Shown here: one piece after another, positions 1 to 64,000 of the stretch
Layout of the letters: every line of letters begins with the position of its first letter
Position numbering within the stretch: position 1 is the first letter of the stretch
Virus record (IMG/VR): IMGVR_UViG_3300043410_001007
Span: 39,930 to 103,929 of that record
Length of the DNA stretch: 64,000 nt
DNA from: a virus
Reading direction: 5' to 3' (one strand)
Notes under the pieces: generated by a model
The model's input: only the letters and a program-made list of their open reading frames with translations
The model's database searches: none
Told to the model about the DNA's origin: nothing
Translations under genes and position numbers: made by a program

Positions 1-1
1 T

Positions 2-3000
2 GTTGGTCAGCCAGCAGAGAAGACATCATTCTTAGCTACTGTTTCTGGCGGCACAAACACCGGTACAGGTACAGTTACACAAGAGTACACTACAATCGAT
101 ACTAAAGTGGATCTCACTGACCCACGTTTACAAGATGATCTCAGCGCAGTCACGCTATTCGACGGCTTCCTACCTAACGACTTTGCTATTAGTCAAGACA
201 ATCAGTGGTTGTACGTAAGTAATAAAAATACTAACGAAGTAAAAGTATTCATCAATGAAGTGGGCAAGTTCAAGCCAGTAAGCAAATACAAAGCAGAGAA
301 TTCATTCACTAACGGCGCAATCACCGCGGGATGGGGCACTACTATCGACACCCCTCGTGATGGTAGTAAACTAATTGTCGGCGCACCAGAAGAAACAGTA
401 GACGGTTCAGATAACGCAGGCGCAACATACATCTATGCTCGACTAACTGAGAACTTCTTACAAAGCGACCGCGCCCTAAAAATTGTACCATATCAAACAT
501 ACTCAATCGAAGATATGGGTGATGTAGACGCTACTAGTCTAGAGGGCTGGTTCGATCTAGGTGCCGGTGTACAGTTCAGAGCACGTATTACTAAAGACGA
601 TGGCTACATTGATAACACAGCTTGGAAATCAGGCACTATCATGACTGTCGGTGATGCTACATATGGCATCAAAGATACAACTGGTGCTAGTAGCATCATA
701 CGCATCGGTTCATACTTGAGTGGTTACGATCCCGCACATAGCGTTGGCGATACACAAGATCGTATCGTTGCTGGTACTACCGTTGTTGGCCAGTTCGACT
801 CATATGAAACAGATACACTAACAGCGTTCTGCGACGGAGCTAATGGTTCAAGTGAAATAACATTCGCTGCCAGAAGCACACCGGCCGCGGTCAGTGTAGG
901 GCAAATAGTTTGCGTAACAACACGTAATAGTACAACACCATTCGCAATCAACCATGTTAGTAAGGCTGACTATGAAGATAGTACTAAGAACAGTGAAGTT
1001 TCTAAAATTCAACCAGATACATATGTTGCTTACATCAAAAACAACGTAGACTATCACACAGTGTCACTATTCGATGGTACTAGTCACTCTACAGGAAGTC
1101 TAACAAAAGGCAGTGACGGTAAGATTTACAAGGCTAAGAATACCACCACTATGGACCCTGTTACTGATACTACGTTTGTAAACTGGTCACAAGTAAAAGT
1201 TACTGTTGGTTTGACAAGAAAACTAACAGGTCAACTAGCATCAGCAAACAATGAAGTATCATTCCGTGCGGCTGGTCGTACTGGTCGCTACATAGTCAGT
1301 GAGGCGCATAACTTTAGTGGTGCTCAGGTGAATCACATAGCAGGTTCAGTAGTCACTGCTATCTCTAAAGACGTACCGTTTGTTGCTCGTGGCTATGGCT
1401 CAATCGTAAAACGCATTAACGGTGTACTATCATCAGTAGACAAAACAGGAACAGTATCACTACGCAAAGACTTTATCATCAATGATGTAGTTCCTAACAA
1501 TAAAGTTATTGTCTACATCGATAACAAGCTAGTACCACTGTACACAATCGGTTATCGTAACGGTCGTAATTATCGCAGTTACAACTACAAGATAACAGTC
1601 AATACCCTACTCAATCAAACTAAAGTTAGTTTTACTAAAACACCACCTATCGGTAGTGTAGTTGTTATTGACTTTGGTAAACTAATCTTACAGCAACGAA
1701 CTCAAAGTGCGGCGCCACGTGTTGGCGCACAATACGGTCACAGCGTTGCTACTAACAATTGGGGCGCAGAAGTATTCACAGGCGCACCATATGAAATCTC
1801 AGACATCAACAGCAAACATAACATCGAGGGTGCTGTCTATCGCTGGACTAACGTAGGTCAACGATACAACAATATTGTTGGTGATCTAAAGAATTTAGTA
1901 CCAAACAACGCTGGTACATACGATGTTGATGCTAACATTTACATCGACGGCTTCTTAGTGAACATCAAGTTTACTGGTGAAGCATCTAAAGCATCAGTAG
2001 CCGAACGTATTGCTAAAATCATTGATACTACTGAACCTACTAACGTAATTGCTAGTTCTAATGGCACAACATTTACTATCTACAACGGTATCCCAGGCAC
2101 AACTAATGACCAGGTAGACATCACCGGTGACTTAGACAAGATTGGTATTACCCCTTACATCAAGACGCAGACTATCGTTGATACAATCAACTACAGTACT
2201 ACGGCCGCATTCGGCTACACCATCGCAGTCAACAAAGAACTCAATAGTACACGTGATGCGCTAATCGTATCTGCTCCCTACACTAACGTATTAGCAGAAA
2301 CAACATTCGACTTCATTGACGACCTGCGTGATGACGATACAATTTATGATAACGGTGGCACTACATTCGTTGATAGATTTACTTCTATCGGTGGCGTTTA
2401 TGAGTATGACTACTTAGCAAGCGACACTGAGACGCCTACTAATCCAGGTATCTACACATTCGGTCAATACGTCAATCACGTACCGTCCGAAACTGCCGCA
2501 CTAAGAGCTAATACACCTCGTTACGGTCAATCACTCAATTTCAATGATGGTACTATCACTGTTGGTAGCCCACTATGGTATCGTGACGGTACTGGCCGTG
2601 TATCTCAGTTCACTACTACAACATATGAGAGTTGCTGGTATGTAGACAAAGCACCTCTACCTAAAGTAGATGTAAATAAACTAGTAACAGTTGCTATCTA
2701 TGATACCAACGATGGCACTGCCCTATCTAGCCTGGACTACATTGATCCAGCACAAGGTAAACATCTAGCGGCAGTCAACACAAACTTAGACTTTATCGGC
2801 GCTACTGACCCTGCTAGTTACACCACTGGTATTATCTGGAACAAAAAGCAAGTTGGTAAGACTTGGATGGACACTACCAACTTCCGCTTGATGAACTACA
2901 ATCAGCCTGATCTACAGTACAACGCACGTTACTTCGGTCAAACATTCCCAGGCAGTACAGCAGATATCTACACATGGATAGAGAGTGATGTTGAGCCTAT

Positions 3001-6000
3001 GGATTACCAAGGCAGTGGTTATGTAGTCAGTATGGACGCTTACACTGCTGGTGTAGTATTCGACCGTCAAAGCAACACAACACAGACCAAGTACTACTAC
3101 TGGGTCAAGAACTATGGCGATATTCCACACGGTAAGACCTTAGCACCGACTACTATCGCTAGTTATGTATTAGACCCACTAAACAGCGGCATTCAATTCC
3201 TAGGCGCACTAAGCACAAACTCAATCGCACTATTCAATGCTAGAGAAAGTATCACTGAGAACACTAGTGCTCTACACGTAGGCTACAGTGAAAGTGATAA
3301 TGATGACGTTGGTCACCAAGACTGGTTACTCATACAAACTAATAACAAAGACAGCTTCTTGCCTGGCGTACCACTATCAATCGCTGATGCTCCAAGTGGG
3401 TTGTATCTAAAGTATCTAACCAGCTTCATGGGTCACGAAATTGATACAGAAACTCAACTAGTCAGAAAAGCCCTAACTGTGCCTGATGAAAACTTGAGTA
3501 TTCTAACAAGATATGGTGTATCATTCCGCCCACGTCAAACAATGTTCTTGGATCGTGAACTTGCTCTAAAGAATTACATTGATTATGCTAATCAAGTATT
3601 AGCTAGTGAACCTATCACAGAAACACGCGGCACATTCTTACTAAACAAGAGTGGCAGTGATTATGATACTGCTGACTTCTGGACAGTAACTGACTGGTGG
3701 GCTACCGGTTATTCTAGTAGCACAAAGCCATCACTAGAAGTTGATACTTACAATACTCTGTTGACTATCGGCAGTGTTGATCCTGTAAACGCTGATAGTA
3801 CCGGTATTGTCACAACACTAAGCGACGGTTTAGTAGCACGTGTAAAGAAGAACGGTCAAGGCCTGTATGAAACTTATCGATACACCTCTAGCGCTGGTTG
3901 GTCACGTATCAACTTAGAGAACGGTACTATCGCAATCAAAGATACAATCTACACACAAACGTCACCGATTCCATCGCAAGAAATCTATTGGATTATTCGT
4001 TGGCTAACTGAGCAGGTGTTCGTAGATGACTTATCAATCGAGAACAACAACTCATTGATTATGATGTTCAACTTTATTCAAAGTGATAGTCCACAGGGAC
4101 AAAACTATCTACCTTGGTTGAACAAGACAAGTCTAGTAGATATTCAACATACCATTCGACAACTACTACCGTACAAGAAGTTCCAGATTCAATCTAGTAC
4201 TCTAATCAACGGCTACATCAATGAAGTCAAACCATTCCACGTTTATGTAAAAGAGTTCTCATACAAGTACACTGCTACAGAGACATTCGAAGGCGACATC
4301 ACTGATTTCGACTTGCCAGCTAAATTCCGCTCTAGTAGTGCGACTTATGTTACGCCACGCCTAATACAGAAACAGTCAGAATCTCTTGGCGAATACACAT
4401 CTACTGATGGTATCTGGAGTGAGAGTGAATACGCAAACTGGTTCAAGTATCATGGTCTATCATACACTAACGATGGCGTTGGTGTAGAGGAATCAACTGT
4501 TGTTCCGGTTACACAAGTAATAGTAGATATTACAAGTAGCGCGGCTAGTATCTACGTAGAATCTGTTGCGGGTCTACCAGTAAGCGGTACAGTAAAAATC
4601 AATGGTGAAGAAATCTGGTACGAATCAGTAAATAGATCAACCAACTCAATCACTGGTCTAGTAAGAACAACTGGTAGTACTCACGCAAGTGGTTCAATAG
4701 TATCTCTCATTACTAAACCGGTAATGGTAATGGAAACAGGACGAGGCTATCTAGCTGCACCAATAGTTACTGCTTGGTATGATACAACTGACTTCCCGTA
4801 CGGTCCAACAGTTACTGCTACGTTTATGACTACAATGAAGAACGGCGGTCTAACTGTAGTTGATGTAGTAGAAGAAGGTCGTGGATATCCAACTACACCA
4901 GAACTACGTGTTAGTATGAGTAGCATCGTTAGTACATTTACTAGCGGTCAAGTAGATACACAAGTCAATCAGTTCAGCGTCGGTGGCCACCAGTTTGTAA
5001 ACGGTGACAGTGTTGTGTTCGTAACTGACTCGACAGACAGCAATCTAGCACTACGCAACTATGGCAACTACTATGTAGGCGCACTAGACGGCGAATCATT
5101 TGCGCTGTATGAAACTTATCGTGAGGCTATGGCTAGCTTTACAACTACTGAACCCATCGTTCGTGGCCGTGCCGCCGGTGATAACTATCACTTCTATCTA
5201 TCTAGTCCATATGATTATTCTACGCCAATGTTTGTAACAGGCGACTTAGTAAAATTACGCACAAACGTAGCGGGCGGAACTATTACTGACCCTTCATACA
5301 ATGATGCGTTCGAATATTACTATGCTCACGTAGATGAAAGCATCGATACAACCGGCGCTACACCTCACTATGCTCTGTATGATTATGTAACATTCCATAC
5401 ATCTCACAGTGATGCTATGAGTGGCGCTCACCCTGTCGAATTTGCGCCAGTGGGCGACCCTAATGCTGTAAGAAGTAATGAGTTCTGTATCGCAAGTCGT
5501 ACACAACGTGTTGATGATGGCAGAGTCACTATCGGTGCTAAGATTGATGGTACAGTTGGTATCGCGGCGAGATTACAAGCGTATCACGGTAATCGTCAAA
5601 CTCGTGGCATCAGAACCGCCATGAAGTTCGATAGAATTACATACAAGACATCAGTATTCAACTGGGAAAGTGGCGTCAATAGATTCCAAGAAATGGGCTG
5701 GGATGTAACAACCTGGAGCAAGGGCACTGCATACTCTAAGGGCGACCTAGTAGTGTACAACGGCCAACTTTATCGTGCTTCACGTGATACAATCAAACGT
5801 TGGGAAGTATCTAGTGCTAGTCCTAATGAAACTATCTCTCTATGGACACCTGGTACTAAGTACGCTGTTGATAAAAAAGTTCTGTACTCTACTATTATCT
5901 ACAAGTGTACAGAAGCAACTACAGATAAACCTACCGACGGTGACTTAGAAGTCTTTAGTCTAGCAAACTTCACTGAAGTCGCTAGTGATGATCCGCTCAT

Positions 6001-9000
6001 TACTGCGGCCGATCGTATTGTTGGTTTCTACAGACCTACTAGCGACATGCCAGGTAGTACCTATGCTGACCTAAGTCAACTAATGACTGGCACAACTTAT
6101 CCGTATCAAACGATTATTGATCCTGAGTTCACCTGGGGCGAGACATACGCATTCTTACCTCGTAACGTAGATACAGAAGAGAACACAGTAACTCTAAACA
6201 ATATCAAGCCACTACTAGCGAGTTACCAAGAAGTTGTCTATGGTACGTACACAACAACAGCAAACTCTATCACTCAGTATCACATGGCATCTCAGTTCAC
6301 GCCAGCAGTTACAGAAACTAACTTAGTTGGCAATTCACTGAGCGTAAGTGGCACACAGAACTTACACAAGGGCATGCCTATCCGATTTATCGGTGACATG
6401 ATCCAAGTTTACACTAACACAATCGTAAACGGCACAATCGTTGAGAGTGTTGCTAACGCATTCTACAAAGATACAACATACTTTATCGCCAATGTCGATG
6501 CTAGTAATAGTAGTATTCAAATTAGTTACAATCAGCAACTATCACAACTATCATCAATATCGACTACTGCGTCACGTGTTTACGCTAACGGCATGATTAC
6601 CCTAGATACAGCAATTGGTAACTACACAGACGCTACCATCAAGTTCTCTGGTAGTTCATTCGGTAACGTATCTGCTAACTTCTATTACATTGATAGTATC
6701 GATGGTACTGGTAAGAACGTAACTCTACGTACTGATGTATTCAGTAGTGGCGGGCAATTCGTTCCTCCTGTTAGTGCTAATATCGGTGCTAACGGTATCA
6801 GTGGTAATATGAAGGTCACTATTGACCCATACTTACCGCAGAAGAATGCAAGTGGTTACACCACTTTAGTTCTTGGACATCATGTTGGTATGATTGGTGT
6901 TGCTAATGCTAACGCTAATATTACTGTTACTGTTGATTCCACTGATGGACTGTATCTAAATGCTCCAGTAAAGTTCGGCGGCAATAGTATTGGTAACATC
7001 AGTAATAGCAGTGTTTACTTCATTAGTAATGTTGACGTTGCTAATAGCGCTATCAACATCGTTACTATTATGGGTGATACGACAGCGGTACCTAACGTAG
7101 CAAACGCTACTGGTACAATGACCGTTCGTACTGGCTTCCCGATTACAACAGTTACTGGTATCTCTAGTGGTAACTACTATGTTGCTAATACTACAACACA
7201 TATTGTAGGTTCAACTGGCAACATCACAGTAGGCACACTTGGTGCCAATGCTAAAGTTCAGTTTGCTAGTGGTAGTGTTTCTGGTGCTAATGTAAACAAG
7301 ACTACATCATACTACATTACTAGCGCTAATACAACTACTAATCATATTACTATTACTGATAAGTTAGTGGGCGGCACTACCATCACACCATCAACTAGTA
7401 CTCTTAGTAACAGTACTGGTCCACTCTATCTAGTATCAGACTACTACACCCAACCAGTTGAATCCAGTTACATCACTGGTGACTTGTTGAAGATGTACTA
7501 CAAAGACCCAGCAGATGAAACTATCGGTTTCTACTTTACAAACAGAGAAGCGAATAACGTAATCTCCTTGTATGCTTCGTCTGATGACGCGGAAGCAAAG
7601 ACTAATAGTATTGCTATCCACGACGGAGCATATGGCTACCTGGTCAAGCCACAAACAGTTGTATCGGCCGTTGGTCCACTAAAGTACATGATAGGCGACA
7701 TCGTGCCAATGACCTTCGAATTGTCTAGTCCAACTCTAGGCTTTGGTCTAACACCTAACAAGACATATTGGGCTCGCTTCATCTCTGTAACAACAGTTCG
7801 TCTGTATCGCACACGTACTGACGCACAGAACGAGTACAATCACCTACCACTACTAAAACAAATCGGTGGACAGATGGTCATCGGCTCACCAATTATCGTT
7901 GATGTAGTACAAGCAGATGGTAGTACTAAGATAGAAACAGTAGGTTACAATGAGTACGACAGTATCATCGTTAGCGACAATAACGTAACTCCTGACTACA
8001 ATGTAGCAGGCAAAGAGTTCACATGGGGCTTCGGTCCAGAAGAACTAATGGCGGGTGTAGTTAGTGATGGTGTGAACATCACTGTAACTACTCGTGCTGG
8101 TAGTACCTGGGACCCACTAGCAACAATCAACGGCACAGTAAACGCACGTGCCATCAGCGACAAGTTCGGTCATACTGGCTTCAACATGGTCCGCTTTGAT
8201 GCTTCTGCTAACGGCACTAAAGTAGACTGGTACTTAGATGCCGGCGACTTAGATAGTAATGGTCACGCAAAAATCAAATCTAGTGGTTTTGTTGGCGCAA
8301 CTACATTCGTTGAGAGTACATTCACTAACCCAGTAACAACACCATCTGGTGTGAAATTCGCATCAGCAGTGTACTTTGGTGATCGTGTGAAGAACCCCGT
8401 TACAGTTGAAGTTTATGCTAAAACAACTACTTATGGTCAAGTAAAACTAGTTGAGGGTACAGATTACATCCTAGACATGGCTAATAAAGTCATTCATAGT
8501 GTATCAAATACATACGTATCGATATCACTAGAGTTAGTGGTGTATGAGTTCGGTAACAGTAGTCACTTACTACGTAGCACAAGTGACATTTATGGCTTAC
8601 AAACTGTCGGCGATCATAGTGAGATGATGCTAGATGTTCCGTTTGCGCTAGTTGATCTTCCTACTATTGAAAACTACTGGCTGGGCGCATCAGTATTCGT
8701 CAATGGCGTAAAGTTAGAGTACTATGATGGTGTTCGTCCGCTATTCAATTACAATGCTCCAATGTTTAGTGTGATTCCACAGCGCCCATTCGATCCAAAG
8801 AATGACCCATACAACCCAGCCAAGATTGTATTCAATACGCTGTACACTTCCTCAGATTTTGCGTCATTCGTGTTAACCACTAACGTAATCGGCTACTATC
8901 GTGTAGAGAATGCTAGTGATACATACAAGGCCCCAATCACTGATGAAACTGCTTACTCCCGTGGCAAGATTGGTGTTTATGTAAACGGCGTACTCACCAC

Positions 9001-12000
9001 ACAAGATAGTGATTACAAGGTATCCATGATTACAAAAGGCAGTAAATCGGCGCTAGTAACAATCACATTTACTAGTGGTGTAGTAGCGGTGGGCGACAAC
9101 GTAAAGATTACTTACGAGAACGGTGGCGCTAGTGCTCCTATGATGGAAATGTTAGGCACACCAACGCCAACTACCGGTGCTGTACAGTATGATCTAACTG
9201 GCTTCCTGGGCGATAATAACTATGCGCCGTTCAGTGACTTACGTGTCCTATTCGATAACGCGGCATCTACTCAACCCAACACATTTGTTACACGTTGTGG
9301 TGTTGATTTAGCAGACGGTATGTCTGTGGTAGTTGTCGGTGACGATACTAACAAAATCATTCCTGGTTTCCCATCATCACATGCCGCAGACATTGTGACT
9401 AAGACATATTATCTACGTGATGTAGTCTATCACAGCGACAACTTATGGCAAGATACATTCGGTACTTACACATTCAGATTAGCAACTATCCCAGATGGTC
9501 AGCCAATCGTATTGAGTAGTGGTACAGATGGTACGGGTCAACCGCGCCACCTAACATTTGTAGTCAACAACGATAACTTGATTGTTGAGATTGACGGCAC
9601 ACGTATCAATGGTATCGCTCCTAATACTCTCAAGTACGGCGGTATTGCTACCCCAATCAACAACACAGTAACACTAAGTTACCCAGCACCAGTCTACAGT
9701 CGTGCTACATTCTCATCAAGTTATTTGATTGTGAACATCAACGGCGTGCCTTACTCTGCCGCAAATAATTTCGATAATATCGATCCTGTCTCTGGTGCTA
9801 GTAGACACATTCAGTGGTACACTAACTACGATGCTAATAATAACCTGATGGCTGGCTCTGATGCGACATTCAATGTTGATGATACACTAGCAGACACTGG
9901 AGCATTCTTCGACGCTGGTGACCCATTCGATAATCAAAGCATTATTGACATTGTATTTGCTTACGACCTCACAGGTAGTTCTGGTCTAATATCTACTGAT
10001 ATTATTACTGTTGAATACAACATAGTTGGTAACGCATGGGTATCAGGACAAACATACGAAGTGGGCGATATCGTTACTTACAATGGTGTAATCTTCCGTT
10101 GCTACAGTGATGTTACTAGTGCTACTAATCCAGTAACAGATTACTCTCACTGGTCGACTATTTCTATGTCACCACCTCCGGTGTATGTAGTAGAAGTAAA
10201 TCAAGATACTGCTGGAACTACCGGCGTGAACGAAACTTCTATCGGTGGCACTCTAACGGTTTATGCGCCATGGTTAGATAACACTCACAAAGTATCAGTG
10301 ACATCATTTGGTAGAACTACTCAACAGTATCTCAAGACACAAATCTTGAGTGACATCACTGTCACGCAGGTAACTAACGTTATTGAAATCACAGGTCAAC
10401 CAACAGTTGTCTACACTGGACCAACACTATCACTACCTGGCGCGGCCCATGGCATAAACATCGGCGACTTAGTAATGATCAATGGTACAGCAGTCAAAGA
10501 TTTAGATGGCGGCAACTATTACGCTAAACCAATCGATCTATCAGGAACGCTAGGCTCAACCTACACAGAAGAATACACATTCCAGTTGTTCTCTGATAGT
10601 GGTCTTGTTACACCGATTGATTTAGCAAACCCAGGCGCATTCCAGCCGATAACTACTGGTAAAGAAAGTTATGTACAGTTGTTACAAACTGCGACCAATA
10701 CTGCTTCCATAGCAGTCAACCCAGCGGTCATCAATCAGTCTCAATTCAATTTAGTTGATAAGCAACGCTTATTCGTTTCGTTCACTAAGGACAGTACAGT
10801 CAAAGGTTCAACAGGCCGCTATTACGTACAAACTAGTAAGTTCGATATTGCTACATTAGACTATGTAGATGAAGAGGGAACATCACAAACAGTGTACACT
10901 CTCATCTTGTTACAACCAGTAGTGCCTGGCAATCTGATTACTATCACGAGTATGGTACCAACAGCGTCTCCAGGCGAGAACAGATTACGTATGAATGCTC
11001 AATGGGATACTATCTCTAGTTCAGCAGTAGTGCCGTTCTTGTTCCAGCAAGACCCAGCAAATCAATTGTATTACACTAGTGTGTATCGTGAGCCTGAGGT
11101 TAGTAGAACGCATATTACTGCGGTTAATAGCAGTGATAGTATCACAGTTGCTAACCCATACGCTCTTGTACGTATCTACAACTACACTCGCAATATTAAT
11201 GAAATCGGTGTTCTAAAAACTGGTGAGCACTACGTACTAATCGAAGGCATTACTACTGACGAAATTGCTCAAATCAATATCACTGATAGTACTGGTGTGA
11301 AGATTGAAGAATTCTACTGGGTAAACTCTGGTAACTCATCGAGTGCTCGTATTGTATTCACATTCAACCCTAACTCAAAACTATCGATTGTAGTAGCAGT
11401 AGGCAATAACTTACTAATCAAGGGTGAACAATTACAATATCGTGCTGTAGAACTAGATGTAAACAAGACTAACTATGGTCAAATAACTGGTATTCGTCAT
11501 GCTAGAAATACAACGATTGCCGCTGACCTACAACCATATGATATCGTACAGAGTATCAAAGAAGAAGACCTGATGGCTTCTAGTTTGTACAATAAAACTT
11601 GGTACAGTAATACAGTTACCGCTTTAGTTGATACTAGTGGCGGCGATGTATCTGGTACGTACACACTACAGGACAGTACACTAGAAACATCACTAGTAAA
11701 AGTAGGTGACACGCTCAAGTTCAGCAGTACAAGTAATGATTTCTCTGGTATTGCTTATGTCTACACTGGTCTACAAGCAATCAAGTCGATTGTTAGTGAT
11801 AATGGTACCTATGTAAACTTTGCGATTACTGCGTATGGTGACACCGGATGTGTTATTACAGACCGCTATTACTATGATACTGGTACCAGTACATGGCTGT
11901 ATGATCGCCCATCTACTGGATCTCAGCCAGCTAAGTTTGGTGAGACTATGGTGGTGAGTGGCAATGCTACTGATGGTTACTACATGTCAGTTCGTGTAGA

Positions 12001-12679
12001 TCAGCCAGGAATGGCAGTTGGCCAGACAGTTGTGTGTAGCGCAATCGCTTACGCTATTCGTGAGGGTACTACCATATCCAATATTGAAGAGGCAACACCT
12101 AGTAAACCATCCAATGCTAAGATTATTACCATGTACAACAAGACTGGCTGGCCTCTACTCAAGGATATCCCTCGAGGAACAGCAATCCAATACGGTACTA
12201 CAATGCCAGTACTAGCGCCTAATGCTAAGTTCGCTAAGCCTGGGGAGAAGATCCAGTTCAGAAGATACAACAAAGCGAATGATGACTGGTCTACTAAAAT
12301 CAAATATTACGTAGCATCGGTTGGATCGTATTTGGACGTCTTTACAGTGGTAGAAAGCAAGGTCAACCCCGATAATCCACAACAATGGACCATCAAGATT
12401 GCTGAGCCAGTTACTATTCCTAGTGACGCCCGCGCAGAAATCGCAATCAGCGAATTCACAGTCACAGACATCGTAGATAACGGCGATACTACATACGCAG
12501 TGACAGTAGAAACTTACACTGATTGTGTTGATGGCTCAGGAGCAACCGCGGCAGCAACGCCGCTAATTACCGGAGGCTCAGTAACATACGCAACTGCTAC
12601 ATACAAGGTGATGGACAAGCCGCTACAACTTGATAATAGTAGCATTGCTGGTGGATTCTTGAATTACACGGCAAAATAA
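2..12679 (+). CDS. Giant virion structural protein (baseplate wedge/receptor-binding type), 5'-truncated by the window edge
   Basis: The frame of ORF 107..12679 is open from position 2 (VGQPAEKTSF...). It has FG-GAP/propeller-like motifs (LIVGAPEE, VFTGAPYE, LIVSAPY), CBM5/12-like motifs (WSKGTAYSKGDLVVYNGQLY, WVSGQTYEVGDIVTYNG) and Thr/Ser/Asn-rich beta composition, and lies directly upstream of baseplate/fibre genes. Confidence 0.8.
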   Translation, partial: VGQPAEKTSFLATVSGGTNTGTGTVTQEYTTIDTKVDLTDPRLQDDLSAVTLFDGFLPNDFAISQDNQWLYVSNKNTNEVKVFINEVGKFKPVSKYKAENSFTNGAITAGWGTTIDTPRDGSKLIVGAPEETVDGSDNAGATYIYARLTENFLQSDRALKIVPYQTYSIEDMGDVDATSLEGWFDLGAGVQFRARITKDDGYIDNTAWKSGTIMTVGDATYGIKDTTGASSIIRIGSYLSGYDPAHSVGDTQDRIVAGTTVVGQFDSYETDTLTAFCDGANGSSEITFAARSTPAAVSVGQIVCVTTRNSTTPFAINHVSKADYEDSTKNSEVSKIQPDTYVAYIKNNVDYHTVSLFDGTSHSTGSLTKGSDGKIYKAKNTTTMDPVTDTTFVNWSQVKVTVGLTRKLTGQLASANNEVSFRAAGRTGRYIVSEAHNFSGAQVNHIAGSVVTAISKDVPFVARGYGSIVKRINGVLSSVDKTGTVSLRKDFIINDVVPNNKVIVYIDNKLVPLYTIGYRNGRNYRSYNYKITVNTLLNQTKVSFTKTPPIGSVVVIDFGKLILQQRTQSAAPRVGAQYGHSVATNNWGAEVFTGAPYEISDINSKHNIEGAVYRWTNVGQRYNNIVGDLKNLVPNNAGTYDVDANIYIDGFLVNIKFTGEASKASVAERIAKIIDTTEPTNVIASSNGTTFTIYNGIPGTTNDQVDITGDLDKIGITPYIKTQTIVDTINYSTTAAFGYTIAVNKELNSTRDALIVSAPYTNVLAETTFDFIDDLRDDDTIYDNGGTTFVDRFTSIGGVYEYDYLASDTETPTNPGIYTFGQYVNHVPSETAALRANTPRYGQSLNFNDGTITVGSPLWYRDGTGRVSQFTTTTYESCWYVDKAPLPKVDVNKLVTVAIYDTNDGTALSSLDYIDPAQGKHLAAVNTNLDFIGATDPASYTTGIIWNKKQVGKTWMDTTNFRLMNYNQPDLQYNARYFGQTFPGSTADIYTWIESDVEPMDYQGSGYVVSMDAYTAGVVFDRQSNTTQTKYYYWVKNYGDIPHGKTLAPTTIASYVLDPLNSGIQFLGALSTNSIALFNARESITENTSALHVGYSESDNDDVGHQDWLLIQTNNKDSFLPGVPLSIADAPSGLYLKYLTSFMGHEIDTETQLVRKALTVPDENLSILTRYGVSFRPRQTMFLDRELALKNYIDYANQVLASEPITETRGTFLLNKSGSDYDTADFWTVTDWWATGYSSSTKPSLEVDTYNTLLTIGSVDPVNADSTGIVTTLSDGLVARVKKNGQGLYETYRYTSSAGWSRINLENGTIAIKDTIYTQTSPIPSQEIYWIIRWLTEQVFVDDLSIENNNSLIMMFNFIQSDSPQGQNYLPWLNKTSLVDIQHTIRQLLPYKKFQIQSSTLINGYINEVKPFHVYVKEFSYKYTATETFEGDITDFDLPAKFRSSSATYVTPRLIQKQSESLGEYTSTDGIWSESEYANWFKYHGLSYTNDGVGVEESTVVPVTQVIVDITSSAASIYVESVAGLPVSGTVKINGEEIWYESVNRSTNSITGLVRTTGSTHASGSIVSLITKPVMVMETGRGYLAAPIVTAWYDTTDFPYGPTVTATFMTTMKNGGLTVVDVVEEGRGYPTTPELRVSMSSIVSTFTSGQVDTQVNQFSVGGHQFVNGDSVVFVTDSTDSNLALRNYGNYYVGALDGESFALYETYREAMASFTTTEPIVRGRAAGDNYHFYLSSPYDYSTPMFVTGDLVKLRTNVAGGTITDPSYNDAFEYYYAHVDESIDTTGATPHYALYDYVTFHTSHSDAMSGAHPVEFAPVGDPNAVRSNEFCIASRTQRVDDGRVTIGAKIDGTVGIAARLQAYHGNRQTRGIRTAMKFDRITYKTSVFNWESGVNRFQEMGWDVTTWSKGTAYSKGDLVVYNGQLYRASRDTIKRWEVSSASPNETISLWTPGTKYAVDKKVLYSTIIYKCTEATTDKPTDGDLEVFSLANFTEVASDDPLITAADRIVGFYRPTSDMPGSTYADLSQLMTGTTYPYQTIIDPEFTWGETYAFLPRNVDTEENTVTLNNIKPLLASYQEVVYGTYTTTANSITQYHMASQFTPAVTETNLVGNSLSVSGTQNLHKGMPIRFIGDMIQVYTNTIVNGTIVESVANAFYKDTTYFIANVDASNSSIQISYNQQLSQLSSISTTASRVYANGMITLDTAIGNYTDATIKFSGSSFGNVSANFYYIDSIDGTGKNVTLRTDVFSSGGQFVPPVSANIGANGISGNMKVTIDPYLPQKNASGYTTLVLGHHVGMIGVANANANITVTVDSTDGLYLNAPVKFGGNSIGNISNSSVYFISNVDVANSAINIVTIMGDTTAVPNVANATGTMTVRTGFPITTVTGISSGNYYVANTTTHIVGSTGNITVGTLGANAKVQFASGSVSGANVNKTTSYYITSANTTTNHITITDKLVGGTTITPSTSTLSNSTGPLYLVSDYYTQPVESSYITGDLLKMYYKDPADETIGFYFTNREANNVISLYASSDDAEAKTNSIAIHDGAYGYLVKPQTVVSAVGPLKYMIGDIVPMTFELSSPTLGFGLTPNKTYWARFISVTTVRLYRTRTDAQNEYNHLPLLKQIGGQMVIGSPIIVDVVQADGSTKIETVGYNEYDSIIVSDNNVTPDYNVAGKEFTWGFGPEELMAGVVSDGVNITVTTRAGSTWDPLATINGTVNARAISDKFGHTGFNMVRFDASANGTKVDWYLDAGDLDSNGHAKIKSSGFVGATTFVESTFTNPVTTPSGVKFASAVYFGDRVKNPVTVEVYAKTTTYGQVKLVEGTDYILDMANKVIHSVSNTYVSISLELVVYEFGNSSHLLRSTSDIYGLQTVGDHSEMMLDVPFALVDLPTIENYWLGASVFVNGVKLEYYDGVRPLFNYNAPMFSVIPQRPFDPKNDPYNPAKIVFNTLYTSSDFASFVLTTNVIGYYRVENASDTYKAPITDETAYSRGKIGVYVNGVLTTQDSDYKVSMITKGSKSALVTITFTSGVVAVGDNVKITYENGGASAPMMEMLGTPTPTTGAVQYDLTGFLGDNNYAPFSDLRVLFDNAASTQPNTFVTRCGVDLADGMSVVVVGDDTNKIIPGFPSSHAADIVTKTYYLRDVVYHSDNLWQDTFGTYTFRLATIPDGQPIVLSSGTDGTGQPRHLTFVVNNDNLIVEIDGTRINGIAPNTLKYGGIATPINNTVTLSYPAPVYSRATFSSSYLIVNINGVPYSAANNFDNIDPVSGASRHIQWYTNYDANNNLMAGSDATFNVDDTLADTGAFFDAGDPFDNQSIIDIVFAYDLTGSSGLISTDIITVEYNIVGNAWVSGQTYEVGDIVTYNGVIFRCYSDVTSATNPVTDYSHWSTISMSPPPVYVVEVNQDTAGTTGVNETSIGGTLTVYAPWLDNTHKVSVTSFGRTTQQYLKTQILSDITVTQVTNVIEITGQPTVVYTGPTLSLPGAAHGINIGDLVMINGTAVKDLDGGNYYAKPIDLSGTLGSTYTEEYTFQLFSDSGLVTPIDLANPGAFQPITTGKESYVQLLQTATNTASIAVNPAVINQSQFNLVDKQRLFVSFTKDSTVKGSTGRYYVQTSKFDIATLDYVDEEGTSQTVYTLILLQPVVPGNLITITSMVPTASPGENRLRMNAQWDTISSSAVVPFLFQQDPANQLYYTSVYREPEVSRTHITAVNSSDSITVANPYALVRIYNYTRNINEIGVLKTGEHYVLIEGITTDEIAQINITDSTGVKIEEFYWVNSGNSSSARIVFTFNPNSKLSIVVAVGNNLLIKGEQLQYRAVELDVNKTNYGQITGIRHARNTTIAADLQPYDIVQSIKEEDLMASSLYNKTWYSNTVTALVDTSGGDVSGTYTLQDSTLETSLVKVGDTLKFSSTSNDFSGIAYVYTGLQAIKSIVSDNGTYVNFAITAYGDTGCVITDRYYYDTGTSTWLYDRPSTGSQPAKFGETMVVSGNATDGYYMSVRVDQPGMAVGQTVVCSAIAYAIREGTTISNIEEATPSKPSNAKIITMYNKTGWPLLKDIPRGTAIQYGTTMPVLAPNAKFAKPGEKIQFRRYNKANDDWSTKIKYYVASVGSYLDVFTVVESKVNPDNPQQWTIKIAEPVTIPSDARAEIAISEFTVTDIVDNGDTTYAVTVETYTDCVDGSGATAAATPLITGGSVTYATATYKVMDKPLQLDNSSIAGGFLNYTAK

Positions 12680-12682
12680 GAG

Positions 12683-12689
12683 ATAAATA
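12683..12689 (+). promoter_or_regulatory. Late-type promoter motif ATAAATA
   Basis: Matches the core of the T4 late promoter TATAAATA. (A/C/G)TAAATA recurs in intergenic positions at 17738, 21038, 22116, 27976, 30362, 35275, 39214, 44187, 50323 and 63512 (+), and at 27966, 43591, 58669 and 59613 (-). Confidence 0.7.
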
Positions 12690-12693
12690 CTCA

Positions 12694-12840
12694 ATGAACG
12701 CTAATACTAAATCAGAAACTCAGCAGGTAGAACAGAATTCTCGTGAAAATTTCGAGGATTCTGGCTTCCACTATTCAAGTTTTCTAAAAATTACTGACCC
12801 GGAAACAGGCCAAGTACTAGTACAGCAAAGAGCAGACTAA
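12694..12840 (+). CDS. Small 48-aa virion-associated protein (not in ORF track)
   Basis: MNANTKSETQQVEQNSRENFEDSGFHYSSFLKITDPETGQVLVQQRAD fills the intergenic gap after a late promoter and resembles the N-terminus of the next gene. Confidence 0.75.
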   Translation: MNANTKSETQQVEQNSRENFEDSGFHYSSFLKITDPETGQVLVQQRAD

Positions 12841-12853
12841 AAGGAATAATAAC

Positions 12854-13471
12854 GTGAAAAGCAACTTCGGATTCTCAGTACACGGACACATAAAAATACA
12901 TGACCCACAGACAGGGGAAGTATTCGTTGATAAAGATAACGCCATCAACTACGAGGCGATGAGTATTGCTGTTGCTAACGCCTTATCTAATAGAGGGACT
13001 GGTATGATTTACAAAATGGCACTCGGCAACGGCGCCTCAAGTATCGACAGTACTGGTCTAATTACCTATCTACCACCAAACGTAACAGGTACTAATGCTA
13101 GTCTGTACAATCAAACATACTCTAAGATTGTAGACGATACATTACTATCTAATACTGACCCAACACGTAACAAAATGAGTGTAAGTCATACTGCTGGTAA
13201 GACATATTCAGACATTCAAATTCAGTGCCTACTGGACTACGGTGAGCCTAGTGGTCAGTACGCTTTCGACAATGCGACTGATACTACTAGTGACTATGTA
13301 TTCGATGAACTAGGGCTACTATGCGACTACGGCGCAGACGGCGAAGGTAGTATTACTACTAAGTTGATTACTCACGTTGTGTTTCACCCCGTACAAAAAG
13401 CTCTAAACAGACAAATTCAAGTTGACTACACTATTCGTATTCAGTCAATTACTAACTTAGTCACGCTGTAA
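12854..13471 (+). CDS. Baseplate/tail structural protein
   Basis: GTG start with AAGGA SD. The C-terminal FDELGL...THVVFHPVQKALNRQIQVDYTIRIQ is typical of phage baseplate/fibre-attachment proteins, and the context is structural. Confidence 0.65.
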   Translation: MKSNFGFSVHGHIKIHDPQTGEVFVDKDNAINYEAMSIAVANALSNRGTGMIYKMALGNGASSIDSTGLITYLPPNVTGTNASLYNQTYSKIVDDTLLSNTDPTRNKMSVSHTAGKTYSDIQIQCLLDYGEPSGQYAFDNATDTTSDYVFDELGLLCDYGADGEGSITTKLITHVVFHPVQKALNRQIQVDYTIRIQSITNLVTL

Positions 13472-13480
13472 GGATAGAAC

Positions 13481-16400
13481 ATGGCGAATTCTCAATACAC
13501 AATCTCATACAGCGGCGGTAATATTGCGGTACCAGTGGGTCAGGTAGACGGTAAATTACCATCTACATCAAATCTAGCATCTGCTACCTATGTATCTAAC
13601 ACTAGCACAACACTAACACTAGTAGGTCGTAACTTCAATGATCCAACATCGGTCAATGGTGTCCTTCACGGATATGGTTACTACTTCAATCAAAACTTTG
13701 TTACCTTATTAGAGAATAGTGCTAATACTACGGGTAATCTAGCAAATGCTAATATCTTACATGGTCAACTAGTGTTTGTTACACAAGATACTAACTATGT
13801 AGGTAACGTAAACAACAGACTATTTGTTAGTGGCGCTAACGGTATCAACAAATTTAGTAATCTGTACGCAAACGGCAACAGTGGGTCATACACTACTGGA
13901 CTAATCGAAGTATTCACTGAGGCTAACCCTGCTTCTAACTTACACGCAACTGTTGGCACTAACCCTGTCAACTTCTCAGACATCACAATCAGTCGTGCCA
14001 ATGGTAACACTACAATCAACTCTACAACTGCTAGTAATACAACTACTATCGCTAAGTTCTGGAATGATAGTTCAGTAACTGGCGCGGCAAAGTTCGGTCT
14101 AAACTTAGGTAATGGTGTGACACCGGTAGACATGTCTATGTTGAACGGCAACATCTCTGCTAACGGCAACATCTCTGCTACACAGGGCGGCTATCTACGA
14201 ACCAACTATCTTGGCGCAGAAACTGCTACAACTGCTAACATCAACATAGAAAGTAACGTAGTATCTTCTAATCTAAACATTACTGGCGCATGGAACATCA
14301 ATGCTACAAACTTTACAGGCACACTAAGCGCTAATAGCAACGCTCAACCCAACGTCACAACATTAGGCGATCTACTCTATGCAAACATCAACGGCGACTT
14401 ACGTGTATTTGATGCCGCAAATGCTAATAGTTATGTAAATGCTTATGCCAACGGTCAACTAGTAGTATCAAATACTGTTACTGCTACCAAGTTTATTGGT
14501 GATGGTAGTTTACTAACTAACATTAGTGCTAACGCTCTAACAGGAGCAACAGTAGATAACGCTAACTATGCCGCCTATGCTGGTAATGTAACCTTAGCGG
14601 CACAATCAAATATTACTTCACTAGGTACATTAACTAGTTTAACAGTTAGTGGCGACACAATACTTGGCAACATTGCTAACACGAGTGGTGACTTAACAGT
14701 TGGTAATAAACTAACAGTTGGTGGTAACTTAGTAATCAGTGGTAGTTTTGCCGCAACTAACTTGATTGCGGATATTATTACTGCTAACACGAGAGTTATT
14801 ACACCAACAGTATCTACTGGCGCAACAGTAGGTTCAGTTGGTAACATTAGCGGTCAATGGCGTCTAGCACAAGGCTCATCACTAAACTTATCTAGATTTT
14901 CTGATGACGCCAATAGTACTTCTGGTGATATTCAATTATTTGCGGCAAACATTTCTACTGGTCAGACCAGCGCCGGTAACGTTTTAGAAGGCTCTATTAC
15001 TGGTAGATGGACCGCGGCGAACGCCTGGACCTTCGAATCTAAACCAACATTCGTGTCTGGTGTTCTGTTTGATAATGCTACTAGTCTGTTACAGACAACT
15101 GGTTCAAACGTAAACATGTTTACTGCTAATGCTGATGCTATCAAAATTGGCCTGGCCGCAACATCTATTCAACTTGGTTCCGTAACTGGTAACTCTAATG
15201 TAGAACTTAGAAATGATGCCCTGGTGGGCAGAAACTTGTATGTAGCAAATGGCATTTTATTCAACGGTACAGATGCCAACGGCAACTCTACGGGCATCGC
15301 TAGAATAGCAAACACTGGTTCTAATACCGTGTACTTTGGCGGTGAAGCAGACACAATCAGCATCGGTAATACCGCTGGCAATACTACAATCAATCATAAT
15401 CTAATTGTGACTGGTGATGCCCAGATTAACGGTGGTGATTTAACGACAACTGCTACTACGTTCAACGCATTGAATGCTAATGCTACGACAATCAACTTTG
15501 CTGGCGATACAACTACCCTATCAGTTGGAGCATCTACAGGTAATACTACAATCAATCACAATCTAATTGTGACTGGTGACACACAGGTAAACGGTGGTGA
15601 TTTAACAACAACTGCTACTACATTTAATTTACTAAACGCAAATACTACTACTCTAAACATCGGCGCAGCCGCTACTCAGATAAATCTAGGTGTTTCTACG
15701 GGCAGAGCAAATGTAAACTCAAATACACTATCTGTGTACAATAATAACGACGGACAGGTATTAATTGGAGGAGATACTAATGGTGGTATCGAAATAGGAT
15801 TATCTGGCCGCTCAGCAACAGGAACACCGTTCATTGATTTTCATTCAAGTACAAATAGTTCGGACTATGATGTTCGATTAATTGCCAGCGGAGGTAATTC
15901 AACTGCTGGTAGCGGTAACCTATCGATCAATGCTGCAATCTTAACAATCACCGGCGGTCAAATCAATAATCTAACCGCGATTAACCCTGACGGTGACGGC
16001 GTAGCTATTCGTTACAGTGATAACAATCCTACAATCAACTCATACACTCATGGCGGTGGCTGGAGTATTGGCGCAGATGGTGACACACTTCAAGGATGGA
16101 CTCAGAGTAAATCAATCAATGCTGACGGCGGCATGATTAACTCATCTGGTGGTTACTATGTTGGAACATTAGATTTTGGAGCAGATAGCGGCGCACACAC
16201 GACAACTCAAGTAATCACAGGCTCAGGAGCAGTGCTAGCTACATCAGTAAGTATTGGTGGACCAACATCTACGCCAGCAACTGGCGAACTGTATGCCACC
16301 GGCAACATCATTGCCTTCTCCGCATCTGATGAAAGTCTAAAGACAAATATTGTTGACATCAGTGGCGCTCTACCTATGGTAAGAGCAATCGGTGGACAAA

Positions 16401-16660
16401 CATTCGAATGGACAGACGAAGCCCTATCAGGTAAAGAAATTGACGGATATCTAGTTCGCAAAGAAGACTTCGGACACATTGCTCAGCGTGTATTAAAACA
16501 ATTCCCACTGGCAGTTCGTAAGAGACCAGATGGCATATTGACTATCGATTACGAAAAATTATCAGCATTATCTTTTGCGGCAATCGATGAGTTAGCAGAA
16601 CAAGTGGACGAGTTAAAAGTAATTGTACAAACTCTAATTGATAAATTGGAAAATAAATGA
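13481..16660 (+). CDS. Tail fibre with C-terminal intramolecular chaperone (peptidase S74-like) domain
   Basis: Asn/Gly/Thr-rich beta-repeats. The C-terminal SASDESLKTNIVDI...FEW...GHIAQ...IDYEKL plus coiled coil is the S74 autocleavage chaperone signature. Confidence 0.8.
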   Translation: MANSQYTISYSGGNIAVPVGQVDGKLPSTSNLASATYVSNTSTTLTLVGRNFNDPTSVNGVLHGYGYYFNQNFVTLLENSANTTGNLANANILHGQLVFVTQDTNYVGNVNNRLFVSGANGINKFSNLYANGNSGSYTTGLIEVFTEANPASNLHATVGTNPVNFSDITISRANGNTTINSTTASNTTTIAKFWNDSSVTGAAKFGLNLGNGVTPVDMSMLNGNISANGNISATQGGYLRTNYLGAETATTANINIESNVVSSNLNITGAWNINATNFTGTLSANSNAQPNVTTLGDLLYANINGDLRVFDAANANSYVNAYANGQLVVSNTVTATKFIGDGSLLTNISANALTGATVDNANYAAYAGNVTLAAQSNITSLGTLTSLTVSGDTILGNIANTSGDLTVGNKLTVGGNLVISGSFAATNLIADIITANTRVITPTVSTGATVGSVGNISGQWRLAQGSSLNLSRFSDDANSTSGDIQLFAANISTGQTSAGNVLEGSITGRWTAANAWTFESKPTFVSGVLFDNATSLLQTTGSNVNMFTANADAIKIGLAATSIQLGSVTGNSNVELRNDALVGRNLYVANGILFNGTDANGNSTGIARIANTGSNTVYFGGEADTISIGNTAGNTTINHNLIVTGDAQINGGDLTTTATTFNALNANATTINFAGDTTTLSVGASTGNTTINHNLIVTGDTQVNGGDLTTTATTFNLLNANTTTLNIGAAATQINLGVSTGRANVNSNTLSVYNNNDGQVLIGGDTNGGIEIGLSGRSATGTPFIDFHSSTNSSDYDVRLIASGGNSTAGSGNLSINAAILTITGGQINNLTAINPDGDGVAIRYSDNNPTINSYTHGGGWSIGADGDTLQGWTQSKSINADGGMINSSGGYYVGTLDFGADSGAHTTTQVITGSGAVLATSVSIGGPTSTPATGELYATGNIIAFSASDESLKTNIVDISGALPMVRAIGGQTFEWTDEALSGKEIDGYLVRKEDFGHIAQRVLKQFPLAVRKRPDGILTIDYEKLSALSFAAIDELAEQVDELKVIVQTLIDKLENK
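14144..14179 (+). repeat. Exact 18-bp tandem duplication (NGNISA x2)
   Basis: AACGGCAACATCTCTGCT occurs twice in tandem. Confidence 0.9.
15377..15660 (+). repeat. Internal 162-bp (54-aa) period duplication in the fibre gene
   Basis: GNTTINHNLIVTGDxQxNGGDLTTTATTFNxLNAN at 15377 and 15539, with near-identical DNA. Confidence 0.9.
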
Positions 16661-17319
16661 CATTACAAGCAAATGGACCAATAAGTGCCAGAGATATTAA
16701 TATTGAATTAGGCTTATCAGGAACAACTACGTTTGCCTTGGGTAGCTCTGCTAGTAGAACACTAGCTGGAGTATCAACTGGGCCAATTGCTATGGGTCAT
16801 TTTTATGGCAAAAGTAGTGTTATTACCGGTACATTAACTTACACTGGCAGAACAATAACAACAAAAGGCTACAACGGCGCATGGGGCACTAATCCAATTG
16901 ATGGCGGCGGCGGTTGGCCATACTGCGCATGGGGTGTGGGTCAGGGAGCAGGTTCTAATGGTACTACTTATTACCCATACATAACCCCTTCTGGAACAGG
17001 TCAAAAATTTTGGTACACCTACGGATGTGATAATAGCGGCTCTGTTGGCGTTGCTACAACTACAGACAAATCAGCAGATCCAACAACACTTACATACACG
17101 GATTTGGGTACTTCTGGAGGATTCCCAGGCACTAATAACTGGACAGATACTGGACTGACTATTAATCAGAGTACTATCTTGTGGTTCAAAGTCTATTACA
17201 ACGATGCCGGTGGCGATTGGGGATTTACTTTTGCTGTATCAAATACAAACAGTTCTGCTGGCATCGTGATTACTAGTCTTAGTTTCAACTCAAGCGGATA
17301 TCCAACATACACTAGATAA
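16657..17319 (+). CDS. Putative fibre-tip adhesin/receptor-binding protein
   Basis: ATGA-coupled to the fibre. The N-terminal GPISARDINIELG...GPIAMGHFYGKS anchor-like motif is followed by a Gly/Trp/Tyr-rich domain. Confidence 0.6.
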   Translation: MTLQANGPISARDINIELGLSGTTTFALGSSASRTLAGVSTGPIAMGHFYGKSSVITGTLTYTGRTITTKGYNGAWGTNPIDGGGGWPYCAWGVGQGAGSNGTTYYPYITPSGTGQKFWYTYGCDNSGSVGVATTTDKSADPTTLTYTDLGTSGGFPGTNNWTDTGLTINQSTILWFKVYYNDAGGDWGFTFAVSNTNSSAGIVITSLSFNSSGYPTYTR

Positions 17320-17330
17320 GGATTACAATA

Positions 17331-17738
17331 ATGACACAACAATATTACACAGCCTCTGGCGCAGACCTAGCAGAATACTACTCAAGTGAACTAGATGTAC
17401 TACCAGGTACAGTAGTAGAATTTGGCGGCGCCCAGGAAATACAGTTGTGCGACACTCGTAACAGCACACGAATTGCTGGCGTTGTTTCTACTGATCCAGC
17501 TTATGTAATGAATGAAAAGACGGGACAGACCTATCCACGAATTCTAGTGGCGTTGATCGGTCGTGTGCCATGTAAAGTTTATGGAACCTGCTCTAAGGGA
17601 GACATGATGGTCAGTGCTGGCGGCGGTTACGCTATGACAAACAACTCGCCATCTATTGGTACAGTTATCGGTAAAGCGCTAGAGGACAAGACTACACCTG
17701 GTATCGGCACAATTGAAATTGTGGTCGGTAAACAGTGA
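17331..17738 (+). CDS. Stand-alone ADLAE-type (peptidase G2/IMC-like) autocleavage chaperone domain
   Basis: ADLAEYY...GTVV...GVVSTDPAYVMN...VALIGRVPCKV...IGKALE, paralogous to the C-terminus of 17765..20056; AAGGA SD. Confidence 0.7.
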   Translation: MTQQYYTASGADLAEYYSSELDVLPGTVVEFGGAQEIQLCDTRNSTRIAGVVSTDPAYVMNEKTGQTYPRILVALIGRVPCKVYGTCSKGDMMVSAGGGYAMTNNSPSIGTVIGKALEDKTTPGIGTIEIVVGKQ

Positions 17739-17764
17739 TAAATACAACAAATAAGGACAAATAA

Positions 17765-20056
17765 ATGGCTTCAGGTTACACACTCATTTACTACGGAAAT
17801 TCAACAGTCAACAAGAGCATTACTGTTCCTGACGGCGAAGCAAATACACTTGCTAATTTGAGCTTCCCGGGCAGAAACTTTAGTGGTTACGGTAGCCCGG
17901 TTGACCAGAACTTTATGTCTCTTGCTGAGAACTTCGCAAGTTCTGCTAACGGTCCAGCCAACCCAGTTGTGGGTCAATTCTGGTTCGACGCCGCTAACAG
18001 TGAAATGACATACAATGGTGCCCTAGACAATGATAGTGCTAGTGGTAATGATGTATGGCGCGGCCTATTGTATCGCACAATCAATCGCGGTGACCCAACT
18101 AAGTCAGTAGTAACCTTAGCAAAAATTGGTAATGTAGTAGTCGGTAACATCTCTAACACTGACCCTAACAACAGAGTTATTCGTTTCGATGCTGGTGGTA
18201 GTGGTAACATCTCTACTACTGGCAACCTAATCATCGGTGACAACGGTGACGGTAGTGATCCAGTACATGGTAACTTAGTTCTAAGTGATAATGGTAACAT
18301 CGATTCGATGGGTAACTTTACATTACACAATACAACAAGTTACTATCAAAACGGCGTGTCATACAACAATATCGAAATAGGAGCTAATGGTGTAGTAAAA
18401 TCTCGTGCGACAATTTCCGCAATATCAGAGGACGCTAATGGTAATGTACTAGGTACTGCGACGATTGGCCCTAACGGCGCTATTTACAATAGTGGCACTG
18501 CTATGTTTGCTCAGGACGGTAATTCACTAGTAACTATTGGTAATCAGTCAAAGTACGCAAATAATCAACAAACTAATCCATCATTGGTAGTTTATGGTGA
18601 TTTCATGCACTACGGCAACTTTATCGTTAGTGGTGCTACTACATCATTGAATGCCACGACAACCACAATCAAAGACTCTATCATCGATATTGGCGCCCTA
18701 GATAACAATGCTCCTCTGGTGTCACACGATGGTATTGATAGAGGTTTAGCACTACACACTTATGGTATTGGTTATTCTAAATCACTCGCATCAAACATGG
18801 CCAGTGGCGCAAATACGATTGTATTGTCAAATGCTTCGGGCATCACGGTTGGTATGCGAGTCGGCGATACTGCGTTTCAGTCATTCTCCATGGATACTTT
18901 CGTTACTGCGGTGAACGGCAATACTGTTACTATCAGTGCTAATGCCAACGCCGCAATTTCCAGTGGATCAAACATTAATTTTGGTACAGATAACATTCAC
19001 TTTATCGGTTGGGATGCTACTAGTAACACGGCAGGCCAAGGCGAGTTCGTGTTTACGAGTATGACAGAGCAACCTAGTGTTATTAATAACTACTTGGGTA
19101 ATTTGGGAATAGGTTCGCCAATCAATGGACCAAAAGCGGCCATTCACGCCAACGCTGGTACATTCGACGGTATCGTGTACAGTAATGGTGGCATTATGCC
19201 AGTTACTGGCGATACTCTAACTATCGGTACTACCGGAACTCGTTGGGCTAATGTAATCTCTGCTAACATTGGTGCTATCAACGGCACGACAACTGCCTGG
19301 ACACCTAACACTACTGTTACCTCTGCTACTACAACTGAATTCTTCGGTCGTGGTGGCAACATTGCTAACTTACAGATTGAGAACACGAACTTAATGACGT
19401 GGGTAGAAGTATCAACTAACAGAGTCGGCAACTTTAAGGTAGGCACACTAAACTCAACCGGTAATATCACTACTGGTACATATGTAACTTCACCACTGTA
19501 CAGAGGTTACTTCGATGTAGCATCTAACAATCAAGCTAACATTACTGCTCTCGGTACACTAACATCTCTAAACGTAGATGGTAATATTACAATCACTGGT
19601 ACCGGAACAGTGAGAACAGACAAAATAAGCGCATACAGTGGCAGTGGCAGCATAAGCGGCCAATGGACCCTAGCAAGTGGCGCTACTCTAGAAGCTACTT
19701 ACGCCGACTTAGCAGAACGTCATCACAGTGATAAAGAATACGCAACTGGTACAGTAATGACAGTTGGCGGAATTAATGAAGTAACTGCGGCCAGTAGCTC
19801 TAGTAGAGTGCTAGGAGTGGTCAGTGACCAATACGCTTATTTGATGAACGGCGAAGCTGGACCACAAGAAACACACCCTGCTATTGCTTATCTAGGTAGA
19901 GTGCCAGTTCGTGTAGTTGGGCCAGTAAACAAACATGACAGAATTGCGCCACTCAATGATGGAGTAGCTGTTGTTAGTGAGCACAATAGTTTCGCATGGG
20001 CAATCGAGGCAAACGAAGACGCGGGTGAAAAACTCGTATTGTGTATTGTAAAGTAA
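17765..20056 (+). CDS. Virion fibre/baseplate protein with C-terminal ADLAE chaperone domain
   Basis: N-terminal GRNFSGYG...QNFMSLAENFAS is shared with 13481; C-terminal ATYADLAE...GRVPVRVVG. Confidence 0.75.
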   Translation: MASGYTLIYYGNSTVNKSITVPDGEANTLANLSFPGRNFSGYGSPVDQNFMSLAENFASSANGPANPVVGQFWFDAANSEMTYNGALDNDSASGNDVWRGLLYRTINRGDPTKSVVTLAKIGNVVVGNISNTDPNNRVIRFDAGGSGNISTTGNLIIGDNGDGSDPVHGNLVLSDNGNIDSMGNFTLHNTTSYYQNGVSYNNIEIGANGVVKSRATISAISEDANGNVLGTATIGPNGAIYNSGTAMFAQDGNSLVTIGNQSKYANNQQTNPSLVVYGDFMHYGNFIVSGATTSLNATTTTIKDSIIDIGALDNNAPLVSHDGIDRGLALHTYGIGYSKSLASNMASGANTIVLSNASGITVGMRVGDTAFQSFSMDTFVTAVNGNTVTISANANAAISSGSNINFGTDNIHFIGWDATSNTAGQGEFVFTSMTEQPSVINNYLGNLGIGSPINGPKAAIHANAGTFDGIVYSNGGIMPVTGDTLTIGTTGTRWANVISANIGAINGTTTAWTPNTTVTSATTTEFFGRGGNIANLQIENTNLMTWVEVSTNRVGNFKVGTLNSTGNITTGTYVTSPLYRGYFDVASNNQANITALGTLTSLNVDGNITITGTGTVRTDKISAYSGSGSISGQWTLASGATLEATYADLAERHHSDKEYATGTVMTVGGINEVTAASSSSRVLGVVSDQYAYLMNGEAGPQETHPAIAYLGRVPVRVVGPVNKHDRIAPLNDGVAVVSEHNSFAWAIEANEDAGEKLVLCIVK

Positions 20057-20068
20057 AAGGCTAACGAC

Positions 20069-21016
20069 ATGACCTATCAAGTCGGCGGCCGCATAGATGC
20101 TTCGGACCTAAACAGCTTTATTTCTACTGCTACGAACAATGTAAATAGATTATGGAGTACGGGTAGTGGTGACTATGGCTATGGCCAAAGTGCTATCAGT
20201 ACAGTCAACGTTGGAGAAACAGTCGCGGCGGCCCCATGGTCAACACTAGTTGATACTGTTACAAAAATTGCCTCTCATCAAGGTACTGGTATTACCTCTA
20301 GAACTAATCCCTCTCAGGGAGATATCATTTCGTTCTTTACTAATCTATCGACTGATATCGACTCGATTACTAGTAGAAGATTGAGTTTTGCTGAGAGAGG
20401 TAGTAGCGGTTCTAAAACTGCTACTATCTATGCTGGTGGCTACGCTCATAGTGACAACAACTGGCACGATCAATCAGTGTCACTAACATATTCATTTGCT
20501 TCTGCTAATCACGCCCGATGGTTCTTCAACGCCGGCGGAGTAATACAACTGGCCTTTAAGGGCGCCCCCAATGGCTCACCACTCGACGGAGCAGTGCGAT
20601 CACTGTCAAACATCATGGGTAATCTTCGCTGGGGCAGTAACTACACCGAGCAATTTGGTACCACAGACTCTTCTGCTACAAGTTCAATATCTCTAACTCC
20701 CTTTCATACAGGTACTAGTGGCGGCCAGCAATTTTACAGTGACAGTACAAATCAGTGGTACAGCGGCGCAGACGATCATTACGAAGCACGAGCGGGGGTT
20801 TATGGTTACTGGTCAAACTCAAGTAACACATTTACTGTATCTGTGACTATCGGTATCAGAGACGGTAGTGCTGAAAAACGAGATAGACGCGGTAATTTAC
20901 TTAAATCAGCCGCCAGAGAAGTAGTCAATAATAACATAACAGTCACTCTTACATACATACAACCATACTCGTCCGGTACAACTATTACTAGCGCAAACTG
21001 GGGGACTCCTTCATAA
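20069..21016 (+). CDS. Virion structural protein (paralog A)
   Basis: Shares LWxTGSGDxGYGQ, HQGT and ARWFFNAGG motifs with the next gene. Confidence 0.6.
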   Translation: MTYQVGGRIDASDLNSFISTATNNVNRLWSTGSGDYGYGQSAISTVNVGETVAAAPWSTLVDTVTKIASHQGTGITSRTNPSQGDIISFFTNLSTDIDSITSRRLSFAERGSSGSKTATIYAGGYAHSDNNWHDQSVSLTYSFASANHARWFFNAGGVIQLAFKGAPNGSPLDGAVRSLSNIMGNLRWGSNYTEQFGTTDSSATSSISLTPFHTGTSGGQQFYSDSTNQWYSGADDHYEARAGVYGYWSNSSNTFTVSVTIGIRDGSAEKRDRRGNLLKSAAREVVNNNITVTLTYIQPYSSGTTITSANWGTPS

Positions 21017-21061
21017 CTATTGAGGTATTGAAAGACAATAAATAGAATAGAGTAGAACGAA

Positions 21062-22090
21062 ATGACATACCAAGTACAAAAAAGTGCCCAAGCTATTGAC
21101 TTTAATAGCATCATCAATACCAATACGCCATCGGTCAATGGACTATGGGCGACGGGTAGTGGCGATAGTGGCTATGGACAGGATGCCATTCATGGAGTAG
21201 TGACCGGTAAAAAAATAACAGCATTATCATCAACCGATGGCTCAAACACATATGGTGGCTGGAGCGATATTGCTAGGGCAATCGCTACCATGGCTGTTCA
21301 CCAAGGTACCTCAATTACTACTATCCCACTCTCACAAGCTAAAGAAAAGATTGATGTGAAGCGATCAGGCTCAGTAGTAGATTCAATCGCCACTGACCTA
21401 GCCCTACTAAACACTAATAGATTGAATGCTATTCAACAAGCCAGTAGTACATTATACAAAGAAACATCATCTAGTTCGTGGAGTGATTATATTAAATTCA
21501 AATACACTATCGATTTCGGTAGTGATGATAGAGCTAGATGGTTCTTCAACGCCGGTGGCCAATTCAAGGTTAGCTTAGATCACCCACTCAGTAGAGGCAT
21601 GAATCAACTAGTCAACTATCTTGGTAATGCTATGGGTGAAGTGTGGATCAGTAGTCCAGATAGTACCCAACAAGCAGTTATTGTTGGTACAACATGGAAC
21701 GGCGTAACGAAAGTCGGCGGCTCACAGGATGCTTACATGACATTGAACACTGGTTATGGCTTCAACTACTTACGTACTGTTCCAAATACTGACGTAGAAC
21801 TCATACGTCAAAAGTATGATAATAGTGCTGGCGGCTATTCATATCGTGGCTTCGCGGACAACTCTTATGCCGGAATCGTCGCTAACTATGATAATACCAC
21901 TGGCAAACTGTACATCACTGCTCTATTCGACGAAATCCCAGGTAGCGGCCCATCATCTTCTCCAGTAACGGCGGGTACAATCGCAATGTTGATCGTCAGA
22001 CCACCCAGTGGCGCAAATTTATCCAATACAAATTGGGTAGGTAGCTGGGGTGTATGGCCAGCTGTTTCCTGTCAGCAAATTCCTGTCTAA
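21062..22090 (+). CDS. Virion structural protein (paralog B)
   Basis: Same motifs as 20069; late promoter at 21038. Confidence 0.6.
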   Translation: MTYQVQKSAQAIDFNSIINTNTPSVNGLWATGSGDSGYGQDAIHGVVTGKKITALSSTDGSNTYGGWSDIARAIATMAVHQGTSITTIPLSQAKEKIDVKRSGSVVDSIATDLALLNTNRLNAIQQASSTLYKETSSSSWSDYIKFKYTIDFGSDDRARWFFNAGGQFKVSLDHPLSRGMNQLVNYLGNAMGEVWISSPDSTQQAVIVGTTWNGVTKVGGSQDAYMTLNTGYGFNYLRTVPNTDVELIRQKYDNSAGGYSYRGFADNSYAGIVANYDNTTGKLYITALFDEIPGSGPSSSPVTAGTIAMLIVRPPSGANLSNTNWVGSWGVWPAVSCQQIPV

Positions 22091-22142
22091 TTTATTTCTT
22101 GTCTTTAAGTTCATTCTAAATAACTCTACTGGAGAGTAAAGA

Positions 22143-22460
22143 ATGACATCAGCAGATACAATCGTAGAGAAGGCAAAAGCTAGGTTTAACCATAACGAAG
22201 CTCGCATATACCTAAAAGAAAAATACACAAACTTATTACAGTTGGTACACATGAATGGTATGTTCACTGTTACCGTTGAGCTTATTGCCTTCCTACGCAC
22301 TCCATCAAACGATACTGAGTATGTAATCATTGTTGATGATTATGGTAATCCGATACAAGTAAACAGAGAAAAATTATTAGAGGAAGCACAGGAACATTAC
22401 AGTATGGTAATGGCACACTGGCTAGAAGAACATACTCAATTAGCAGAGACTAGACAATGA
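22143..22460 (+). CDS. Hypothetical protein, first gene of the modification cluster
   Basis: GGAG SD, CTAAATA at 22116, ATGA overlap with the next gene. Confidence 0.6.
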   Translation: MTSADTIVEKAKARFNHNEARIYLKEKYTNLLQLVHMNGMFTVTVELIAFLRTPSNDTEYVIIVDDYGNPIQVNREKLLEEAQEHYSMVMAHWLEEHTQLAETRQ

Positions 22461-23269
22461 GTAGGGGCGTATTAGTATTCGCACATAATAATGGAATCAT
22501 CGATTATGTAAAGATGGCTTCCATTACGGCTAGTCGTGTTCGTAGATTTCTAAAACTGCCAACTACACTAGTTACTGATAGTTTATCGCTAGAAAACAAT
22601 AACCATGATACGACTATTTTTGATAAGATAGTATTAGTTGATGTTGAGCAAGACAATCATATTAGAAATGAACCATGGTACAATAAGGGTCGTTATCTCT
22701 GTTATGAACACACACCGTATGATGAGACTTTAGTTATTGATACTGATTATGTCATTAACAGTACTGCTCTACTAAAAACATTTCAACTACCCAGTGACTT
22801 TGTATGTTATCGAACAGCAAAATACATGTTTGATGATGCACATCCACATGAAACTATGGGTAATTTATCACTACAAACATACTGGGCAACTGTGATTAGA
22901 TTTAGAAAAACAGAACGTGTTGAGCACATATTCTCAATGATGGAGCGTGTCCAAGATCATTACTCATACTACGCAGAACTACACAACATGAATGATAACG
23001 AGACATATCGAAATGATTATGCGCTGACTATCGCACTACGAACAGTAAACGGCCATTTGGAACTTGAGGAAGATTTTATTCCAGGTAACCTCATTCATGT
23101 TGATAGGGATATTAAGGTAAATTCTATCGGCAATTCGGACACCAGATACAGAATGATAAAATCTGGCAAGAATACACCAACAAAACGTGCTAACTTTATC
23201 GTAGTTGATGACTTTGATTTTCACATGATGAATAAGACTAACTTTTTGGAGCTACTGGGCGATGAGTAA
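22457..23269 (+). CDS. GT-A fold glycosyltransferase-like protein
   Basis: TPYDETLVIDTDY carries a DxD motif in a GT8-like context. Confidence 0.65.
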   Translation: MSRGVLVFAHNNGIIDYVKMASITASRVRRFLKLPTTLVTDSLSLENNNHDTTIFDKIVLVDVEQDNHIRNEPWYNKGRYLCYEHTPYDETLVIDTDYVINSTALLKTFQLPSDFVCYRTAKYMFDDAHPHETMGNLSLQTYWATVIRFRKTERVEHIFSMMERVQDHYSYYAELHNMNDNETYRNDYALTIALRTVNGHLELEEDFIPGNLIHVDRDIKVNSIGNSDTRYRMIKSGKNTPTKRANFIVVDDFDFHMMNKTNFLELLGDE

Positions 23270-24050
23270 GGGTTATGTTATCCTAGCATTCAATAATGCT
23301 ACTACGGACTATGTTTCTATTGCAGGCACATTGTGTCGTAGTATTCATCGTGTAATGCCTGATGCTCTAGTATCTCTCATTACTAGTAGTGATGTAGTTG
23401 ATCCTCAATATGATCACATCATTAAAGTAGACGAAGTTGATAGTGGTGAGTGGAAATTGGGTAACGATTGGCTTATCTATGAGAATACGCCATACGAAAG
23501 AACAATCAAGTTAGAAGCAGACATGATAATCACACGTGATATCAGTTGGTGGTGGGATGTGCTTGAAAAACGTGACCTAAATGTATGTACTACGATTAGA
23601 GATTTTCGTGGCAAAATCAGCTATGAAGATTACTATCGAAATCCCATCACTAAGAACAATTTGCCTAACGCATACAATGCCATCACATACTTCAAAAAGT
23701 CACCACTAGCTAAACAATTTTACGATTGCGTAGCACAAATTTTCGAGCACTGGAGCGAACTAAGAACAATTTATTATGGCTTAGAACATAGTCCTACTAC
23801 TGATACAGTGTATGCTATTGCTATGAGTGTGATAGGTGAGGAACATTGTTCGATGCCAAACTTTACTGATTTTAGCTTCACGCATATGAAGCAACATATC
23901 AATGGACTACATACTAAGTACTGGGATCAACAACTAATGTATGAGTTATTGCCGCATACAGTACGGATCAATACGTATCCTCAGATGTATCCATTACACT
24001 ATCATGTCAAGTCGTTTGCTAATAAAATAGATGAAGCACTAGGAAAATAA
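23262..24050 (+). CDS. GT-A fold glycosyltransferase-like protein (paralog)
   Basis: TPYERTIKLEADM (ExD variant) and C-terminal PLHYH; similar to 22457. Confidence 0.65.
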   Translation: MSKGYVILAFNNATTDYVSIAGTLCRSIHRVMPDALVSLITSSDVVDPQYDHIIKVDEVDSGEWKLGNDWLIYENTPYERTIKLEADMIITRDISWWWDVLEKRDLNVCTTIRDFRGKISYEDYYRNPITKNNLPNAYNAITYFKKSPLAKQFYDCVAQIFEHWSELRTIYYGLEHSPTTDTVYAIAMSVIGEEHCSMPNFTDFSFTHMKQHINGLHTKYWDQQLMYELLPHTVRINTYPQMYPLHYHVKSFANKIDEALGK

Positions 24051-24479
24051 ATGTTCAAAAAAGAAGATTTACCAGAACCATTTCGCTCAATGACGCCAGA
24101 ACAAGAGAAACAATTTCTACAAGAGATTGATGTGGCTTTGCGTAAGACGGATCACCTATTTGTGCCGCAGGAGATTGAGTATCGTGTGTATTACAACGAG
24201 CGTGGTGAAGTTATTACATACACTACTGAGAAACTACCAGGCGAATACTTAGTAATCACAGTAGATGAATTCAACAGATGTAGACATGATGCGTTGATAC
24301 GTGATGGTCGCCTGATATTTACCAACGGCATCTCGACTGTAATGAAATTAGAACGCGGTGATATTGGTACATTCAAAGTTCATCGAGGTGACATCAGCGT
24401 CCCACTGTATTACTATGAACTCGATAATACTGCCCATGATACTTATCGAGTCAATGTCTACGAAGCTGAACATGAGTGA
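24051..24479 (+). CDS. Hypothetical protein
   Basis: Abuts the upstream stop codon and lies within the operon. Confidence 0.6.
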   Translation: MFKKEDLPEPFRSMTPEQEKQFLQEIDVALRKTDHLFVPQEIEYRVYYNERGEVITYTTEKLPGEYLVITVDEFNRCRHDALIRDGRLIFTNGISTVMKLERGDIGTFKVHRGDISVPLYYYELDNTAHDTYRVNVYEAEHE

Positions 24480-25380
24480 TACCGAAATCGTACATATCGA
24501 TGAACTAGACTTGGTCTATCTTAGTTACGATGAACCACAAAAAGAAGAGTTCTGGGTTAGACTGAAAGCAATTGCTCCCTGGGCAAAACGAGTAGACGGC
24601 ATAAAGGGCAGTGATACAGCACACAAAGCGGCTGCAGCCGCAAGTACTACAGAGCGCTTTATTCTAGTTGATGGTGATAATCTAGTTCAGCCGGAATTCT
24701 TCGATCAATACTTAGAAATAACTCCTGAAAATCGTTACTGTCAGTTTAGATGGAGAGCACGTAATCACATCAACGGCTTACATTACGGTAACGGTGGCAT
24801 CTCTTCTTGGACTAAATCGTATGTAAATTCAATGAGAACACATGAGAATAGTGCGGGATCTGATAAGACTAATATTGAGTTTTGTTTCGACAGTAATTAC
24901 TGGCCGCTACATAACTGCTACTCTACTAGTTACGCTAATTACTCGCCAAAGCAAGCATGGCGTGCTGGATTCAGAGAGGGAGTAAAATTATGTAGTCGTA
25001 ACGGCAAGATGCCCGAAAACACCCGCGGCTTCAAAGACTGGGTATTCAAACGCAACTATCAAAATCTTTCTATCTGGCACACTATCGGTCGTGATGTAGA
25101 GAACGGATTCTGGTCCTTACTGGGCGCACGACTTGGTACTCACTATCTGATGCTACGAGAGTGGGATTATGTAGAGGTACAAGATTTCGATTGCTTAGAT
25201 AGATTATGGGAACTACATAAAAACGACGATGAACAAACTGCCTCAGTAATCGCCAGAGAACTAAACTCTGAACTAGACACTAACATTGTTGAACTCAATA
25301 GCGAGGCTAGTAAGTTCTTCAAAGATTACATTGCTAGTCAGTGGCAAAACAAAACAATAATGACTAGAGAAGGTCAATGA
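24472..25380 (+). CDS. GT2-like glycosyltransferase
   Basis: LVYLSYDEP...RVDGIKGSDTAHKAAA...FILVDGDN (DxD)...AWRAGFREGVKL. Start reassigned to ATG 24472 to avoid a long overlap. Confidence 0.7.
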   Translation: MSDTEIVHIDELDLVYLSYDEPQKEEFWVRLKAIAPWAKRVDGIKGSDTAHKAAAAASTTERFILVDGDNLVQPEFFDQYLEITPENRYCQFRWRARNHINGLHYGNGGISSWTKSYVNSMRTHENSAGSDKTNIEFCFDSNYWPLHNCYSTSYANYSPKQAWRAGFREGVKLCSRNGKMPENTRGFKDWVFKRNYQNLSIWHTIGRDVENGFWSLLGARLGTHYLMLREWDYVEVQDFDCLDRLWELHKNDDEQTASVIARELNSELDTNIVELNSEASKFFKDYIASQWQNKTIMTREGQ

Positions 25381-26768
25381 CCAACACAAGAACAATTCGC
25401 ATCAAAGAAGTGCGTGACGAAATCAATAACATCTCGCCATCATTCTGTGCCGCAAAGTGGAAGCAAGTGACCCTACACTTACAGAACGGTCACACTCATA
25501 GTTGCCATCACCCGGCCACTCACATTGTTCCGCTTGATGAGTTAGTAGAAAACCCTAGTGCCCTACACAATACAGCATACAAAAAGAACATTCGACAAGC
25601 CATGCTAGATGGCCTTAGGCCACAGGAGTGCTCGTATTGCTGGCGCTCAGAAGACAGTGGAACTTTACTAAGTGATCGTGTTTTAAAAAGCGGTGAAACT
25701 TGGGCCAGACCACACATACCAGATATTGTTAGTAAGCCTGCTACTGATGATGTATTTCCTAGTTATGTAGAAGTATCATTTAGTAATGTGTGTAATTTTA
25801 AGTGTAGTTATTGTAGTCCAAACGTTAGTAGCGCATGGATGGAAGAAATTCAGCAATATGGTGGGTATCCAACAAAATCTAAGTTCAATGATATCGAGGG
25901 ATTTGTAGTTACTAAAAAGATACCTTATCTAGCACGTGAGCATAATCCGTACGTAGAAGCATTCTGGCAATGGTGGCCAGAATTGTATGCTAAATTAGAA
26001 GAGTTTCGCATCACCGGTGGCGAACCGCTACTATCAAAAGATACATTCAGGGTACTAGACTACGTTATTGAGAATCCCAACCCACGCCTGAAACTCAGTA
26101 TCAATACTAATCTAAATGCCCCCGACGGCTTGAATGATAAACTAATCGAACGATTCAAGCGAATACAGGAGTTAGGTGCGGTCAAAGAACTACAACTATT
26201 CACTAGTTGCGAAGCGGTTGGTGCCCAAGCAGAATACATTCGATACGGCATGAACTACAATGCCTGGCTAGAAAATCTAGACCGAATGCTCACTGAACTA
26301 CCAGACGTTCATGTTACTGTTATGAGTACATACAATATTCTAAGTCTTACTACCTATGATAGATTCTTAGCAGATATCTATGCGATGAAGAAGAAGCACG
26401 AGGCTACTACCAGAAAAAATAAACGTCAACCACTGCTAATCGACATACCATTCTTGTATCGTCCAGAGCATCAAGCACCATACATCTTTGGTGAAGAGTT
26501 TATCCACTACGCAAGTTCAAGTTTAAAATACATGACTGAGAACGCTCTCAAAGTACCAGGCAATATCTCGGGATTTCTACCACACGAGATTGATGGTATG
26601 CGCCGGGTAGTCAATATGATGAATGATAGCGCTAAAAAGGATTACATGGCAGCAAGACAAGATTTAGTTCGCTTTGTTGATGAGCATGACCATCGCCGCG
26701 GTACTAACTTTTTAGAAACATTCCCTGAATATCACGGAATCTACAAATACACTAAGCACACTCTCTAA
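25377..26768 (+). CDS. Radical SAM enzyme with N-terminal auxiliary Fe-S (twitch/SPASM-like) domain
   Basis: CNFKCSYC (CX3CX2C) and ITGGEPLL; N-terminal FCAAKW...SCHH...CSYCW cysteines. Confidence 0.9.
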   Translation: MTNTRTIRIKEVRDEINNISPSFCAAKWKQVTLHLQNGHTHSCHHPATHIVPLDELVENPSALHNTAYKKNIRQAMLDGLRPQECSYCWRSEDSGTLLSDRVLKSGETWARPHIPDIVSKPATDDVFPSYVEVSFSNVCNFKCSYCSPNVSSAWMEEIQQYGGYPTKSKFNDIEGFVVTKKIPYLAREHNPYVEAFWQWWPELYAKLEEFRITGGEPLLSKDTFRVLDYVIENPNPRLKLSINTNLNAPDGLNDKLIERFKRIQELGAVKELQLFTSCEAVGAQAEYIRYGMNYNAWLENLDRMLTELPDVHVTVMSTYNILSLTTYDRFLADIYAMKKKHEATTRKNKRQPLLIDIPFLYRPEHQAPYIFGEEFIHYASSSLKYMTENALKVPGNISGFLPHEIDGMRRVVNMMNDSAKKDYMAARQDLVRFVDEHDHRRGTNFLETFPEYHGIYKYTKHTL

Positions 26769-27334
26769 ACGCCACAAACGACTAGATGAATCCTCTCTTC
26801 GTTTCCGCCGTTGTAGACCCAATGAACTTCACGTGTATCTACACGCCACCAGTGACCGTCAGCGGGTATGTGATAACACGTGGCCACTACAGACTCCGGA
26901 CTGTTCTGTTCAATGACAAAATCGCTAGCACGGGCGATGTAAGCGTTGGGGTTAGTTTTCAACGCTAGATGATACCTTATTTCATCATCACGATGAACAC
27001 TCAAGCCAGTTTTAGGTAGTAATCTCATAAAACGAACTCTACCGATCTGACCAACACGCTCAGACAACTTCTCAATAGATCGTCTTATGTAGTAATCATC
27101 ACCTATGGTCCACTGATTGAATTCAATTTCACTAGACAGCTTAGTATTTGTTGTGCGATCATACAAGCTACCGGTAGCATCCAACCATCTGTCCTCTGCG
27201 CCATATCTGTATCTAAGACCAATCTGATTTCGGTCACCCCACTTACATTGTGTAAGAACTCGTTCTAGGTTAGCATTGACCCGATCTAAATCGACCTTCA
27301 TTTTTGTACGTTTTAGAAACAATTTTTTCTCCAA
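26765..27334 (-). CDS. Asp/Asn beta-hydroxylase-like 2OG-Fe(II) oxygenase
   Basis: LSVHRD (HxD)...RYHLAL...VHWVYNGGNEERIHLV. Confidence 0.75.
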   Translation of the reverse strand: MEKKLFLKRTKMKVDLDRVNANLERVLTQCKWGDRNQIGLRYRYGAEDRWLDATGSLYDRTTNTKLSSEIEFNQWTIGDDYYIRRSIEKLSERVGQIGRVRFMRLLPKTGLSVHRDDEIRYHLALKTNPNAYIARASDFVIEQNSPESVVATCYHIPADGHWWRVDTREVHWVYNGGNEERIHLVVCGV

Positions 27335-27960
27335 ATAGCCATGTAGCGAGTGTACATATTAGTTACCAACTCACCTTCATAGTAGATACGTGAGTTATCA
27401 CGTTTGTTCATCCTAATAAATTCATCTAAGCTAGAGCTACAACGGACATGCTCTACGCAATCAAAATAGTTGTTGCCTTGTACTGCCACCAATGTGCCAT
27501 TAGGTATCTTTTTGTACCATTCATCATACACCTCTTGTGTAACGTGCTCACTACTAGTGTTGATTACGATGTCTGGACGATACTGATTACTGTACACATA
27601 GGTCTTCATGTCGGCGGTTTCGGCTTTGAATTTCCAACTGTTAATCTCGTGAGGTTTGTTTACTGTATCCGCAATAGTTTCGCACCACGGATCTAAGTCA
27701 ATACTACGAATACGACGAACTTCGATATCATCGTGTTCCATAATCATACTAGCAAGAATACCAATCCAGCCACCAAAAATGTAAATATTAGCAGGACCCA
27801 TAGTAAACTCAGCCAACTCACTAACTAACCATGCTTTACTATCTAACTGACCATCCCATAGCGCATCAAGCGCACGTGTACGCTCCTCGTGCGAGAGCAA
27901 ATTTCTAATAGCATTCATCCAGTGGGCCAGGGCACCCACACTAACTCTAAAATCTTTCAT
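27313..27960 (-). CDS. Class I SAM-dependent methyltransferase
   Basis: IYIFGGWIG (motif I), SIDLD, DIVINTSSEH. Confidence 0.7.
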   Translation of the reverse strand: MKDFRVSVGALAHWMNAIRNLLSHEERTRALDALWDGQLDSKAWLVSELAEFTMGPANIYIFGGWIGILASMIMEHDDIEVRRIRSIDLDPWCETIADTVNKPHEINSWKFKAETADMKTYVYSNQYRPDIVINTSSEHVTQEVYDEWYKKIPNGTLVAVQGNNYFDCVEHVRCSSSLDEFIRMNKRDNSRIYYEGELVTNMYTRYMAIWRKNCF

Positions 27961-27988
27961 TACATTATTTAGTTAGTAAATAGATGCT
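27961..27988. promoter_or_regulatory. Back-to-back divergent late-type promoters
   Basis: CTAAATA on minus (27966-27972) and GTAAATA on plus (27976-27982), each 5-6 nt from an ATG. Confidence 0.65.
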
Positions 27989-29074
27989 ATGATAGAAAGT
28001 GAAGATTACTGGGAAGTGCCAGATGGATTAGATACATCACGTTTCAACTTTAGATGGACACCATCAGTAAGAGAAGACGGGCATATCATCGAATTTGGTA
28101 CACAATGGCAGGACACTGGCGGCCCACGATACGTGTGTGCTGGCGCTACTACTACGATCTACAATACCACACAACGTGCGATAAATCTACCAGATAAAAA
28201 AAACTGGCGACTACACCAAGACATAGAATGGACTGACTTTGATTTCAGTTGGCATCCAAACTCAACAGAACTTCCACACAACTATCAATTCTTCGATAGA
28301 GATTATCCAAGAAGTAATACCTATCGTCCAATAGAATACTATCAAGGTCCTAATTTACCAATCAAGGTCATTTCTACACCACGTGCTAAGATAAAATATC
28401 GACCACTAGATATTGTCTACATGAGTAATGGTGAACCAGACGAGGAACTCAGATACAACAGATTATGTGAACTTGCTGGTCGATCAGTTATCTGGGTGCG
28501 TGGTGTAAACGGCAGAGAGAATGCTATTAGACGTGCGGCCGAACTTAGTACTACATCTTGGTTCATACTGTTTCCTGGTAAATTATGGGCAGACCAACAC
28601 TTCGACTTTGACTATCAACCACGCAGAGACTATGAGCCTAAGCACTACATATTCTACGCTACTAATCCCCTAAATGATTTACAGTATGGTCACCAAGCGG
28701 CAGTATGCTATCACAGGGAACTAGTATTAGAAACAATCAACTACGGCTTAGATTTTACAATGAGTAAACTACATGATATCGTACCAGTCAATAGCGGTAT
28801 TGCTCAATACAATGTAAACCCACTCATTACATGGCGAACAGCATTCCGTGAAGCGGTAAAATTATGTGCCGCCAATGACGATGAGAGTAAGCAACGATTA
28901 GAGGTATGGCGAACATACGCTCGTGGCGATAATTGCGAGTGGAGTTTATTAGGCGCACAAGACGGTATCGAATACTACAATCAAGTCAGTGGTGAACATA
29001 GTGAACTAATGAAGACATTCGAGTGGAGTTGGTTAGATAGATATTACAAAGCAAAGTATGAAGTACACAAGTAG
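27989..29074 (+). CDS. Glycosyltransferase-like paralog of 24472 with N-terminal aromatic repeats
   Basis: DIVYMSNGEP...GVNGRENAIRRAA...TWRTAFREAVKL aligns by eye with 24472; the DxD position is replaced by FPGK. Confidence 0.65.
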   Translation: MIESEDYWEVPDGLDTSRFNFRWTPSVREDGHIIEFGTQWQDTGGPRYVCAGATTTIYNTTQRAINLPDKKNWRLHQDIEWTDFDFSWHPNSTELPHNYQFFDRDYPRSNTYRPIEYYQGPNLPIKVISTPRAKIKYRPLDIVYMSNGEPDEELRYNRLCELAGRSVIWVRGVNGRENAIRRAAELSTTSWFILFPGKLWADQHFDFDYQPRRDYEPKHYIFYATNPLNDLQYGHQAAVCYHRELVLETINYGLDFTMSKLHDIVPVNSGIAQYNVNPLITWRTAFREAVKLCAANDDESKQRLEVWRTYARGDNCEWSLLGAQDGIEYYNQVSGEHSELMKTFEWSWLDRYYKAKYEVHK

Positions 29075-29663
29075 AGTAGATGGTACTGAGATTCTAGTAC
29101 CAATCAATCCGGAACTACGCAACGCTATTATGATTAGTGGCGGCCTAGATAGCGCAGTGCTACTAGCGATACTAGCAAGTAATGGTATCATGCCAACTAC
29201 ATTCACAATCGATAAGAGCGATGGGTCATACAATAACACGGTCAAACTAATCGACTGGATGAATACTAGATGGTCGTGGACAATCCCGCATCCCATCAAA
29301 GTAGGTGACACGACTCTACATCACAGCCAGCAAGGTAAGTCAGCCGTTATTCAGATACTAGAGAACAACTGGTGCGATCTCCTGTACAACGCAATCAATC
29401 AAAACCCACCAGAACTAGAAGATTTACCAGGCGCACCAAACAGAACAATCAACAACCCACCAAAGAAACTAGTCATACCATTCTTTCTCTTACAGAAAAC
29501 ACATATCATCGACTTGATGTTCCAACTAAATTTACAGGAGTTATCTGACCATACTCATAGTTGTACTGAGCAGACCGAGGGAAGATGTAATCAATGTTGG
29601 CAATGTACTGAGCGTAAATTTGCTTTTGAAAAATTAGGATTTTTAGATACCGGTATCTATTGA
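29058..29663 (+). CDS. QueC-like PP-loop ATPase
   Basis: ISGGLDS PP-loop and C-terminal SCTEQTEGRCNQCWQCTER zinc motif. Confidence 0.75.
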   Translation: MKYTSRVDGTEILVPINPELRNAIMISGGLDSAVLLAILASNGIMPTTFTIDKSDGSYNNTVKLIDWMNTRWSWTIPHPIKVGDTTLHHSQQGKSAVIQILENNWCDLLYNAINQNPPELEDLPGAPNRTINNPPKKLVIPFFLLQKTHIIDLMFQLNLQELSDHTHSCTEQTEGRCNQCWQCTERKFAFEKLGFLDTGIY

Positions 29664-29738
29664 TCCAAAATCTATTGACGAACTTTAAAATTATGCTAAA
29701 CTATCTCTAATGTCTAACGACAGAACAAAGGAAACACA

Positions 29739-30272
29739 ATGAAGAAAATTCTAGCAATCGCGGCCTTAGCCGTAACATCCCAAGCGTTTGCCGCTGACTA
29801 TGTATCAGTATCAGTTGAGAACGTACAAGGTCGCAAAGGCGCTCAAGACAGTACTGCTCAGTACGTTCGTGCTGGCAAGTCATTCGGTGACTATCAACTA
29901 GGTCTACAATCACGCACTGCTAAGTTCGCTGATAACACAATTGGTCAAAGCCTAGAGACTACTATCGCTAACACTAAGTTCAACTTAGCTGGCATCACCC
30001 CATTCGTTGGCGCTGGTCACGATATCAAGGGCTACAACTACGGCTTAGTCGGCGCTACATACGGCGTTAAAGTTGGCCCAGGCTTCGCACTAGCTGGTGT
30101 TAAGACTCGTGTTGGCTCAACCGAAGATGGCGCCCGTACTAAGCAAACAGTTTCGTTCGCACAGTACTCATTGCCAGTTGCTAAGAATGTTTCATTTGAT
30201 GTAAGTGCCTCACATAGCGCACAGACAATCAAAGAGAACGCTCTTGGTTTAGGTGTATCAATCGGTTTCTAA
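29739..30272 (+). CDS. Outer-membrane beta-barrel protein
   Basis: Sec signal peptide (MKKILAIAALAVTSQAFA), alternating amphipathic strands, C-terminal GLGVSIGF (BAM signal), AAGGA SD. Confidence 0.75.
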   Translation: MKKILAIAALAVTSQAFAADYVSVSVENVQGRKGAQDSTAQYVRAGKSFGDYQLGLQSRTAKFADNTIGQSLETTIANTKFNLAGITPFVGAGHDIKGYNYGLVGATYGVKVGPGFALAGVKTRVGSTEDGARTKQTVSFAQYSLPVAKNVSFDVSASHSAQTIKENALGLGVSIGF

Positions 30273-30328
30273 TCCCAGTTAGATTCTCGATGGGTGTAGT
30301 CAACCCAACAACTACACCAACATCCTAT

Positions 30329-30358
30329 AGCCCACTTTCGTAGTGGGCTTTTTCTTTT
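30329..30358 (+). terminator. Rho-independent terminator
   Basis: AGCCCACT-ttcgt-AGTGGGCT followed by TTTTCTTTT. Confidence 0.85.
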
Positions 30359-30385
30359 GGAATAAATAACTCCGAGGATAACACT

Positions 30386-30562
30386 ATGAATGATAAAGAA
30401 TGGCTAGATAAAGTAACAAAGGCAGCCGCAGTGTACAACGACGATAGATTACATACTGACTTTCAAGAAGATGAAGTGTTGAAGTTTGTAGAGTACTTAC
30501 ATAGACAATACGGCTACGAATACAACAAACCTCAGCCGCGGCATAGAAATACACCGCGATGA
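30386..30562 (+). CDS. 58-aa hypothetical protein (not in ORF track)
   Basis: MNDKEWLDKV...RNTPR; GAGG SD, ATAAATA at 30362, ATGA overlap with the next gene. Confidence 0.7.
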   Translation: MNDKEWLDKVTKAAAVYNDDRLHTDFQEDEVLKFVEYLHRQYGYEYNKPQPRHRNTPR

Positions 30563-30825
30563 AAGTCACTCATAGTTTAGACTGGGATCAAGTTCGCAAC
30601 AGCTTGAAAGACCAACTCAATCAACTCAGTTACAACAGTGACTTGCGTAAGATGCTGAAAACGATAGACACCCTAGTAGCTGACTTATCGAAATTAGAAG
30701 TCGAAGCACGACAGCACGGTAACCGCGGCAGTTACCAATCACGATGTGAGAGCAAAGTAGAAGAAATCAATAACGCTATCAACAATCTCGACAAATGGAT
30801 CACAATGGCCGCCCTACTAGAATAA
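30559..30825 (+). CDS. Hypothetical coiled-coil protein
   Basis: Translationally coupled, helical. Confidence 0.6.
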   Translation: MKVTHSLDWDQVRNSLKDQLNQLSYNSDLRKMLKTIDTLVADLSKLEVEARQHGNRGSYQSRCESKVEEINNAINNLDKWITMAALLE

Positions 30826-30826
30826 T

Positions 30827-30855
30827 TTGACAATAAATCACATTCCATGTACACT
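30827..30855 (+). promoter_or_regulatory. Sigma70-type early promoter
   Basis: TTGACA-N17-TACACT. Confidence 0.8.
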
Positions 30856-30878
30856 CTCTAAATCGTAAATCAACAGGA

Positions 30879-31115
30879 GTGAATATGAAACGATTAGTAC
30901 TACTTTTGGCCTTGGTATCCCTCACCGCATTTGCCGAGGGAATCCACGACAAACGAATAGCCGAAATCAAGGCAGAGATTGCCCAACGACAGGCTGCCGT
31001 CGACCAGATGAAGGTCCAGGGTCTTCCAACTGGTCGCCATGAGTTTCCTATCTTCCGCCTCAAAGCAGAGCTGGCCAAGCTCGAGGACATGAACATCGAA
31101 ATTTCCAAAAATTGA
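30879..31115 (+). CDS. Small exported protein
   Basis: Signal peptide MKRLVLLLALVSLTAFA; AGGAG SD favours the ATG at 30885. Confidence 0.65.
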   Translation: MNMKRLVLLLALVSLTAFAEGIHDKRIAEIKAEIAQRQAAVDQMKVQGLPTGRHEFPIFRLKAELAKLEDMNIEISKN

Positions 31116-31140
31116 CAATAAATCGTCTTCCTGTTACAAT
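31112..31140 (+). promoter_or_regulatory. Sigma70-type early promoter (repeat copy)
   Basis: TTGACA-N17-TACAAT. Confidence 0.85.
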
Positions 31141-31169
31141 ACTTGTATTGAAACTGACAAGGAAGCGAT

Positions 31170-31412
31170 ATGACTGAATTTGAAACCAAGTGCTACGGTA
31201 TGTCTGAACAAGAAATCCGCCAGCAGTACATGGAAAGTATTACTGCTAAGTTCACAGGACTGGAAATGGTAGTCATGGGTATCATGTCAGATTGTCAGGA
31301 AATGATGGCAATGGGTACTGGGCCACGCTCAGTTGAGTATGTTCGTAAACACATGAATATCGCTAAGTTCATTCTGTCAGAAATGATGGAAGCCAAGCGT
31401 TCCAAAATTTGA
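31170..31412 (+). CDS. Small early hypothetical protein
   Basis: AAGGA SD; lies between promoter repeats. Confidence 0.7.
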   Translation: MTEFETKCYGMSEQEIRQQYMESITAKFTGLEMVVMGIMSDCQEMMAMGTGPRSVEYVRKHMNIAKFILSEMMEAKRSKI

Positions 31413-31437
31413 CAATAAATCGATAACCTGCTACAAT
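31409..31437 (+). promoter_or_regulatory. Sigma70-type early promoter (repeat copy)
   Basis: TTGACA-N17-TACAAT. Confidence 0.85.
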
Positions 31438-31467
31438 ACTTGTATTGAAACTTAGACGGAGATAGAA

Positions 31468-31767
31468 ATGTCAGCACTTACCGAATATACCCTGGAAATC
31501 TACAAAGCCGACAAACGCATCAAAAAAGACGAGCGTTATGGCCGTAATCGGGTGGGTCTCCGCTTTGTTGAAGTCCTGGACTTTGCTCCTAGTACTAAAG
31601 ATTACATTTCTACGGTTGCTGACGCTAAGCGCAAGGAAGGCTATGTGGTCAATGTGTTCGAGACCTATGTAACGGTCAAAAATCTTATGACTGGTGCTCC
31701 TGTCAAAGAGCGCTACGACACTCCCTACGGCTGTTCTGTTGCTTCTGAGCGCTACTTCACAATGTAA
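31468..31767 (+). CDS. Small early hypothetical protein
   Basis: GGAG SD; C-terminal TPYGCSVASERYFTM. Confidence 0.7.
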   Translation: MSALTEYTLEIYKADKRIKKDERYGRNRVGLRFVEVLDFAPSTKDYISTVADAKRKEGYVVNVFETYVTVKNLMTGAPVKERYDTPYGCSVASERYFTM

Positions 31768-31783
31768 TTGGATCAACTATCAG

Positions 31784-31812
31784 TTGACACAAACACAAAC
31801 CTCGTTTACAAT
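31784..31812 (+). promoter_or_regulatory. Sigma70-type promoter
   Basis: TTGACA-N17-TACAAT. Confidence 0.85.
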
Positions 31813-31847
31813 CACTACATCAATTTTTTAACTCAAAGGAAACTTAA

Positions 31848-32954
31848 ATGTCCGCATCTGTATCTGACGTCCATAGCGTCAACGCCATCGCCGCTCGTAA
31901 AGCACTACTCACCGCATTCGCTGTGAATCGTCCCGTATTCTTGTGGGGTCCTCCTGGTATCGGTAAGTCCGAAGTCGTTGCTGAGATTACCGAGGAACTT
32001 GGCGGCTACATGGTAGACTTGCGTATGGCCCAGATGGAACCTACGGACATCCGTGGCATTCCCTTCTTCAATAAAGATATCGGCAAGATGGACTGGGCAC
32101 CTCCTGTTGACTTGCCCGACGAGGAACTTGCTTCTCAGTATCCCGTAATCGTCCTGTTCTTGGATGAAATGAACTCTGCCGCACCTAGTGTACAAGCCGC
32201 CGGTTATCAACTTATTCTCAACCGTCGTGTTGGTAAGTATGTTCTCCCTGACAATGTTGTAATCGTTGCCGCTGGTAACCGTGATAGTGACAAGGGCGTT
32301 ACCTATCGTATGCCCATGCCGCTTGCTAACCGCTTTGTTCACGTTGAAATGAAGCCTGACTTTACATCATGGCAAGCATGGGCTCTCGACAATGACATTC
32401 ACCGTGATGTTGTTGGTTACCTCTCATTCGCTAAGAGTGATATGTATGACTTCGATGCTAAGTCCTCTTCTAAGGCATTTGCTACACCTCGTTCGTGGGT
32501 ATTTGTTAGCCAGTTGCTACAAAAAGAAGACGACATGGACACTGATACCCTGTTCACTCTTGTATCAGGTAGTGTCGGTGAAGGTCTTGCCGCAAAATTC
32601 ATGGCTCACCGCAAGTTCGCTGGTCGTCTGCCCAAAGCCGAAGACATCCTGTCCGGCAAAGTAACTGACCTCGATGTAAAAGAAGTCTCTGCTATGTATT
32701 CACTGACCGTTAGCTTGTGCTACGAGTTGCGTGATGCTAAGGAAAACAAAGTCGCACCTGACGAGTTGAACAAGATGACTGACAACTTCATCACCTACAT
32801 GATGAAAAACTTCGAGACTGAGTTGGTCATCATGGGTGCTAAGACTGCGCTGGTATCTTACGGTATCCCGCTGAACCCAATGAAGATGAAGTCTTTTGAC
32901 GAATTCAACAAGAAGTTCGGCAAGTTCATCAAGGCAGCCGCAGCCACACGCTAA
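31848..32954 (+). CDS. MoxR-type AAA+ ATPase
   Basis: Walker A GPPGIGKS, Walker B LFLDEMN, AAGN sensor, LANRF arginine finger, TPRSW. Confidence 0.9.
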   Translation: MSASVSDVHSVNAIAARKALLTAFAVNRPVFLWGPPGIGKSEVVAEITEELGGYMVDLRMAQMEPTDIRGIPFFNKDIGKMDWAPPVDLPDEELASQYPVIVLFLDEMNSAAPSVQAAGYQLILNRRVGKYVLPDNVVIVAAGNRDSDKGVTYRMPMPLANRFVHVEMKPDFTSWQAWALDNDIHRDVVGYLSFAKSDMYDFDAKSSSKAFATPRSWVFVSQLLQKEDDMDTDTLFTLVSGSVGEGLAAKFMAHRKFAGRLPKAEDILSGKVTDLDVKEVSAMYSLTVSLCYELRDAKENKVAPDELNKMTDNFITYMMKNFETELVIMGAKTALVSYGIPLNPMKMKSFDEFNKKFGKFIKAAAATR

Positions 32955-32961
32955 AAGCCTC

Positions 32962-32999
32962 AACCCAGACTTGACAAACGTTCAAGTCTGGGTTATAAT
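32962..32999 (+). promoter_or_regulatory. Perfect consensus sigma70 promoter embedded in a 13-bp inverted repeat
   Basis: TTGACA (32971)-N17-TATAAT (32994); AACCCAGACTTGA-N7-TCAAGTCTGGGTT. Confidence 0.85.
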
Positions 33000-33023
33000 A
33001 TACTTTTACTCACTGGATTTCGT

Positions 33024-34307
33024 ATGACCACAATGACGACCGCTACAAAAAAGAAAAGCAAAAATAAAGACCAGTTCGATAATTTGATTGGACCAGTGGA
33101 TCGTGCTATTGATAACGAGGCCCGTGACCGCCTTATTATCGCTCGTACATCACTCTTACTAAAGCACTCATTCTTCGGTAACCTCGCCACTCGCTTGAAA
33201 TTAGTCAACGCTGACGAATGGTTGCCTACGGCCGCTACGGACGGCAAACACTTCTATTACAATAGTCGCTTCATTATGATGTTGCGCCCTGGCGAGGTAG
33301 AATTCCTAGTCGGTCACGAAGTTCTCCACGTTGTGTATGACCACATGGGTCGCCGTGATGACCGTGACCCACAGATGTGGAACATTGCCGATGACTATGC
33401 GGTCAATGCTGATTTGAAGCGTCATCGTGTTGGTGACTTCATTACCTCTGTACCATGCTTGTATGAAAGCAAGTATGACGGCAAGGGCGCTGAGCATATC
33501 TATGATGACTTGATGAAGAACGCTAAGAACATCGACCTCGACTCCCTGCTCGATCAACTGCTCGATCAACACATGGACGAGCAAGACGGTGATGGTGACG
33601 GTGATGACGACAACGAAGGCAAGGGCCCTGCTAAAATGTCGCAAGAGGAGCGTGACCAACTCAAGCAAGAAATCAAGCAGAATATCATCAACGCCGCTCG
33701 TCAAGCTAAGGAAGCTGGTCACTCATTGCCCGGTGAAGTTGAGCGCATGGTAAACGATATTACCGAGCCCAAGATGCCCTGGCGTGAGTTGATTCAAGCG
33801 AACTTGACTGCTACTATTCGCACTGACTATTCATTCATGCGCCCGTCTCGTCGTAGCTGGCACATGGACGCTATCATGGCAGGTCGTGCGCCTGGTGAAG
33901 AAGTCGATATCGTTGTAGCACTTGACACTTCGGGTAGTATCTCTAATGATGATATCAAGGTATTCTTGGGTGAAATTCAAGGTATCATGGATTCATTCTC
34001 GGGTTACAAAATCAAAGTATTCTGCTTCGACACTGGCACTCACAATCCCGCTGAGTACACTAGTGAGAACCTTGAAAGTATTACTGAGTATATTCCTGGC
34101 GGTGGCGGTGGCACAGACTTTACTTGTATCTTCAAGTACTTGAAAGAGGAAGCAATCGTTCCTAATCGCTTGGTAGTGTTTACTGATATGTGTCCGTTCG
34201 GTAGTTGGGGTGATCCTGATTATTGCGACACTACCTGGATCGGCGTAGGCAGTTACGCTAAGTCAGTGACTCCTCCTTGGGGAGCCTGGGCATACTATAC
34301 TGAGTAA
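33024..34307 (+). CDS. Metallopeptidase-VWA protein (DUF2201-like), AAA partner
   Basis: TAATDG, HEVLH (HExxH), MIDAS DTSGS, GGGGTDF, VVFTD. Confidence 0.85.
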   Translation: MTTMTTATKKKSKNKDQFDNLIGPVDRAIDNEARDRLIIARTSLLLKHSFFGNLATRLKLVNADEWLPTAATDGKHFYYNSRFIMMLRPGEVEFLVGHEVLHVVYDHMGRRDDRDPQMWNIADDYAVNADLKRHRVGDFITSVPCLYESKYDGKGAEHIYDDLMKNAKNIDLDSLLDQLLDQHMDEQDGDGDGDDDNEGKGPAKMSQEERDQLKQEIKQNIINAARQAKEAGHSLPGEVERMVNDITEPKMPWRELIQANLTATIRTDYSFMRPSRRSWHMDAIMAGRAPGEEVDIVVALDTSGSISNDDIKVFLGEIQGIMDSFSGYKIKVFCFDTGTHNPAEYTSENLESITEYIPGGGGGTDFTCIFKYLKEEAIVPNRLVVFTDMCPFGSWGDPDYCDTTWIGVGSYAKSVTPPWGAWAYYTE

Positions 34308-34528
34308 TGTCTATCGTAAACAAGAGTGAAGAAATCACCACTATTATCTATGAGGATGGTAGTGGTGAAGTCTATCGTAGAAATGACTTCAATTCACCAT
34401 ACGTGTATCGAGGCACGACAATCACCAGATGGATGGAGTGGTTAGATGTTCTCCAAAAGGCAGAGAAACATCCTGAGTTTGAAAAGCTACTAGATGAAGT
34501 AGAGACCTTATATCGGATGATACGATGA
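34307..34528 (+). CDS. Hypothetical protein
   Basis: TAATG-coupled. Confidence 0.55.
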   Translation: MSIVNKSEEITTIIYEDGSGEVYRRNDFNSPYVYRGTTITRWMEWLDVLQKAEKHPEFEKLLDEVETLYRMIR

Positions 34529-34854
34529 GAGACACTGAACATACATATGTTATCATGTGGACACCCGATGATATCCTTGAATTGATTGACTTTACCGCAC
34601 ATGAACAGAATCAGCTAGTGATGATACTAGCGGATGATCCTAACGCACATCTCGTCGGTAATCCAATCAGAACAATGGTAATCGATTCTGTCTTAGATAA
34701 GAAGAACCACAGAGAGATATGGCAATTTGAGAGCCTACTTACAGCAGAAGAAATCTGCGACGAGTGGGAAAAAGACAAACAATCAGTCATGGACGAAATC
34801 CGTGATGTTGGTACGCTATTGTACGATACAGTTGGAAGGATAGTAAGATGCTAA
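34525..34854 (+). CDS. Hypothetical protein
   Basis: ATGA-coupled. Confidence 0.6.
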   Translation: MRDTEHTYVIMWTPDDILELIDFTAHEQNQLVMILADDPNAHLVGNPIRTMVIDSVLDKKNHREIWQFESLLTAEEICDEWEKDKQSVMDEIRDVGTLLYDTVGRIVRC

Positions 34855-35252
34855 TTGGAACAAGTTTGGGACGTTGTATGACCAGTATTCTAGCTGGCGA
34901 AGTCAAGAAAGAGGACGTGGTAGTGATTATCACACGCACTTATGCGCCCGACTATGACAGATTCATTGGTGTAGTAAACGCATACTATGAGCAGGGTAAC
35001 CCCTATGCTAGTAATGTAGGCTACTCTCTGGGTGAGTTCGAGCGTGATGATGTGATTGACCTTGCGTACTATCTATGGCATAGTGGCAAGATTCATCAAC
35101 CACGAACATTTAGTGAAGACACCGGCTATGTACATGAAGACCTAGCCAGTACCTTATGGTTAGATATTGTACCCGTGCCTAGCAAGTACGGTAATGAGAG
35201 CGTACTAGCCGCCTGGGAAAACTATCGCACACTTGCCGCCTTAGTAAAATAA
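34848..35252 (+). CDS. Hypothetical protein
   Basis: Overlapping start, AAGGA SD. Confidence 0.6.
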   Translation: MLIGTSLGRCMTSILAGEVKKEDVVVIITRTYAPDYDRFIGVVNAYYEQGNPYASNVGYSLGEFERDDVIDLAYYLWHSGKIHQPRTFSEDTGYVHEDLASTLWLDIVPVPSKYGNESVLAAWENYRTLAALVK

Positions 35253-35314
35253 ATTTTAGGAGTGCCATGGTACTCTAAATACTCAAACTCTAAATTTATA
35301 GAAGGAGAGTACTC

Positions 35315-36010
35315 ATGGCACAACCATTCATCAAACACGTAGGTAAAATCGGCGACCGTAAGGTAGCAATCGTATTCCGTGAGATTCCTGACGAATCTCA
35401 TATGGCACTAGTGGTCTATACTCAGTTGCTAAATCAAAACATCCACGACCCGCTAATGGCGGCTATCGAAAGTCCTGCTGGTCAAAAAGCAGCCAATCTA
35501 GCAGATGAATTGAATCGCACATATACACGTGACGGTAAAATCATTCTACAGGTTCTCCATCATGAAGGTATGTTGAAGAAGGTTCAAACAGACCAAATCA
35601 TCATGACTCCCACCACTAATCCAAAGCAACACATTCGTTTGAACGAATTGAATACTATGTTGACTGAGATGGAAAAGGGTGAAGCGGCAGTCCAGAAAAT
35701 GAAAGAACTAGACGAAAGTCGCGGTCTTCAAGATCCAAAAGATGTAGCTCGTCGTATGCGTGGTGACCCACCAAAAGTACCATCACAGCCACTACAGGCA
35801 AGCGGCAATGACGCTCTTGGTGATCAAGTACTAGCAAACAACTTACGTCAACAAGCACAGCGTATGGCCAACGAAGCACGTGGTCTACTAGCAGAATCCG
35901 ATCGCTTACTACAAGAGGCCCAACAACTAGATGGTCCAGCGATAAATACTGTAGCCGAACCAGCTAAGGCTAAAAAGCCTAGAGCGAAGAAGGCGTCAGT
36001 AACAGGATAA
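35315..36010 (+). CDS. Hypothetical phage protein
   Basis: AAGGAG SD, CTAAATA at 35275, basic C-terminal tail. Confidence 0.65.
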   Translation: MAQPFIKHVGKIGDRKVAIVFREIPDESHMALVVYTQLLNQNIHDPLMAAIESPAGQKAANLADELNRTYTRDGKIILQVLHHEGMLKKVQTDQIIMTPTTNPKQHIRLNELNTMLTEMEKGEAAVQKMKELDESRGLQDPKDVARRMRGDPPKVPSQPLQASGNDALGDQVLANNLRQQAQRMANEARGLLAESDRLLQEAQQLDGPAINTVAEPAKAKKPRAKKASVTG

Positions 36011-36017
36011 TAATACT

Positions 36018-36317
36018 ATGGCACCCGAACTCTTTGAAAAGTGGGAACACATCATCCAAGACGTTGAGAAGTCAAAAATTCCAGTAGAGTTCATCAAGAA
36101 ATTGATTGTAAAACTACAAGGGCGCCGTCAGCGAACAATCAACGTCAAACTCCTACTTGAGCAGGGTATGGAGCCAGATGAAATCGAAGAAGCAATCTCC
36201 ATCAAATTAGAAGAATACGATGAAGAAATGATCAGCATCGAATTCGTTTTAGATATTGAGAATATTGCTGATATCGTTCAACCGGAAACAGATAATCTAT
36301 TACGTGGATTGAAATGA
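36018..36317 (+). CDS. Hypothetical acidic protein
   Basis: AGGA SD, coupled to DHFR. Confidence 0.6.
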   Translation: MAPELFEKWEHIIQDVEKSKIPVEFIKKLIVKLQGRRQRTINVKLLLEQGMEPDEIEEAISIKLEEYDEEMISIEFVLDIENIADIVQPETDNLLRGLK

Positions 36318-36775
36318 AGGCTATCTTTGCAGTGGATGCTATTGGCGGATTCGGTACACCCACCGGTCTGCCGTGGCCTCATAATAGCGTTGATATGCGG
36401 CGCTTCAAGGCACTAACTAGTGGTGCTACTGTGATAATGGGTAGCGGAACATGGCGAAGTGATATGCCTAAGCCACTGCCCAATCGTCGCAACATTGTAT
36501 TATCACGCACGTTAGAAGACCAACGTTGTGAAGTGTATCGCGGCATCACAGAACTCACAATGAATATCGCACAAGATGAACCCGTGTGGGTAATCGGCGG
36601 AGCAGAAACACTTTGGAAACTTCGCCCGTTCATAAACACGGTGTATCTCACACGATTCAAACTCATTACCAAATCAACAGTAACAATGAAGACTGACCTC
36701 TTCTTAGAAGGATTCAATTTATCCAAAACCGAAGATTTTGGTGACCACACGCTTGACATCTACACACGAGCGTGA
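36314..36775 (+). CDS. folA: Dihydrofolate reductase
   Basis: GLPW...DMRRFK...VIMG...KPLPNRRNIVLSR...VIGGA. Confidence 0.92.
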   Translation: MKAIFAVDAIGGFGTPTGLPWPHNSVDMRRFKALTSGATVIMGSGTWRSDMPKPLPNRRNIVLSRTLEDQRCEVYRGITELTMNIAQDEPVWVIGGAETLWKLRPFINTVYLTRFKLITKSTVTMKTDLFLEGFNLSKTEDFGDHTLDIYTRA

Positions 36776-36781
36776 TATCAT
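36753..36781 (+). promoter_or_regulatory. Sigma70 promoter for thyA
   Basis: TTGACA-N17-TATCAT, 6 nt before the ATG. Confidence 0.7.
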
Positions 36782-36787
36782 GGATAC

Positions 36788-37702
36788 ATGAAACAGTATC
36801 TTGAATTATTACAACATATATTAGATCACGGCGAACAACGAGGCGACAGAACAGGCGTAGGCACACTATCAGTATTCGGTCGACAACTTCGTTTCAACTT
36901 ACAAAACGGATTCCCAGCAGTCACTACAAAGAAGCTAGCGTTCAACGCTTGTAAAGCAGAACTCTTATGGTTCTTAGAAGGTTCAAGTGACGAGCGCAGA
37001 CTAGCAGAGATAACACACGGCACTCGTGAAGGTAGTGTGACAATCTGGACACCAAACGCACTAGCACCATACTGGCGACCTAAGGCTCAGTATGAAGGTG
37101 ATCTAGGTCGTGTATACGGCGTACAATGGCGCAAGTGGCGCAAACATAAACTAAGAGGCGAAGGAACATTCAATGACGATTTTGGCAATACTTATAGGCG
37201 TAGGTCTACTACTCAGGTACAAGAGGTTGACCAAGTACGAGAACTCATCGACGGCATCAAACGAGACCCACACGGACGCAGACACATAATCTCTGCTTGG
37301 AATGTAGGTGAATTAGACAACATGGCTCTACCACCATGTCATGTTATGTCTCAATTCTATGTGAGTAAGGACGGCCGACTATCCTGTCATATGTATCAGC
37401 GTAGTGTAGATGTATTCCTAGGTTTACCGTTCAATATAGCATCATACGCACTACTCACACATATGATAGCGCAAGTATGTGACTTAGGTGTAGGCGAACT
37501 AGTAATCTCTACAGGTGATACTCATATCTATCTCAATCACATCGATCAAGTTAAGGAACAGCTAAGCAGAGAGCCTATAACAACTCAAGTAGAACTTAGA
37601 ATGAACCCCACTATAAAAGATATCAATCAATTCAAAATGACTGATATTGAATTAGTGAACTACCTACATCATGGTCCCATCAAAGCACCAATGGCGGTAT
37701 AA
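36788..37702 (+). CDS. thyA: Thymidylate synthase
   Basis: DRTGVGT, ELLWFL, MALPPCH, YQRSVDVFLGLPFNIASY, GDTHIY. Confidence 0.97.
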   Translation: MKQYLELLQHILDHGEQRGDRTGVGTLSVFGRQLRFNLQNGFPAVTTKKLAFNACKAELLWFLEGSSDERRLAEITHGTREGSVTIWTPNALAPYWRPKAQYEGDLGRVYGVQWRKWRKHKLRGEGTFNDDFGNTYRRRSTTQVQEVDQVRELIDGIKRDPHGRRHIISAWNVGELDNMALPPCHVMSQFYVSKDGRLSCHMYQRSVDVFLGLPFNIASYALLTHMIAQVCDLGVGELVISTGDTHIYLNHIDQVKEQLSREPITTQVELRMNPTIKDINQFKMTDIELVNYLHHGPIKAPMAV

Positions 37703-38037
37703 TGGCAAAAGCATATCTGGTTGATAAGGGGTATCTGGGAGAAGTGCCAGGAATTCCGACCAATGATGTAATGGTAATAGACGATGTTGCTCACCGAATA
37801 TACCACATAGTGGTTCACTCATTTATGATGGGAGATGTTGATGATCCAGACTTATACGCGGCTCAGCCTCTATGGGAGTGGGAAAACAGCGAAGTGGGAC
37901 AATGGGTCATGGACAATGCAGTCGAGACACCTATGTGGCAAAGACAATTAGATTATAGTACATATGGTACACGCTATGTAATCACAGCAAAACTAAAAGA
38001 CGCTGACCATACATATTTCCTACTTAAATACAAATGA
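37702..38037 (+). CDS. Hypothetical phage protein
   Basis: TAATG-coupled to thyA; MGDVDDPDLYAAQP motif. Confidence 0.6.
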   Translation: MAKAYLVDKGYLGEVPGIPTNDVMVIDDVAHRIYHIVVHSFMMGDVDDPDLYAAQPLWEWENSEVGQWVMDNAVETPMWQRQLDYSTYGTRYVITAKLKDADHTYFLLKYK

Positions 38038-38246
38038 AGTTAGATTTTTACATCAAGTGGTCAGCAACCCTCGCTAGTTTACTATTAGTAATATGTAACA
38101 GTTACGATATTACACCTTACGATAGATGGATGGGTCTCGTAGCGGCTAACTTATGGATGTGGCTAGGTGTTCTATGGCGTGAGCCAGCAATGTGGATACC
38201 TAACTTTATTTTTACGATTATATACATTACAGGATTATTGAAATGA
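38034..38246 (+). CDS. Small multi-pass membrane protein
   Basis: Three hydrophobic segments; ATGA-coupled at both ends. Confidence 0.65.
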   Translation: MKLDFYIKWSATLASLLLVICNSYDITPYDRWMGLVAANLWMWLGVLWREPAMWIPNFIFTIIYITGLLK

Positions 38247-39214
38247 GGATACTAGTAACAGGCGGTCAAGGCCTAATCGGACACAACGTAGTTCATAGAC
38301 TGCTACAAGCGGGTCATCACGTTACTACACTAGACAATAGAACAAACTACGGTATCATACAACAAGATGAACTAGATTATCTATTGACTGAACGAGGTAA
38401 GTTAATTGAACGTGCTACTAATTTAGTGGGTGATATCTCTAACGCAAAGACAGTAGATGAGACAATCAGATCATTCTTGCCCGAGATCGTGGTTCACATG
38501 GCCTCGTTCCCTCGCCAGAAAGTAGTCAACAACAACCCTGCTCTAGGTAGCCGAGTAATGAGCGAGGGCCTAATCAACCTACTAGAGTCTGCCGCTCACT
38601 ATGATGTCCGGAAGTTCGTGTATATCTCTTCATCAATGGTGTATGGTGATTTTACTGACGATGTAAAGGAAGATTATGACTGCCGACCTCAAGGACAATA
38701 TGGAATACTCAAACTCGCAGGCGAATGGCTTGTCAAAGACTATACTCGCCGTTACGGCATTGCTCATACTATTATACGCCCCTCTGCTGTATATGGTCCA
38801 CTCGACGTGGAAGACCGTGTAATCTCTAAGTTCATGCTGACTGCTCTACGCGGCGGCACACTCAAGGTCAACGGTGCCGATGAGACACTTGACTTTACAT
38901 TCGTTAGTGACGCTGCCGACGGCATAGTAGCGGCCACTCTGTCGCCTAATACAGCTAATAAGACATACAACGTGACAAAATCTCACTCTTGGTCCCTACT
39001 TCGTGCTGCCGAACTGGCGGTTAAAATCGCCGGTCGTGGTACTATCGAATGTCGAGACCGAGACTTAGACTTCCCATCACGTGGTGCACTCAATATCGAT
39101 GCTGCCAGACAAGATTTCGGCTTCGATCCTCGAGTAGATGTCGAAGAAGGCTTCCAACGCTACCATGACTGGTTTACTCAGTCTACTTACTGGCAGTCTC
39201 GTATCAAAAGTTGA
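38243..39214 (+). CDS. NAD-dependent epimerase/dehydratase (extended SDR)
   Basis: TGGQGLIG, YISSSMVYG, YGILK (YxxxK), DFTFVSD. Confidence 0.92.
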   Translation: MRILVTGGQGLIGHNVVHRLLQAGHHVTTLDNRTNYGIIQQDELDYLLTERGKLIERATNLVGDISNAKTVDETIRSFLPEIVVHMASFPRQKVVNNNPALGSRVMSEGLINLLESAAHYDVRKFVYISSSMVYGDFTDDVKEDYDCRPQGQYGILKLAGEWLVKDYTRRYGIAHTIIRPSAVYGPLDVEDRVISKFMLTALRGGTLKVNGADETLDFTFVSDAADGIVAATLSPNTANKTYNVTKSHSWSLLRAAELAVKIAGRGTIECRDRDLDFPSRGALNIDAARQDFGFDPRVDVEEGFQRYHDWFTQSTYWQSRIKS

Positions 39215-39228
39215 TAAATAAGAGTATC

Positions 39229-39675
39229 ATGTGGATACTCAAATTCTTACCCGACTGGTTCCTTCATCTATCACTTATTGCTAGTGTTCTAGCAGTTCTG
39301 ATAGGCACCCTACTGGGCAATCTCTCATTCGTCAAACAATACACCACCATACTTAAAGTAGTTGGTGGTTTTGTACTTGTTCTAACGCTTTTCTTAGAAG
39401 GCGCACTACACGACAACAAAGTATGGGAAGCACGTGTCCTAGAAGTCGAAGCAAAACTAGCTAAGGCCGAAGCAGAAGCTGCCGCACAGAATACAAAACT
39501 CACTGACAAGGTAGCTACTAAGCAACAACAAGTCAAAGAGAAAGTGGTCATTGTAAAGCAATACATCGACCGCGAAGTCACTAAATACGACACAAAATTT
39601 ATGCCCGGTGGCATATGCGAAATCCCCAAGGAATTCATCAAAGCGCACAACGATGCCACGGAGCCAACTAAATGA
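39229..39675 (+). CDS. Inner-membrane spanin (Rz-like)
   Basis: N-terminal TM segments, long coiled coil, C-terminal Cys. Start reassigned to ATG 39229 after ATAAATA. Confidence 0.65.
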   Translation: MWILKFLPDWFLHLSLIASVLAVLIGTLLGNLSFVKQYTTILKVVGGFVLVLTLFLEGALHDNKVWEARVLEVEAKLAKAEAEAAAQNTKLTDKVATKQQQVKEKVVIVKQYIDREVTKYDTKFMPGGICEIPKEFIKAHNDATEPTK

Positions 39676-41648
39676 AAATAACAGATATTATCCTAGAAGC
39701 GGCCCCAGCCGCACCAACACAACAGCCGGCACAACCAGCTCAAGCTAATCCACAACAAGCGATGCTAGACAAACTAGGCGCAAGAGCAGGCGCCGCTGCG
39801 GGGTCAAACATTGATCAAGTCACTGACGCCTATCAACAAAAGCTACTAGATAGAATGGGTAAACGATTCGGTCTACCTCCTGGCTCATCTATGGAGCAAG
39901 TACAAGCTGCACAACAAGAATACTTAAATAAGAATGACCCACAGGCGGCAGCACAGTATCAACAACAAATGTCTAATATTGATGCTGGTAAAGAGGCGGG
40001 TCCAGCAGTAAATCTAACACAGCAACCAGCAGCCACACAACAGGCACCTCAGGCAGCACCACAAGCAAACCCAGACGAAGCTGGCGGCATGGCTGCAGCC
40101 AAGGCTGGCAAGTCACCAATTGCTATTATGTTAGCGCAACCAACTATTGCTGGTAACCAAGCATATCTTGATGTTATCGCACCTAGTGTTGGCCTAAAAC
40201 CAGGCGCAACAGCAGAACAAATTTTGGCAGCAGACACCCAAAGAAATAATCAGGCGGGTAATAAGTATGCCCAGAAACAAGCCGCGCCAGTAGCAGAAGG
40301 CAGAGCAACAGACAGTAAAGGTCGGACCCAACAAGAGTGGATCAAAGCAGTCATTAAAGCATACCCGGATGCTCGTATCGTACAAGCTAAAATGATTGAC
40401 GGACCATGTCACGCTATGTTATCAAACGGCAAGAAGCTATCATGGAACAAAGTGGTTGGCTTAGAAGAAGCACGTAAAGCAAATACAAAAAAAGCCCGCG
40501 CAGAGTTCAGTAAACGTACAAGCAAGCCTAAGTTAAGTGATAAAGAACAAGCTAAGAAGAAATCAGATAGTGATGAGGCATGGGAGCGTCTAATGGCTCA
40601 TATCGAAGCACAGAAGAAGGACAAAGACTTAGCAGAAGATAAAGACCCATGCTGGTTAGACTACAAGCAAGTAGGCATGAAAGAAAAGAACGGCAAGAAG
40701 GTACCTAACTGCGTACCTAAAGAAGGTATGGCGGAAGGCTCAGAGGAAGGTAGTTACTCTGATAAGTTTGTTCAAAGTCAGATTGATTACCATAGAAAAC
40801 ATGGATTGTCTGGCACAGCGGCTGATAGAGAGCGCATTAATGGTTCATTAAACTATTATCAGCATATTAAAAACAAACGCATCAAAGATGGTACATGGCA
40901 AGAGCAACGTGTGGCGGAAGGCTGGGACCCAGACACAACACGACTTGAGCAAGATGTTAGAGATGCGTTAGAGAATGGTGACGACTACACAGCAAAGCAA
41001 TATGCTAAGATGGCACCAACACCAGAAGCCAAGAAGTATCTACTAAACATTATCAAGCAAGCGATGTATATTGATGATTTAGGCGGCGAAACTGACTGGA
41101 AAGGCGTGACGGAAGCAGGTGAATGGACTAAACTTCCTAACGGCAACTGGAGAAACATGCACACTGGCGCACAACAATCAACTCCTCCTAAAACAAAGAA
41201 GCCTCGCAGAACAATGGGATTACACGCTAGTTTAGAACAACACGCTGATGACAAGATGAAAGAATTAGGTCATAAGTTCAGACCTGTAGCAGAAGATGAA
41301 GCGGGTACTAAAGGCTTTCGTGTAACATGGTCAGAAGCAGGTAGTGACAAACACACTAGTGGCTTGTTGTTAAAACCTGGTGCTATTGAACACGCTAAGA
41401 TGCTAAAAAAGAAACCTGGAACAAGCAATGTTAAAATTGTTCCTTATAGACAAGTAAGCGAGATGGACGGCAACGGCAGCGGTCGTGATGGTAGTAATCG
41501 TAAGCGCATCAGTAGCTACGGTACTAGAGACCGCGATATTTCAGGTCCTGATATTCACCTCGGCGCTAAGAATACAATGAAGCGTAAAGATATTGTCAAA
41601 CGTGCCGCTAGTACACTAAACAAAGCATTTAAGACGAGTAAAAAATGA
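39672..41648 (+). CDS. Modular putative internal head polyprotein
   Basis: N-terminal MKITDIILE; unrelated short segments separated by VAEG, LEEA, LAED, MAEG, VAEG, VTEA, VAED, VSEM. Confidence 0.55.
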   Translation: MKITDIILEAAPAAPTQQPAQPAQANPQQAMLDKLGARAGAAAGSNIDQVTDAYQQKLLDRMGKRFGLPPGSSMEQVQAAQQEYLNKNDPQAAAQYQQQMSNIDAGKEAGPAVNLTQQPAATQQAPQAAPQANPDEAGGMAAAKAGKSPIAIMLAQPTIAGNQAYLDVIAPSVGLKPGATAEQILAADTQRNNQAGNKYAQKQAAPVAEGRATDSKGRTQQEWIKAVIKAYPDARIVQAKMIDGPCHAMLSNGKKLSWNKVVGLEEARKANTKKARAEFSKRTSKPKLSDKEQAKKKSDSDEAWERLMAHIEAQKKDKDLAEDKDPCWLDYKQVGMKEKNGKKVPNCVPKEGMAEGSEEGSYSDKFVQSQIDYHRKHGLSGTAADRERINGSLNYYQHIKNKRIKDGTWQEQRVAEGWDPDTTRLEQDVRDALENGDDYTAKQYAKMAPTPEAKKYLLNIIKQAMYIDDLGGETDWKGVTEAGEWTKLPNGNWRNMHTGAQQSTPPKTKKPRRTMGLHASLEQHADDKMKELGHKFRPVAEDEAGTKGFRVTWSEAGSDKHTSGLLLKPGAIEHAKMLKKKPGTSNVKIVPYRQVSEMDGNGSGRDGSNRKRISSYGTRDRDISGPDIHLGAKNTMKRKDIVKRAASTLNKAFKTSKK

Positions 41649-41956
41649 CACCAGAACATAGCAAGCAAGTATTTAAATCAGTAATCGGCGCAGTGTTCGT
41701 GATTATGATAGTTGTATTCGTGCTCACTGGCTGTAGTACAGCAGTGCCAGTCACTGCTAAGTTCCCCGATGCGCCTGAGCGCCTCAAAGTAAAGTGTCCA
41801 CAACTACAAAAAGTAGATGAAAAAGCAAAACTAAGTGATGTAGCAAATACAGTCACACTAAACTACGGTACATACTACGACTGTGCTGTAAAGAACGATG
41901 CGTGGATTGAATGGTACGAAGTACAGAAGCGCATCTTCGAAGGAGCAGGTAAATGA
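41645..41956 (+). CDS. Outer-membrane spanin lipoprotein (Rz1-like)
   Basis: Hydrophobic stretch plus LTGC lipobox, Pro-rich region, two further Cys. Confidence 0.7.
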   Translation: MTPEHSKQVFKSVIGAVFVIMIVVFVLTGCSTAVPVTAKFPDAPERLKVKCPQLQKVDEKAKLSDVANTVTLNYGTYYDCAVKNDAWIEWYEVQKRIFEGAGK

Positions 41957-42753
41957 AAATCAGTGAAATCATAACAGAATCAATCAAAATATCTGAGTTC
42001 GAGGGAGATGCTACACAATTCAGCAACCCAACACAGACAACACCTACTACCGAGCGTCCACCTCGTAGAGGTTATTCGATAGAGTTAGTCGGTCGTCCAG
42101 GTAAAGATTGGATGGCTCAATACGCATGGGAAGCATTAGAAAAGGTGTTACCTAGAGATTACCCAGGTAATTCACAAGCCGCTGCTGCCGGCAATTCAAA
42201 TTTGCCACCCACTAATGCTATACGAAAAGTACTAGAAGTAGGTAGACACGGTTCCGCTGTAATTAAAACAGGTATCGCTAGTGAAGATATCGCAGAAACT
42301 ATCGTATCGAAATTATCGGCTAATAGATTACCAGCAAAATTTCTACGCATCACTAGTGAAGATTTAGACGAGAGCGAAAAGAGCCCAATGTTCAAAGACT
42401 CACAGAAAGCAGACCGCGTTCGTAGTCTAAAGAATCTTATTGCTATTGCTAAAGAACAAGGTCGTCAACTACGAGTGCAAGAACTTGAACTAGAGTTGAA
42501 AAAAGTACAAGGCCGACTAAACGAATTCGCCCCAGACAGTAATGATGACGGCAACGGCGAAGAGGACGCACTACTCAAGTACGCTAAAATGTGGTATCAA
42601 GGTGACTTGAAAACACAACAACAAGTCGAGAAAATCTTAGACCGTATGGGCTGGGAAATCGGCGAGTTAGAAAGTGAAGAAGGCGGCTGTTTTGTTATGC
42701 GGTCAGATGATGAAAACAGTTACATAGGATTCTCGGCAGAAGACCTACAATAA
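41953..42753 (+). CDS. Second modular putative internal head protein
   Basis: MKISEIITE start; ISE, LDE and LNE junctions. Confidence 0.55.
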   Translation: MKISEIITESIKISEFEGDATQFSNPTQTTPTTERPPRRGYSIELVGRPGKDWMAQYAWEALEKVLPRDYPGNSQAAAAGNSNLPPTNAIRKVLEVGRHGSAVIKTGIASEDIAETIVSKLSANRLPAKFLRITSEDLDESEKSPMFKDSQKADRVRSLKNLIAIAKEQGRQLRVQELELELKKVQGRLNEFAPDSNDDGNGEEDALLKYAKMWYQGDLKTQQQVEKILDRMGWEIGELESEEGGCFVMRSDDENSYIGFSAEDLQ

Positions 42754-42777
42754 AAAAGGACCCTCGGGGTCCTTTTT
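42753..42777. terminator. Bidirectional intrinsic terminator
   Basis: AAAAAGGACCC-tcg-GGGTCCTTTTT between convergent genes. Confidence 0.9.
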
Positions 42778-42778
42778 G

Positions 42779-43585
42779 TTATTTACAGAGTGCTCGTTTA
42801 GCGTTAGTAAGAGCACCGAAGTCTACCGGCCATTCTCCACCAGGCGGAATCTCACGAGCATTAGGCGGGAAAGCAAACTTCACACCAGCCGTCTGTTGAA
42901 TCTGAGCGATAGGCTTGCGGAACTTAGTCAAGTCGTTACCTAAGTTAGGATACGGAGCAACGTGTGGGAATTCCCAGCCAGCAACTTCGTTAGTAGCCTG
43001 ATTGATAACAATCTTGTAGTAGCCGTGTGGCACAACAACGCCGTTACCGATCTTTGGGTTATTCATAGTGTAGTAAGCACCAACATAGTAAGTGTATGGC
43101 TGACGAGTTTGTGCCGCCCAACCACGTACTGAAGTTTCTAACAACTTCCAGATGCCACGGTTCAAACTACCAGCCTGCGGGTACATGTTGGTCATTAGGA
43201 ATGACTCATACTCAACTTGCTGGTCGTATGATAGATCACCGTCAGGGATAGCATGGCCCTTGTCGAAGCCTGTACCTACATAATCTTGTGGTGTAGCGCC
43301 GGTGCCACCCAACGACTGGTCAGCAACGAAAGCATCGGTACGAGCGATACAGCCGATAGCGTTCTGTGGTAGGAGAGTACTGGCTACATAGCGTGGAATC
43401 TTAGCAGGGGCATCATAAGCGACTAAGTAGCCCTGACGACAGATAGGCTGGGCGCCAGCAGTCTGACCGAATCCCCATGGAGAGTGAACACGACATTGTT
43501 CGACCGGTAGTGGAGCACGTTGGACCCAGGAATGGGCACTCGACATAAATGCCGCGGATAATAATGTTATTAGTAGATGTTTCAT
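42779..43585 (-). CDS. DNA/RNA non-specific endonuclease (NucA/EndG family) with signal peptide
   Basis: FDKGH active site, SFLMTNMYPQ...LNRGIWKLLE, VPHGYYK. Start reassigned to MKHLLITLLSAAFMSSAHS. Confidence 0.88.
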   Translation of the reverse strand: MKHLLITLLSAAFMSSAHSWVQRAPLPVEQCRVHSPWGFGQTAGAQPICRQGYLVAYDAPAKIPRYVASTLLPQNAIGCIARTDAFVADQSLGGTGATPQDYVGTGFDKGHAIPDGDLSYDQQVEYESFLMTNMYPQAGSLNRGIWKLLETSVRGWAAQTRQPYTYYVGAYYTMNNPKIGNGVVVPHGYYKIVINQATNEVAGWEFPHVAPYPNLGNDLTKFRKPIAQIQQTAGVKFAFPPNAREIPPGGEWPVDFGALTNAKRALCK

Positions 43586-43589
43586 GTTA

Positions 43590-44084
43590 CTATTTATGTT
43601 TGGTTTTACAGTTATCTCCGTGATGCTGAGTGTAATTTCCCTTGCCTTTTCCAGATTTACCACAATGAGTACAGGTCCATTGTAATTTAGTTGGTGAATT
43701 TGGTCCGATAAAGTTATGTGTTCCTGATAGCAGTTGTTTATGTGCTTTATCTCTTTGCCACGACGAGTTTAGAAATTTATGAGTTCCATTGGACAATCTT
43801 GTCTTGTTTGCCATGGATGCGTTCTTGGATATTTCTTCTGGTGATAAATTCATTCTTATTGCCATGGCATGACATTCTGCCCAATCTCTCTGTTTGAAAT
43901 GTAAATCGTAGTGGTCTTTTATAGATAAGGCAACTAAGTTATCGACTGAATTATTCGTACAGTCACCATCAAGATGATGTATTTCGTAAGTTCTCCCATC
44001 GGCATCTGTAGGAATAGTTCCGTGGCGCATTTCGTAGATTCTGCGATAGACGGAGTTTGGTGATCTCTTCTTATAAATAGTCAT
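43590..44084 (-). mobile_element. Free-standing HNH homing endonuclease
   Basis: EIHHLDGDCTNNSVDNLVAL...HYDLH, GTHKF/GTHNF repeats, C-terminal CTHC...HHGDNC finger. AAGGAG SD before ATG 44084. Confidence 0.85.
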
Positions 44085-44211
44085 GCTGGTGCTCCTTAAT
44101 AGCATTAGAGTAGTTGGGAAGGTAGGATGTCCGCGAACTACACTTTTATTTATCAACTACATCATAAAATCTAGACTCGGAACATGATAAATACAAGATA
44201 TTGGTACAACT

Positions 44212-44604
44212 ATGAGAATCTCCGAAGTCAACGAATTACAGTCAAAAATCAAGCAAATCAAAGCGTTTGCTGATTGGGCTATTGCTGAACTCAAAATAAA
44301 AGGACAACCAGACATTGAGTACGGTACAGACATGTCACGTGTTCTCAAACAGCGCTCATTCGGCAGTACAAATAGTGCTGGTAAAATCTGGACACACTGC
44401 TCCAACCGTAACGCGGCCGACGCTATGCGAACACTATGCCATGAACTGGTACATTTCAAACAGTTCGAAGATGGTACCGCCACGGACAACATGGACGATG
44501 AGCAACGATTACAGGTCGAAGATGAAGCAAACGCTATCGCTGGTCGTATGATGAGAGCATACGGCAAAATAGATAAGACAATTTACGAAAGCAAAGGAAA
44601 ATAA
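44212..44604 (+). CDS. Small zincin-like metalloprotease domain protein
   Basis: RTLCHELVHFKQ (HExxH) with downstream EDEAN; N-terminal MRISEVNE. Confidence 0.65.
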   Translation: MRISEVNELQSKIKQIKAFADWAIAELKIKGQPDIEYGTDMSRVLKQRSFGSTNSAGKIWTHCSNRNAADAMRTLCHELVHFKQFEDGTATDNMDDEQRLQVEDEANAIAGRMMRAYGKIDKTIYESKGK

Positions 44605-44605
44605 A

Positions 44606-45232
44606 ATGCAAGTAACCCTAGAAATTCTACAGGCTCTATGCCCTAAGACAAAGCCAGCAGTACTCAATCAGTATGTTGAGCCGCTTAACGAAGTGGCCGA
44701 GTACTATGAACTCACTGCTAGCCCTCAGCGCCTAGCTGCCTTCTTAGCGCAAACAGCACACGAGAGTGGTTCATTCAACTTCGTAAAAGAAAACTTGAAC
44801 TACGGCGCTAAAGGCTTGATGACTACATTCAAAAAATACTTCCCAGACGAAGCAACTGCTAAATCTTATGAGCGTCAACCAGAGCGTATCGCTAATCGTG
44901 TTTATGCTAATCGCATGGGCAACGGTGATGAGGCTAGTGGTGACGGTTATCGCTACTGCGGTCGTGGTCTAATTCAGTTGACTGGCAAAGTAAACTACAC
45001 TAAGTTCGCGGCCGACCTAGGTATCCCTGTCGAAGAGTGTGTTGCTTACATGGAAACACCACAAGGCGCTGTTGCTAGTGCTGGTTGGTTCTGGGACAAC
45101 AACTCACTCAATCAATACTGCGACAGCGGCGACTTCGTTATGCTAACTAAACGCATCAACGGCGGCACAATCGGCCTAGAAGATCGCAAACATCACTATC
45201 AACAAGCACTACAAATCCTACAGGCACAATAA
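44606..45232 (+). CDS. Glycoside hydrolase family 19 endolysin
   Basis: AAFLAQTAHESG, ENLNY, YCGRGLIQLTG, TKRINGG. Confidence 0.92.
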   Translation: MQVTLEILQALCPKTKPAVLNQYVEPLNEVAEYYELTASPQRLAAFLAQTAHESGSFNFVKENLNYGAKGLMTTFKKYFPDEATAKSYERQPERIANRVYANRMGNGDEASGDGYRYCGRGLIQLTGKVNYTKFAADLGIPVEECVAYMETPQGAVASAGWFWDNNSLNQYCDSGDFVMLTKRINGGTIGLEDRKHHYQQALQILQAQ

Positions 45233-48200
45233 TGACAGCACCGATTTGGGTAACTCCACCTGGACCTATTCTCAAGCAAGTTGCTACTGCTAACGGCAAC
45301 GGCGCATCAGGTTCACATACGCTATACATTGACAACTCTACAGCTATTCGTAATGGTCAAGTGATTCAAGGCGGACACATCAACACTAACACATTGGTGT
45401 CTAATGTGTATATGGCAAACTTGGAGTTATCGATAACTGCTATTAACGGCAACGGTAACGTGATCAGTGTAAAGCACAATGGAGCATTCCCGCCATTCGA
45501 GGAAGGTCAATCAGTTGTAGTAAATGACGGTATAACATTTTCTAATGCTAACGTGACAATATCACGAGTATACTACGGTGAATACAATGTATTAACATCT
45601 ACTAATCTAAAAACTACGTTAGATGGCACAATACAAGATCCAACCAGCACTAATACTAATGACCCACTGAGAGAAAGTCGAGTAGGCGCAAAAATAGGAG
45701 GATATCGTAAAGCAGTCACACTAGATAAAGCACTAACCGGCAGAGCGTATGGTGAATATTCATTCAGTGAAAACATCTTTTTAGAAGATGATGTTATCAA
45801 CTGTGAGTTTATTACCACATCAACTGTCGATGGTACATCTACTGGTAGTGGTATGGCTTATCTTGTTACTGGAGCCAACACATGGGTCAATGACCTAGTA
45901 GTTGGTGAACACTACACCATCACTGATTTAGGCACTACTAACTGGAATACAATAGCAGGTACTAGTAATGTAACATACTCTGTCGGCGATACTATTACGA
46001 AAATACAAGATACTGGTCGAGCAGTATTGCCAACAACAATTTCAAACGCAAACTCATTCTCATCACTGAACTATTATCGTATCGAAACGCTAGGTAATAC
46101 CAACTGGAACATGGTTGCCAACACAACCGGCGTTACATACTCGATCGGTGACGCTGTGCTGTCAGTGAACAGATTTGATGGTACAGGCACACAAATGACA
46201 CTAGCTAGTACAGATACTGTTGCTACTGCTCTGCTGCCTGCCAGTGATTATCAGATAACTTCTCTAGGCAATACTAACTGGAATGCTATTACAGGAACTA
46301 GCAATACAGTTTATTCAGTGAATGATATAATAAAAACAATTTCTAATGCTACAGCCCTAACAACTGCGGCTGGAAGTAGTAACGGTACTGCTAAGTTATT
46401 CACAGTTGGTTCATCACAAGTAGTAAATGATTGGGCGCCTGATACCTGGTATCAGATAACGTCCCTTGGATCAATGACACAAACTCAGTGGAACAGAATT
46501 GCTGGCACTAATAATAGAGCATATCAACAAAGTAAGTTTATTAAAACATCACAAGCTCTCGTGGCCACTAGTGGTGTTGGATATGTTGCCACCAAAGCAT
46601 CAACCACCACGCAAGTAAAAAATCTTATAGCTAATGAGTGGTACGTGATTGAGACTCTTGGTAATGTTGACTGGGCGTCTATCGCAGGTACTACCGGAAT
46701 TACTTATCGAGTTGGCTCATTATTAAAAGTAGTAACAGAAATTACATCAACCTCAGCAAAAGGCTTAGCCCGCAAACTAACATCGACGACAACGACAACA
46801 TACGCAACATCATTCGAAAAGGGAACTATCTATAAAATTGTTAGCTTAGGTTCGATGACATACACACAAGAATGGTGGAACTATCTAGCCGGCACGATAA
46901 ACAGAACTTATGCTGTTGGTGACTACATACTAGTTAAAAATTATACTGCTAATAATGTTGGCACAGGAACAGGCACACGTGTACCAGGAACAGGAGAAAT
47001 GGTAGTTGGTGGCGAGTATCATATCTTAGCTCTGGGAACAGAGAACTGGAATTCGATTTGTGGCACTAGTGGAAAAACCTACGCTGTAGGCCAAAATGTT
47101 ACGGTAAAGAATCCTGGTAGCACACATGATGGTGCGGCATTTCGATACTACAAATCTGATGAAATTATCTCTGCTTATGGCGGCGGCACTCACACGTACA
47201 AAATAGTAACGCTGGGTGATACTAACTGGAATTCAGTTGCTGGAACTACTAACGTTACATATCATGTTGGTGATAGTATTCAGGCAACTTACAGAACAGG
47301 CTGGGCAACAGAATCATTAAGTGTGATGCCTGTTGATAAGTTAGAAATAAATAAACAATATGTAATTTATTCGCTTGGTAATACCGACTGGAATACTGTT
47401 GCTGAAACAGTAGATGTTGTGTATTCTGTAGGCGACATCATCACTATAAAATGTCTAGACTATAGTACTACCGGTACTATGATAGCAGTTATTGACAGTA
47501 AAGACTTAGAGGTCGGCAATACATACACGATAGCACGATTGGGCAGTACTAACTGGAACTATCTAACCGACACTACTTCTAAAATCTACAAAGTAGGCGA
47601 TACTATCACTGTTCTACAACACGAAAAAGTAGTCCCTGTAATATACTCGCTACTCAACGGTCACTTCCCTCGTGGCAACTTAGTACTGAATAGCATAAAC
47701 AATCGTGCGTATCTAACAGGAACTCTTGGTAAAGTTAGCGCTCAGACCACAAGTGTCTTCACCATACGTGCTACAACAGTTACTAACGGCATCACATATT
47801 ACAGTGATAGAACATTCTCAATACAAGTACGCGGCAAGAACACACCTACATTTACTACACCACAAGGTATGTTGGGTAATGAATACAAACGTGACCGACT
47901 AAACGCAAATATTGCCGCTCCTAAAATCAGCAGTGTAACAGTTGCTAGCAATGCGGTCACCCTATCAATCGCACCATACAACTTAGAGTCATTCGGTATT
48001 ACTGCTAACACTATGGTATTTGTATCAGGACTTACATCATTCCCATATGTAGATAACACTACTTGGTATGTTAATAACATAGATATGTCGAACTCAAAAG
48101 TAACCCTGTACAACGACAGTGGTGCTAATGACATATATGTTGCCCCAATCAGCAATGCTACATACACACCTAGTGGCACTATGTCTGTTATTCCATACGA

Positions 48201-50316
48201 CAGTGAATATTTCAGCGCCAACATTCAGACTACACTACCGATTGATGCTACAACAGTCACTTATGAAATCATTAGCGGTAACTTACCACTCGGTCTAGAG
48301 ATGTCGCCAACAGGTCATATCAGTGGCTATCCGCAACCACCACTTGACTACTATGACCAACCAACTCTAGAAGTAAACAGATTTACAATTCGTGCTACTA
48401 CGGAAACAGGCAATGCCACAGCAAACTTCGTAATCCCTGTATGTAATCAGGAATACTTGTGGAACAAAACTAATCCTGGTGATCTATTCCCAGGCAGAAT
48501 ACCAGTTATTCTCAACGGCGCGCCTAAATCACAAATAAAAAATACAGCAGACCCTTACTACTCATTCTATCGTAGTGGTCAACAGATTGGTGAGTTCGAA
48601 GAAAAAGTCAATCTACAATACAAACTAGTAGGTTATGACTGGAACAAAGCAGACGACCAGTACAATGATAGTAAGTTGATTTACAACGTGTATGGTTTAG
48701 AAGAGGGCGCGGCAGCAACAGCGCCATTCAGTAGTCTAACTAGTCCATCACAGGATATTGCTACTGGTGGTTGGATTACCGGCACTACCAGTGACCTAAA
48801 ATCTGCCAACATCGATATCAAACGCTTCTATTTCGATACTAGTTTATCTGTAGCTAGCGTAGATGACGAACTAATCATTCATGGCGAAAGAGAAACACTA
48901 AACTTTGTTATCAGTAGTACAATCTCACCAACTATCACATGGAACACTGACAGTAATCTAGGTTCTATCAATACAGGTGAAGTTAGTAGACTATCAATCA
49001 GCGCTACATTTGATAGTGATATTACTGATGAGCAATACAGAATTGTGGGTGGTAAATTACCACCAACTCTACAACTACTAAAGAACGGTGACATCATCGG
49101 TCGTGTAGTATTCGAACCAACGTCAGAAGCGCAAAGTGAAGGTGACACTAATGACTATGAATTTACAGTCGAAGCATACTCACCTAAGTACTTAGAGTAT
49201 GGCGTTACTAGTGAAAAGACATTCACACTAACAACAGTAGTTACTACCAGTCAGCCGTATGACACTATCTATGTTCGTGCGCTACTACCACGTGAGCAAC
49301 GCTACACTATCCAAGAACTACTCAATGATATCAAAGTAAAGCAGAGTGCGAACGTGTATCGTGCTAGTGACACTAACTTCGGTATCGCACCAGAGATTAG
49401 ATACATTCACGCTTACGGCGCTACTAGTCAAAACGCCAATGACTTCTACACAAAGTACGCTAATGTAATAAAGAAAAATCACTACTTTAAACAACTCATC
49501 TTAGGTGATCTACAGGTAGCAGTAGCACGTGATAATACTGGCAACATTATCTATGAAGTTGTTTACTCACCCATCATCGACAAACTATCTAATACCAGTG
49601 GTGTTAGTGTTAGTAAAGCAGTCACTTGGCCATACCCAATCGTAGTTGATGATGTTACTCTATCGAGAACGGTGTATCCTAACTCACTAGCAAATATGCG
49701 CAGTCAGTTGGAAGCATCATTCGGGCAAGTCAACACGCAGTCAATACTACCACTATGGATGACCAGTCAACAACGCAACGGTAGTGATACTGGTTATGTG
49801 CCGGCATGGGTTCTATGTTACACCTTACCTGATCGTGGCGCAATAGTCCGCGCATCTATTGAAACATTCCTATCAGAAAGAGGTATGACACTCAATCAGT
49901 TTAACTTCTCTATGGACCGCTTCGAAGTGGACAGAACAATGAGTTACACATGGGGCACTACCGCCGATGATAGTTGGCCACAAATCTCTGCTAAACTCGT
50001 CAAAAATGATACTAACATTATCGTAGATAGCACTAGTGGGTTAGAGATGAACCAACCCATCAAATTCCGTGACGGCGCCAACACTGCTAATATCACTACT
50101 GATGTAGAGTACTTTATCAGTGAGATAAACCCACGCTACAATGGTCAACAATCAATCAAAATACGTCCGTATCTGTATGGCAATAGCACTTCTATTATCA
50201 AGGCCGATGCTAACAGTAATATGACAATGGTACTAACGCCACTGTCCCCAGGCGGCGGCGATAACACAGTTGACAGTTACGTAGTATTCGACCAAGAAAC
50301 GATACTTAGAAAATAA
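45232..50316 (+). CDS. Large baseplate/virion protein with Ig-like domains and an internal repeat array
   Basis: PIWVTPPG start; He_PIG-like units (ISGNLPLGLEMSPTGHISG, GGKLPPTLQLLKNGDIIG). Confidence 0.7.
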   Translation: MTAPIWVTPPGPILKQVATANGNGASGSHTLYIDNSTAIRNGQVIQGGHINTNTLVSNVYMANLELSITAINGNGNVISVKHNGAFPPFEEGQSVVVNDGITFSNANVTISRVYYGEYNVLTSTNLKTTLDGTIQDPTSTNTNDPLRESRVGAKIGGYRKAVTLDKALTGRAYGEYSFSENIFLEDDVINCEFITTSTVDGTSTGSGMAYLVTGANTWVNDLVVGEHYTITDLGTTNWNTIAGTSNVTYSVGDTITKIQDTGRAVLPTTISNANSFSSLNYYRIETLGNTNWNMVANTTGVTYSIGDAVLSVNRFDGTGTQMTLASTDTVATALLPASDYQITSLGNTNWNAITGTSNTVYSVNDIIKTISNATALTTAAGSSNGTAKLFTVGSSQVVNDWAPDTWYQITSLGSMTQTQWNRIAGTNNRAYQQSKFIKTSQALVATSGVGYVATKASTTTQVKNLIANEWYVIETLGNVDWASIAGTTGITYRVGSLLKVVTEITSTSAKGLARKLTSTTTTTYATSFEKGTIYKIVSLGSMTYTQEWWNYLAGTINRTYAVGDYILVKNYTANNVGTGTGTRVPGTGEMVVGGEYHILALGTENWNSICGTSGKTYAVGQNVTVKNPGSTHDGAAFRYYKSDEIISAYGGGTHTYKIVTLGDTNWNSVAGTTNVTYHVGDSIQATYRTGWATESLSVMPVDKLEINKQYVIYSLGNTDWNTVAETVDVVYSVGDIITIKCLDYSTTGTMIAVIDSKDLEVGNTYTIARLGSTNWNYLTDTTSKIYKVGDTITVLQHEKVVPVIYSLLNGHFPRGNLVLNSINNRAYLTGTLGKVSAQTTSVFTIRATTVTNGITYYSDRTFSIQVRGKNTPTFTTPQGMLGNEYKRDRLNANIAAPKISSVTVASNAVTLSIAPYNLESFGITANTMVFVSGLTSFPYVDNTTWYVNNIDMSNSKVTLYNDSGANDIYVAPISNATYTPSGTMSVIPYDSEYFSANIQTTLPIDATTVTYEIISGNLPLGLEMSPTGHISGYPQPPLDYYDQPTLEVNRFTIRATTETGNATANFVIPVCNQEYLWNKTNPGDLFPGRIPVILNGAPKSQIKNTADPYYSFYRSGQQIGEFEEKVNLQYKLVGYDWNKADDQYNDSKLIYNVYGLEEGAAATAPFSSLTSPSQDIATGGWITGTTSDLKSANIDIKRFYFDTSLSVASVDDELIIHGERETLNFVISSTISPTITWNTDSNLGSINTGEVSRLSISATFDSDITDEQYRIVGGKLPPTLQLLKNGDIIGRVVFEPTSEAQSEGDTNDYEFTVEAYSPKYLEYGVTSEKTFTLTTVVTTSQPYDTIYVRALLPREQRYTIQELLNDIKVKQSANVYRASDTNFGIAPEIRYIHAYGATSQNANDFYTKYANVIKKNHYFKQLILGDLQVAVARDNTGNIIYEVVYSPIIDKLSNTSGVSVSKAVTWPYPIVVDDVTLSRTVYPNSLANMRSQLEASFGQVNTQSILPLWMTSQQRNGSDTGYVPAWVLCYTLPDRGAIVRASIETFLSERGMTLNQFNFSMDRFEVDRTMSYTWGTTADDSWPQISAKLVKNDTNIIVDSTSGLEMNQPIKFRDGANTANITTDVEYFISEINPRYNGQQSIKIRPYLYGNSTSIIKADANSNMTMVLTPLSPGGGDNTVDSYVVFDQETILRK
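45907..47612 (+). repeat. Ten diverged protein repeats YxIxxLGxTNWNxxAGTxxxxYxVGD
   Basis: Ten copies counted in the translation, spaced about 45-65 aa apart. Confidence 0.9.
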
Positions 50317-50348
50317 CTGCTACTAAATACTAGAATAAGGAAACATAA

Positions 50349-51104
50349 ATGTCATCAATCAACACAGGCGCAATCAACGTGAACTACCCTAGCGCAGGAG
50401 TAAACAACTCCTCACAGGGTTTCCGTGATAACTTTAGCGCAATCAAGACTTCACTAGATACTACCAAAACAGAACTAGAGGATCTACAGAGTAACGCACT
50501 AGTAAAGAAAGCGTTGAGTGGCACTACCATGGACAACAACATGGCAGGCGGATTGATTAGTAACGTTCTTACTCTAGGATTTAGAAAAACAGTCTATTCA
50601 TTGGGCAATAACTTAAAGGGTTCTGTGACTGTAGATTGTACTAAGGGTGATGTACAAACTGGTACAGTAACTGACGATATTAGTTTAGACTTCTCTAAGT
50701 GGGCACCAAGTGATACCATGGGAACTGTTGAGGTAATTCTGACTGTTGTTGCTGGACAGACAATCACTTTACCGGAATCAGTGGAAAATGGACTATTATC
50801 TATTGAGGGTTATACATACGGAAGTCTAACAAAGACGATAACTGTGCCTAACGGAGTAACAAGAATACATTGGATGTTTACGACACTAGACTGCGGTACT
50901 ACAATCGAAATCTCTCAAATTGATGGACCAAGAATAGCTAGTCAGATTAAGATCGGCTCACCATCATCTAGTATTGGTAGTGAGGGTGATAAAGCAGGTA
51001 GAATAATGATAACCAATACTCATCTTTATGTATGTGTGGCAGATTACACAGACGGTACGACAAATATCTGGTCTAAGACCCCTCTAGGCACAACTGCTTG
51101 GTAA
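50349..51104 (+). CDS. Virion structural protein
   Basis: NNSSQGFRDNF N-terminal motif; C-terminal GDKAG...HLYVCVADY...NIW module; late promoter at 50323. Confidence 0.65.
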   Translation: MSSINTGAINVNYPSAGVNNSSQGFRDNFSAIKTSLDTTKTELEDLQSNALVKKALSGTTMDNNMAGGLISNVLTLGFRKTVYSLGNNLKGSVTVDCTKGDVQTGTVTDDISLDFSKWAPSDTMGTVEVILTVVAGQTITLPESVENGLLSIEGYTYGSLTKTITVPNGVTRIHWMFTTLDCGTTIEISQIDGPRIASQIKIGSPSSSIGSEGDKAGRIMITNTHLYVCVADYTDGTTNIWSKTPLGTTAW

Positions 51105-51125
51105 TAAAATAATAACTGGAATACT

Positions 51126-52415
51126 ATGGCAAACGCTAATTACACCTACGACTCATTCACATCTACAATGGCGACAGATATTGCTAATCTGTTACAAGAC
51201 ACGTACTCTAGTAACATAAAAAGTATTGCAGATATCTCCACAACTGGAAACATGGCCGCTGCTAATTTGACAATTACAGCTGGTGGCAACATCAACAACG
51301 TTAATAAACTGAGTGTTAACTATATTACAGTCAAAAATAATACTCAAATTAAGGGCGATTTGGTAGTAAATGGCACAGTTACTGCCACGAATTTAACAGC
51401 AACTACAGTATCATCTAGTGCTCAACCCAACATCACTAGTGTTGGAAATCTTACATCGTTAAACGTGACTGCTAGTATTCATGCGGCGAGTCTGTACACT
51501 TCTGGAAACATTGAGGGTAATTTAACAGCTAATAGTCATGCTCAGCCTAATATTACTAGTGTTGGTAACTTAACTGGATTAACAGTAGCAGGTAACGCCA
51601 CTATCGCAAATACATTGACAGCAAATTTAGCAAACATCGATACATTAACAGTCACTAACTTAAACGTATCAAATTATCATTATGCCAACATAGTGAGTCA
51701 AACTCTTTCGTTGGCAAACAAAACAATTATTCTTAGTAATGATATCAATGCTAACTTAGACACTGCTAATGGCGCTGGCATCAGTGTTGCTGGAGCAAAT
51801 GCTAATTTAAAATTCAACTACAATAATTTTATTCCAGCACAAACATGGGAATTTAATAGACCTGTTGTGGCGAACAGTTTTACCGGCGATGGTTCTGGTA
51901 TTACAGGCATACTAGCAGATAACATTGTTGGTCCAGTAGCGGATGCCACTCATGCCGACATCGCGGATACCGCCAACTCGGCTACGATAGCTGATAGTGC
52001 TAACTCAGTTGCCGCCGCCAACATAACTGGTACTGTGAACCTTGCTACGTTCGCTGACACCGCAAATGCGGTGGCTGGAGCAAATGTATCCGGTATTGTT
52101 GCTAATGCGAATTATGCGGGATATGCTAATATTGCTTATTCAGTAAATGCTGCCAATGTGAATGGCACTGTCAGTAATGCACAGTTCGCCGCATCATCGG
52201 CTCAAGCAAATAGAGCAAACACTGCGACTTCCGCTAACATAGCTAATAAAGCTAACGCTATAGAACTAACAACGTCTAGTCCACCATCTAATACTACAGG
52301 ATTCGCAGGTCAAATGGTTTTTAATGATAATACAAATATGTTATACATTTGCGTTAATGGAATTGATTCTGGGCCAGCTCTATGGAAATACATCGAATTA
52401 AAGGATGTGACATGA
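51126..52415 (+). CDS. Fibre-like virion protein
   Basis: QPNITSVGNLT repeats, Ala/Asn-rich adhesin-like stretch, C-terminal GQMVF...LYICV...W module. Confidence 0.7.
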   Translation: MANANYTYDSFTSTMATDIANLLQDTYSSNIKSIADISTTGNMAAANLTITAGGNINNVNKLSVNYITVKNNTQIKGDLVVNGTVTATNLTATTVSSSAQPNITSVGNLTSLNVTASIHAASLYTSGNIEGNLTANSHAQPNITSVGNLTGLTVAGNATIANTLTANLANIDTLTVTNLNVSNYHYANIVSQTLSLANKTIILSNDINANLDTANGAGISVAGANANLKFNYNNFIPAQTWEFNRPVVANSFTGDGSGITGILADNIVGPVADATHADIADTANSATIADSANSVAAANITGTVNLATFADTANAVAGANVSGIVANANYAGYANIAYSVNAANVNGTVSNAQFAASSAQANRANTATSANIANKANAIELTTSSPPSNTTGFAGQMVFNDNTNMLYICVNGIDSGPALWKYIELKDVT

Positions 52416-52645
52416 TCGACCATCCATTCGTAGGTGATTTATCTCACCTCACACTAGAAGAACTAACTGAAAAAGTAAGTAGTCTCACTAAGAAGATGTC
52501 ATGGGCTTCCAGTGTTGGCAATCACTCGATGGCCCAACAAATTCAAATGGTATTAGGATCCTACCGCCGCGAAATCTCTAAAAAACAAGCAGAGATGTTC
52601 GACGATACCTCCAGTACAATCAAGGGCAAAATCGATATCAACTAA
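52412..52645 (+). CDS. Hypothetical protein
   Basis: ATGA-coupled start at 52412 with AAGGA SD. Confidence 0.6.
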   Translation: MIDHPFVGDLSHLTLEELTEKVSSLTKKMSWASSVGNHSMAQQIQMVLGSYRREISKKQAEMFDDTSSTIKGKIDIN

Positions 52646-52656
52646 TCCAAAAGAGG

Positions 52657-52685
52657 TTGACTGTCACCTCCGCATAGTGTACAAT
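52657..52685 (+). promoter_or_regulatory. Sigma70 promoter
   Basis: TTGACT-N17-TACAAT, 6 nt before ATG 52692. Confidence 0.7.
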
Positions 52686-52691
52686 CGACCC

Positions 52692-53201
52692 ATGATACAG
52701 GATAAATTCGGCCAACAAGCATACACCGTAGATGAACTATGTGCGATGCTTATGGTCGATCCCATGAAACAACTAGATGGTGCTCTAGCCACTACCTCTA
52801 TCCAGTATCACTACGACCTTGAGATTGAGAACCCACCCAACATCCAGGAGTATGTCCAGCCACCACTCTCCTTAGAAGAGTTCGATCACCAACTCCAACA
52901 AAACTGGCACATGCCTCCGGAGTACCGTGACCTAGACATAGTACAATACTTACTAGATAAATGTGACGGTGATGACGCTAAACTACAGCGAGTGGGCGAA
53001 GAACTCCTGCTCTATGTCGAACGAGACCTCCTACCACTGCTCCAATATTTACATTATCTAGTGACTACTATGCGACTAAATAACATTGTATGGGGCGTAG
53101 GCCGTGGCAGTTCAGTCGCTAGTTACGTCTTGTACCTACTTGGTGTTCACAGAATCGATTCGATGTATTACGATCTGGACGTCAAGGACTTCTTACGATA
53201 A
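52692..53201 (+). CDS. dnaE: DNA polymerase III alpha (DnaE) partial subunit
   Basis: RVGEEL...WGVGRGSSVASYVLYLLGVHRID...LDVKDFLR matches the DnaE GRGS region; only 169 aa. Confidence 0.8.
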   Translation: MIQDKFGQQAYTVDELCAMLMVDPMKQLDGALATTSIQYHYDLEIENPPNIQEYVQPPLSLEEFDHQLQQNWHMPPEYRDLDIVQYLLDKCDGDDAKLQRVGEELLLYVERDLLPLLQYLHYLVTTMRLNNIVWGVGRGSSVASYVLYLLGVHRIDSMYYDLDVKDFLR

Positions 53202-53210
53202 GGATAACAG

Positions 53211-53549
53211 ATGTCTAACTACAAAACAGCAATGGGCAAAACAGTCAACATGGAGCAACTACGTGCTAAAAATCAAGGCACACGAGCAGTAGGCAACATG
53301 AACGTAGATGCCGCCGGCAATACCCTGGACTCACACAATCGAGTAATCAGTGATTCCTCACGCCGTGTAAATGAGGTGTACAATCGTTCAAGACAGAATC
53401 CAGGCGCAATCCCACGTCAGGTAAGTGCTAACCGCCCACAACAACGAGCATCTCAACCAGCAGTGCGTGAATTGGATCTAAGTTCCAATGAACTCCAGCA
53501 GATGAATGACTGGGATGCGGAAGAGCCAGTGGGCAAATCAGTCCGCTAA
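53211..53549 (+). CDS. Hypothetical protein
   Basis: AAGGA SD; YKTAMGKTVNM...RAVGNMNV motif. Confidence 0.6.
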   Translation: MSNYKTAMGKTVNMEQLRAKNQGTRAVGNMNVDAAGNTLDSHNRVISDSSRRVNEVYNRSRQNPGAIPRQVSANRPQQRASQPAVRELDLSSNELQQMNDWDAEEPVGKSVR

Positions 53550-53559
53550 TAGTTCCAAA

Positions 53560-53597
53560 AGCTATTGTATTCTTCAACATGAAGTGATACAATAGCT
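53560..53597 (+). promoter_or_regulatory. Sigma70 promoter inside an inverted repeat
   Basis: TTGTAT-N17-TACAAT; AGCTATTGTAT...ATACAATAGCT arms. Confidence 0.7.
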
Positions 53598-53599
53598 AC

Positions 53600-53968
53600 A
53601 TGACTAAATTAGCATTCGAACCACACAAGATAAACAAGGCTCAACTCAAGCCGCTTCGTGACCATGTAATCGTCACTGAAATGAGTTTCAAAGAGCGCAT
53701 TGTAGGCAACATCATTCTGCCTAACGATGACGGCAAATCATCCGGCATTCGCCCACGTTGGGCACAAGTATACGCAGTCGGTCCAGAACAAACAACAATC
53801 AAACCAGGTGACTATGTTCTAGTAGAGCATGGTCGATGGACCCGTGCTATCAATGTAGAAGATGAAACAGGTACTCATGCGCTTCGTCGTGTAGACCCCA
53901 ACGGTCTAATGATGGTCAGTGATTATCTACCCCAAGATGAAACTCTAAGCGATAAGGTATCGGGCTAA
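53600..53968 (+). CDS. groES: GroES-like co-chaperonin
   Basis: LKPLRDHVIV...IILP...VYAVGP...IKPGDYVL. Confidence 0.85.
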   Translation: MTKLAFEPHKINKAQLKPLRDHVIVTEMSFKERIVGNIILPNDDGKSSGIRPRWAQVYAVGPEQTTIKPGDYVLVEHGRWTRAINVEDETGTHALRRVDPNGLMMVSDYLPQDETLSDKVSG

Positions 53969-54087
53969 TGTACATCACAAACAAATACGGCTCAATCAAA
54001 CTTCCATATGATGGCGAGTTGCTAGTATGGTTACAACAACATTATCCATATTCACAATACAAGGCAGTTACTAATGAAATGGCTTGA
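53968..54087 (+). CDS. 39-aa hypothetical protein (not in ORF track)
   Basis: TAATG-coupled MYITNKYGSIKLPYDGELLVWLQQHYPYSQYKAVTNEMA fills the gap. Confidence 0.55.
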   Translation: MYITNKYGSIKLPYDGELLVWLQQHYPYSQYKAVTNEMA

Positions 54088-54418
54088 TAATCTAATACTC
54101 AAACGTGCTGGCTACTTAATCAACAATCAACCAGCAGGACAAGAATCGGATAGACCTCTTCCATACATACCGAAAGCGCTAAAAAATATGAACTCAATAG
54201 GATCAGTAAAAACATCAAGGCAACAAGCAGACCTTAATAGAGAAAACAAGTCATTGAACTTTACTCTACACCCAGCAGAGGGCGGCTACATCTTAGAATT
54301 GTCTCACTACGACCCTAATCATGACCGCTACAGTCAACGCTTACATATTATCAATGACACTGATGATATGGGAGATTCAATAGGAAAAATTGTTACATTG
54401 GAGTTACTACGCAGATGA
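54074..54418 (+). CDS. Hypothetical protein
   Basis: Coupled to the clamp loader gene. Confidence 0.6.
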   Translation: MKWLDNLILKRAGYLINNQPAGQESDRPLPYIPKALKNMNSIGSVKTSRQQADLNRENKSLNFTLHPAEGGYILELSHYDPNHDRYSQRLHIINDTDDMGDSIGKIVTLELLRR

Positions 54419-55344
54419 GTTTCAAAAACAAATTGTGGGTCGAAAAATATCGCCCATCAAAAGCATCGGACTATGTATTCGTTGACAGCAGACAACAAAA
54501 GCAAGTAGAAGGCTGGATTACCGAAGGTAGTTGCCCACACGTACTCTTCGCGGGTGAGCCAGGTACCGGCAAAACAACACTAGCAAAAGTTCTAATCAAT
54601 GAACTGGGCATTGAAGAGTACGATGTACTTGAAATCAACGCATCACGTGATAACGGCGTAGATTTTATCCGTGAACGCATTGAAGCATTCGTTATGACTA
54701 TGCCATTCGGTAAGTTCAAAGTCGTACTCTTAGACGAAGCTGACTACTTATCGCAACCAGCACAAGCGGTACTACGTGGCCTAATCGAACAGTATGCGAA
54801 CGTTGCTCGTTTCATGCTGACCTGTAACTACGCACACAAGATTATCCCTGCGCTAAAGTCACGTTGCGAAACATTCGTAATCTCTAAGCCAGAACGTGTA
54901 GACTTTACAGCACGTGCGGCAACAGTACTCGTAACAGAGAATATCGAATTCGACTTAGACACGCTCGATAGTTATGTTGGCGCTACTTACCCCGATTTAC
55001 GCAAGTGCCTTAACCAACTACAAAACAATTCGTCAACTGGTACACTACTTCAGGTACAAGCAGGTATCAGTGACGAAGACTCTACGCTTGTAGAAGCAAC
55101 AGGGCTTTTCAAATCGGGCAAAATCTTAGACGGCCGTAAGATTCTATTACAATACTTGAGTATGAATCCAGGTCAGCTAGAAGAAATCTATCGTTGGATG
55201 TACAACAACTTAGACTTGTGGGGTAAAACACAAGAACAAAAAGACCAGGCTATCATTACTATTCGTAATGGCTTAGCAAACTTACCATTGGTTGGTATCC
55301 CAGAAATCAGTCTGGCTGCTACACTAATCGAATTGACTCAATAA
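54415..55344 (+). CDS. Sliding-clamp loader AAA+ subunit (RFC/T4 gp44-like)
   Basis: LWVEKYRP, GEPGTGKT, LEINAS, LLDEAD, LKSRC. Confidence 0.93.
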   Translation: MSFKNKLWVEKYRPSKASDYVFVDSRQQKQVEGWITEGSCPHVLFAGEPGTGKTTLAKVLINELGIEEYDVLEINASRDNGVDFIRERIEAFVMTMPFGKFKVVLLDEADYLSQPAQAVLRGLIEQYANVARFMLTCNYAHKIIPALKSRCETFVISKPERVDFTARAATVLVTENIEFDLDTLDSYVGATYPDLRKCLNQLQNNSSTGTLLQVQAGISDEDSTLVEATGLFKSGKILDGRKILLQYLSMNPGQLEEIYRWMYNNLDLWGKTQEQKDQAIITIRNGLANLPLVGIPEISLAATLIELTQ

Positions 55345-55354
55345 AGGAAACAAA

Positions 55355-55546
55355 ATGTCACAGCAACTAATCGAAGCGGAATTCGCCGCATACACCGTAG
55401 AGAACGCAAAGTTCAACGCAGGCAATGCCGCCGCTGGCACTCGTGCTCGTAAGCACCTGGGTGAACTAGCAAAAGCAATCAAGGCTCGTCGTGCTGAAAT
55501 TACAGCAGAGAAGGCCGCCAGAGCAGAAGCCAAGAAAGCTGCTTAA
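55355..55546 (+). CDS. Histone H1-like Hc1-family small basic protein
   Basis: KFNAGNAAAGTRARKHLGELAKAIKARRAEI. Confidence 0.7.
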   Translation: MSQQLIEAEFAAYTVENAKFNAGNAAAGTRARKHLGELAKAIKARRAEITAEKAARAEAKKAA

Positions 55547-55547
55547 A

Positions 55548-55763
55548 ATGAACTCGGTCGATATGGCAAACGCCCTCATCCACAGAGCTAAAAATCTACA
55601 GGAATTTACAGTAGAGGTTGAAGTACCGGAAGACTTTAGATTCAACGGATTGATTCCGTTCGATATGACTATCAACGAGGGTATGATATCGGCAAAAGTA
55701 TTTGCCTTAGACTTTGATGAGGCAGTCAAACGACTCGATGACTTCTTAGAAGGTCAGAAATAA
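55548..55763 (+). CDS. Hypothetical protein
   Basis: Start reassigned to the ATG just after the upstream stop. Confidence 0.55.
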   Translation: MNSVDMANALIHRAKNLQEFTVEVEVPEDFRFNGLIPFDMTINEGMISAKVFALDFDEAVKRLDDFLEGQK

Positions 55764-55764
55764 T

Positions 55765-55787
55765 AAAGGGGCTTACGAGCCCCTTTT
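55765..55787. terminator. Bidirectional intrinsic terminator
   Basis: AAAGGGGCT-tacg-AGCCCCTTTT between convergent genes. Confidence 0.88.
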
Positions 55788-55788
55788 C

Positions 55789-56253
55789 TTATAGCTTCTG
55801 ATACATCACATGATACTGTGGTAACAATCCCATCTTCTTAGCACTAGCTAAACGCACGGTATTATCAACATGGACAACACTTTGAATACTAGTACACTTG
55901 AGTGACTTGCCAATATGCTCTATGTAATGATGCATTAGTGTGTACAAACCTCTGCCTCTTGCTTCTGGCGCAACAGCACTAAGAGTAATCCAAATCATCT
56001 GCTTCTCTACATTGTGTAGATAGACGATATGACCTAGAATAGTACCATCTAACTCAGTAGCATAAACAGCACCGTGAGTGTCTTCCCAAGTCGTAGTAGG
56101 ATTACTGTGACCATTGTCAATTAGGTCAGCCATTTGTCTCAGAAAGAACGAGTACATCTCACTTCCACCAATCTTCGCCACAGTTTTCACTAGTATTGAG
56201 CGGCCGTGTTTATCTTTTTCATCTGTTACGCTGGTTGGTTGTACTGTAATCAT
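55789..56253 (-). CDS. GNAT acetyltransferase
   Basis: LSAVAPEARGRGLY (motif A), VHVDN...KKMG. Confidence 0.85.
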   Translation of the reverse strand: MITVQPTSVTDEKDKHGRSILVKTVAKIGGSEMYSFFLRQMADLIDNGHSNPTTTWEDTHGAVYATELDGTILGHIVYLHNVEKQMIWITLSAVAPEARGRGLYTLMHHYIEHIGKSLKCTSIQSVVHVDNTVRLASAKKMGLLPQYHVMYQKL

Positions 56254-56268
56254 ACAGCTATTTAGATA

Positions 56269-56400
56269 TTATCTCATGTAGTATGAAAATTCACCAAGAG
56301 CCTTGTTATATGATTCGCTAGGAAATAGAAATGGCAGAGAGATAAAACTTATAGCGCATATGATTACTAATGCGATTGAATATAACTCTCGCCACTTCAT
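56269..56400 (-). CDS. 43-aa single-pass membrane peptide (not in ORF track)
   Basis: MKWRELYSIALVIICAISFISLPFLFPSESYNKALGEFSYYMR, ATGA-coupled to the oxygenase. Confidence 0.6.
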   Translation of the reverse strand: MKWRELYSIALVIICAISFISLPFLFPSESYNKALGEFSYYMR

Positions 56401-56990
56401 TTGAACTTTTCCGGTAGGGCATTGAAACTTACTTGAAAGTTAGTTCGTCTACTAGTTACATTCTCGACACTGTGGATTACCTGTGTATTCAGAATATACC
56501 AACAGTTATGTGGTCCCTGAATCTTGTCTAGTAGTTTCAAGTGACTACTACGTTCAACTGCTAGTCCACGCTCACGTAATACAGGATGGCCATCTTCTTG
56601 CCAGAAACTCAATGTAGCATCAGGGCCACCAGTTTCGATGTTGTATAGTAATACGAACTCTCTGGTAGTATCAGTGTGTGGTAGTTGCTCTTTATCAAAG
56701 AACATCACGCCGCTATTGTTTTCTTCAAAAGTATCGATGATGTTCTCTCTGACCCACTGAGTGTATTCATCATTGAAACGATATCTAATGTTCTGGTTAC
56801 TAGCCATTGGTTTGATCCAGTTGTATGTCTGGTCTTGCCAATCGTCAGTCTTATCGATAGATAGATAATCTAGATTGTCGGATTTGAATAGACCTAAATC
56901 TGGACGATATACTCGGTCAATCTTATCGATTAACTCTGCTGGTGGACTAGGTAAGTCCAGAACTTTATAATACCATTCCATGACGTTCAC
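56397..56990 (-). CDS. Cupin/2OG-Fe(II) oxygenase-like protein
   Basis: LPHTD (HxD)...LLYNIETGG...IHSVEN...RTNFQVSF. Confidence 0.7.
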   Translation of the reverse strand: MNVMEWYYKVLDLPSPPAELIDKIDRVYRPDLGLFKSDNLDYLSIDKTDDWQDQTYNWIKPMASNQNIRYRFNDEYTQWVRENIIDTFEENNSGVMFFDKEQLPHTDTTREFVLLYNIETGGPDATLSFWQEDGHPVLRERGLAVERSSHLKLLDKIQGPHNCWYILNTQVIHSVENVTSRRTNFQVSFNALPEKFK

Positions 56991-57898
56991 TTCATTGTTT
57001 TCTTAGCAACTTCACTTACTTCTTCCCAGTGTTTTGCCTGCTCATTGTACCAAGCGTCTAGCTTGTTCGTAGGTACATCTAGTGGAGAGCCGAAATCAAC
57101 TTGGTAAGTATTGAGTACGGCATCAGTTCTTGATGCTTTATAAAGAATGTTTCTAAGCTCAGTGAATTTTTCTTCTGGCATAGAACGTGGTGCTACTAGG
57201 TGATTAGGGTTGCTCATCTTGGTAAACACTTGTGGGAAGCCACTACTTACATAAGTTGGCCGACCATTTACTGACTTAGATCCTGTGATGCCTAGAATAG
57301 TTACTTTCTTGCCATCTTCACCATTGACCCACTTCTCTTGTTCGCCCATGAAGCCGATACTAATATCTAAGTTACCTGATAACATTGACATTAGAGCATC
57401 AGTAGTTGATTTGAATGGAACAATAGTAGCATTAGGATACTTGGTCATAATCTGTACTGATGATAGATGACTTACTACGCCTAAACCACTAACGCCGATG
57501 TTGATAGGAGCGTTAGTTGGAATTTCTTTCCATGATTTGTACTTCACACTAGCAGCCGACATAGGAGCAGAAGTCTGTGGTAGTAGTTCTCTGAAGTCAG
57601 AGATTTTGTGACTTTCGTTAGGGAAGAAATTAGGGCGAACAAAGAAAGCACCACTGGTAGCTAAGATAGTGTTTGGTGTATTTGCTACATGACGACTAGC
57701 GATACTACCACCAGCACCTGGTTTAGCATCGAATACAAATGTGTATTTGTCTTGTGCTTTGTTTGCTTCTTCTACGAGTACACGACTGTAGTTTGCCATC
57801 GTATCACTGACACTAAACGCATACACAACTGTGATAGTTTCGCCAGCATGGGCTAGTGCGCCAAGTGATAGTAGAATAGAGAGTAATAGTTTTTTCAT
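56987..57898 (-). CDS. Bug/TctC tripartite tricarboxylate transporter substrate-binding protein
   Basis: Signal peptide, KPGAGGSIA, GVSGLGVVSHL, IVPFKS. Confidence 0.85.
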   Translation of the reverse strand: MKKLLLSILLSLGALAHAGETITVVYAFSVSDTMANYSRVLVEEANKAQDKYTFVFDAKPGAGGSIASRHVANTPNTILATSGAFFVRPNFFPNESHKISDFRELLPQTSAPMSAASVKYKSWKEIPTNAPINIGVSGLGVVSHLSSVQIMTKYPNATIVPFKSTTDALMSMLSGNLDISIGFMGEQEKWVNGEDGKKVTILGITGSKSVNGRPTYVSSGFPQVFTKMSNPNHLVAPRSMPEEKFTELRNILYKASRTDAVLNTYQVDFGSPLDVPTNKLDAWYNEQAKHWEEVSEVAKKTMK

Positions 57899-57914
57899 GT
57901 TGAATCCTTGATTA

Positions 57915-57934
57915 TGTACATTGATTTATGTACA
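57915..57934. promoter_or_regulatory. Candidate operator palindrome
   Basis: TGTACAT-N6-ATGTACA between the luxR-like and tctC-like genes. Confidence 0.45.
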
Positions 57935-57962
57935 CTACACGCGGTCAACACTATACTTTCGT

Positions 57963-58640
57963 TTATCTGGTTACGTCTGTTTTGTTAGCGAGTGCTAGTT
58001 GTGTTCTGGTCTTCAAACCAAACTTACGAAGAATAATACTAACGTGGTTCTTTACAGCCTGCTCACTTATCTTTAGCGCACCCGCAATTTGTTTGTTTGA
58101 CATACCACGCTTGGCTACCATGTTGAAAATCTGTGACTGCCTGTCAGTGAGGGCAATAGAGTTCTTCTTTACTGTGTTTGTATCCTTGATACACACGGCC
58201 GGCCAATGAGCATCGCCTGCTACAAGTGTCTGATACGCAGTAATAGTATGCTTCTTATCAAAGAATCGCATTGCTGGTATGATACCTAGAACACAGTTTC
58301 TTTTTAGCTTGACTAGAGTATTCTTGTCTAATGCCCTATCAGAAACAACAGCAATATCTACGGTCTTCTTATTAGCAACGAACTTCACTAGTGATGATAG
58401 CATACTCAGCACTTCGTCCAGCATCATATGCTCACGCTCTAAGAAATCTAAACGAAATACGATTAGTAGTGACTGCTCTGGAGCTTCCAATAACTCGGTC
58501 ATCACTGATGACCAAGTGCCGCTTATTCTGATATCTATCTCTGCTTCCCTACGTAATACGTCCACCACCTCACTAATAGATGATAGTTCATCTATACTCG
58601 ATGGGTCAACAGTAGGGCGAAAGTAGATAACGGTAGACAT
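57963..58640 (-). CDS. LuxR/NarL-family HTH regulator with degenerate receiver-like N-terminus
   Basis: LTDRQSQIFNMVAKRGMSNKQIAGALKISEQAVKNHVSIILRKFGLKTRTQLA. Confidence 0.88.
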   Translation of the reverse strand: MSTVIYFRPTVDPSSIDELSSISEVVDVLRREAEIDIRISGTWSSVMTELLEAPEQSLLIVFRLDFLEREHMMLDEVLSMLSSLVKFVANKKTVDIAVVSDRALDKNTLVKLKRNCVLGIIPAMRFFDKKHTITAYQTLVAGDAHWPAVCIKDTNTVKKNSIALTDRQSQIFNMVAKRGMSNKQIAGALKISEQAVKNHVSIILRKFGLKTRTQLALANKTDVTR

Positions 58641-58667
58641 AAAAAAGCCTAGCGTTAGCTAGGCTTT
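58641..58667 (-). terminator. Terminator-like hairpin abutting the luxR start codon
   Basis: Minus strand AAAGCCTAGC-taac-GCTAGGCTTTTTT then ATG. Confidence 0.7.
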
Positions 58668-58688
58668 GTATTTAGAAGTCTTTGACTA

Positions 58689-59588
58689 TCAGTTAATTTT
58701 TACTTTGCTTGCTAATGACTTCCAGTAAGCAGTACTAGTAGTGAAGAACTTGTCTAGGCCGGCTTCGTTAATGTTAGCTGGTTCACAGTAGTCAACAGCA
58801 TAAGCGGCACGTACACTATCAGTCTTAGCAGCCTTAGCGAAGATTTCATAGAACTCCCGGCGCTTTGCACTATCAACTGTATCTGGTAGTAAGAGGTGAT
58901 GACCAACGTTCATCTGTGCGAATGTCCCTGGGAAACCTTCACTCACCAGTGTTGGGTAACCGTTTACACGTTTGGTGCCTGTAATGCCTAGTACGTTTAC
59001 TTGTCGACCTTTGTTGTCTTTAGCCCACTGCTCAGCTTCCGAGATGAATCCGATGTGGAAGTCTGTCTGACCACTGACCATACTCAACATACTGTCGTTA
59101 GTTGATTTGAATGGAACAATGTTCATGTTCTTGTACTTCTCTTTTAGTTCAAGTGCTGCCAAATGTGTGGTAACACCTAGGCCACTAATACCGACGCTAG
59201 CGTCCTGTGGTACTTCCTGCCATGACTTGTACTTGACGCTAGTAACTGCCATAGGAGCAGTACAGTGTACATACTGTTCACGCATCTTAGTCAAGTCGTA
59301 ACTCTCGTTAGGGAATACAACTGGACGAACGAAGAACGCAGTAGAGTGAGCAAGAATAGAATTTGGTGTATTCAGAACATGATTTACTGCGATAGCGCCG
59401 CCAGCACCTGGCTTAGTATCAAAGATAAAGTTGTATTTGTTTTGAATTTTGTTTGCTTCGTTAGCTAAAGTGCGGTGATAGTTAGCAACACTATCGCCTG
59501 GACCCCAAGCATAGAAGATTGTGATGTTTTCAGCCGCACTAGCACCGAATGCCATTGCCGCTAATAACAGAGCGAGTAGTTTTTTCAT
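58689..59588 (-). CDS. Second Bug/TctC substrate-binding protein
   Basis: Signal peptide, KPGAGGAIA, GISGLGVTTHL, IVPFKST; clear paralog of 56987. Confidence 0.85.
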   Translation of the reverse strand: MKKLLALLLAAMAFGASAAENITIFYAWGPGDSVANYHRTLANEANKIQNKYNFIFDTKPGAGGAIAVNHVLNTPNSILAHSTAFFVRPVVFPNESYDLTKMREQYVHCTAPMAVTSVKYKSWQEVPQDASVGISGLGVTTHLAALELKEKYKNMNIVPFKSTNDSMLSMVSGQTDFHIGFISEAEQWAKDNKGRQVNVLGITGTKRVNGYPTLVSEGFPGTFAQMNVGHHLLLPDTVDSAKRREFYEIFAKAAKTDSVRAAYAVDYCEPANINEAGLDKFFTTSTAYWKSLASKVKIN

Positions 59589-59644
59589 AGGATTTCCTTT
59601 GTAATGATGCTTTATTTACGCACTACAAAAGAGTCCAATAAATT

Positions 59645-60886
59645 TTACCAAGACCTTTTGTAATTTACAATCTTATTATGGAAGAATTCACGCACAAGCG
59701 GATCACCAACATACATCATTTCATAGTCACCGGTAAGTCCCAATCTACTTACCGGCAATTTTCCCTGGTCAACATTACTATTGTCTTGTGATATGGTGAT
59801 GTTATTCATACTATCAATTTTGATTTTGAAGTTACGGTACCAGTCATTCTTATCGACGCTCCAAATGTAATCTCTGGCAACATTTTTGTAACTAGAATGT
59901 GTTGATTGGATTTTTAGACCATTGTTGTTATTGACCATTGACCAACGTTGAAAATCTGTGCCACTGTACCAGTTCATAATAGTATCAATACATGTTCGCC
60001 ATTCAATACGATCATTGTAATAAAGAGCACCACGAACAGCACAATTTGAGTATTTGATGTTAAAAATTTCCCACCAGAAAAAATCATGTAAGGAATGTAC
60101 TGGTACACTAGCAGTCTTTACGTTGTGGTCCATCTTTTCATACATTAATCTACCAAATTCAGGATTAGATTCAATCTGTAGGTGACGAATAATGATTTCT
60201 TTGTAATTGCTGTAATGAACGTTACCATCTGAGATTTTGTATTTTAGCGGCGCCAATTTACTCCTAACTTCTGGACTCATCTCCTGTAGATAATAATCGT
60301 AATTTGCGTAAAGTTGTAGACCAAATACAGTACCGAAAATACCATCACCCTCATCAGCAGTAATAGGCACGTATCCCTGTTCTATGAGATCGTGATACTT
60401 GTTGATAGAACTATCTCTGATAACAAATTTGTCTACGATCTGAGTAGCCCAGAAGTAAGGATTTTCCATGATAGTATCGGCACTACTACACACGACCACG
60501 CTCTTTAATTCTTCTTTGGTGAGATTTCTAATAAGAGCGCACATAACAGCAGTACTATCAATGCCACCACTGTACATCATGGCAAATTTCTCACCGTTGC
60601 TGATACGTGCTTTTACTTCACACGCACGAGCGTCACTGACCTCTTCAAACGTCTTGTTGAAATTAGGGTCATAAGATGGCATTTCAAATCCTGGAATCAC
60701 ATCCTGTTCCCATGGCAATTCCCATACACCGTTTCTGGCAACAAATCGACACGGATTAAAACGTCTAGAAATATCGATAATAAATTTCCCATCAACACCA
60801 GCTGATGCGTAGACAGAATTCCAATAATTATTATTGTATCCGTTAAATGAAATGCTTGAAAATAATAATGGTTTTTCTAAGTTCAT
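59645..60886 (-). CDS. Asparagine-synthetase-like N-type ATP pyrophosphatase (no glutaminase domain)
   Basis: MYSGGIDST PP-loop; ITADEGDGIFG resembles the AsnB xGEGxDELFG motif. Confidence 0.7.
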   Translation of the reverse strand: MNLEKPLLFSSISFNGYNNNYWNSVYASAGVDGKFIIDISRRFNPCRFVARNGVWELPWEQDVIPGFEMPSYDPNFNKTFEEVSDARACEVKARISNGEKFAMMYSGGIDSTAVMCALIRNLTKEELKSVVVCSSADTIMENPYFWATQIVDKFVIRDSSINKYHDLIEQGYVPITADEGDGIFGTVFGLQLYANYDYYLQEMSPEVRSKLAPLKYKISDGNVHYSNYKEIIIRHLQIESNPEFGRLMYEKMDHNVKTASVPVHSLHDFFWWEIFNIKYSNCAVRGALYYNDRIEWRTCIDTIMNWYSGTDFQRWSMVNNNNGLKIQSTHSSYKNVARDYIWSVDKNDWYRNFKIKIDSMNNITISQDNSNVDQGKLPVSRLGLTGDYEMMYVGDPLVREFFHNKIVNYKRSW

Positions 60887-61650
60887 AATAATGATGTTGA
60901 GATTGTTACTGGCTTGAATTTTTTGTGTTCGTTAAGTTCATCTGGAAAACCTCTACCTAGATTACGATAGAACGATGTCATGAGAAATTCCTGCTCGGCA
61001 TGACATTCTTTCCAAATATCAATAATTCTTTGTTCTGCCTCTTCAATAGTATTACTGATGTACAAGGCATAACGAATATTAAAGAATACGCCCCTCTCAG
61101 CGTTACTACGATCATACATCCCGGTCAATGTTCCATCGACTGTTTCTGTTAATTTTTTAGGTATGTATTTGTCCATAAATGATTGGTTATCCATCCAATT
61201 GGCCATGGCGTCAGTAATTTTACATACATAAACCACATCTCTTACGTACTCAGCATATTCTTGGAGCCGTTCTAAGATTTCTATTTTTTCCGGAGTATTG
61301 TAATCTGGATTTGGTCCAACATTTTCAATTGGATTAGTATCGTATGGAATAAACATCAAACACGGCGTTTGACTGCGATTAACGATACTAACCGTTTGAA
61401 TAGTTTGATTTGTCTTATTAGTAATGGTATAGTCAAGGCAATTTTTTATATTCAGGTCAAACTTAATGGTATGTAATACATATGCTAAAGTTGGTAATTT
61501 ACTACTTAAAATCTCAGCAGTTTCTAAAGTTGCCCATACATCACTATCGTCTATCAAAATAAATCGATCCAATCCTGGAGCAAAAATACCATGAAGTCGT
61601 CTACGCATATAAGCATCACGATAAATGAATCCAACTTTTGTATTTTTCAT
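60883..61650 (-). CDS. Hypothetical protein
   Basis: ATGA-coupled to the ligase, AT-rich, AGGA SD before ATG 61650. Confidence 0.65.
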   Translation of the reverse strand: MKNTKVGFIYRDAYMRRRLHGIFAPGLDRFILIDDSDVWATLETAEILSSKLPTLAYVLHTIKFDLNIKNCLDYTITNKTNQTIQTVSIVNRSQTPCLMFIPYDTNPIENVGPNPDYNTPEKIEILERLQEYAEYVRDVVYVCKITDAMANWMDNQSFMDKYIPKKLTETVDGTLTGMYDRSNAERGVFFNIRYALYISNTIEEAEQRIIDIWKECHAEQEFLMTSFYRNLGRGFPDELNEHKKFKPVTISTSLL

Positions 61651-61686
61651 TGACAAATCCTGTAAATAGTGATATACTTATCACTA
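61650..61686. promoter_or_regulatory. Compact divergent promoter region with palindrome
   Basis: Plus-strand TTGACA-N17-TATACT, internal GTAAATA, and TAGTGATA-tact-TATCACTA (61667-61686). Confidence 0.7.
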
Positions 61687-61705
61687 AACAAGGACCAAGG
61701 AAAAA

Positions 61706-61978
61706 ATGCGATATCTAACTATTACCTACTTCCGTCAACCAGGCGGCCAGATTGACGAACAAGTTGCTTATACCAAACGCCTGAAAGACAATGATATACA
61801 GACCTGTAATGTTATTATGGACTATCTAGACAAACGGGTAGTCAAGTGTGTTATTGAAGGCAAGAGTATCGAGCGAACATTCGACCAACTTAATGAATAC
61901 TACCGCGATGTTTACCCATCACTTATCGAAAACCTGGAACGAGTCAATCGTGCCGAACCAAAAGAAACCAATGAATAA
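61706..61978 (+). CDS. Hypothetical phage protein
   Basis: AAGGA SD. Confidence 0.65.
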   Translation: MRYLTITYFRQPGGQIDEQVAYTKRLKDNDIQTCNVIMDYLDKRVVKCVIEGKSIERTFDQLNEYYRDVYPSLIENLERVNRAEPKETNE

Positions 61979-62552
61979 TTTAATCTTAGTAGACGCAGAC
62001 GGAGTACTCCTGAACTGGGAGTGGGCATTTGATACCTGGATGAACGAACACGGTCATCACAAACAAGATGGTTCACAATTCAAATACGATATCGGCAAAC
62101 GCTACGGCATCGATAGCGAAACTGGCAAGAAATTGATCAAGACATTCAATGAGTCGGCCGCCATTGGCTTTCTACCACCACTGCGTGATGCTATGTATTA
62201 TGTCAGACGCTTACACGAAGAACACGGCTATGTGTTCCACTGTATTACATCCCTGTCACTTGACAAGAACGCACAGAAGTTGCGTAGAATGAATCTAGAG
62301 AAGTTGTTCGGTGAAACAGTATTCGAAGAAATCATCTGCCTCGATACCGGCGCAGACAAAGACCAGGCATTACTGCCCTATAAAGATAGCGAGTGCTGGT
62401 GGGTTGAAGACAAGATTACAAACGCCGAAGTCGGCCGACAGCTTGGTCTTCGTTCTGTCATAGTTGAACATGGACACAACATGGACTACCAGGGTGATAT
62501 TCCTGTTGTAAAGAACTGGAAAGAAATCTACGAAATGATCGTAGGACAATAA
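61971..62552 (+). CDS. HAD-superfamily phosphatase (5'-nucleotidase-like)
   Basis: ILVDADGVL (DxD), CITS, DK, WVEDK. Start reassigned to ATG 61971. Confidence 0.8.
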   Translation: MNNLILVDADGVLLNWEWAFDTWMNEHGHHKQDGSQFKYDIGKRYGIDSETGKKLIKTFNESAAIGFLPPLRDAMYYVRRLHEEHGYVFHCITSLSLDKNAQKLRRMNLEKLFGETVFEEIICLDTGADKDQALLPYKDSECWWVEDKITNAEVGRQLGLRSVIVEHGHNMDYQGDIPVVKNWKEIYEMIVGQ

Positions 62553-62556
62553 AGAG

Positions 62557-62574
62557 AGGGACCCTAGGGTCCCT
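62557..62574. terminator. Hairpin between convergent genes
   Basis: AGGGACCC-ta-GGGTCCCT; no strong U-tract. Confidence 0.55.
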
Positions 62575-62579
62575 TGCTC

Positions 62580-63341
62580 TTACTTACTATAGGTTTTTAG
62601 TACGTGCTCGATAATGCTATGGCGCTGAACGTCACGACTATCAAACTTACAGAACTCGAACCCTGGAATAGGGCACTTGGCAATACGCTCCTCAAGGTCG
62701 ATTAGGCCATTGTCCTTGGTCTTGCGGTCGCCCTGCTCAACGTCACCTGTAATCACTACTTTACTGCCTACACCGATACGTGTAAGTAGCATCTTCATTT
62801 GTGAAGGTGTAGCATTCTGCATCTCGTCACTAATGATCCAGGCGTGTTTAAAAGTACGACCTCTCATGAACGCTAACGGTGCAATCTCTATGATTTGCTC
62901 GGCAATCATGTGCTCGATTTCTTTGACGTTATAGAATTCACGTAAGACGTCCAAGAGAGGCCGTGTCCATGGTTCCATCTTCTGGTTCAGGTCACCAGGT
63001 AGGAAACCGTGTTTCTCGTCATCGACGCCCACGGCAGGGCGAGTGAGAACAATGCGCTCACACTCCTTGTTTCGATAGGCCTGAATAGCGGCAAGCATGG
63101 CTAGGTAGGTCTTACCGGTACCTGCTGGGCCACTAACGGCTACAACGTCTGTATTAGGATCCTGTAGGGCTAGGATATACTGTTCTTGGTTGATTGTTTT
63201 GGGGACTAAGTTGACTGATTTTCTCTGTTTTTGTGGATTAAAGTTTATCGTATTGGATTCATAATTATTGTTTTGTGATTGGCTGCGTGATGGATAAAAT
63301 TCTTTTTCTTGGCGCTTAGCGCTGGATGATTTTCTTGACAA
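62580..63341 (-). CDS. phoH: PhoH-family ATPase
   Basis: GPAGTGKT, LTRPAV, GFLPG, AFMRGRTF, DEMQN, TGDVEQ. A TTG start at 63341 is suggested by the AGGGAG SD. Confidence 0.95.
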   Translation of the reverse strand: MSRKSSSAKRQEKEFYPSRSQSQNNNYESNTINFNPQKQRKSVNLVPKTINQEQYILALQDPNTDVVAVSGPAGTGKTYLAMLAAIQAYRNKECERIVLTRPAVGVDDEKHGFLPGDLNQKMEPWTRPLLDVLREFYNVKEIEHMIAEQIIEIAPLAFMRGRTFKHAWIISDEMQNATPSQMKMLLTRIGVGSKVVITGDVEQGDRKTKDNGLIDLEERIAKCPIPGFEFCKFDSRDVQRHSIIEHVLKTYSK

Positions 63342-63525
63342 CTTTAACTCCCTAATGTTAGTTGTGTGGTTCATTGAGACCTCCTCGTGAACACAAACTT
63401 ATTTACCGACCCAAGATTACTTACAGATACACTGTTATTTCTCGTGGATTTTTGATAAATATTAAGCTAACCAACACACTAATTGGCTTTTCTACTCTCC
63501 AGCAAGGAGTGATAAATACTTCATT

Positions 63526-64000
63526 ATGGCCAAGAAACAAACATTCCTAGACACTCCCGAATGGCGTTCTATCGTAGATAACGTCAAGGGCATTATGACA
63601 TCGGACGGGACGATGGCAACCCTACTAGACTTCGAGCGAGTACTAGATGAAGCGGATATGTACGCATTTAGGAACTGGGAACTAGGCGAACTAGTGGACG
63701 GACCAGTGGTCGGCCGATACAAAGTTACCTGTACATTTATGTGGCCACAAAAGTTGATGCCTGACCCACGTGCGGGTAAGCGTCTGTTAACTCTAGGCTG
63801 CGAAATCAAATTCAAAAAGACAGAAATCAAAGTACCAGTAAAGGTAAAGTCAGCAGACGACTATCGCCCTGGTACCCACTATCCTAAACTAATAGATCAA
63901 ACAGTGTGGTTAGTTAATATCACAGTTCCTAAGGACTTAATGAATGATATTCGTGAGGGCAGTGTTGATATCGCCGGACAGAACATTGATCTAGAGGACC
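63526..64000 (+). CDS. Phage hypothetical protein, 3'-truncated
   Basis: Open frame MAKKQTFLDTPEW...LLDFERVLDEADMYAFRNWELGELVDGP...MPDPRAGKRL to the window end; ATAAATA at 63512. Confidence 0.75.
   Translation, partial: MAKKQTFLDTPEWRSIVDNVKGIMTSDGTMATLLDFERVLDEADMYAFRNWELGELVDGPVVGRYKVTCTFMWPQKLMPDPRAGKRLLTLGCEIKFKKTEIKVPVKVKSADDYRPGTHYPKLIDQTVWLVNITVPKDLMNDIREGSVDIAGQNIDLED

Follow-up and report, generated by a model that had tools for sequence, protein, structure and literature searches.

The window, by which we mean the whole 64,000-nucleotide stretch of viral DNA that was analysed, carries on its + strand an open reading frame at 39672-41648 encoding a protein of 658 aa. A GGAG ribosome-binding site lies 10 nt 5' of a short leader, MKITDIILE (39672-39698, + strand; 9 aa), which resembles a capsid targeting sequence and ends in I-L-E. 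Behind it stand eight hydrophobic-X-Glu triplets, VAE at 40290, LEE at 40461, LAE at 40629, MAE at 40728, VAE at 40911, VTE at 41106, VAE at 41286 and VSE at 41454, with their Glu residues at positions 209, 266, 322, 355, 416, 481, 541 and 597. The original prediction had described this protein as a chain of unrelated segments separated by prohead-protease-like sites, and re-checking the sequence confirmed its ORF start and all eight of its site coordinates. It had also put the segments at mostly 30-70 aa, which is true of the eight modules of 33-65 aa that follow the head piece (57, 56, 33, 61, 65, 60, 56 and 61 aa) but not of the head piece itself, which is 200 aa long. Shuffled sequences would be expected to contain the loose pattern [LIVM]-x-E 6.0 times, and the protein has it 11 times (p=0.025); a stricter site pattern, picked post hoc with the data already seen, is present 9 times where 0.73 are expected. 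The main support for the predicted sites is independent of such counting: the homology blocks common to other proteins start and stop at the site Glu residues, and conservation of the flanking joint extends across the family. Two more M-K-E triplets (E338 and E531) fall within conserved modules and are not junctions.

The nine modules, all on the + strand, have little in common. M1 (39699-40298) is the 200-aa Gln/Ala-rich head piece, with two helical subdomains and a disordered spacer between them; it ends APVAE|G at E209 and is mostly paired with M2 in proteins of ~390 aa that begin MKIREIVTE. M2 (40299-40469; 57 aa, pI 9.6) is a small alpha/beta unit ending VGLEE|A at E266, found in more than 45 copies of 57-80% identity, each with x-A/V-x-E before it and varied sequence after it. 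M3 (40470-40637; 56 aa, pI 9.8) is Lys-rich and helical and ends KDLAE|D at E322. Its copies have differing neighbours: it stands directly after the leader Glu in proteins P0219 and P0191, follows M4, in reverse order, in P0197, and is also present in Methylophilales phage Melnitz. M4 (40638-40736; 33 aa), a C-W...P-N-C-V-P unit ending EGMAE|G at E355, is N-terminal, internal or C-terminal in about 20 different proteins and is found in T4-like cyanophages as well as in Melnitz. The 13 copies of M5 (40737-40919; 61 aa, ending QRVAE|G at E416) are 69-95% identical, and each has QGVAE before it and at its end; within a cluster of 12, the upstream neighbour takes 10 different forms and the downstream neighbour 11. 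M6 (40920-41114; 65 aa, pI 4.4, ending KGVTE|A at E481) is an acidic helical unit with more than 20 copies of 76-100% identity; a cluster of 19 has 17 distinct neighbours upstream and 15 downstream, and among the six IMG/VR loci that carry this module one lies on a 97%-complete genome of 338.5 kb. Flanks are unrelated among the nine copies of M7 (41115-41294; 60 aa, pI 10.1, ending RPVAE|D at E541; 92-97% identity) and among the seven of M8 (41295-41462; 56 aa, pI 9.7, a small beta-rich unit ending RQVSE|M at E597; 79-95% identity). Lastly, M9 (41463-41645; 61 aa, pI 10.8) is here the C-terminal basic unit and has eight copies of 59-85% identity that are internal in other proteins. The 124-aa protein P0131 consists of the same leader, M4 and M9, and nothing else. 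The pI is 8.0-10.8 in seven of the eight small modules.

Following searches with the whole protein and with its segments, we found a modular mosaic. Every match covers only parts of the 658-aa protein, and no colinear relative occurs among 132 word-indexed matches and 1691 representatives (E<=1e-3). The original prediction had named full-length colinear homologues as evidence against itself, and had expected segments searched singly to match other phage proteins in different orders, as they did. Each module recurs in dozens of metagenomic phage proteins at roughly 60-98% identity with differing neighbours and order, and whatever the neighbour, a copy is nearly always bordered by a joint of the Gln-Gly-Val-Ala-Glu|Gly type. 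Diversity is extreme: in 354 proteins the segments form 716 clusters, whose neighbours are close to random. Some relatives fuse these modules to ART-PolyVal together with a methyltransferase, to GP88 or to DUF6321. The genomic context of the metagenomic homologues was taken from IMG/VR loci, and tblastn against phages gave only cyanophage and Melnitz matches, confined to M3-M4. Assembly chimeras were discarded as a source of the shuffling, since they cannot make new module-neighbour adjacencies, which is what was counted. As to function, the ORF has no Pfam family, its one match being to a T3SS needle at noise level (E 0.17), and the two PHROGs families that cover M3-M4 are of unknown function. 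No module matched an enzyme or known inhibitor in Pfam or PHROGs, or in the fold search of the model of residues 10-266 against PDB and BFVD.

Structure models also describe separate units. The Atlas model of the protein has a pTM of 0.19, with all Atlas neighbours at a TM below 0.25, and AF2 reaches a pTM of 0.26 for the complete chain. The protein thus does not model as one fold; folding as a single unit is what the original prediction would have counted against itself. For residues 10-266, AF2 run with a 31-row alignment predicted three subdomains confidently (pTM 0.38), with pLDDT above 90 in M1 at residues about 27-104 and 134-194 and disorder at about 114-129 and at 204-210, the region of the E209 site; this confident model found no fold match in PDB or BFVD at E<=0.001. 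A MAFFT alignment of 120 mosaic relatives was left out of the folding because it was misaligned over most modules (8-20% column identity).

The joint between the modules has the consensus (E/K)-Q-G-V-A-E|G over 461 sites. The same joint is frozen as DNA (GGTGTGGCGGAA), with rare codons, as an 18-nt word that is always in one frame. In 174 joints the synonymous positions are fixed, with GTG at 81% against a background of 20% and GCG at 77% against a background of 7%. Within the 658-aa ORF such DNA-level joints, all on the + strand, are GGTATGGCGGAAGGC (G-M-A-E-G) at 40725-40739, which fits the family consensus GGTGTGGCGGAAGGC, CGTGTGGCGGAAGGC (R-V-A-E-G) at 40908-40922 and GGCGTGACGGAAGCA (G-V-T-E-A) at 41103-41117. 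Given this conservation, which had escaped the original prediction, comparison of the joints shows that selection at the peptide level alone would not account for them, and suggests a second role as an in-frame recombination handle. In at least nine cases a module that begins immediately behind the leader Glu in one protein begins immediately behind a joint Glu in another, and the two Glu positions are therefore equivalent as boundaries. At P3 the joints of this protein have Val, Leu or Met, not Ala; Val is the P3 residue of the joint consensus, whereas the T4 rule is L/I. The joints are absent from the cultured relatives Vibrio phage 2.275.O, Phosso, Turkey5 and PA5oct, and a literature search found nothing on the GVAE joint or on DUF6321.

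The leader is, at 9 aa, one residue shorter than the T4 capsid targeting sequence MKTYQEFIAE and follows the same acidic-hydrophobic-hydrophobic-x-Glu pattern. In T4 a targeting sequence of 10 aa is enough for packaging, and gp21 cuts after L/I-X-E (PMC9026906; PMC3012670). The leader has about this length and ends in L/I-X-Glu, and leader and joints fit the published L/I-X-E rule (PMC9026906), a point in favour of the original prediction. Homology of a 9-residue leader to the T4 sequence cannot be demonstrated, and the likeness is one of pattern only. Of 120 homologues, 71 have the Glu at position 8 or 9, behind a pair of hydrophobic residues, with the consensus M-K-I-x-E-[IF]-[ILV]-[TI]-E; a leader of this kind, 8-9 residues long, is found in most relatives. 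Two neighbouring genes with such a leader had been overlooked in the original prediction. One, at 41953-42753 (+ strand), begins MKISEIITE and encodes 266 aa without internal joints of the family type and without a family match in Pfam or PHROGs. The other, at 44212-44604 (+ strand), has the related leader MRISEVNE and encodes 130 aa with an HExxH zincin-like domain that matches Pfam Peptidase_M78 / IrrE-N-like (E 8.7e-5; 22.8 bits against a cut-off of 22). These are, with the 658-aa ORF, the only three ORFs with the leader among about 100 in the 104-kb record, and all three lie within one 5-kb stretch. In a 97%-complete relative, the leader is found on every ORF with at least two joints and, by itself, on about 10 others, in all on about 12 of 455 ORFs. 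A scan of 250 kb of PA5oct found two leader-bearing ORFs: EST35_0150, a small head-module protein beginning MKINDIITE, was detected in virions by mass spectrometry, and EST35_0271 was not.

The source genome is a fragment of an uncultured T4-core jumbo phage of roughly 350 kb. Upstream of the window, the same record encodes by profile match a Gp23 capsid protein (PF07068, 4e-98), a Peptidase_S77 protease of the gp21 family (PF03420, 3e-26; G000:C1:8759-9406, minus strand) and a gp20-type portal (Portal_T4, 5e-104), so that a T4-type prohead, with a core and a gp21-family serine protease, is represented in one record. The nearest matches of the capsid protein are cultured jumbo phages of 285-470 kb. 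Sites similar to the joints occur in presumed substrates of the protease in this genome, namely QLLAE|S in the capsid protein and KLVAE|G, QFIAE|S and SQLAE|S in the scaffold. Peptidase_S77 was found in seven of the 22 joint-bearing records tested (G000-G021), two of them 97-100% complete. Since the records are for the most part fragmentary, this association is a limited one, and in one joint-bearing record that is 99% complete neither the Pfam model nor the protease of the phage studied here matched an S77 protein.

On balance, and with slightly better than even confidence, we read the ORF as encoding, in a T4-core jumbo phage, a cargo polyprotein that would be targeted by its leader and cut by the head protease, with the pieces retained and injected. 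The gene would be expressed together with the lysis and late genes, and MKITDIILE would attach the protein to the prohead core in the manner of the T4 targeting sequence. The activated Peptidase_S77 protease would then remove the leader after I-L-E and cut after the Glu of every hydrophobic-X-Glu joint, so that the 658-aa protein probably yields about ten small cargo proteins, one predicted at about 20 kDa and eight at 3.8-7.4 kDa. In T4 most small cleavage fragments exit the head (PMC9026906), and retention of pieces of 4-7 kDa is therefore not assured; those that remained with the packaged DNA would enter the host along with it. By analogy with T4 Ip1-3, the modules are likely a mix of DNA-binding and anti-defence proteins. 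We thus infer targeting, cleavage, retention and injection, as well as the role of each module. The original prediction, of about nine peptides released in head maturation and injected with the DNA, is supported in part. Recombination between phages or within a genome could add, drop or reorder modules with the reading frame intact, since the joint is a fixed DNA word in a constant frame and modules could therefore be exchanged without frame loss. Perhaps, then, the joint is dual-purpose, both a head-protease cut site and a frozen 18-nt recombination handle, with which, together with the leader, a clade of uncultured phages of ~350 kb could combinatorially assemble, exchange and deliver libraries of small injected proteins; this wider proposal we put forward tentatively, as rather less than an even chance.

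The frozen codons could also be read in favour of a packaged protein that loses its leader and is otherwise uncut, a flexible string of beads in which the joints serve as hinges and, above all, as DNA recombination handles, for a protease site needs no synonymous freezing and yet GTG and GCG are fixed in most of the 174 joints. Intact delivery of polyvalent proteins has precedents such as the N4 virion RNA polymerase (Iyer et al., PMC5512222). However, the end of the joint is the exact residue pattern cut by gp21-family enzymes, its Glu and the cleavage position of the leader are interchangeable, the phage's own scaffold and capsid protein contain similar sites, and an exposed, disordered V-A-E|G would be hard to shield in a prohead with an active S77 protease. 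We therefore consider an uncut protein unlikely. We give about the same low probability to cut cargo with a purely structural purpose, in which basic fragments would neutralise or organise the DNA or help in head-size determination and have no anti-defence role. T4 internal peptides and phiKZ-type inner-body proteins are models for such a role. The basic pI of nearly all the small modules and their lack of any match to an enzyme or known inhibitor would agree with it, as would the contact of T4 internal proteins with DNA phosphates through lysines (PMC3012670). Against this, the size of the repertoire and its near-random neighbours fit diversifying pressure better than charge balancing, relatives carry ADP-ribosyltransferase and methyltransferase domains, and T4 Ip1-3 proved to be specific GmrSD inhibitors (PMC12373910).

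The surroundings of the gene raise the question of whether the protein reaches the virion. It lies outside the head module, between a gene for a membrane-anchored coiled-coil protein and a lipoprotein gene, arranged like a spanin pair with 4-nt overlaps, and might encode a cytoplasmic or envelope-associated late protein of the lysis region. In that case the N-terminal motif would be a shared signal, for translation start or something else, and any processing of the joints would fall to a different protease, for instance the HExxH protein encoded nearby. The leader-bearing EST35_0271, not found in PA5oct virions, would fit such a protein. However, the 658-aa protein has no signal peptide or membrane segment, the T4 ip and alt genes are likewise placed away from the head module, the leader is found together with joints and T4-type head genes in many records, and the leader motif is rare both here and in the nearly complete relative. 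A non-virion protein is accordingly the least probable of these readings, and quite unlikely. The heptamer CTAAATA, a candidate late-promoter motif, is present 85 nt upstream of the gene and in front of some head and tail genes too; chance alone would give about 13 copies in the record, and it was given no weight for that reason.

Injected phage proteins work ahead of any phage gene expression, which makes them prime counter-defence tools, and to our knowledge only a handful, such as T4 Ip1-3, have been characterised. If the cargo reading is true, one clade of phages would hold hundreds of distinct cargo modules of 50-80 residues with their borders marked by the joint, a ready catalogue of candidate anti-defence or DNA-handling mini-proteins, and the virus would diversify its injected payload through in-frame cassette exchange. 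The leader with its cleavable joints would also be a natural design for bringing several proteins into a capsid from one gene, and the combinatorial system built on a dual-purpose joint, if real, would parallel a gene-cassette array at the level of protein.

The closest known system is that of the T4 internal proteins IPI, IPII and IPIII and Alt (PMC3012670, PMC9026906, PMC12373910), which likewise belong to a T4-type core with a gp21-family protease. Searches of Pfam and PHROGs found no sequence homology of the ORF to any of these four; the T4 internal proteins share nothing but the leader among themselves (PMC12373910), and homology to them is therefore a weakly defining feature. In both systems a leader ending in hydrophobic-X-Glu is the sole feature common to unrelated, mostly small basic proteins, and the genes are hypervariable, appear non-essential and lie outside the head module. 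However, T4 has one cargo protein and one leader per gene, whereas here one leader precedes up to about ten units with cleavage-type sites between them, the joint is conserved as DNA over 18 nt, and modules have been reshuffled across proteins and phages. The polyvalent proteins (Iyer et al. 2017, PMC5512222) also combine many unrelated domains per polypeptide on mobile elements in variable architectures and are predicted to be delivered with the DNA, and relatives of this ORF carry ART-PolyVal. When examined for two or more domains with disparate biochemical activities, the ORF showed nine or ten autonomous modules, none with an assignable activity in Pfam, PHROGs, PDB or BFVD; Pfam found none of the polyvalent signature domains (MPTase, ART, ArdC-N, etc.) in it, and the zincin-like HExxH domain is in the separate gene at 44212-44604. 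That work describes no capsid-targeting leader, fixed linker or prohead-protease processing, nor does it use the terms 'linker', 'gp21', 'capsid targeting' and 'jumbo'; for release it proposes a zincin (MPTase) domain within the polypeptide itself (PMC5512222).

The inner-body and ejection proteins of phiKZ, 201phi2-1 and SPN3US are also from jumbo phages, are cut repeatedly after Glu by a T4-related protease and are ejected (PMC10052503, PMC9026906). Their cut motif is (S/A/G)-X-E or A-X-E and the enzymes are diverged gp21 homologues (PMC10052503, PMC9026906), in another phage lineage and with a P3 preference (Ala) other than that seen here; neither their homology nor their motif was found in our ORF, with tblastn limited to the M3-M4 matches and joints without Ala at P3. 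Moreover, cuts in the phiKZ type mainly destroy long propeptides and leave one mature fragment per protein, and no shuffled cassettes or DNA-frozen linker are reported. As a concept only, the polyproteins of RNA viruses likewise obtain several products from one frame through a virus-encoded protease and short conserved sites. Lineages, protease and purpose are unrelated, and the putative products here would be virion cargo rather than a replication and structural set.

The putative cargo ORF (window 39672-41648, plus strand) encodes a protein of 658 aa with the N-terminus MKITDIILE and has a GGAG 10 nt upstream of its start. All eight hydrophobic-X-Glu sites of the original prediction are present at the coordinates given there, ending at Glu 209, 266, 322, 355, 416, 481, 541 and 597, and they delimit one piece of 200 aa followed by pieces of 57, 56, 33, 61, 65, 60, 56 and 61 aa. 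Among the eight small pieces, seven have a pI of 8.0-10.8 and one is acidic. The loose pattern [LIVM]-x-E was observed 11 times versus 6.0 expected (p=0.025), and a stricter, post hoc pattern 9 times versus 0.73 expected; site counts by themselves are weak evidence.

The cargo gene overlaps each of its two neighbours by 4 nt. These encode a membrane-anchored coiled-coil protein (window 39211-39675) and a lipoprotein with the lipobox L-T-G-C (41645-41956), resembling an i-spanin/o-spanin pair, with weak matches for both (phrog_456 Rz-like spanin, 2.7e-5; LysC Rz1-like, 0.08). A 2-kb gene between the two, with 4-nt overlaps across all three, is unusual for such a pair. The sequence CTAAATA is found 85 nt ahead of the cargo gene (window 39581-39587) and 20-51 nt before several genes for the head, baseplate and tail; it could be a late-promoter core, but its frequency is not above chance for a 7-mer.

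The strongest evidence for a modular protein comes from its relatives. No colinear homologue was found among 132 word-indexed matches, which cover just 9-49% of the query, and an exhaustive comparison with 1.84 billion representatives returned 1691 proteins at E<=1e-3 (156 at E<=1e-10), every one of them partial. The modules were then searched one by one and the flanks of each copy printed. As had been predicted, they turn up in other proteins in a different block order: every module was found again (60-98% identity) in proteins of 360-1130 aa where the neighbouring segments are unrelated, and nearly all copies are preceded and ended by the joint, whose consensus over 461 sites is (K)-E-Q-G-V-A-E/G (the slash marks the boundary). 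In local alignments, the metagenomic relative P0056 has query residues 198-306 at 686-801 and 477-542 at 80-145, and in P0002 residues 10-331 are placed after 288-355. Of the alignment end-points, about 30% are no more than 4 residues away from one of the nine sites, zones that make up 12% of the sequence; many alignments begin 5-6 residues ahead of the Glu, since the joint too is part of the shared sequence. Among shorter relatives, P0131 (124 aa) has a leader and first residues identical to those of the cargo ORF and then M4 and M9 only, P0197 consists of leader, M4 and M3, the opposite order to the cargo ORF, and P0219 has M3 immediately after the leader.

When the relatives were pooled into 354 non-redundant proteins, 275 had at least one strict joint and 135 at least three, with a maximum of nine. 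Internal segments had a median of 75 aa (247 of 508 were 50-80 aa), and the segments of this set fell into 716 clusters. The 19 members of the M6 cluster have 17 distinct upstream and 15 distinct downstream neighbours. Fusion partners include ART-PolyVal plus methyltransferase, GP88 and DUF6321, and M3 and M4 are also present in isolated T4-like cyanophages and Methylophilales phage Melnitz.

The models likewise gave no single folded unit. Confidence for the whole protein was low in the Atlas model (pTM 0.19, pLDDT 0.53) and in single-sequence AF2 (pTM 0.26, pLDDT 52). Residues 10-266, modelled by AF2 with a 31-row colinear alignment, reached pLDDT 82 with a pTM of only 0.38, and comprise two helical subdomains plus a small alpha/beta unit; disorder is predicted around 114-129 and over 204-210, the latter being the E209 joint. 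A fold search with this model gave no match. The picture is one of beads on a string.

Leader-type starts occur in only three ORFs of the 104-kb record, all inside 5 kb, at window 39672 (MKITDIILE), 41953 (MKISEIITE) and 44212 (MRISEVNE). The last begins a 130-aa protein (44212-44604) with an HExxH zincin-like domain (Peptidase_M78/IrrE-N, matching at the Pfam cut-off), which may be a packaged metallopeptidase, recalling the MPTase domains of polyvalent proteins. Between these genes, the minus strand of 42779-44156 encodes a non-specific DNA/RNA endonuclease (PF01223, 1e-37), apparently with a signal peptide, and carries an ORF resembling HNH-type homing endonucleases; a homing nuclease inside a cassette-exchange hotspot is possibly of interest.

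Over 120 homologues the leader consensus is M-K-I-x-E-[IF]-[ILV]-[TI]-E, and in 71 of them a Glu follows a hydrophobic pair at position 8 or 9. The pattern is like that of the T4 CTS, MKTYQEFIAE, although one residue shorter. In T4 a 10-residue CTS is enough for head loading, gp21 cleaves after L/I-X-E, and the leader is the sole likeness among T-even internal proteins (PMC9026906, PMC3012670, PMC12373910). In at least nine cases one module directly follows the leader Glu in one protein and a joint Glu in another. Since the same modules start after either, the two are equivalent boundaries, as expected if one enzyme cuts both. Gene 18 of the cultured T4-like Methylophilales phage Melnitz-3 (MZ577098.1, 14914-16866) starts with MKKFSEIIE, followed by a cytidylyltransferase-like motif, the C-W...P-N-C-V-P module and a DUF6321-like C-terminus, and is a possible test case for the leader.

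The joint is also conserved as DNA. Three joints of the cargo ORF read GGT ATG GCG GAA GGC, CGT GTG GCG GAA GGC and GGC GTG ACG GAA GCA, and the exact 18-mer CAAGGTGTGGCGGAAGGC occurs in at least 120 IMG/VR stretches, often in 2-4 copies spaced 150-530 nt. Among 174 further GVAE joints, chosen independently of the 18-mer, the codons were GGT (94%), GTG (81%), GCG (77%) and GAA (88%), whereas in the remainder of the same ORFs GTG accounts for 20% of Val codons and GCG for 7% of Ala codons (genome-wide 12% and 8%). Because of this skew, selection on the peptide alone is insufficient as an explanation; it is as DNA that the joint is maintained or copied, and always in frame. This is consistent with a recombination handle through which cassettes are exchanged. 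GGNGTNGCNGARGG is absent from all four cultured relatives, and the joints are a trait of an uncultured subclade.

The window spans bases 39930-103929 of an IMG/VR virus record of 103.9 kb. CheckV rates this record 29% complete, so that the whole genome would measure about 350 kb. Upstream of the window it carries a T4-type head module with a Gp23 capsid protein (PF07068, 4e-98), a gp21-family Peptidase_S77 (PF03420, 3e-26), a Portal_T4 portal and a 365-aa scaffold-like coiled-coil protein. Its capsid protein shares 64-67% identity with those of jumbo phages in culture, namely Sinorhizobium phage Phosso, Vibrio phage 2.275.O, Pseudomonas phage PA5oct and Escherichia phages of about 350 kb such as Turkey5. 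In the tail/baseplate region, one uninterrupted 6540-aa ORF (G000:C1:32986-52608 of the record) extends into the window (1-12679). Joint-like sites occur in the presumed protease substrates: QLLAE/S (Glu43) in the capsid protein, KLVAE/G, QFIAE/S and SQLAE/S in the scaffold and SPVAE/S in an acidic core-like protein.

The joint-bearing relative G001 (IMGVR_UViG_3300046786_000293; 338.5 kb, 97% complete) also has Peptidase_S77. Every ORF with at least two joints there has the leader, and about ten more have the leader alone. Four large proteins in a row (301280-308295, minus strand) form a dedicated cargo locus: two have the leader (MKLFDFFE, MKSLDFLNE), two the related N-terminus M-x-x-x-R-K/R-L-L-E (MTNMRKLLE, MSDIRRLLE), and two of the four have GVAE joints. 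Peptidase_S77 was found in 5 of 16 further joint-bearing records, one of them 100% complete; most of those without it are fragments (15-48%), and their sizes likewise point to genomes of about 350 kb. In the joint-bearing G010 (IMGVR_UViG_3300032268_000986; 342865 bp, 99% complete), neither Peptidase_S77 nor a match to the protease of the cargo phage turned up. PA5oct has a 73-aa head-module protein, EST35_0150, that starts with MKINDIITE and is annotated as virion-detected by ESI-MS/MS; a second leader-bearing ORF there was not detected in virions.

What we infer of the packaging, cutting, injection and function of the cargo protein can be put as a mechanism, the most likely one, to which we give somewhat better than an even chance. 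The leader would direct the polyprotein into the prohead, where the S77 protease would cut it at the joints to release some ten small cargo proteins. The joint would also serve as an in-frame recombination handle. Our literature search on the joint found no paper. Polyvalent proteins (PMC5512222) are comparable delivered proteins with many domains, but their description does not include a leader, linker or head-protease processing.

Follow-up and report, generated by a model that had tools for sequence, protein, structure and literature searches.

The open reading frame (ORF) at positions 39672..41648 (+) of a 64,000-nucleotide stretch of viral DNA, hereafter the window, encodes a protein of 658 residues (P0001) in which a leader is followed by a chain of small unrelated modules. 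An initial annotation of this DNA pointed to a nucleotide motif, RTGRCGGAAG, at three consecutive junctions between the modules and proposed that the codons of a cleavage site double as a DNA crossover site, through which cassettes are gained or lost in frame as in an integron placed inside an ORF. The locus hence raises the question of whether one short sequence can serve both as a protease site and as a point of exchange and, if so, which machinery would carry out the exchange. In this paper, we report a computational comparison of P0001, its gene and its genome with those of related phages.

Genome context and parts of the polyprotein

The window belongs to an IMG/VR record of 103,929 bases, a fragment that represents ~29% of an estimated genome of ~350 kb, and the phage is an uncultured giant T4-type phage. 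The head module of the record follows the T4 order of portal, gp21-family Peptidase_S77 protease, scaffold-like protein and major head protein. The protease ORF (8759-9406, minus strand), which sits between the portal and the scaffold/capsid genes, was assigned to phrog_207 (head maturation protease) and contains a match of 92 bits to PF03420 (T4 gp21 family) at G000:C1:8909-9346; the same protease family is encoded by the relative G001 (97% complete, 338 kb). Many sites of the form [LVIM]-x-E/[SAG], where the slash marks the position of the cut, occur in the phage's own scaffold-like and capsid proteins. The P0001 gene itself has lysis-like and metabolic genes as neighbours, outside the head module, and an HNH endonuclease gene lies ~2 kb downstream of it in the window. 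The T4 late-promoter box TATAAATA was absent upstream of the gene, and its single copy in the window is at 44072. When the neighbourhoods of related loci were compared, a Dps/ferritin-like gene was the sole recurrent neighbour of the polyprotein genes (13 loci).

In T4, gp21 cleaves after the Glu of L/I-x-E and the capsid-targeting sequence (CTS) comprises 10 residues (PMC9026906); the sites in this phage's head proteins agree with that cleavage rule. The first nine residues of P0001, MKITDIILE/A (39672..39698, + strand as for all features below), end in I-L-E, fit this leader pattern and resemble the T4 CTS, and it is from this sequence pattern that we infer a leader function. The leader of the closest relative, P0002, is MKISEIVTE/G, and gp18 of the cultured phage Melnitz, a multidomain protein, begins MKKFSEIIE/A; many other relatives differ at the N-terminus, as judged with crude start calling and no CTS profile.

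The joints of P0001 were compared with the consensus joint of its family, the 15-mer GGTGTGGCGGAAGGC, which encodes G-V-A-E/G and often has CAA before it. A joint PVAE/G at 40287..40301 (CCAGTAGCAGAAGGC) has 5 mismatches to this 15-mer and uses the common codons of the genome. The module at 40638..40736 (residues 323-355) carries a Cys motif, DPCW...VPNCVP, and is widespread among T4-like marine phages. It leads into the three flagged joints, whose strings at 40725, 40908 and 41103 were confirmed: joint 1, GMAE/G (40725..40739; GGTATGGCGGAAGGC), and joint 2, RVAE/G (40908..40922; CGTGTGGCGGAAGGC), have 1 mismatch each, and joint 3, GVTE/A (41103..41117; GGCGTGACGGAAGCA), has 4, at a place where relatives carry GGTGTGGCGGAAGC/G. 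Cassette 1 (residues 356-416; 40737..40919) lies between joints 1 and 2, and cassette 2 (residues 417-481; 40920..41114), a predicted three-helix unit, between joints 2 and 3; these enclosed cassettes are unrelated to each other. Cassette 3 (residues 482-541; 41115..41294) runs to a joint PVAE/D at 41283..41297 (CCTGTAGCAGAAGAT) with 6 mismatches. No joint of the window is therefore a perfect copy of the consensus (1, 1, 4, 5 and 6 mismatches in the five joints) and, judged from their sequences, the three that were flagged have partly decayed from the family core. The imperfection of these joints makes the window's copy of somewhat less interest than the phenomenon as a whole.

RTGRCGGAAG matches the window three times, compared with 0.26 matches expected, and one of 100 shuffles reached three; a search of the whole 103,929-base record gave no further copy outside the window. 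All three copies are in frame within the ORF and span P3-P1' of the joints. The motif is thus real, but the true consensus is GGTGTGGCGGAAGGC, of which it represents a local, degenerate variant. The codons it uses are indeed uncommon in this genome, as had been claimed: GTG accounts for 13.2% of Val, GCG for 12.1% of Ala and ACG for 6.9% of Thr codons. The statement that other junctions use GTAGCAGAAG was likewise correct, with copies at 40290 and 41286 that encode PVAE/G and PVAE/D. Given the residues, the five G-ending joint codons have a joint probability of ~1.8e-5, a figure calculated post hoc, so that the signal from the window alone is of modest significance and suggestive. The weight of the finding lies elsewhere, because relatives show the same joint as a codon-locked 15-mer. 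Cassette 1 was also described as rich in TTAA, and it does hold 3 copies in 183 nt compared with 1.7/kb genome-wide; as a clue to a transposon target this was dropped, since three copies had no other support and led nowhere.

Relatives and predicted role of the polyprotein

A search of 5.8 billion proteins returned 144 relatives of 361-1133 residues, each of which shares just one to three stretches with P0001, often at 85-96% identity. The ends of the BLAST alignments cluster at the joints (410/411 to 481/484, 477 to 541, 542 to 597 and 350/351 to 417), and around cassette 1 protein relatives of 85-88% identity have alignment ends at 350/351 and 417. The relatives are chains of units of 55-100 residues with (E/K)QGVAE/G between the units. 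Domains recognised in these units were ART-PolyVal, ribosome modulation factor (RMF), methyltransferase, GP88, DUF6321 and DUF5661, and such domains would fit an effector role. P0001 itself had no Pfam match at E <= 0.01 and matched solely families of unknown function in PHROGs. Against cultured phages, megablast of the ORF gave no match and tblastn matched the Cys-motif module only. Neither P0001 nor any of the scanned relatives showed a peptidase domain.

For the full-length protein, single-sequence prediction with AlphaFold gave a poor model (pLDDT 52). Cassette 2 gave a fold model with a pLDDT of 80, which had no significant match in the PDB and generic helical neighbours in the ESM Atlas, and a metagenome scan with this cassette returned 4 loci only.

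We read the ORF as probable head cargo because the record has a T4-order head module with a gp21-family protease, the phage's head proteins carry [LVIM]-x-E/[SAG] sites, and P0001 begins with a CTS-like leader. An unlikely but substantial alternative is that the joints are mere flexible linkers, in a protein that is not carried in the head and that either remains uncut or is cleaved by an activity different from the prohead protease. The location of the gene among lysis-like and metabolic genes would suit such a protein, as would the Val at P3 where Leu or Ile would be expected; however, the genes for the internal proteins of T4 are likewise found away from the head module (PMC9026906), and a hydrophobic residue, any residue and Glu followed by a small residue is the pattern also seen at sites of the scaffold-like and capsid proteins that this phage encodes. 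The encoded gp21-family protease and the CTS-like nine-residue N-terminal leader ending in I-L-E also speak against mere linkers, and the ART-PolyVal and RMF domains of the relatives are those expected of injected effectors.

Codon usage at the joint

To avoid circularity, joints were sampled from ORFs retrieved by protein similarity, and those with 45-nt flanks non-homologous to the flanks of any other joint were kept, giving 56 joints from 20 ORFs. The exact 15-mer GGTGTGGCGGAAGGC was present in 18 of the 56, compared with the 0.18% predicted for a GVAEG peptide from background codon use. Val at the joint was encoded by GTG in 35/42 cases and by GTG in 106/677 cases (16%) in the background of the same ORFs (Fisher p 3e-20); for Ala, GCG was used in 29/38 joints and in 91/1058 background positions (9%; Fisher p 4e-22). 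The silent positions of the joint are thus not free to vary, as a role of the codons at the DNA level had implied. The P4 Gly was GGT in 45 of 56 joints and the P1' Gly was GGC in 26 of 37, both being common codons, and the Glu codon was the common GAA. VAE tripeptides outside the polyproteins, taken from other genes of five genomes, were unbiased (GTG 12/92, GCG 6/92). This lack of bias elsewhere, together with the differing Gly codons, indicates that the joint is one specific sequence and not the outcome of a dipeptide context effect or of mere codon rarity.

At least 120 viral contigs carry the exact 14-mer core (the 15-mer minus its last base) in pairs at a spacing of 151-181 nt, and it is essentially impossible for two cores to be so spaced by chance. 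Among the listed matches (80 loci), such cores bound 145 cassettes, 144 of them in frame, that fall into 86 unrelated families. The contigs among these listed matches reach 352 kb.

Breakpoints, indels and replacements

Over its full length, cassette 2 shares 87-94% nucleotide identity with at least seven distinct contigs that have unrelated flanks, and one further contig is 81% identical over part of it. In these alignments the similarity is gone just outside both cores; joint 2 is a breakpoint relative to P0002 and at least six other phage contigs. The same pattern was seen for cassette 3, which is 88.7% identical at the nucleotide level to L002 from joint to joint. Cassette 3 also has an internal breakpoint near residues 509-511.

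At the protein level, P0002 matches P0001 without a difference over residues 414-536 (100% identity) and at ~95% identity over 544-658, and differs in its N-terminal part. A homologue of P0001's own 210-266 cassette stands in it at the place of cassette 1, and at the residue-541 joint (PVAE/D in P0001) it has an insert of 28 residues that ends in GVAE.

Forty-two non-redundant polyprotein ORFs were then compared, and the positions at which their nucleotide matches end were evaluated where identity was >=85%. Of 167 match ends, 75 were located <=15 nt from a joint, compared with 11.4 expected and a maximum of 23 in 1000 randomisations, and 66 were >30 nt from a strict joint. Match starts cluster at -14 and match ends at +1 to +3, positions that coincide with the edges of the 15-mer. 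L027 and L026, for example, are 99.2% identical through the core and unrelated past it. Among 58 cassette pairs of >=85% identity, 24 have a different context on at least one side, and some of these are 98-100% identical inside the cassette. P0103 and P0109 are 99% identical save one cassette of 95 residues, which is flanked in L026, the DNA of P0103, by perfect 15-nt direct repeats; P0109, known at the protein level, reads exactly as the product that recombination between those repeats would give. Homology breakpoints and cassette indels thus fall at the motif, in agreement with the initial annotation. Joints at breakpoints had a mean of 2.0 mismatches to the consensus compared with 2.84 at other joints, a difference that was not significant (p = 0.08) and hence does not establish that core identity and mobility are linked.

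As a comparative reading of these sequences, it is well supported that one short sequence acts as a probable cleavage site and as an in-frame exchange point. A second alternative, which we consider rather improbable, is that the core is kept for a reason at the RNA or translation level, such as time for mini-domains to fold, gained by pausing at the rare GTG-GCG codons, or a site for an RNA-binding factor, and that the breakpoints reflect selection against broken domains. Both central codons are indeed uncommon in the genomes of these phages, viable chimeras would be expected at linkers in any case, and the match to the consensus was not significantly linked to breakpoint status. However, what is kept is one specific sequence and not any rare codon, the flanking GGT and GGC and the GAA all being common; because the two Gly positions favour different common codons, we rank a rare-codon pause below a reading at the DNA level. 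Intact genes like that of P0001 retain the peptide motif while the nucleotide consensus is lost, and cassettes are flanked by perfect direct repeats. Matches also end 1-3 bases from the edge of the core, where identity falls from 99-100% to none, which would be hard to obtain from random illegitimate joins followed by selection.

Recombination machinery

Tyrosine (PF00589) and serine (PF00239) recombinases were searched for in the phage's own record (~29% complete), three other fragments and the 97%-complete 338-kb relative G001, and none was found in these genomes (G000-G004), with positive controls. Direct inspection of GGTGTGGCGGAAGGC revealed no dyad symmetry or inverted repeat. Genes for general recombination were present, namely SbcC/gp46-like and RusA-like genes in the own record and RecA/UvsX-like genes in the relatives G001 and G002. 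With no integrase or resolvase found in these genomes and a core that is not palindromic, homology-guided general recombination is likelier than an integron-like system. The most economical mechanism would be homology-guided exchange at the short core that the copies share, or else single-strand annealing or copy-choice there. Fifteen bases are short for strand-exchange proteins. The G/T-rich core was also considered as a Chi-like hotspot, a reading that would depend on the host.

A dedicated recombinase or endonuclease that recognises the 15-18-base core, as in integrons or shufflons, appears very unlikely. The site is sharply conserved and close in size to the target of a recombinase or homing endonuclease, and the HNH endonuclease gene downstream of P0001 would be a candidate; however, this gene was not a conserved neighbour of polyprotein genes in the related loci compared, where the Dps/ferritin-like gene alone recurs, the core is without inverted-repeat symmetry, and the record, the three fragments and the 97%-complete relative had no PF00589 or PF00239 match. 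The integron analogy of the initial annotation fails on this point of mechanism. Its broader proposal, that the joint doubles as a crossover site, holds as far as the codon lock and the breakpoints and indels at the motif support it by comparison, and integron-like machinery for the joint is not supported by the sequences.

That the three copies in the window are chance codon choices or remnants of local tandem duplication is highly improbable, since, although one of the 100 shuffles also gave three matches and the probability calculation was post hoc, the enclosed cassettes are mutually unrelated, the same core borders unrelated cassettes in at least 120 contigs, and two of the three copies are one base off the family consensus.

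Proposed explanation and significance

We propose that the ORF at 39672-41648 encodes a head-cargo polyprotein of a giant T4-type phage, the joints of which, codon-locked in the family, act as both cut site and exchange point; taken as a whole, we hold this explanation to be moderately probable. The nine-residue CTS-like leader probably loads the polyprotein into the prohead, where the gp21-type protease probably cuts after Glu at each hydrophobic-x-Glu joint. Cutting would free mini-proteins of ~55-65 residues, which would accompany the DNA. Across the wider family this joint would double as a DNA element, with the 15-mer GGTGTGGCGGAAGGC present as a direct repeat on both sides of every cassette. 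Whether two such copies lay in one gene or in the genomes of co-infecting phages, recombination or copy-choice between them would always be in frame and would restore the cleavage site, so that whole cassettes could be deleted, inserted or replaced. This exchange is likely to be driven by the general recombination and replication machinery of the phage, which would act on the short core that the copies share, with no dedicated recombinase. The PVAE joints of the window would have drifted to the usual codons of the genome with the peptide motif kept. What is read from the sequences themselves is the codon lock, the location of breakpoints at the core, the indels and replacements of cassettes and the presence of the protease, and it is on these that the predicted cleavage, packaging, crossover mechanism and reason for core conservation are built. 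Two possible reasons for the fixation of the core are that cassettes with intact cores spread and that the core has a further role at the RNA or translation level.

Several points count against this explanation, among them the shortness of a 15-base core for strand exchange, the lack of a perfect consensus copy in the window and the non-significant comparison of breakpoint joints with other joints. The P3 residue is Val and not the Leu or Ile of T4, selection for intact domains would also leave the surviving breakpoints at linkers, and breakpoints inside cassettes occur as well.

More tentatively, and at somewhat less than even odds in our estimation, giant T4-type phages may share a library that extends across an environment and contains at least dozens of mini-protein cassettes unrelated to one another, these being exchanged in frame through the codon-locked 15-18-base joint, which would be a prohead-protease site and, at the same time, a recombination hotspot selected for exchangeability. 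Such a library would be integron-like at the level of domains but without a recombinase.

If the proposed reading holds, one short sequence does the job of a protease site together with that of safe in-frame exchange. This would explain the reshuffling of the small proteins that giant phages inject with their genome, which are likely to be counter-defence or host-takeover factors, and would provide the phages with a modular arsenal of injected effectors that can be rapidly reconfigured. The joint would, moreover, clearly exemplify the conservation of silent positions, either for evolvability or through the spread of exchange-competent cassettes. As a search key, two cores one cassette apart already yield candidate injected mini-proteins of at least 86 unrelated families. 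The arrangement also suggests a natural rule for the design of T4-type capsids loaded with several cargos.

Comparison with known systems

The polyproteins resemble T4 IPI, IPII, IPIII and Alt (PMC9026906, PMC3012670) in having a short putative leader that ends in hydrophobic-x-Glu and a gp21-family protease in the genome. Like the T4 internal proteins, they are highly variable between related phages and would provide small, diverse cargo of a kind thought to be injected for counter-defence. In T4, however, the cargo proteins are encoded by separate genes with one leader each, whereas here many cargos are joined in one ORF with predicted internal cut sites, and the putative cut site, unlike that of the T4 internal proteins, is fixed at the DNA level and would act as an exchange point.

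Modular gene shuffling in T4-like phages is mediated by promoter-terminator motifs known as PeSLs (PMC4122927). As with PeSLs, a short conserved nucleotide motif borders swapped and otherwise unrelated segments in T4-type phages, and both kinds of exchange presumably use the phage's own homologous recombination. PeSLs are intergenic units of ~50 bp, composed of an early promoter and a stem-loop terminator, that move whole genes, whereas the joint is 15-18 bp long, is translated inside the ORF and would move protein modules in frame (144 of the 145 listed spacings are multiples of three).

The polyvalent proteins of phages and conjugative elements, as described by Iyer et al. 2017, are reported to be released by embedded MPTase-type peptidase domains (PMC5512222). 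The P0001 family may resemble them in its many unrelated, putative effector domains per polypeptide, predicted here to be delivered with the DNA, and in its extensive mosaicism (PMC5512222), and ART-PolyVal is found in the relatives. It differs in that an embedded processing peptidase was not found in P0001 or the scanned relatives, and neither a conserved nucleotide-level joint nor prohead-protease sites between domains are reported for polyvalent proteins in PMC5512222.

Integron cassettes and R64-type shufflons likewise consist of unrelated cassettes that are bounded by a conserved short site, occur in varied contexts and are gained, lost or reshuffled, and shufflon reshuffling, as proposed for the joint, also takes place inside a coding region. 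Unlike integrons and shufflons, no integrase or Rci-type recombinase was found in the genomes searched, and the site is without an attC- or sfx-like inverted repeat or fold; unlike integrons, the sites are translated direct repeats and what they bound are protein modules, not genes. A full-text literature search for the GVAEG joint in phages found no paper describing it. With the defining feature of each of these systems apparently missing, the polyproteins of giant T4-type phages seem to represent a combination of T4-cargo-like, polyvalent-like and PeSL- or integron-like traits.

Modular composition of the polyprotein

By its nucleotide relatives, cassette 3 of the polyprotein P0001 (window 41115-41294) is composite, since those of residues 485-509 differ from those of residues 511-542. 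Having different sets of relatives, the two parts are separated by a breakpoint inside the cassette, at about aa 509-511 and away from any V-A-E joint. The Ala/Gln/Pro-rich stretch formed by the first 200 residues past the leader (window 39699-40298) contains a motif with the pattern G(L/A)xPG..(M/A)EQ(V/I), repeated to give approximately three copies, and has a separate set of relatives, the database proteins P0077-P0093 (380-415 aa, ~59% identity).

A Cys-motif module of 33 residues (DPCW..YKQVGMK.KNGK.VPNCVP; window 40638-40736) is common to many cultured T4-like cyanophages and to the Methylophilales phage Melnitz. In S-TIM5 it occupies a free-standing ORF of 103 aa surrounded by virion genes, and in Melnitz it lies within a protein of 650 aa that has a CTS-like leader and whose N-terminal part resembles a nucleotidyltransferase.

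Polyproteins with recognisable domains include P0104 and P0035, relatives encoded outside the window. The domains found in some related polyproteins, these two among them, are a ribosome modulation factor, or an ART-PolyVal ADP-ribosyltransferase together with a methyltransferase, hinting that the cassettes include effectors acting on host translation or host modification.

Genomic context and transcription signals

The polyprotein gene is the third in a plus-strand run of five consecutive genes (window 38243-42753): an epimerase and a spanin-like gene precede it, and an Rz-like gene and one for a second modular protein follow. All five are linked by 4-base start/stop overlaps, which suggests that the five are translationally coupled. 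Across the polyprotein loci, the commonest neighbour is a Dps/ferritin-like gene (PF00210; 13 of 42 loci, among them L146:3814-4305), located mostly immediately downstream of the polyprotein gene. At its start the window is entered from outside by a single open frame of ~6,540 residues (window 2-12679; G000:C1:32986-52608 in the coordinates of the full record).

The exact T4 late-promoter box, TATAAATA, occurs once in the 64 kb (window 44072-44079) against 4.7 copies expected by chance; the late promoters of this phage probably differ from those of T4.

Follow-up and report, generated by a model that had tools for sequence, protein, structure and literature searches.

The eight-gene island is one instance of a recurrent, unnamed, phage-borne operon. 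Its core is a translationally coupled gene pair encoding a partner protein (U257) and a PP-loop enzyme (PP), with a GNAT acetyltransferase as the third frequent partner; in one large clade, the cargo between PP and GNAT consists of exported carboxylate binders from two unrelated families, TTT (TctC) and TRAP (DctP). The reading that best accommodates these features, which we put forward tentatively, is capture of an organic acid coupled to its ATP-dependent amidation. No published description of the operon was found.

Layout of the island

The window is the whole 64,000-nt stretch analysed here and forms the end of a 103.9-kb IMG/VR fragment from an uncultured giant freshwater T4-type phage; this record represents only ~29% of the genome, and the within-record absences given below apply to that portion. 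As the sequence-only reading had described, eight co-oriented minus-strand genes are bounded by a terminator and a divergent promoter region (Table 1), and seven of its eight gene labels hold, the exception being the 43-aa "micropeptide," which is an ORF call only. It had also noted that the window lacks TctA/TctB and a kinase; in the whole 103.9-kb record, searches found neither TctA nor DctP, and neither a histidine-kinase ATPase domain nor a receiver domain. Eight co-oriented genes alone are ordinary for a phage; the recurrence of the arrangement elsewhere is the non-chance part.

Table 1. Genes and noncoding elements of the island (window coordinates)
Feature	Position	Strand	Description
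Hairpin terminator	55765-55786		9-bp perfect G+C-rich stem, 4-nt loop
GNAT	55789-56253	-	PF00583
43-aa hydrophobic ORF	56269-56400	-	Predicted ORF call only
cupin197 (197-aa HxD protein)	56397-56990	-	Invariant residues in relatives
TctC_B	56987-57898	-	PF03401
LuxR-type HTH	57963-58640	-	GerE
Terminator-like hairpin	58644-58667	-	10-bp perfect stem, 4-nt loop, T run
TctC_A	58689-59588	-	PF03401
PP-loop enzyme (PP)	59645-60886	-	413 aa; SGGIDS motif
U257	60883-61650	-	255 aa from ATG; no known fold
Divergent control region	61651-61705		55 bp; sigma-70-like match and palindrome

The first hairpin separates the convergent GNAT gene from a plus-strand gene ending at 55763. The second lies between TctC_A and the LuxR gene, ends 3 nt before the LuxR ATG and likely splits the island into two transcription units; this element is missing from the earlier note. 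The control region, which lies between the island and a divergent gene on the plus strand, contains a sigma-70-like match on the plus strand (TTGACA-17-TATACT) whose -10 hexamer is overlapped by a perfect 20-bp palindrome, TAGTGATA-N4-TATCACTA, at 61667-61686, the sole exact copy within the 64-kb window.

Encoded proteins

The assignment of PP as an AsnB-like ligase is upheld at the level of the predicted fold. In VIA-align, the PP model (pLDDT 86.6) comes closest to TsnB9 (Z 11.5, 257 aligned), followed by beta-lactam synthetase (Z 10.5), human ASNS (Z 10.2) and then carbapenam synthetase (Z 8.4); these top four matches are all AsnB-type synthetase domains and span residues 24-409. Foldseek agrees weakly with the AsnB fold (E-values of 6e-3 or worse), and Pfam Asn_synthase scores 16 bits, under its cut-off of 21. 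Across 23 relatives, neither the SGGxDST PP-loop nor a DEGD motif varies, and the protein contains no glutaminase domain. By analogy with these enzymes, PP would adenylate a carboxylate with ATP and then couple the activated acid to ammonia or an amine, yielding an amide. In BFVD, PP aligns over its full length with uncultured-phage proteins (TM 0.7-0.8), some auto-named asparagine synthase. The family, with 436 members, none of which has Pfam domains, was not found among 50,697 GenBank phage records and is essentially viral and uncatalogued. U257, whose gene overlaps that of PP by 4 nt in the window, has no match in Pfam, PHROG or NCBIfam, and its model (pLDDT 80.7) best resembles generic helical bundles (Z ≤6.3).

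Both Bug/TctC calls stand, since TctC_A (31.8 bits) and TctC_B (29.1 bits) exceed the PF03401 cut-off of 27 and carry signal peptides (MKKLLALLLAAMAFGASA and MKKLLLSILLSLGALAHA, respectively). TctC_A matches terephthalate-binding protein, Bug27 and BugD over nearly its full length (E 2e-8 to 3e-5), with its GAGG loop aligned to that of solved TTT binders; signal peptides and GAGG loop are kept across the clade, and by these sequence features the binders look functional. The TctC_A clade comprises 490 proteins, the best 120 of which are all at least 72% identical, and hardly occurs in cellular genomes, with 3 loci across 185,579 species. TctC_B is only 47% identical to TctC_A and is thus not its recent duplicate; its identity to any TctC among the fetched loci is at most 49%.

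The cupin197 gene overlaps the TctC_B stop by 4 nt, and its family contains 523 representatives. Residues H105, D107, H173 and R182 do not vary among 40 relatives, and the protein, a probable 2OG/Fe(II)-type oxygenase, has no sequence match in Pfam or PDB. Its language-model neighbours are viral, and the nearest named ones, 2OG-FeII_Oxy_3 and Asp_Arg_Hydrox (0.90), offer no more than a lead. The link between a TctC and an HxD protein recurs once, in locus L067, where a cupin197 relative (70-73% identity) follows a TctC gene. The 43-aa ORF overlaps the cupin197 stop by 4 nt, and an iterated search of 64 related loci found no relative of it. A different, Cys-rich small ORF occupies its place in L067. 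GNAT scores 39.8 bits against a PF00583 cut-off of 20.7 (E 6e-10) and conserves the RG(R/x)G CoA-binding motif.

Recurrence of the module across phages

In 35 of 38 non-redundant relatives, the U257 gene immediately precedes that of PP, mostly with a 4-nt overlap, and a binder (TctC or DctP) or GNAT follows within three genes downstream of PP in 26, usually after a gap of 9 nt or less; the other 12 have neither within three genes. The gene next after PP is TctC in nine relatives, DctP in seven and GNAT in eight, with gaps of ≤9 nt in 8/9 TctC cases and ≤1 nt in all eight cases where GNAT comes first. GNAT of the same family is found within three genes downstream of PP in 13/38. The PP-to-TctC_A gap of 56 nt in the window is wider than the ≤9 nt of most relatives. 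Seven of the relatives' records contain a binder at all, and in six of them it adjoins the pair; a 345-kb record (94% complete) and a 173-kb record (100% complete) each encode exactly one binder gene, at that position. Because the window's flanking genes (PhoH, phrog_420 and clamp loader) occur in no other locus, this recurrence is not simple collinearity; the neighbourhood varies from locus to locus, so the genes behave as a unit. The proposed association of the enzyme with the binding proteins is borne out by synteny, by the shortness of the gaps and by counts over whole genomes. A quick tree places the binder association mainly in one clade, which implies few independent association events.

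This recurrence covers part of what had been proposed: U257-PP with GNAT and binders is found repeatedly, whereas the LuxR gene and the 43-aa ORF are not and appear unique to this phage. The latter two genes could fit the alternative raised by the sequence-only reading, a hotspot of independent auxiliary genes, in which the site 3' of a conserved phage gene pair would accept unrelated morons, with binders, oxygenases and regulator each working alone with host systems. Variable cargo between PP and GNAT (TctC, DctP, DUF2061, cupins, desaturase or none) is consistent with such a site, as are the TAAATA-like short boxes that precede TctC_A, LuxR, TctC_B and GNAT, the hairpin after TctC_A, and the presence of TctC without this PP family nearby in 8 of the 11 loci fetched with TctC_A. 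Four of those eight, however, adjoin another PP-loop family; moreover, the same slot is filled by two unrelated carboxylate-binder families, the two near-complete genomes place their only binder at the pair, and the overlaps or ≤9-nt gaps joining PP to TctC or GNAT in most relatives point to cotranslation instead of independent morons. Since the core genes keep their translational coupling in many different genomic settings, the hotspot explanation is too weak for the core, and as an account of the whole island we regard it as unlikely.

A second alternative is that U257-PP-GNAT modifies a macromolecule, whether a glycan, a nucleic acid or a protein such as flagellin or a virion component, in which case the binding proteins would be unrelated passengers or would bind a released fragment. 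The sole cellular PP homologues found (hhalign 99.9%, E 2e-31) sit in tandem, two together, within a flagellar gene cluster, adjoined by a B12-binding radical SAM enzyme whose relatives also occur in phage loci; this setting hints at macromolecule modification rather than nutrient metabolism. PP-loop amidotransferases and GNATs cooperate in the tailoring of flagellin glycans (pseudaminic acid), which favours the same reading, and a whole clade of 10 rows retains the U257-PP-GNAT triad free of any binder, suggesting that the triad works alone. In addition, TATAAATA late-type boxes precede U257 in some relatives. On the other hand, the Legionella N-acetyl sugar amidotransferase matches PP with a Z of only 4.7, as compared with 10-11.5 for AsnB-type enzymes; none of the 10 related phage records searched encodes NeuB; the bacterial cluster contains no U257 homologue; and macromolecule modification leaves unexplained both the tight TctC-PP coupling and the placement of a genome's sole binder at that site. 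On balance, we consider it improbable.

The sequence-only reading had instead viewed the island as a synthesis, sensing and response circuit, a non-peptide phage communication system in which the enzymes would produce an acylated carboxylate that both TctC proteins detect and to which the LuxR-type regulator reacts. All of the parts are adjacent and co-oriented in the window, and the unique palindrome in the divergent promoter region is a candidate operator; it is, however, not conserved upstream of U257 in relatives. The Bordetella protein BctC signals through BctDE, and the nearest cellular TctC relative (61-64% identity), from two Burkholderiales MAGs, has a PAS histidine kinase and a REC-GerE regulator as neighbours. 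Yet this MAG gene pair is convergent and not operonic, was seen in two related genomes only, and encodes a regulator resembling the phage protein in the HTH only. The phage regulator matches GerE over residues 164-216 only (E 2.8e-15), its helix-turn-helix being placed at aa 163-217, and DevR, VraR and NarL match it over the HTH only; NCBIfam ErdR matches aa 94-217 and a NarP-type regulator aa 79-218 (30% identity). No REC domain was detected at E 0.1 or below, and the protein has no autoinducer-binding domain, at odds with the proposed role as small-molecule sensor. From these matches, it may be classed as a NarL/FixJ-like orphan regulator, with an uncertain N-terminal 150 aa that are possibly of a degenerate receiver type. 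An iterated search found no relative of it in 64 related loci, and no GerE gene occurs in five large relatives, of which two are ≥94% complete, so that its place in the system is not supported; because the record encodes no kinase, nothing connects a binder in the periplasm with an HTH protein in the cytoplasm. Communication is thus very improbable, and the LuxR-type gene is a lineage-specific, one-off addition outside the conserved system that may tune expression here.

Proposed function and comparison with known systems

We propose that the exported binders would capture an organic acid in the periplasm and deliver it to TctAB or DctQM permeases of the host. Inside the cell, the U257-PP pair would amidate the acid, and the oxygenase and GNAT would tailor the product; we infer this direction, uptake and then conversion. 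In the window, the cargo comprises TctC_A followed by a second cassette of TctC_B and the HxD oxygenase. Against this reading, the record encodes no permease, so that uptake would depend on the host; the low Asn_synthase score, the 12 relatives with neither binder nor GNAT close to the pair, the TctC genes found away from this PP family, the small number of independent associations, the flagellar setting of the cellular homologues and, in the window, the 56-nt gap and the hairpin after TctC_A also speak against it. Known TTT binders, mostly orphans sharing distant permeases, take aspartate, glutamate, quinolinate, adipate, malate and terephthalate (PMC11452294). For a binder serving as an uptake gene, phage pstS offers an established precedent (PMC6359870). 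A complete TRAP system, DctP-DctQ-DctM-DctP, is present in one relative, in keeping with a role in uptake.

PP shares its PP-loop SGGxDS with AsnB-family amide and lactam synthetases whose glutaminase is missing or dead (TsnB9, beta-lactam synthetase, CarA) and with the synthetase domains of E. coli AsnB and human ASNS, and AsnB-family synthetases match it best over most of its structure (Z 8.4-11.5); by this likeness, carboxylate adenylation followed by amide formation would be its expected chemistry. Unlike them, it lacks the N-terminal Ntn domain, falls under the Asn_synthase cut-off, and comes with an obligate translationally coupled partner in a family seen almost entirely in viruses. The carbapenem cluster combines CarA with the 2OG oxygenase CarC and the LuxR-type CarR; its resemblance to the island is only superficial. 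As in BctC-BctDE and LuxR quorum sensing, a TctC-family protein adjoins a GerE-type regulator, but the island has no kinase, Pfam-recognised receiver or autoinducer-binding domain, and its regulator is not conserved with the module. TctC_A and TctC_B resemble the orphan TTT binders BugD, BugE, Bug27/69, AdpC, TphC/TBP and MatC in Pfam family, full-length alignment, signal peptide and GAGG loop, and also in having no adjacent TctAB, which is typical of orphans (PMC11452294). They differ in being encoded by a lytic-type giant phage, in forming a tight, highly conserved clade almost absent from cells, and in their coupling to a PP-loop enzyme instead of catabolic genes. As with cyanophage pstS and SUP05-virus tctA, the virus contributes one part of an uptake system of the host (PMC6359870); unlike those cases, only one relative has membrane parts, and the island binder shares its operon with cytoplasmic tailoring enzymes.

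Layout of the island and its record

The linear IMG/VR virus record, of whose 103,929 bases the window takes in 39930-103929, is ~29% complete by CheckV, and its remaining genes are phage genes, among them those for a tail fibre, a T4 gp44-type clamp loader, PhoH and a radical SAM enzyme. For one further window gene, the best matches among cultured phages are to jumbo phages (e.g., PA5oct and a Vibrio phage of 349 kb). A search of GenBank phages with the island DNA found no relative. GC content is 42.5%, and the composition of the island genes looks native. No tRNA genes, a possible host clue, occur in the window.

All eight minus-strand ORFs of the island are present and encode, from 5' to 3', U257 (255 aa), PP (a 413-aa PP-loop enzyme), the exported binder TctC_A, a LuxR-type helix-turn-helix (HTH) protein, a second exported binder (TctC_B), cupin197 (a 197-aa HxD protein), a putative 43-aa protein and a GNAT. 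The terminator proposed in the sequence-only reading is present as a hairpin, and a second hairpin lies inside the island. The ORF coordinates give 4-nt overlaps at three junctions (U257/PP, TctC_B/cupin197 and cupin197/43-aa ORF), and the genes likely form two transcription units, U257-PP-TctC_A and LuxR-TctC_B-cupin197-(43-aa ORF)-GNAT. T4-type late promoters were considered and set aside, the island containing zero exact copies of TATAAATA. The 43-aa ORF has no family match and, in iterated searches, no relative among all ORFs of 64 loci.

Positions of features in the window
Feature	Position	Strand	Remark
ORF of >4,200 codons	2-12679		runs off the window's left end
Second small islet	25377-27960
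Radical SAM protein	25377-26768		second islet
Asp/Arg-hydroxylase-like cupin	26765-27334	minus	second islet
215-aa protein	27313-27960	minus	second islet
Hairpin terminator	55765-55786		between convergent genes
Island	55789-61650	minus	eight genes
Second, terminator-like hairpin	58644-58667		just ahead of the LuxR start
Perfect palindrome	61667-61686		in the 55-bp divergent region; sole exact copy in the window

The U257-PP pair and its neighbours across phages

The description of PP as an AsnB-like ligase stands at the level of fold and fails as Pfam membership. PP scores 16 bits against Asn_synthase (PF00733), below the 21-bit cut-off, with the match confined to residues 91-138; its matches, all sub-threshold, are to asparagine-synthase, LarE and PAPS-reductase-like families, and a profile of 23 relatives reaches E 0.03 against PDB sequences, confined to the PP-loop region. 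The S106-G-G-I-D-S-T (SGGxDST) and DEGD motifs are invariant in these 23 relatives, which share 80 invariant positions overall. An AlphaFold model built from their alignment (pLDDT 86.6) was compared with one representative per PDB sequence cluster (48,161 chains), and the top four chains are all AsnB-type: TsnB9 (Z 11.5, 257 aligned), beta-lactam synthetase (1jgt, 10.5), human asparagine synthetase (9b6c, 10.2) and carbapenam synthetase (1q15, 8.4), compared with Z 4.7-7.9 for other PP-loop folds (GMP synthase, LarE, NAD synthetase, TilS and QueC). Foldseek places identical families at the top, weakly. Model residues 24-409 align with residues 174-611 of the TsnB9 chain, the N-terminal domain having no counterpart; because the match begins at the start of the synthetase domain of the known enzymes, PP is without the Ntn glutaminase domain. 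Based on this modeled fold, we infer that PP would carry out an ATP-dependent amidation.

The PP family comprises ~436 unnamed sequence clusters, and BFVD holds full-length look-alikes from uncultured phages, some auto-named asparagine synthase. Two members used as queries found no relative among 50,697 GenBank phage records, and a single-sequence locus search with PP returned zero loci, an alignment query being needed for matches. Other PP-loop families of the relatives (c6, c8 and c18) were rejected as close paralogues, with similarity only across the PP-loop region. The partner protein U257 has no family match, no feature match in the protein atlas and none by Foldseek; its model (pLDDT 80.7) gives only generic helical matches in VIA-align and no meaningful fold match. 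We rejected a split glutaminase domain as its identity, having found neither an Ntn-like fold match nor an invariant Cys.

To describe the surroundings of PP, locus sets were drawn from viral contigs with TctC_A (n = 11) and with the PP alignment (n = 51), and PP genes were collapsed at 90% identity to 38. U257 lies directly upstream of PP in 35/38, and in a further two a cupin, a GNAT-like protein and a desaturase stand between them. The gene directly 3' of PP encodes TctC in 9/38, the TRAP-family binder DctP in 7/38 and GNAT in 8/38; within three genes of PP there is a binder in 19, a GNAT in 13 and either in 26 of the 38. The gaps are operon-like: U257 and PP mostly overlap by 4 nt, PP and TctC are separated by ≤9 nt in 8/9, PP and GNAT by ≤1 nt in 8/8, and PP and DctP by 23-80 nt. 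Whole-record searches reveal a binder gene in seven of nine related records, beside the pair in six of those seven, and the 345-kb (94% complete) and 173-kb (100% complete) records hold exactly one binder gene each, beside the pair. The window's flanking genes occur in none of the other loci, and module flanks vary widely from locus to locus. By these counts and searches, the association of the enzymes with a binder, and with GNAT and the putative oxygenase, is real and recurrent, and the original proposal is to that extent supported. The alternative raised along with it was that independent genes gathered at a hotspot. We regard such gathering as unlikely, while leaving it an appreciable share.

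In a quick maximum-likelihood tree of PP, a 10-row clade has the pair followed by GNAT or nothing, and a 25-row clade has binders commonly and GNAT often beyond them. Most simply, a U257-PP-GNAT triad would have come first, and binders would have been inserted later between PP and GNAT, a slot of which the window is the most loaded version; this history is only suggestive because the tree is quick and its few events are related.

Further enzymes recur in these surroundings. The cupin and 215-aa families of the second islet sit just upstream of U257-PP in related phages. Three more PP-loop families, of ~410, 303 and 305 aa and bearing the motifs SGGSDS, SGGCDS and SSGLDS, are found repeatedly near the module and beside TctC genes (loci L008, L011-L016, L029, L048 and others). 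The same surroundings repeatedly contain fatty-acid desaturases, an AMP-dependent ligase, an SDR and a BKACE-like enzyme; the ligase, SDR and BKACE-like calls were read off the sequences alone.

Binders, putative tailoring enzymes and regulator

The assignment of two proteins to the TctC family holds: both pass the Pfam cut-off of 27 bits (PF03401), marginally, at 31.8 for TctC_A and 29.1 for TctC_B, and TctC_A resembles solved TTT-family binders over nearly its full length (terephthalate-binding protein, E 2.2e-8, residues 44-292; Bug27, 3e-8; BugD, 3e-5). Its glycine-rich ligand loop is in register (TKPGAGG vs. NRTGAGG), with PGAGG invariant in the clade, and both proteins carry predicted Sec signal peptides, kept in 13 relatives and recognized by an MKKLL... 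start, a hydrophobic core and an AxA motif. TctC_A has no relative among GenBank phages. TctA, reported missing from the window, is also missing from all records searched, this one and five large relatives. This absence leaves TTT membership standing because orphan status is usual in the family: orphan TTT binders usually share distant permeases, and those characterized bind amino acids, dicarboxylates, quinolinate and aromatic acids (PMC11452294). Separately, a 244-kb related phage record carries a complete TRAP transporter, DctP-DctQ-DctM-DctP (locus L069, G002:C1:109333-113577), and the closest U257-PP module of that record lies ~24 kb away; one phage therefore encodes membrane parts besides binders.

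cupin197 has an HxD...H facial triad and a downstream Arg (H105, D107, H173 and R182), invariant in 40 diverse relatives. None of 40 members matches Pfam, and no PDB sequence matches even with a 40-sequence profile; the one lead toward a 2OG/Fe(II) enzyme is a language-model neighbour at 0.90. The family is large, mostly viral and unnamed (523 representative sequences). Among viral contigs, cupin197 has a single close relative, which also directly follows a TctC gene; TctC and the putative oxygenase may therefore form a small cassette of their own. The GNAT call is sound, with PF00583 at 39.8 bits (cut-off, 20.7) and R99 and G100 invariant within the RGRG acyl-CoA-binding motif.

The LuxR-type protein (225 aa) ends in a GerE-type HTH of 55 residues. 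It lacks an autoinducer-binding domain, only HTH families match it at E ≤0.01, and its similarity to CviR is limited to the HTH, which speaks against a quorum-type receptor. Pfam Response_reg is undetected in it at E ≤0.1. The first reading saw no kinase in the window, and the record contains neither HATPase_c, the histidine-kinase ATPase domain, nor a recognizable receiver. Because ErdR and NarP-type regulators align with the protein from residue 79-94 onward, it may contain a degenerate receiver; its matches in GenBank phages are all partial, the longest covering residues 79-218 and involving a NarP-type regulator. Iterated searches found no relative among all ORFs of the 64 loci, a single-sequence query found no match in viral contigs, and five large relatives have no GerE domain. 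The regulator is thus a one-off in this phage and drops out as part of a shared system. A circuit of synthesis, sensing and response, in which it would answer to a signal captured by the binders, found nothing in its favour, and we consider it very improbable, the least probable of the readings.

A perfect palindrome, TAGTGATA-N4-TATCACTA, shares bases with the -10 hexamer of a plus-strand promoter-like site. It was rejected as a conserved operator, being unique to this phage and missing upstream of U257 in relatives.

Cellular relatives and possible function

A pattern scan of one genome per species (185,579 species) for relatives of the phage TctC clade returned three loci only. One, L072, is a contig of 2.4 kb assigned to an uncultured Legionella MAG; a phage-type TctC (38-44% identity) stands on it along with the beginning of a PP-loop gene, also phage-type, and this contig is probably mis-binned phage DNA. 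The other two are in Burkholderiales MAGs (L070 and L071, 61-64% identity), where the TctC relative lies beside, and convergent with, genes for a PAS-HisKA-HATPase kinase and a REC-GerE regulator, followed by an sspA-like GST and cytochrome bc1 genes; in L070, the only MAG locus extending upstream, flhA, flhB and fliR stand on the other side. This neighbourhood echoes the signalling idea and is weak evidence for it because the two genomes are related, the genes are convergent and the likeness between regulators is restricted to the HTH. The phage regulator was rejected as a copy of the bacterial one (HTH-only similarity, 28% identity).

On the same 267-kb contig as a MAG TctC relative, ~20 kb away, are two tandem PP homologues (L077, G006:C23:250000-266936; hhalign 99.9%, E 2e-31) of ~350-370 aa and 69% GC, which stand in a flagellar cluster after flgE, fliP and fliA. 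Next come an unknown protein of 497 aa and a B12-binding radical SAM protein with relatives in phage loci. A 267-aa protein upstream was rejected as a U257 relative (hhalign probability 0.1%). These genes may serve to modify flagellin or a glycan. No PP homologue was found in 300 other sampled Burkholderiales genomes, so that the count is 1/301, in a genome chosen for its TctC relative. These cellular relatives suggest a Burkholderiales host range, and they keep alive the proposal that the operon enzymes modify a surface macromolecule, which we judge improbable though worth retaining.

We tentatively favour, at somewhat below an even chance, capture of an organic acid by the binders followed by its ATP-dependent amidation and tailoring. 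Nonulosonic-acid metabolism was considered and rejected, because NeuB is missing from the 10 related phage records searched and PP matches the sugar amidotransferase fold only weakly. A long shot is that U257-PP, the oxygenase and GNAT build a secreted small molecule bearing a carboxylate (e.g., a metallophore or other shared good), which the exported TctC and DctP of the phage would retrieve for the infected cell, with the NarL-like regulator closing the loop in this phage; if true, this would be the first virus-encoded pathway for both synthesis and retrieval of a small molecule.

Under the favoured capture-and-amidation reading, the compound's identity would reveal what organic acid is captured and converted by giant freshwater phages, and would give a function both to the PP family, large and known purely from metagenomes, and to its obligate partner. 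TctC_A and TctC_B are ready-made tools for identifying it, since solute-binding proteins often co-purify with their own ligand. We found no published description of the operon in the literature. Both pstS and tctA are on record as auxiliary genes of phages (PMC6359870). Such uptake genes, pstS among them, are known singly; here, the operon combines a binder with a putatively ATP-dependent, amide-forming pair and with tailoring enzymes.
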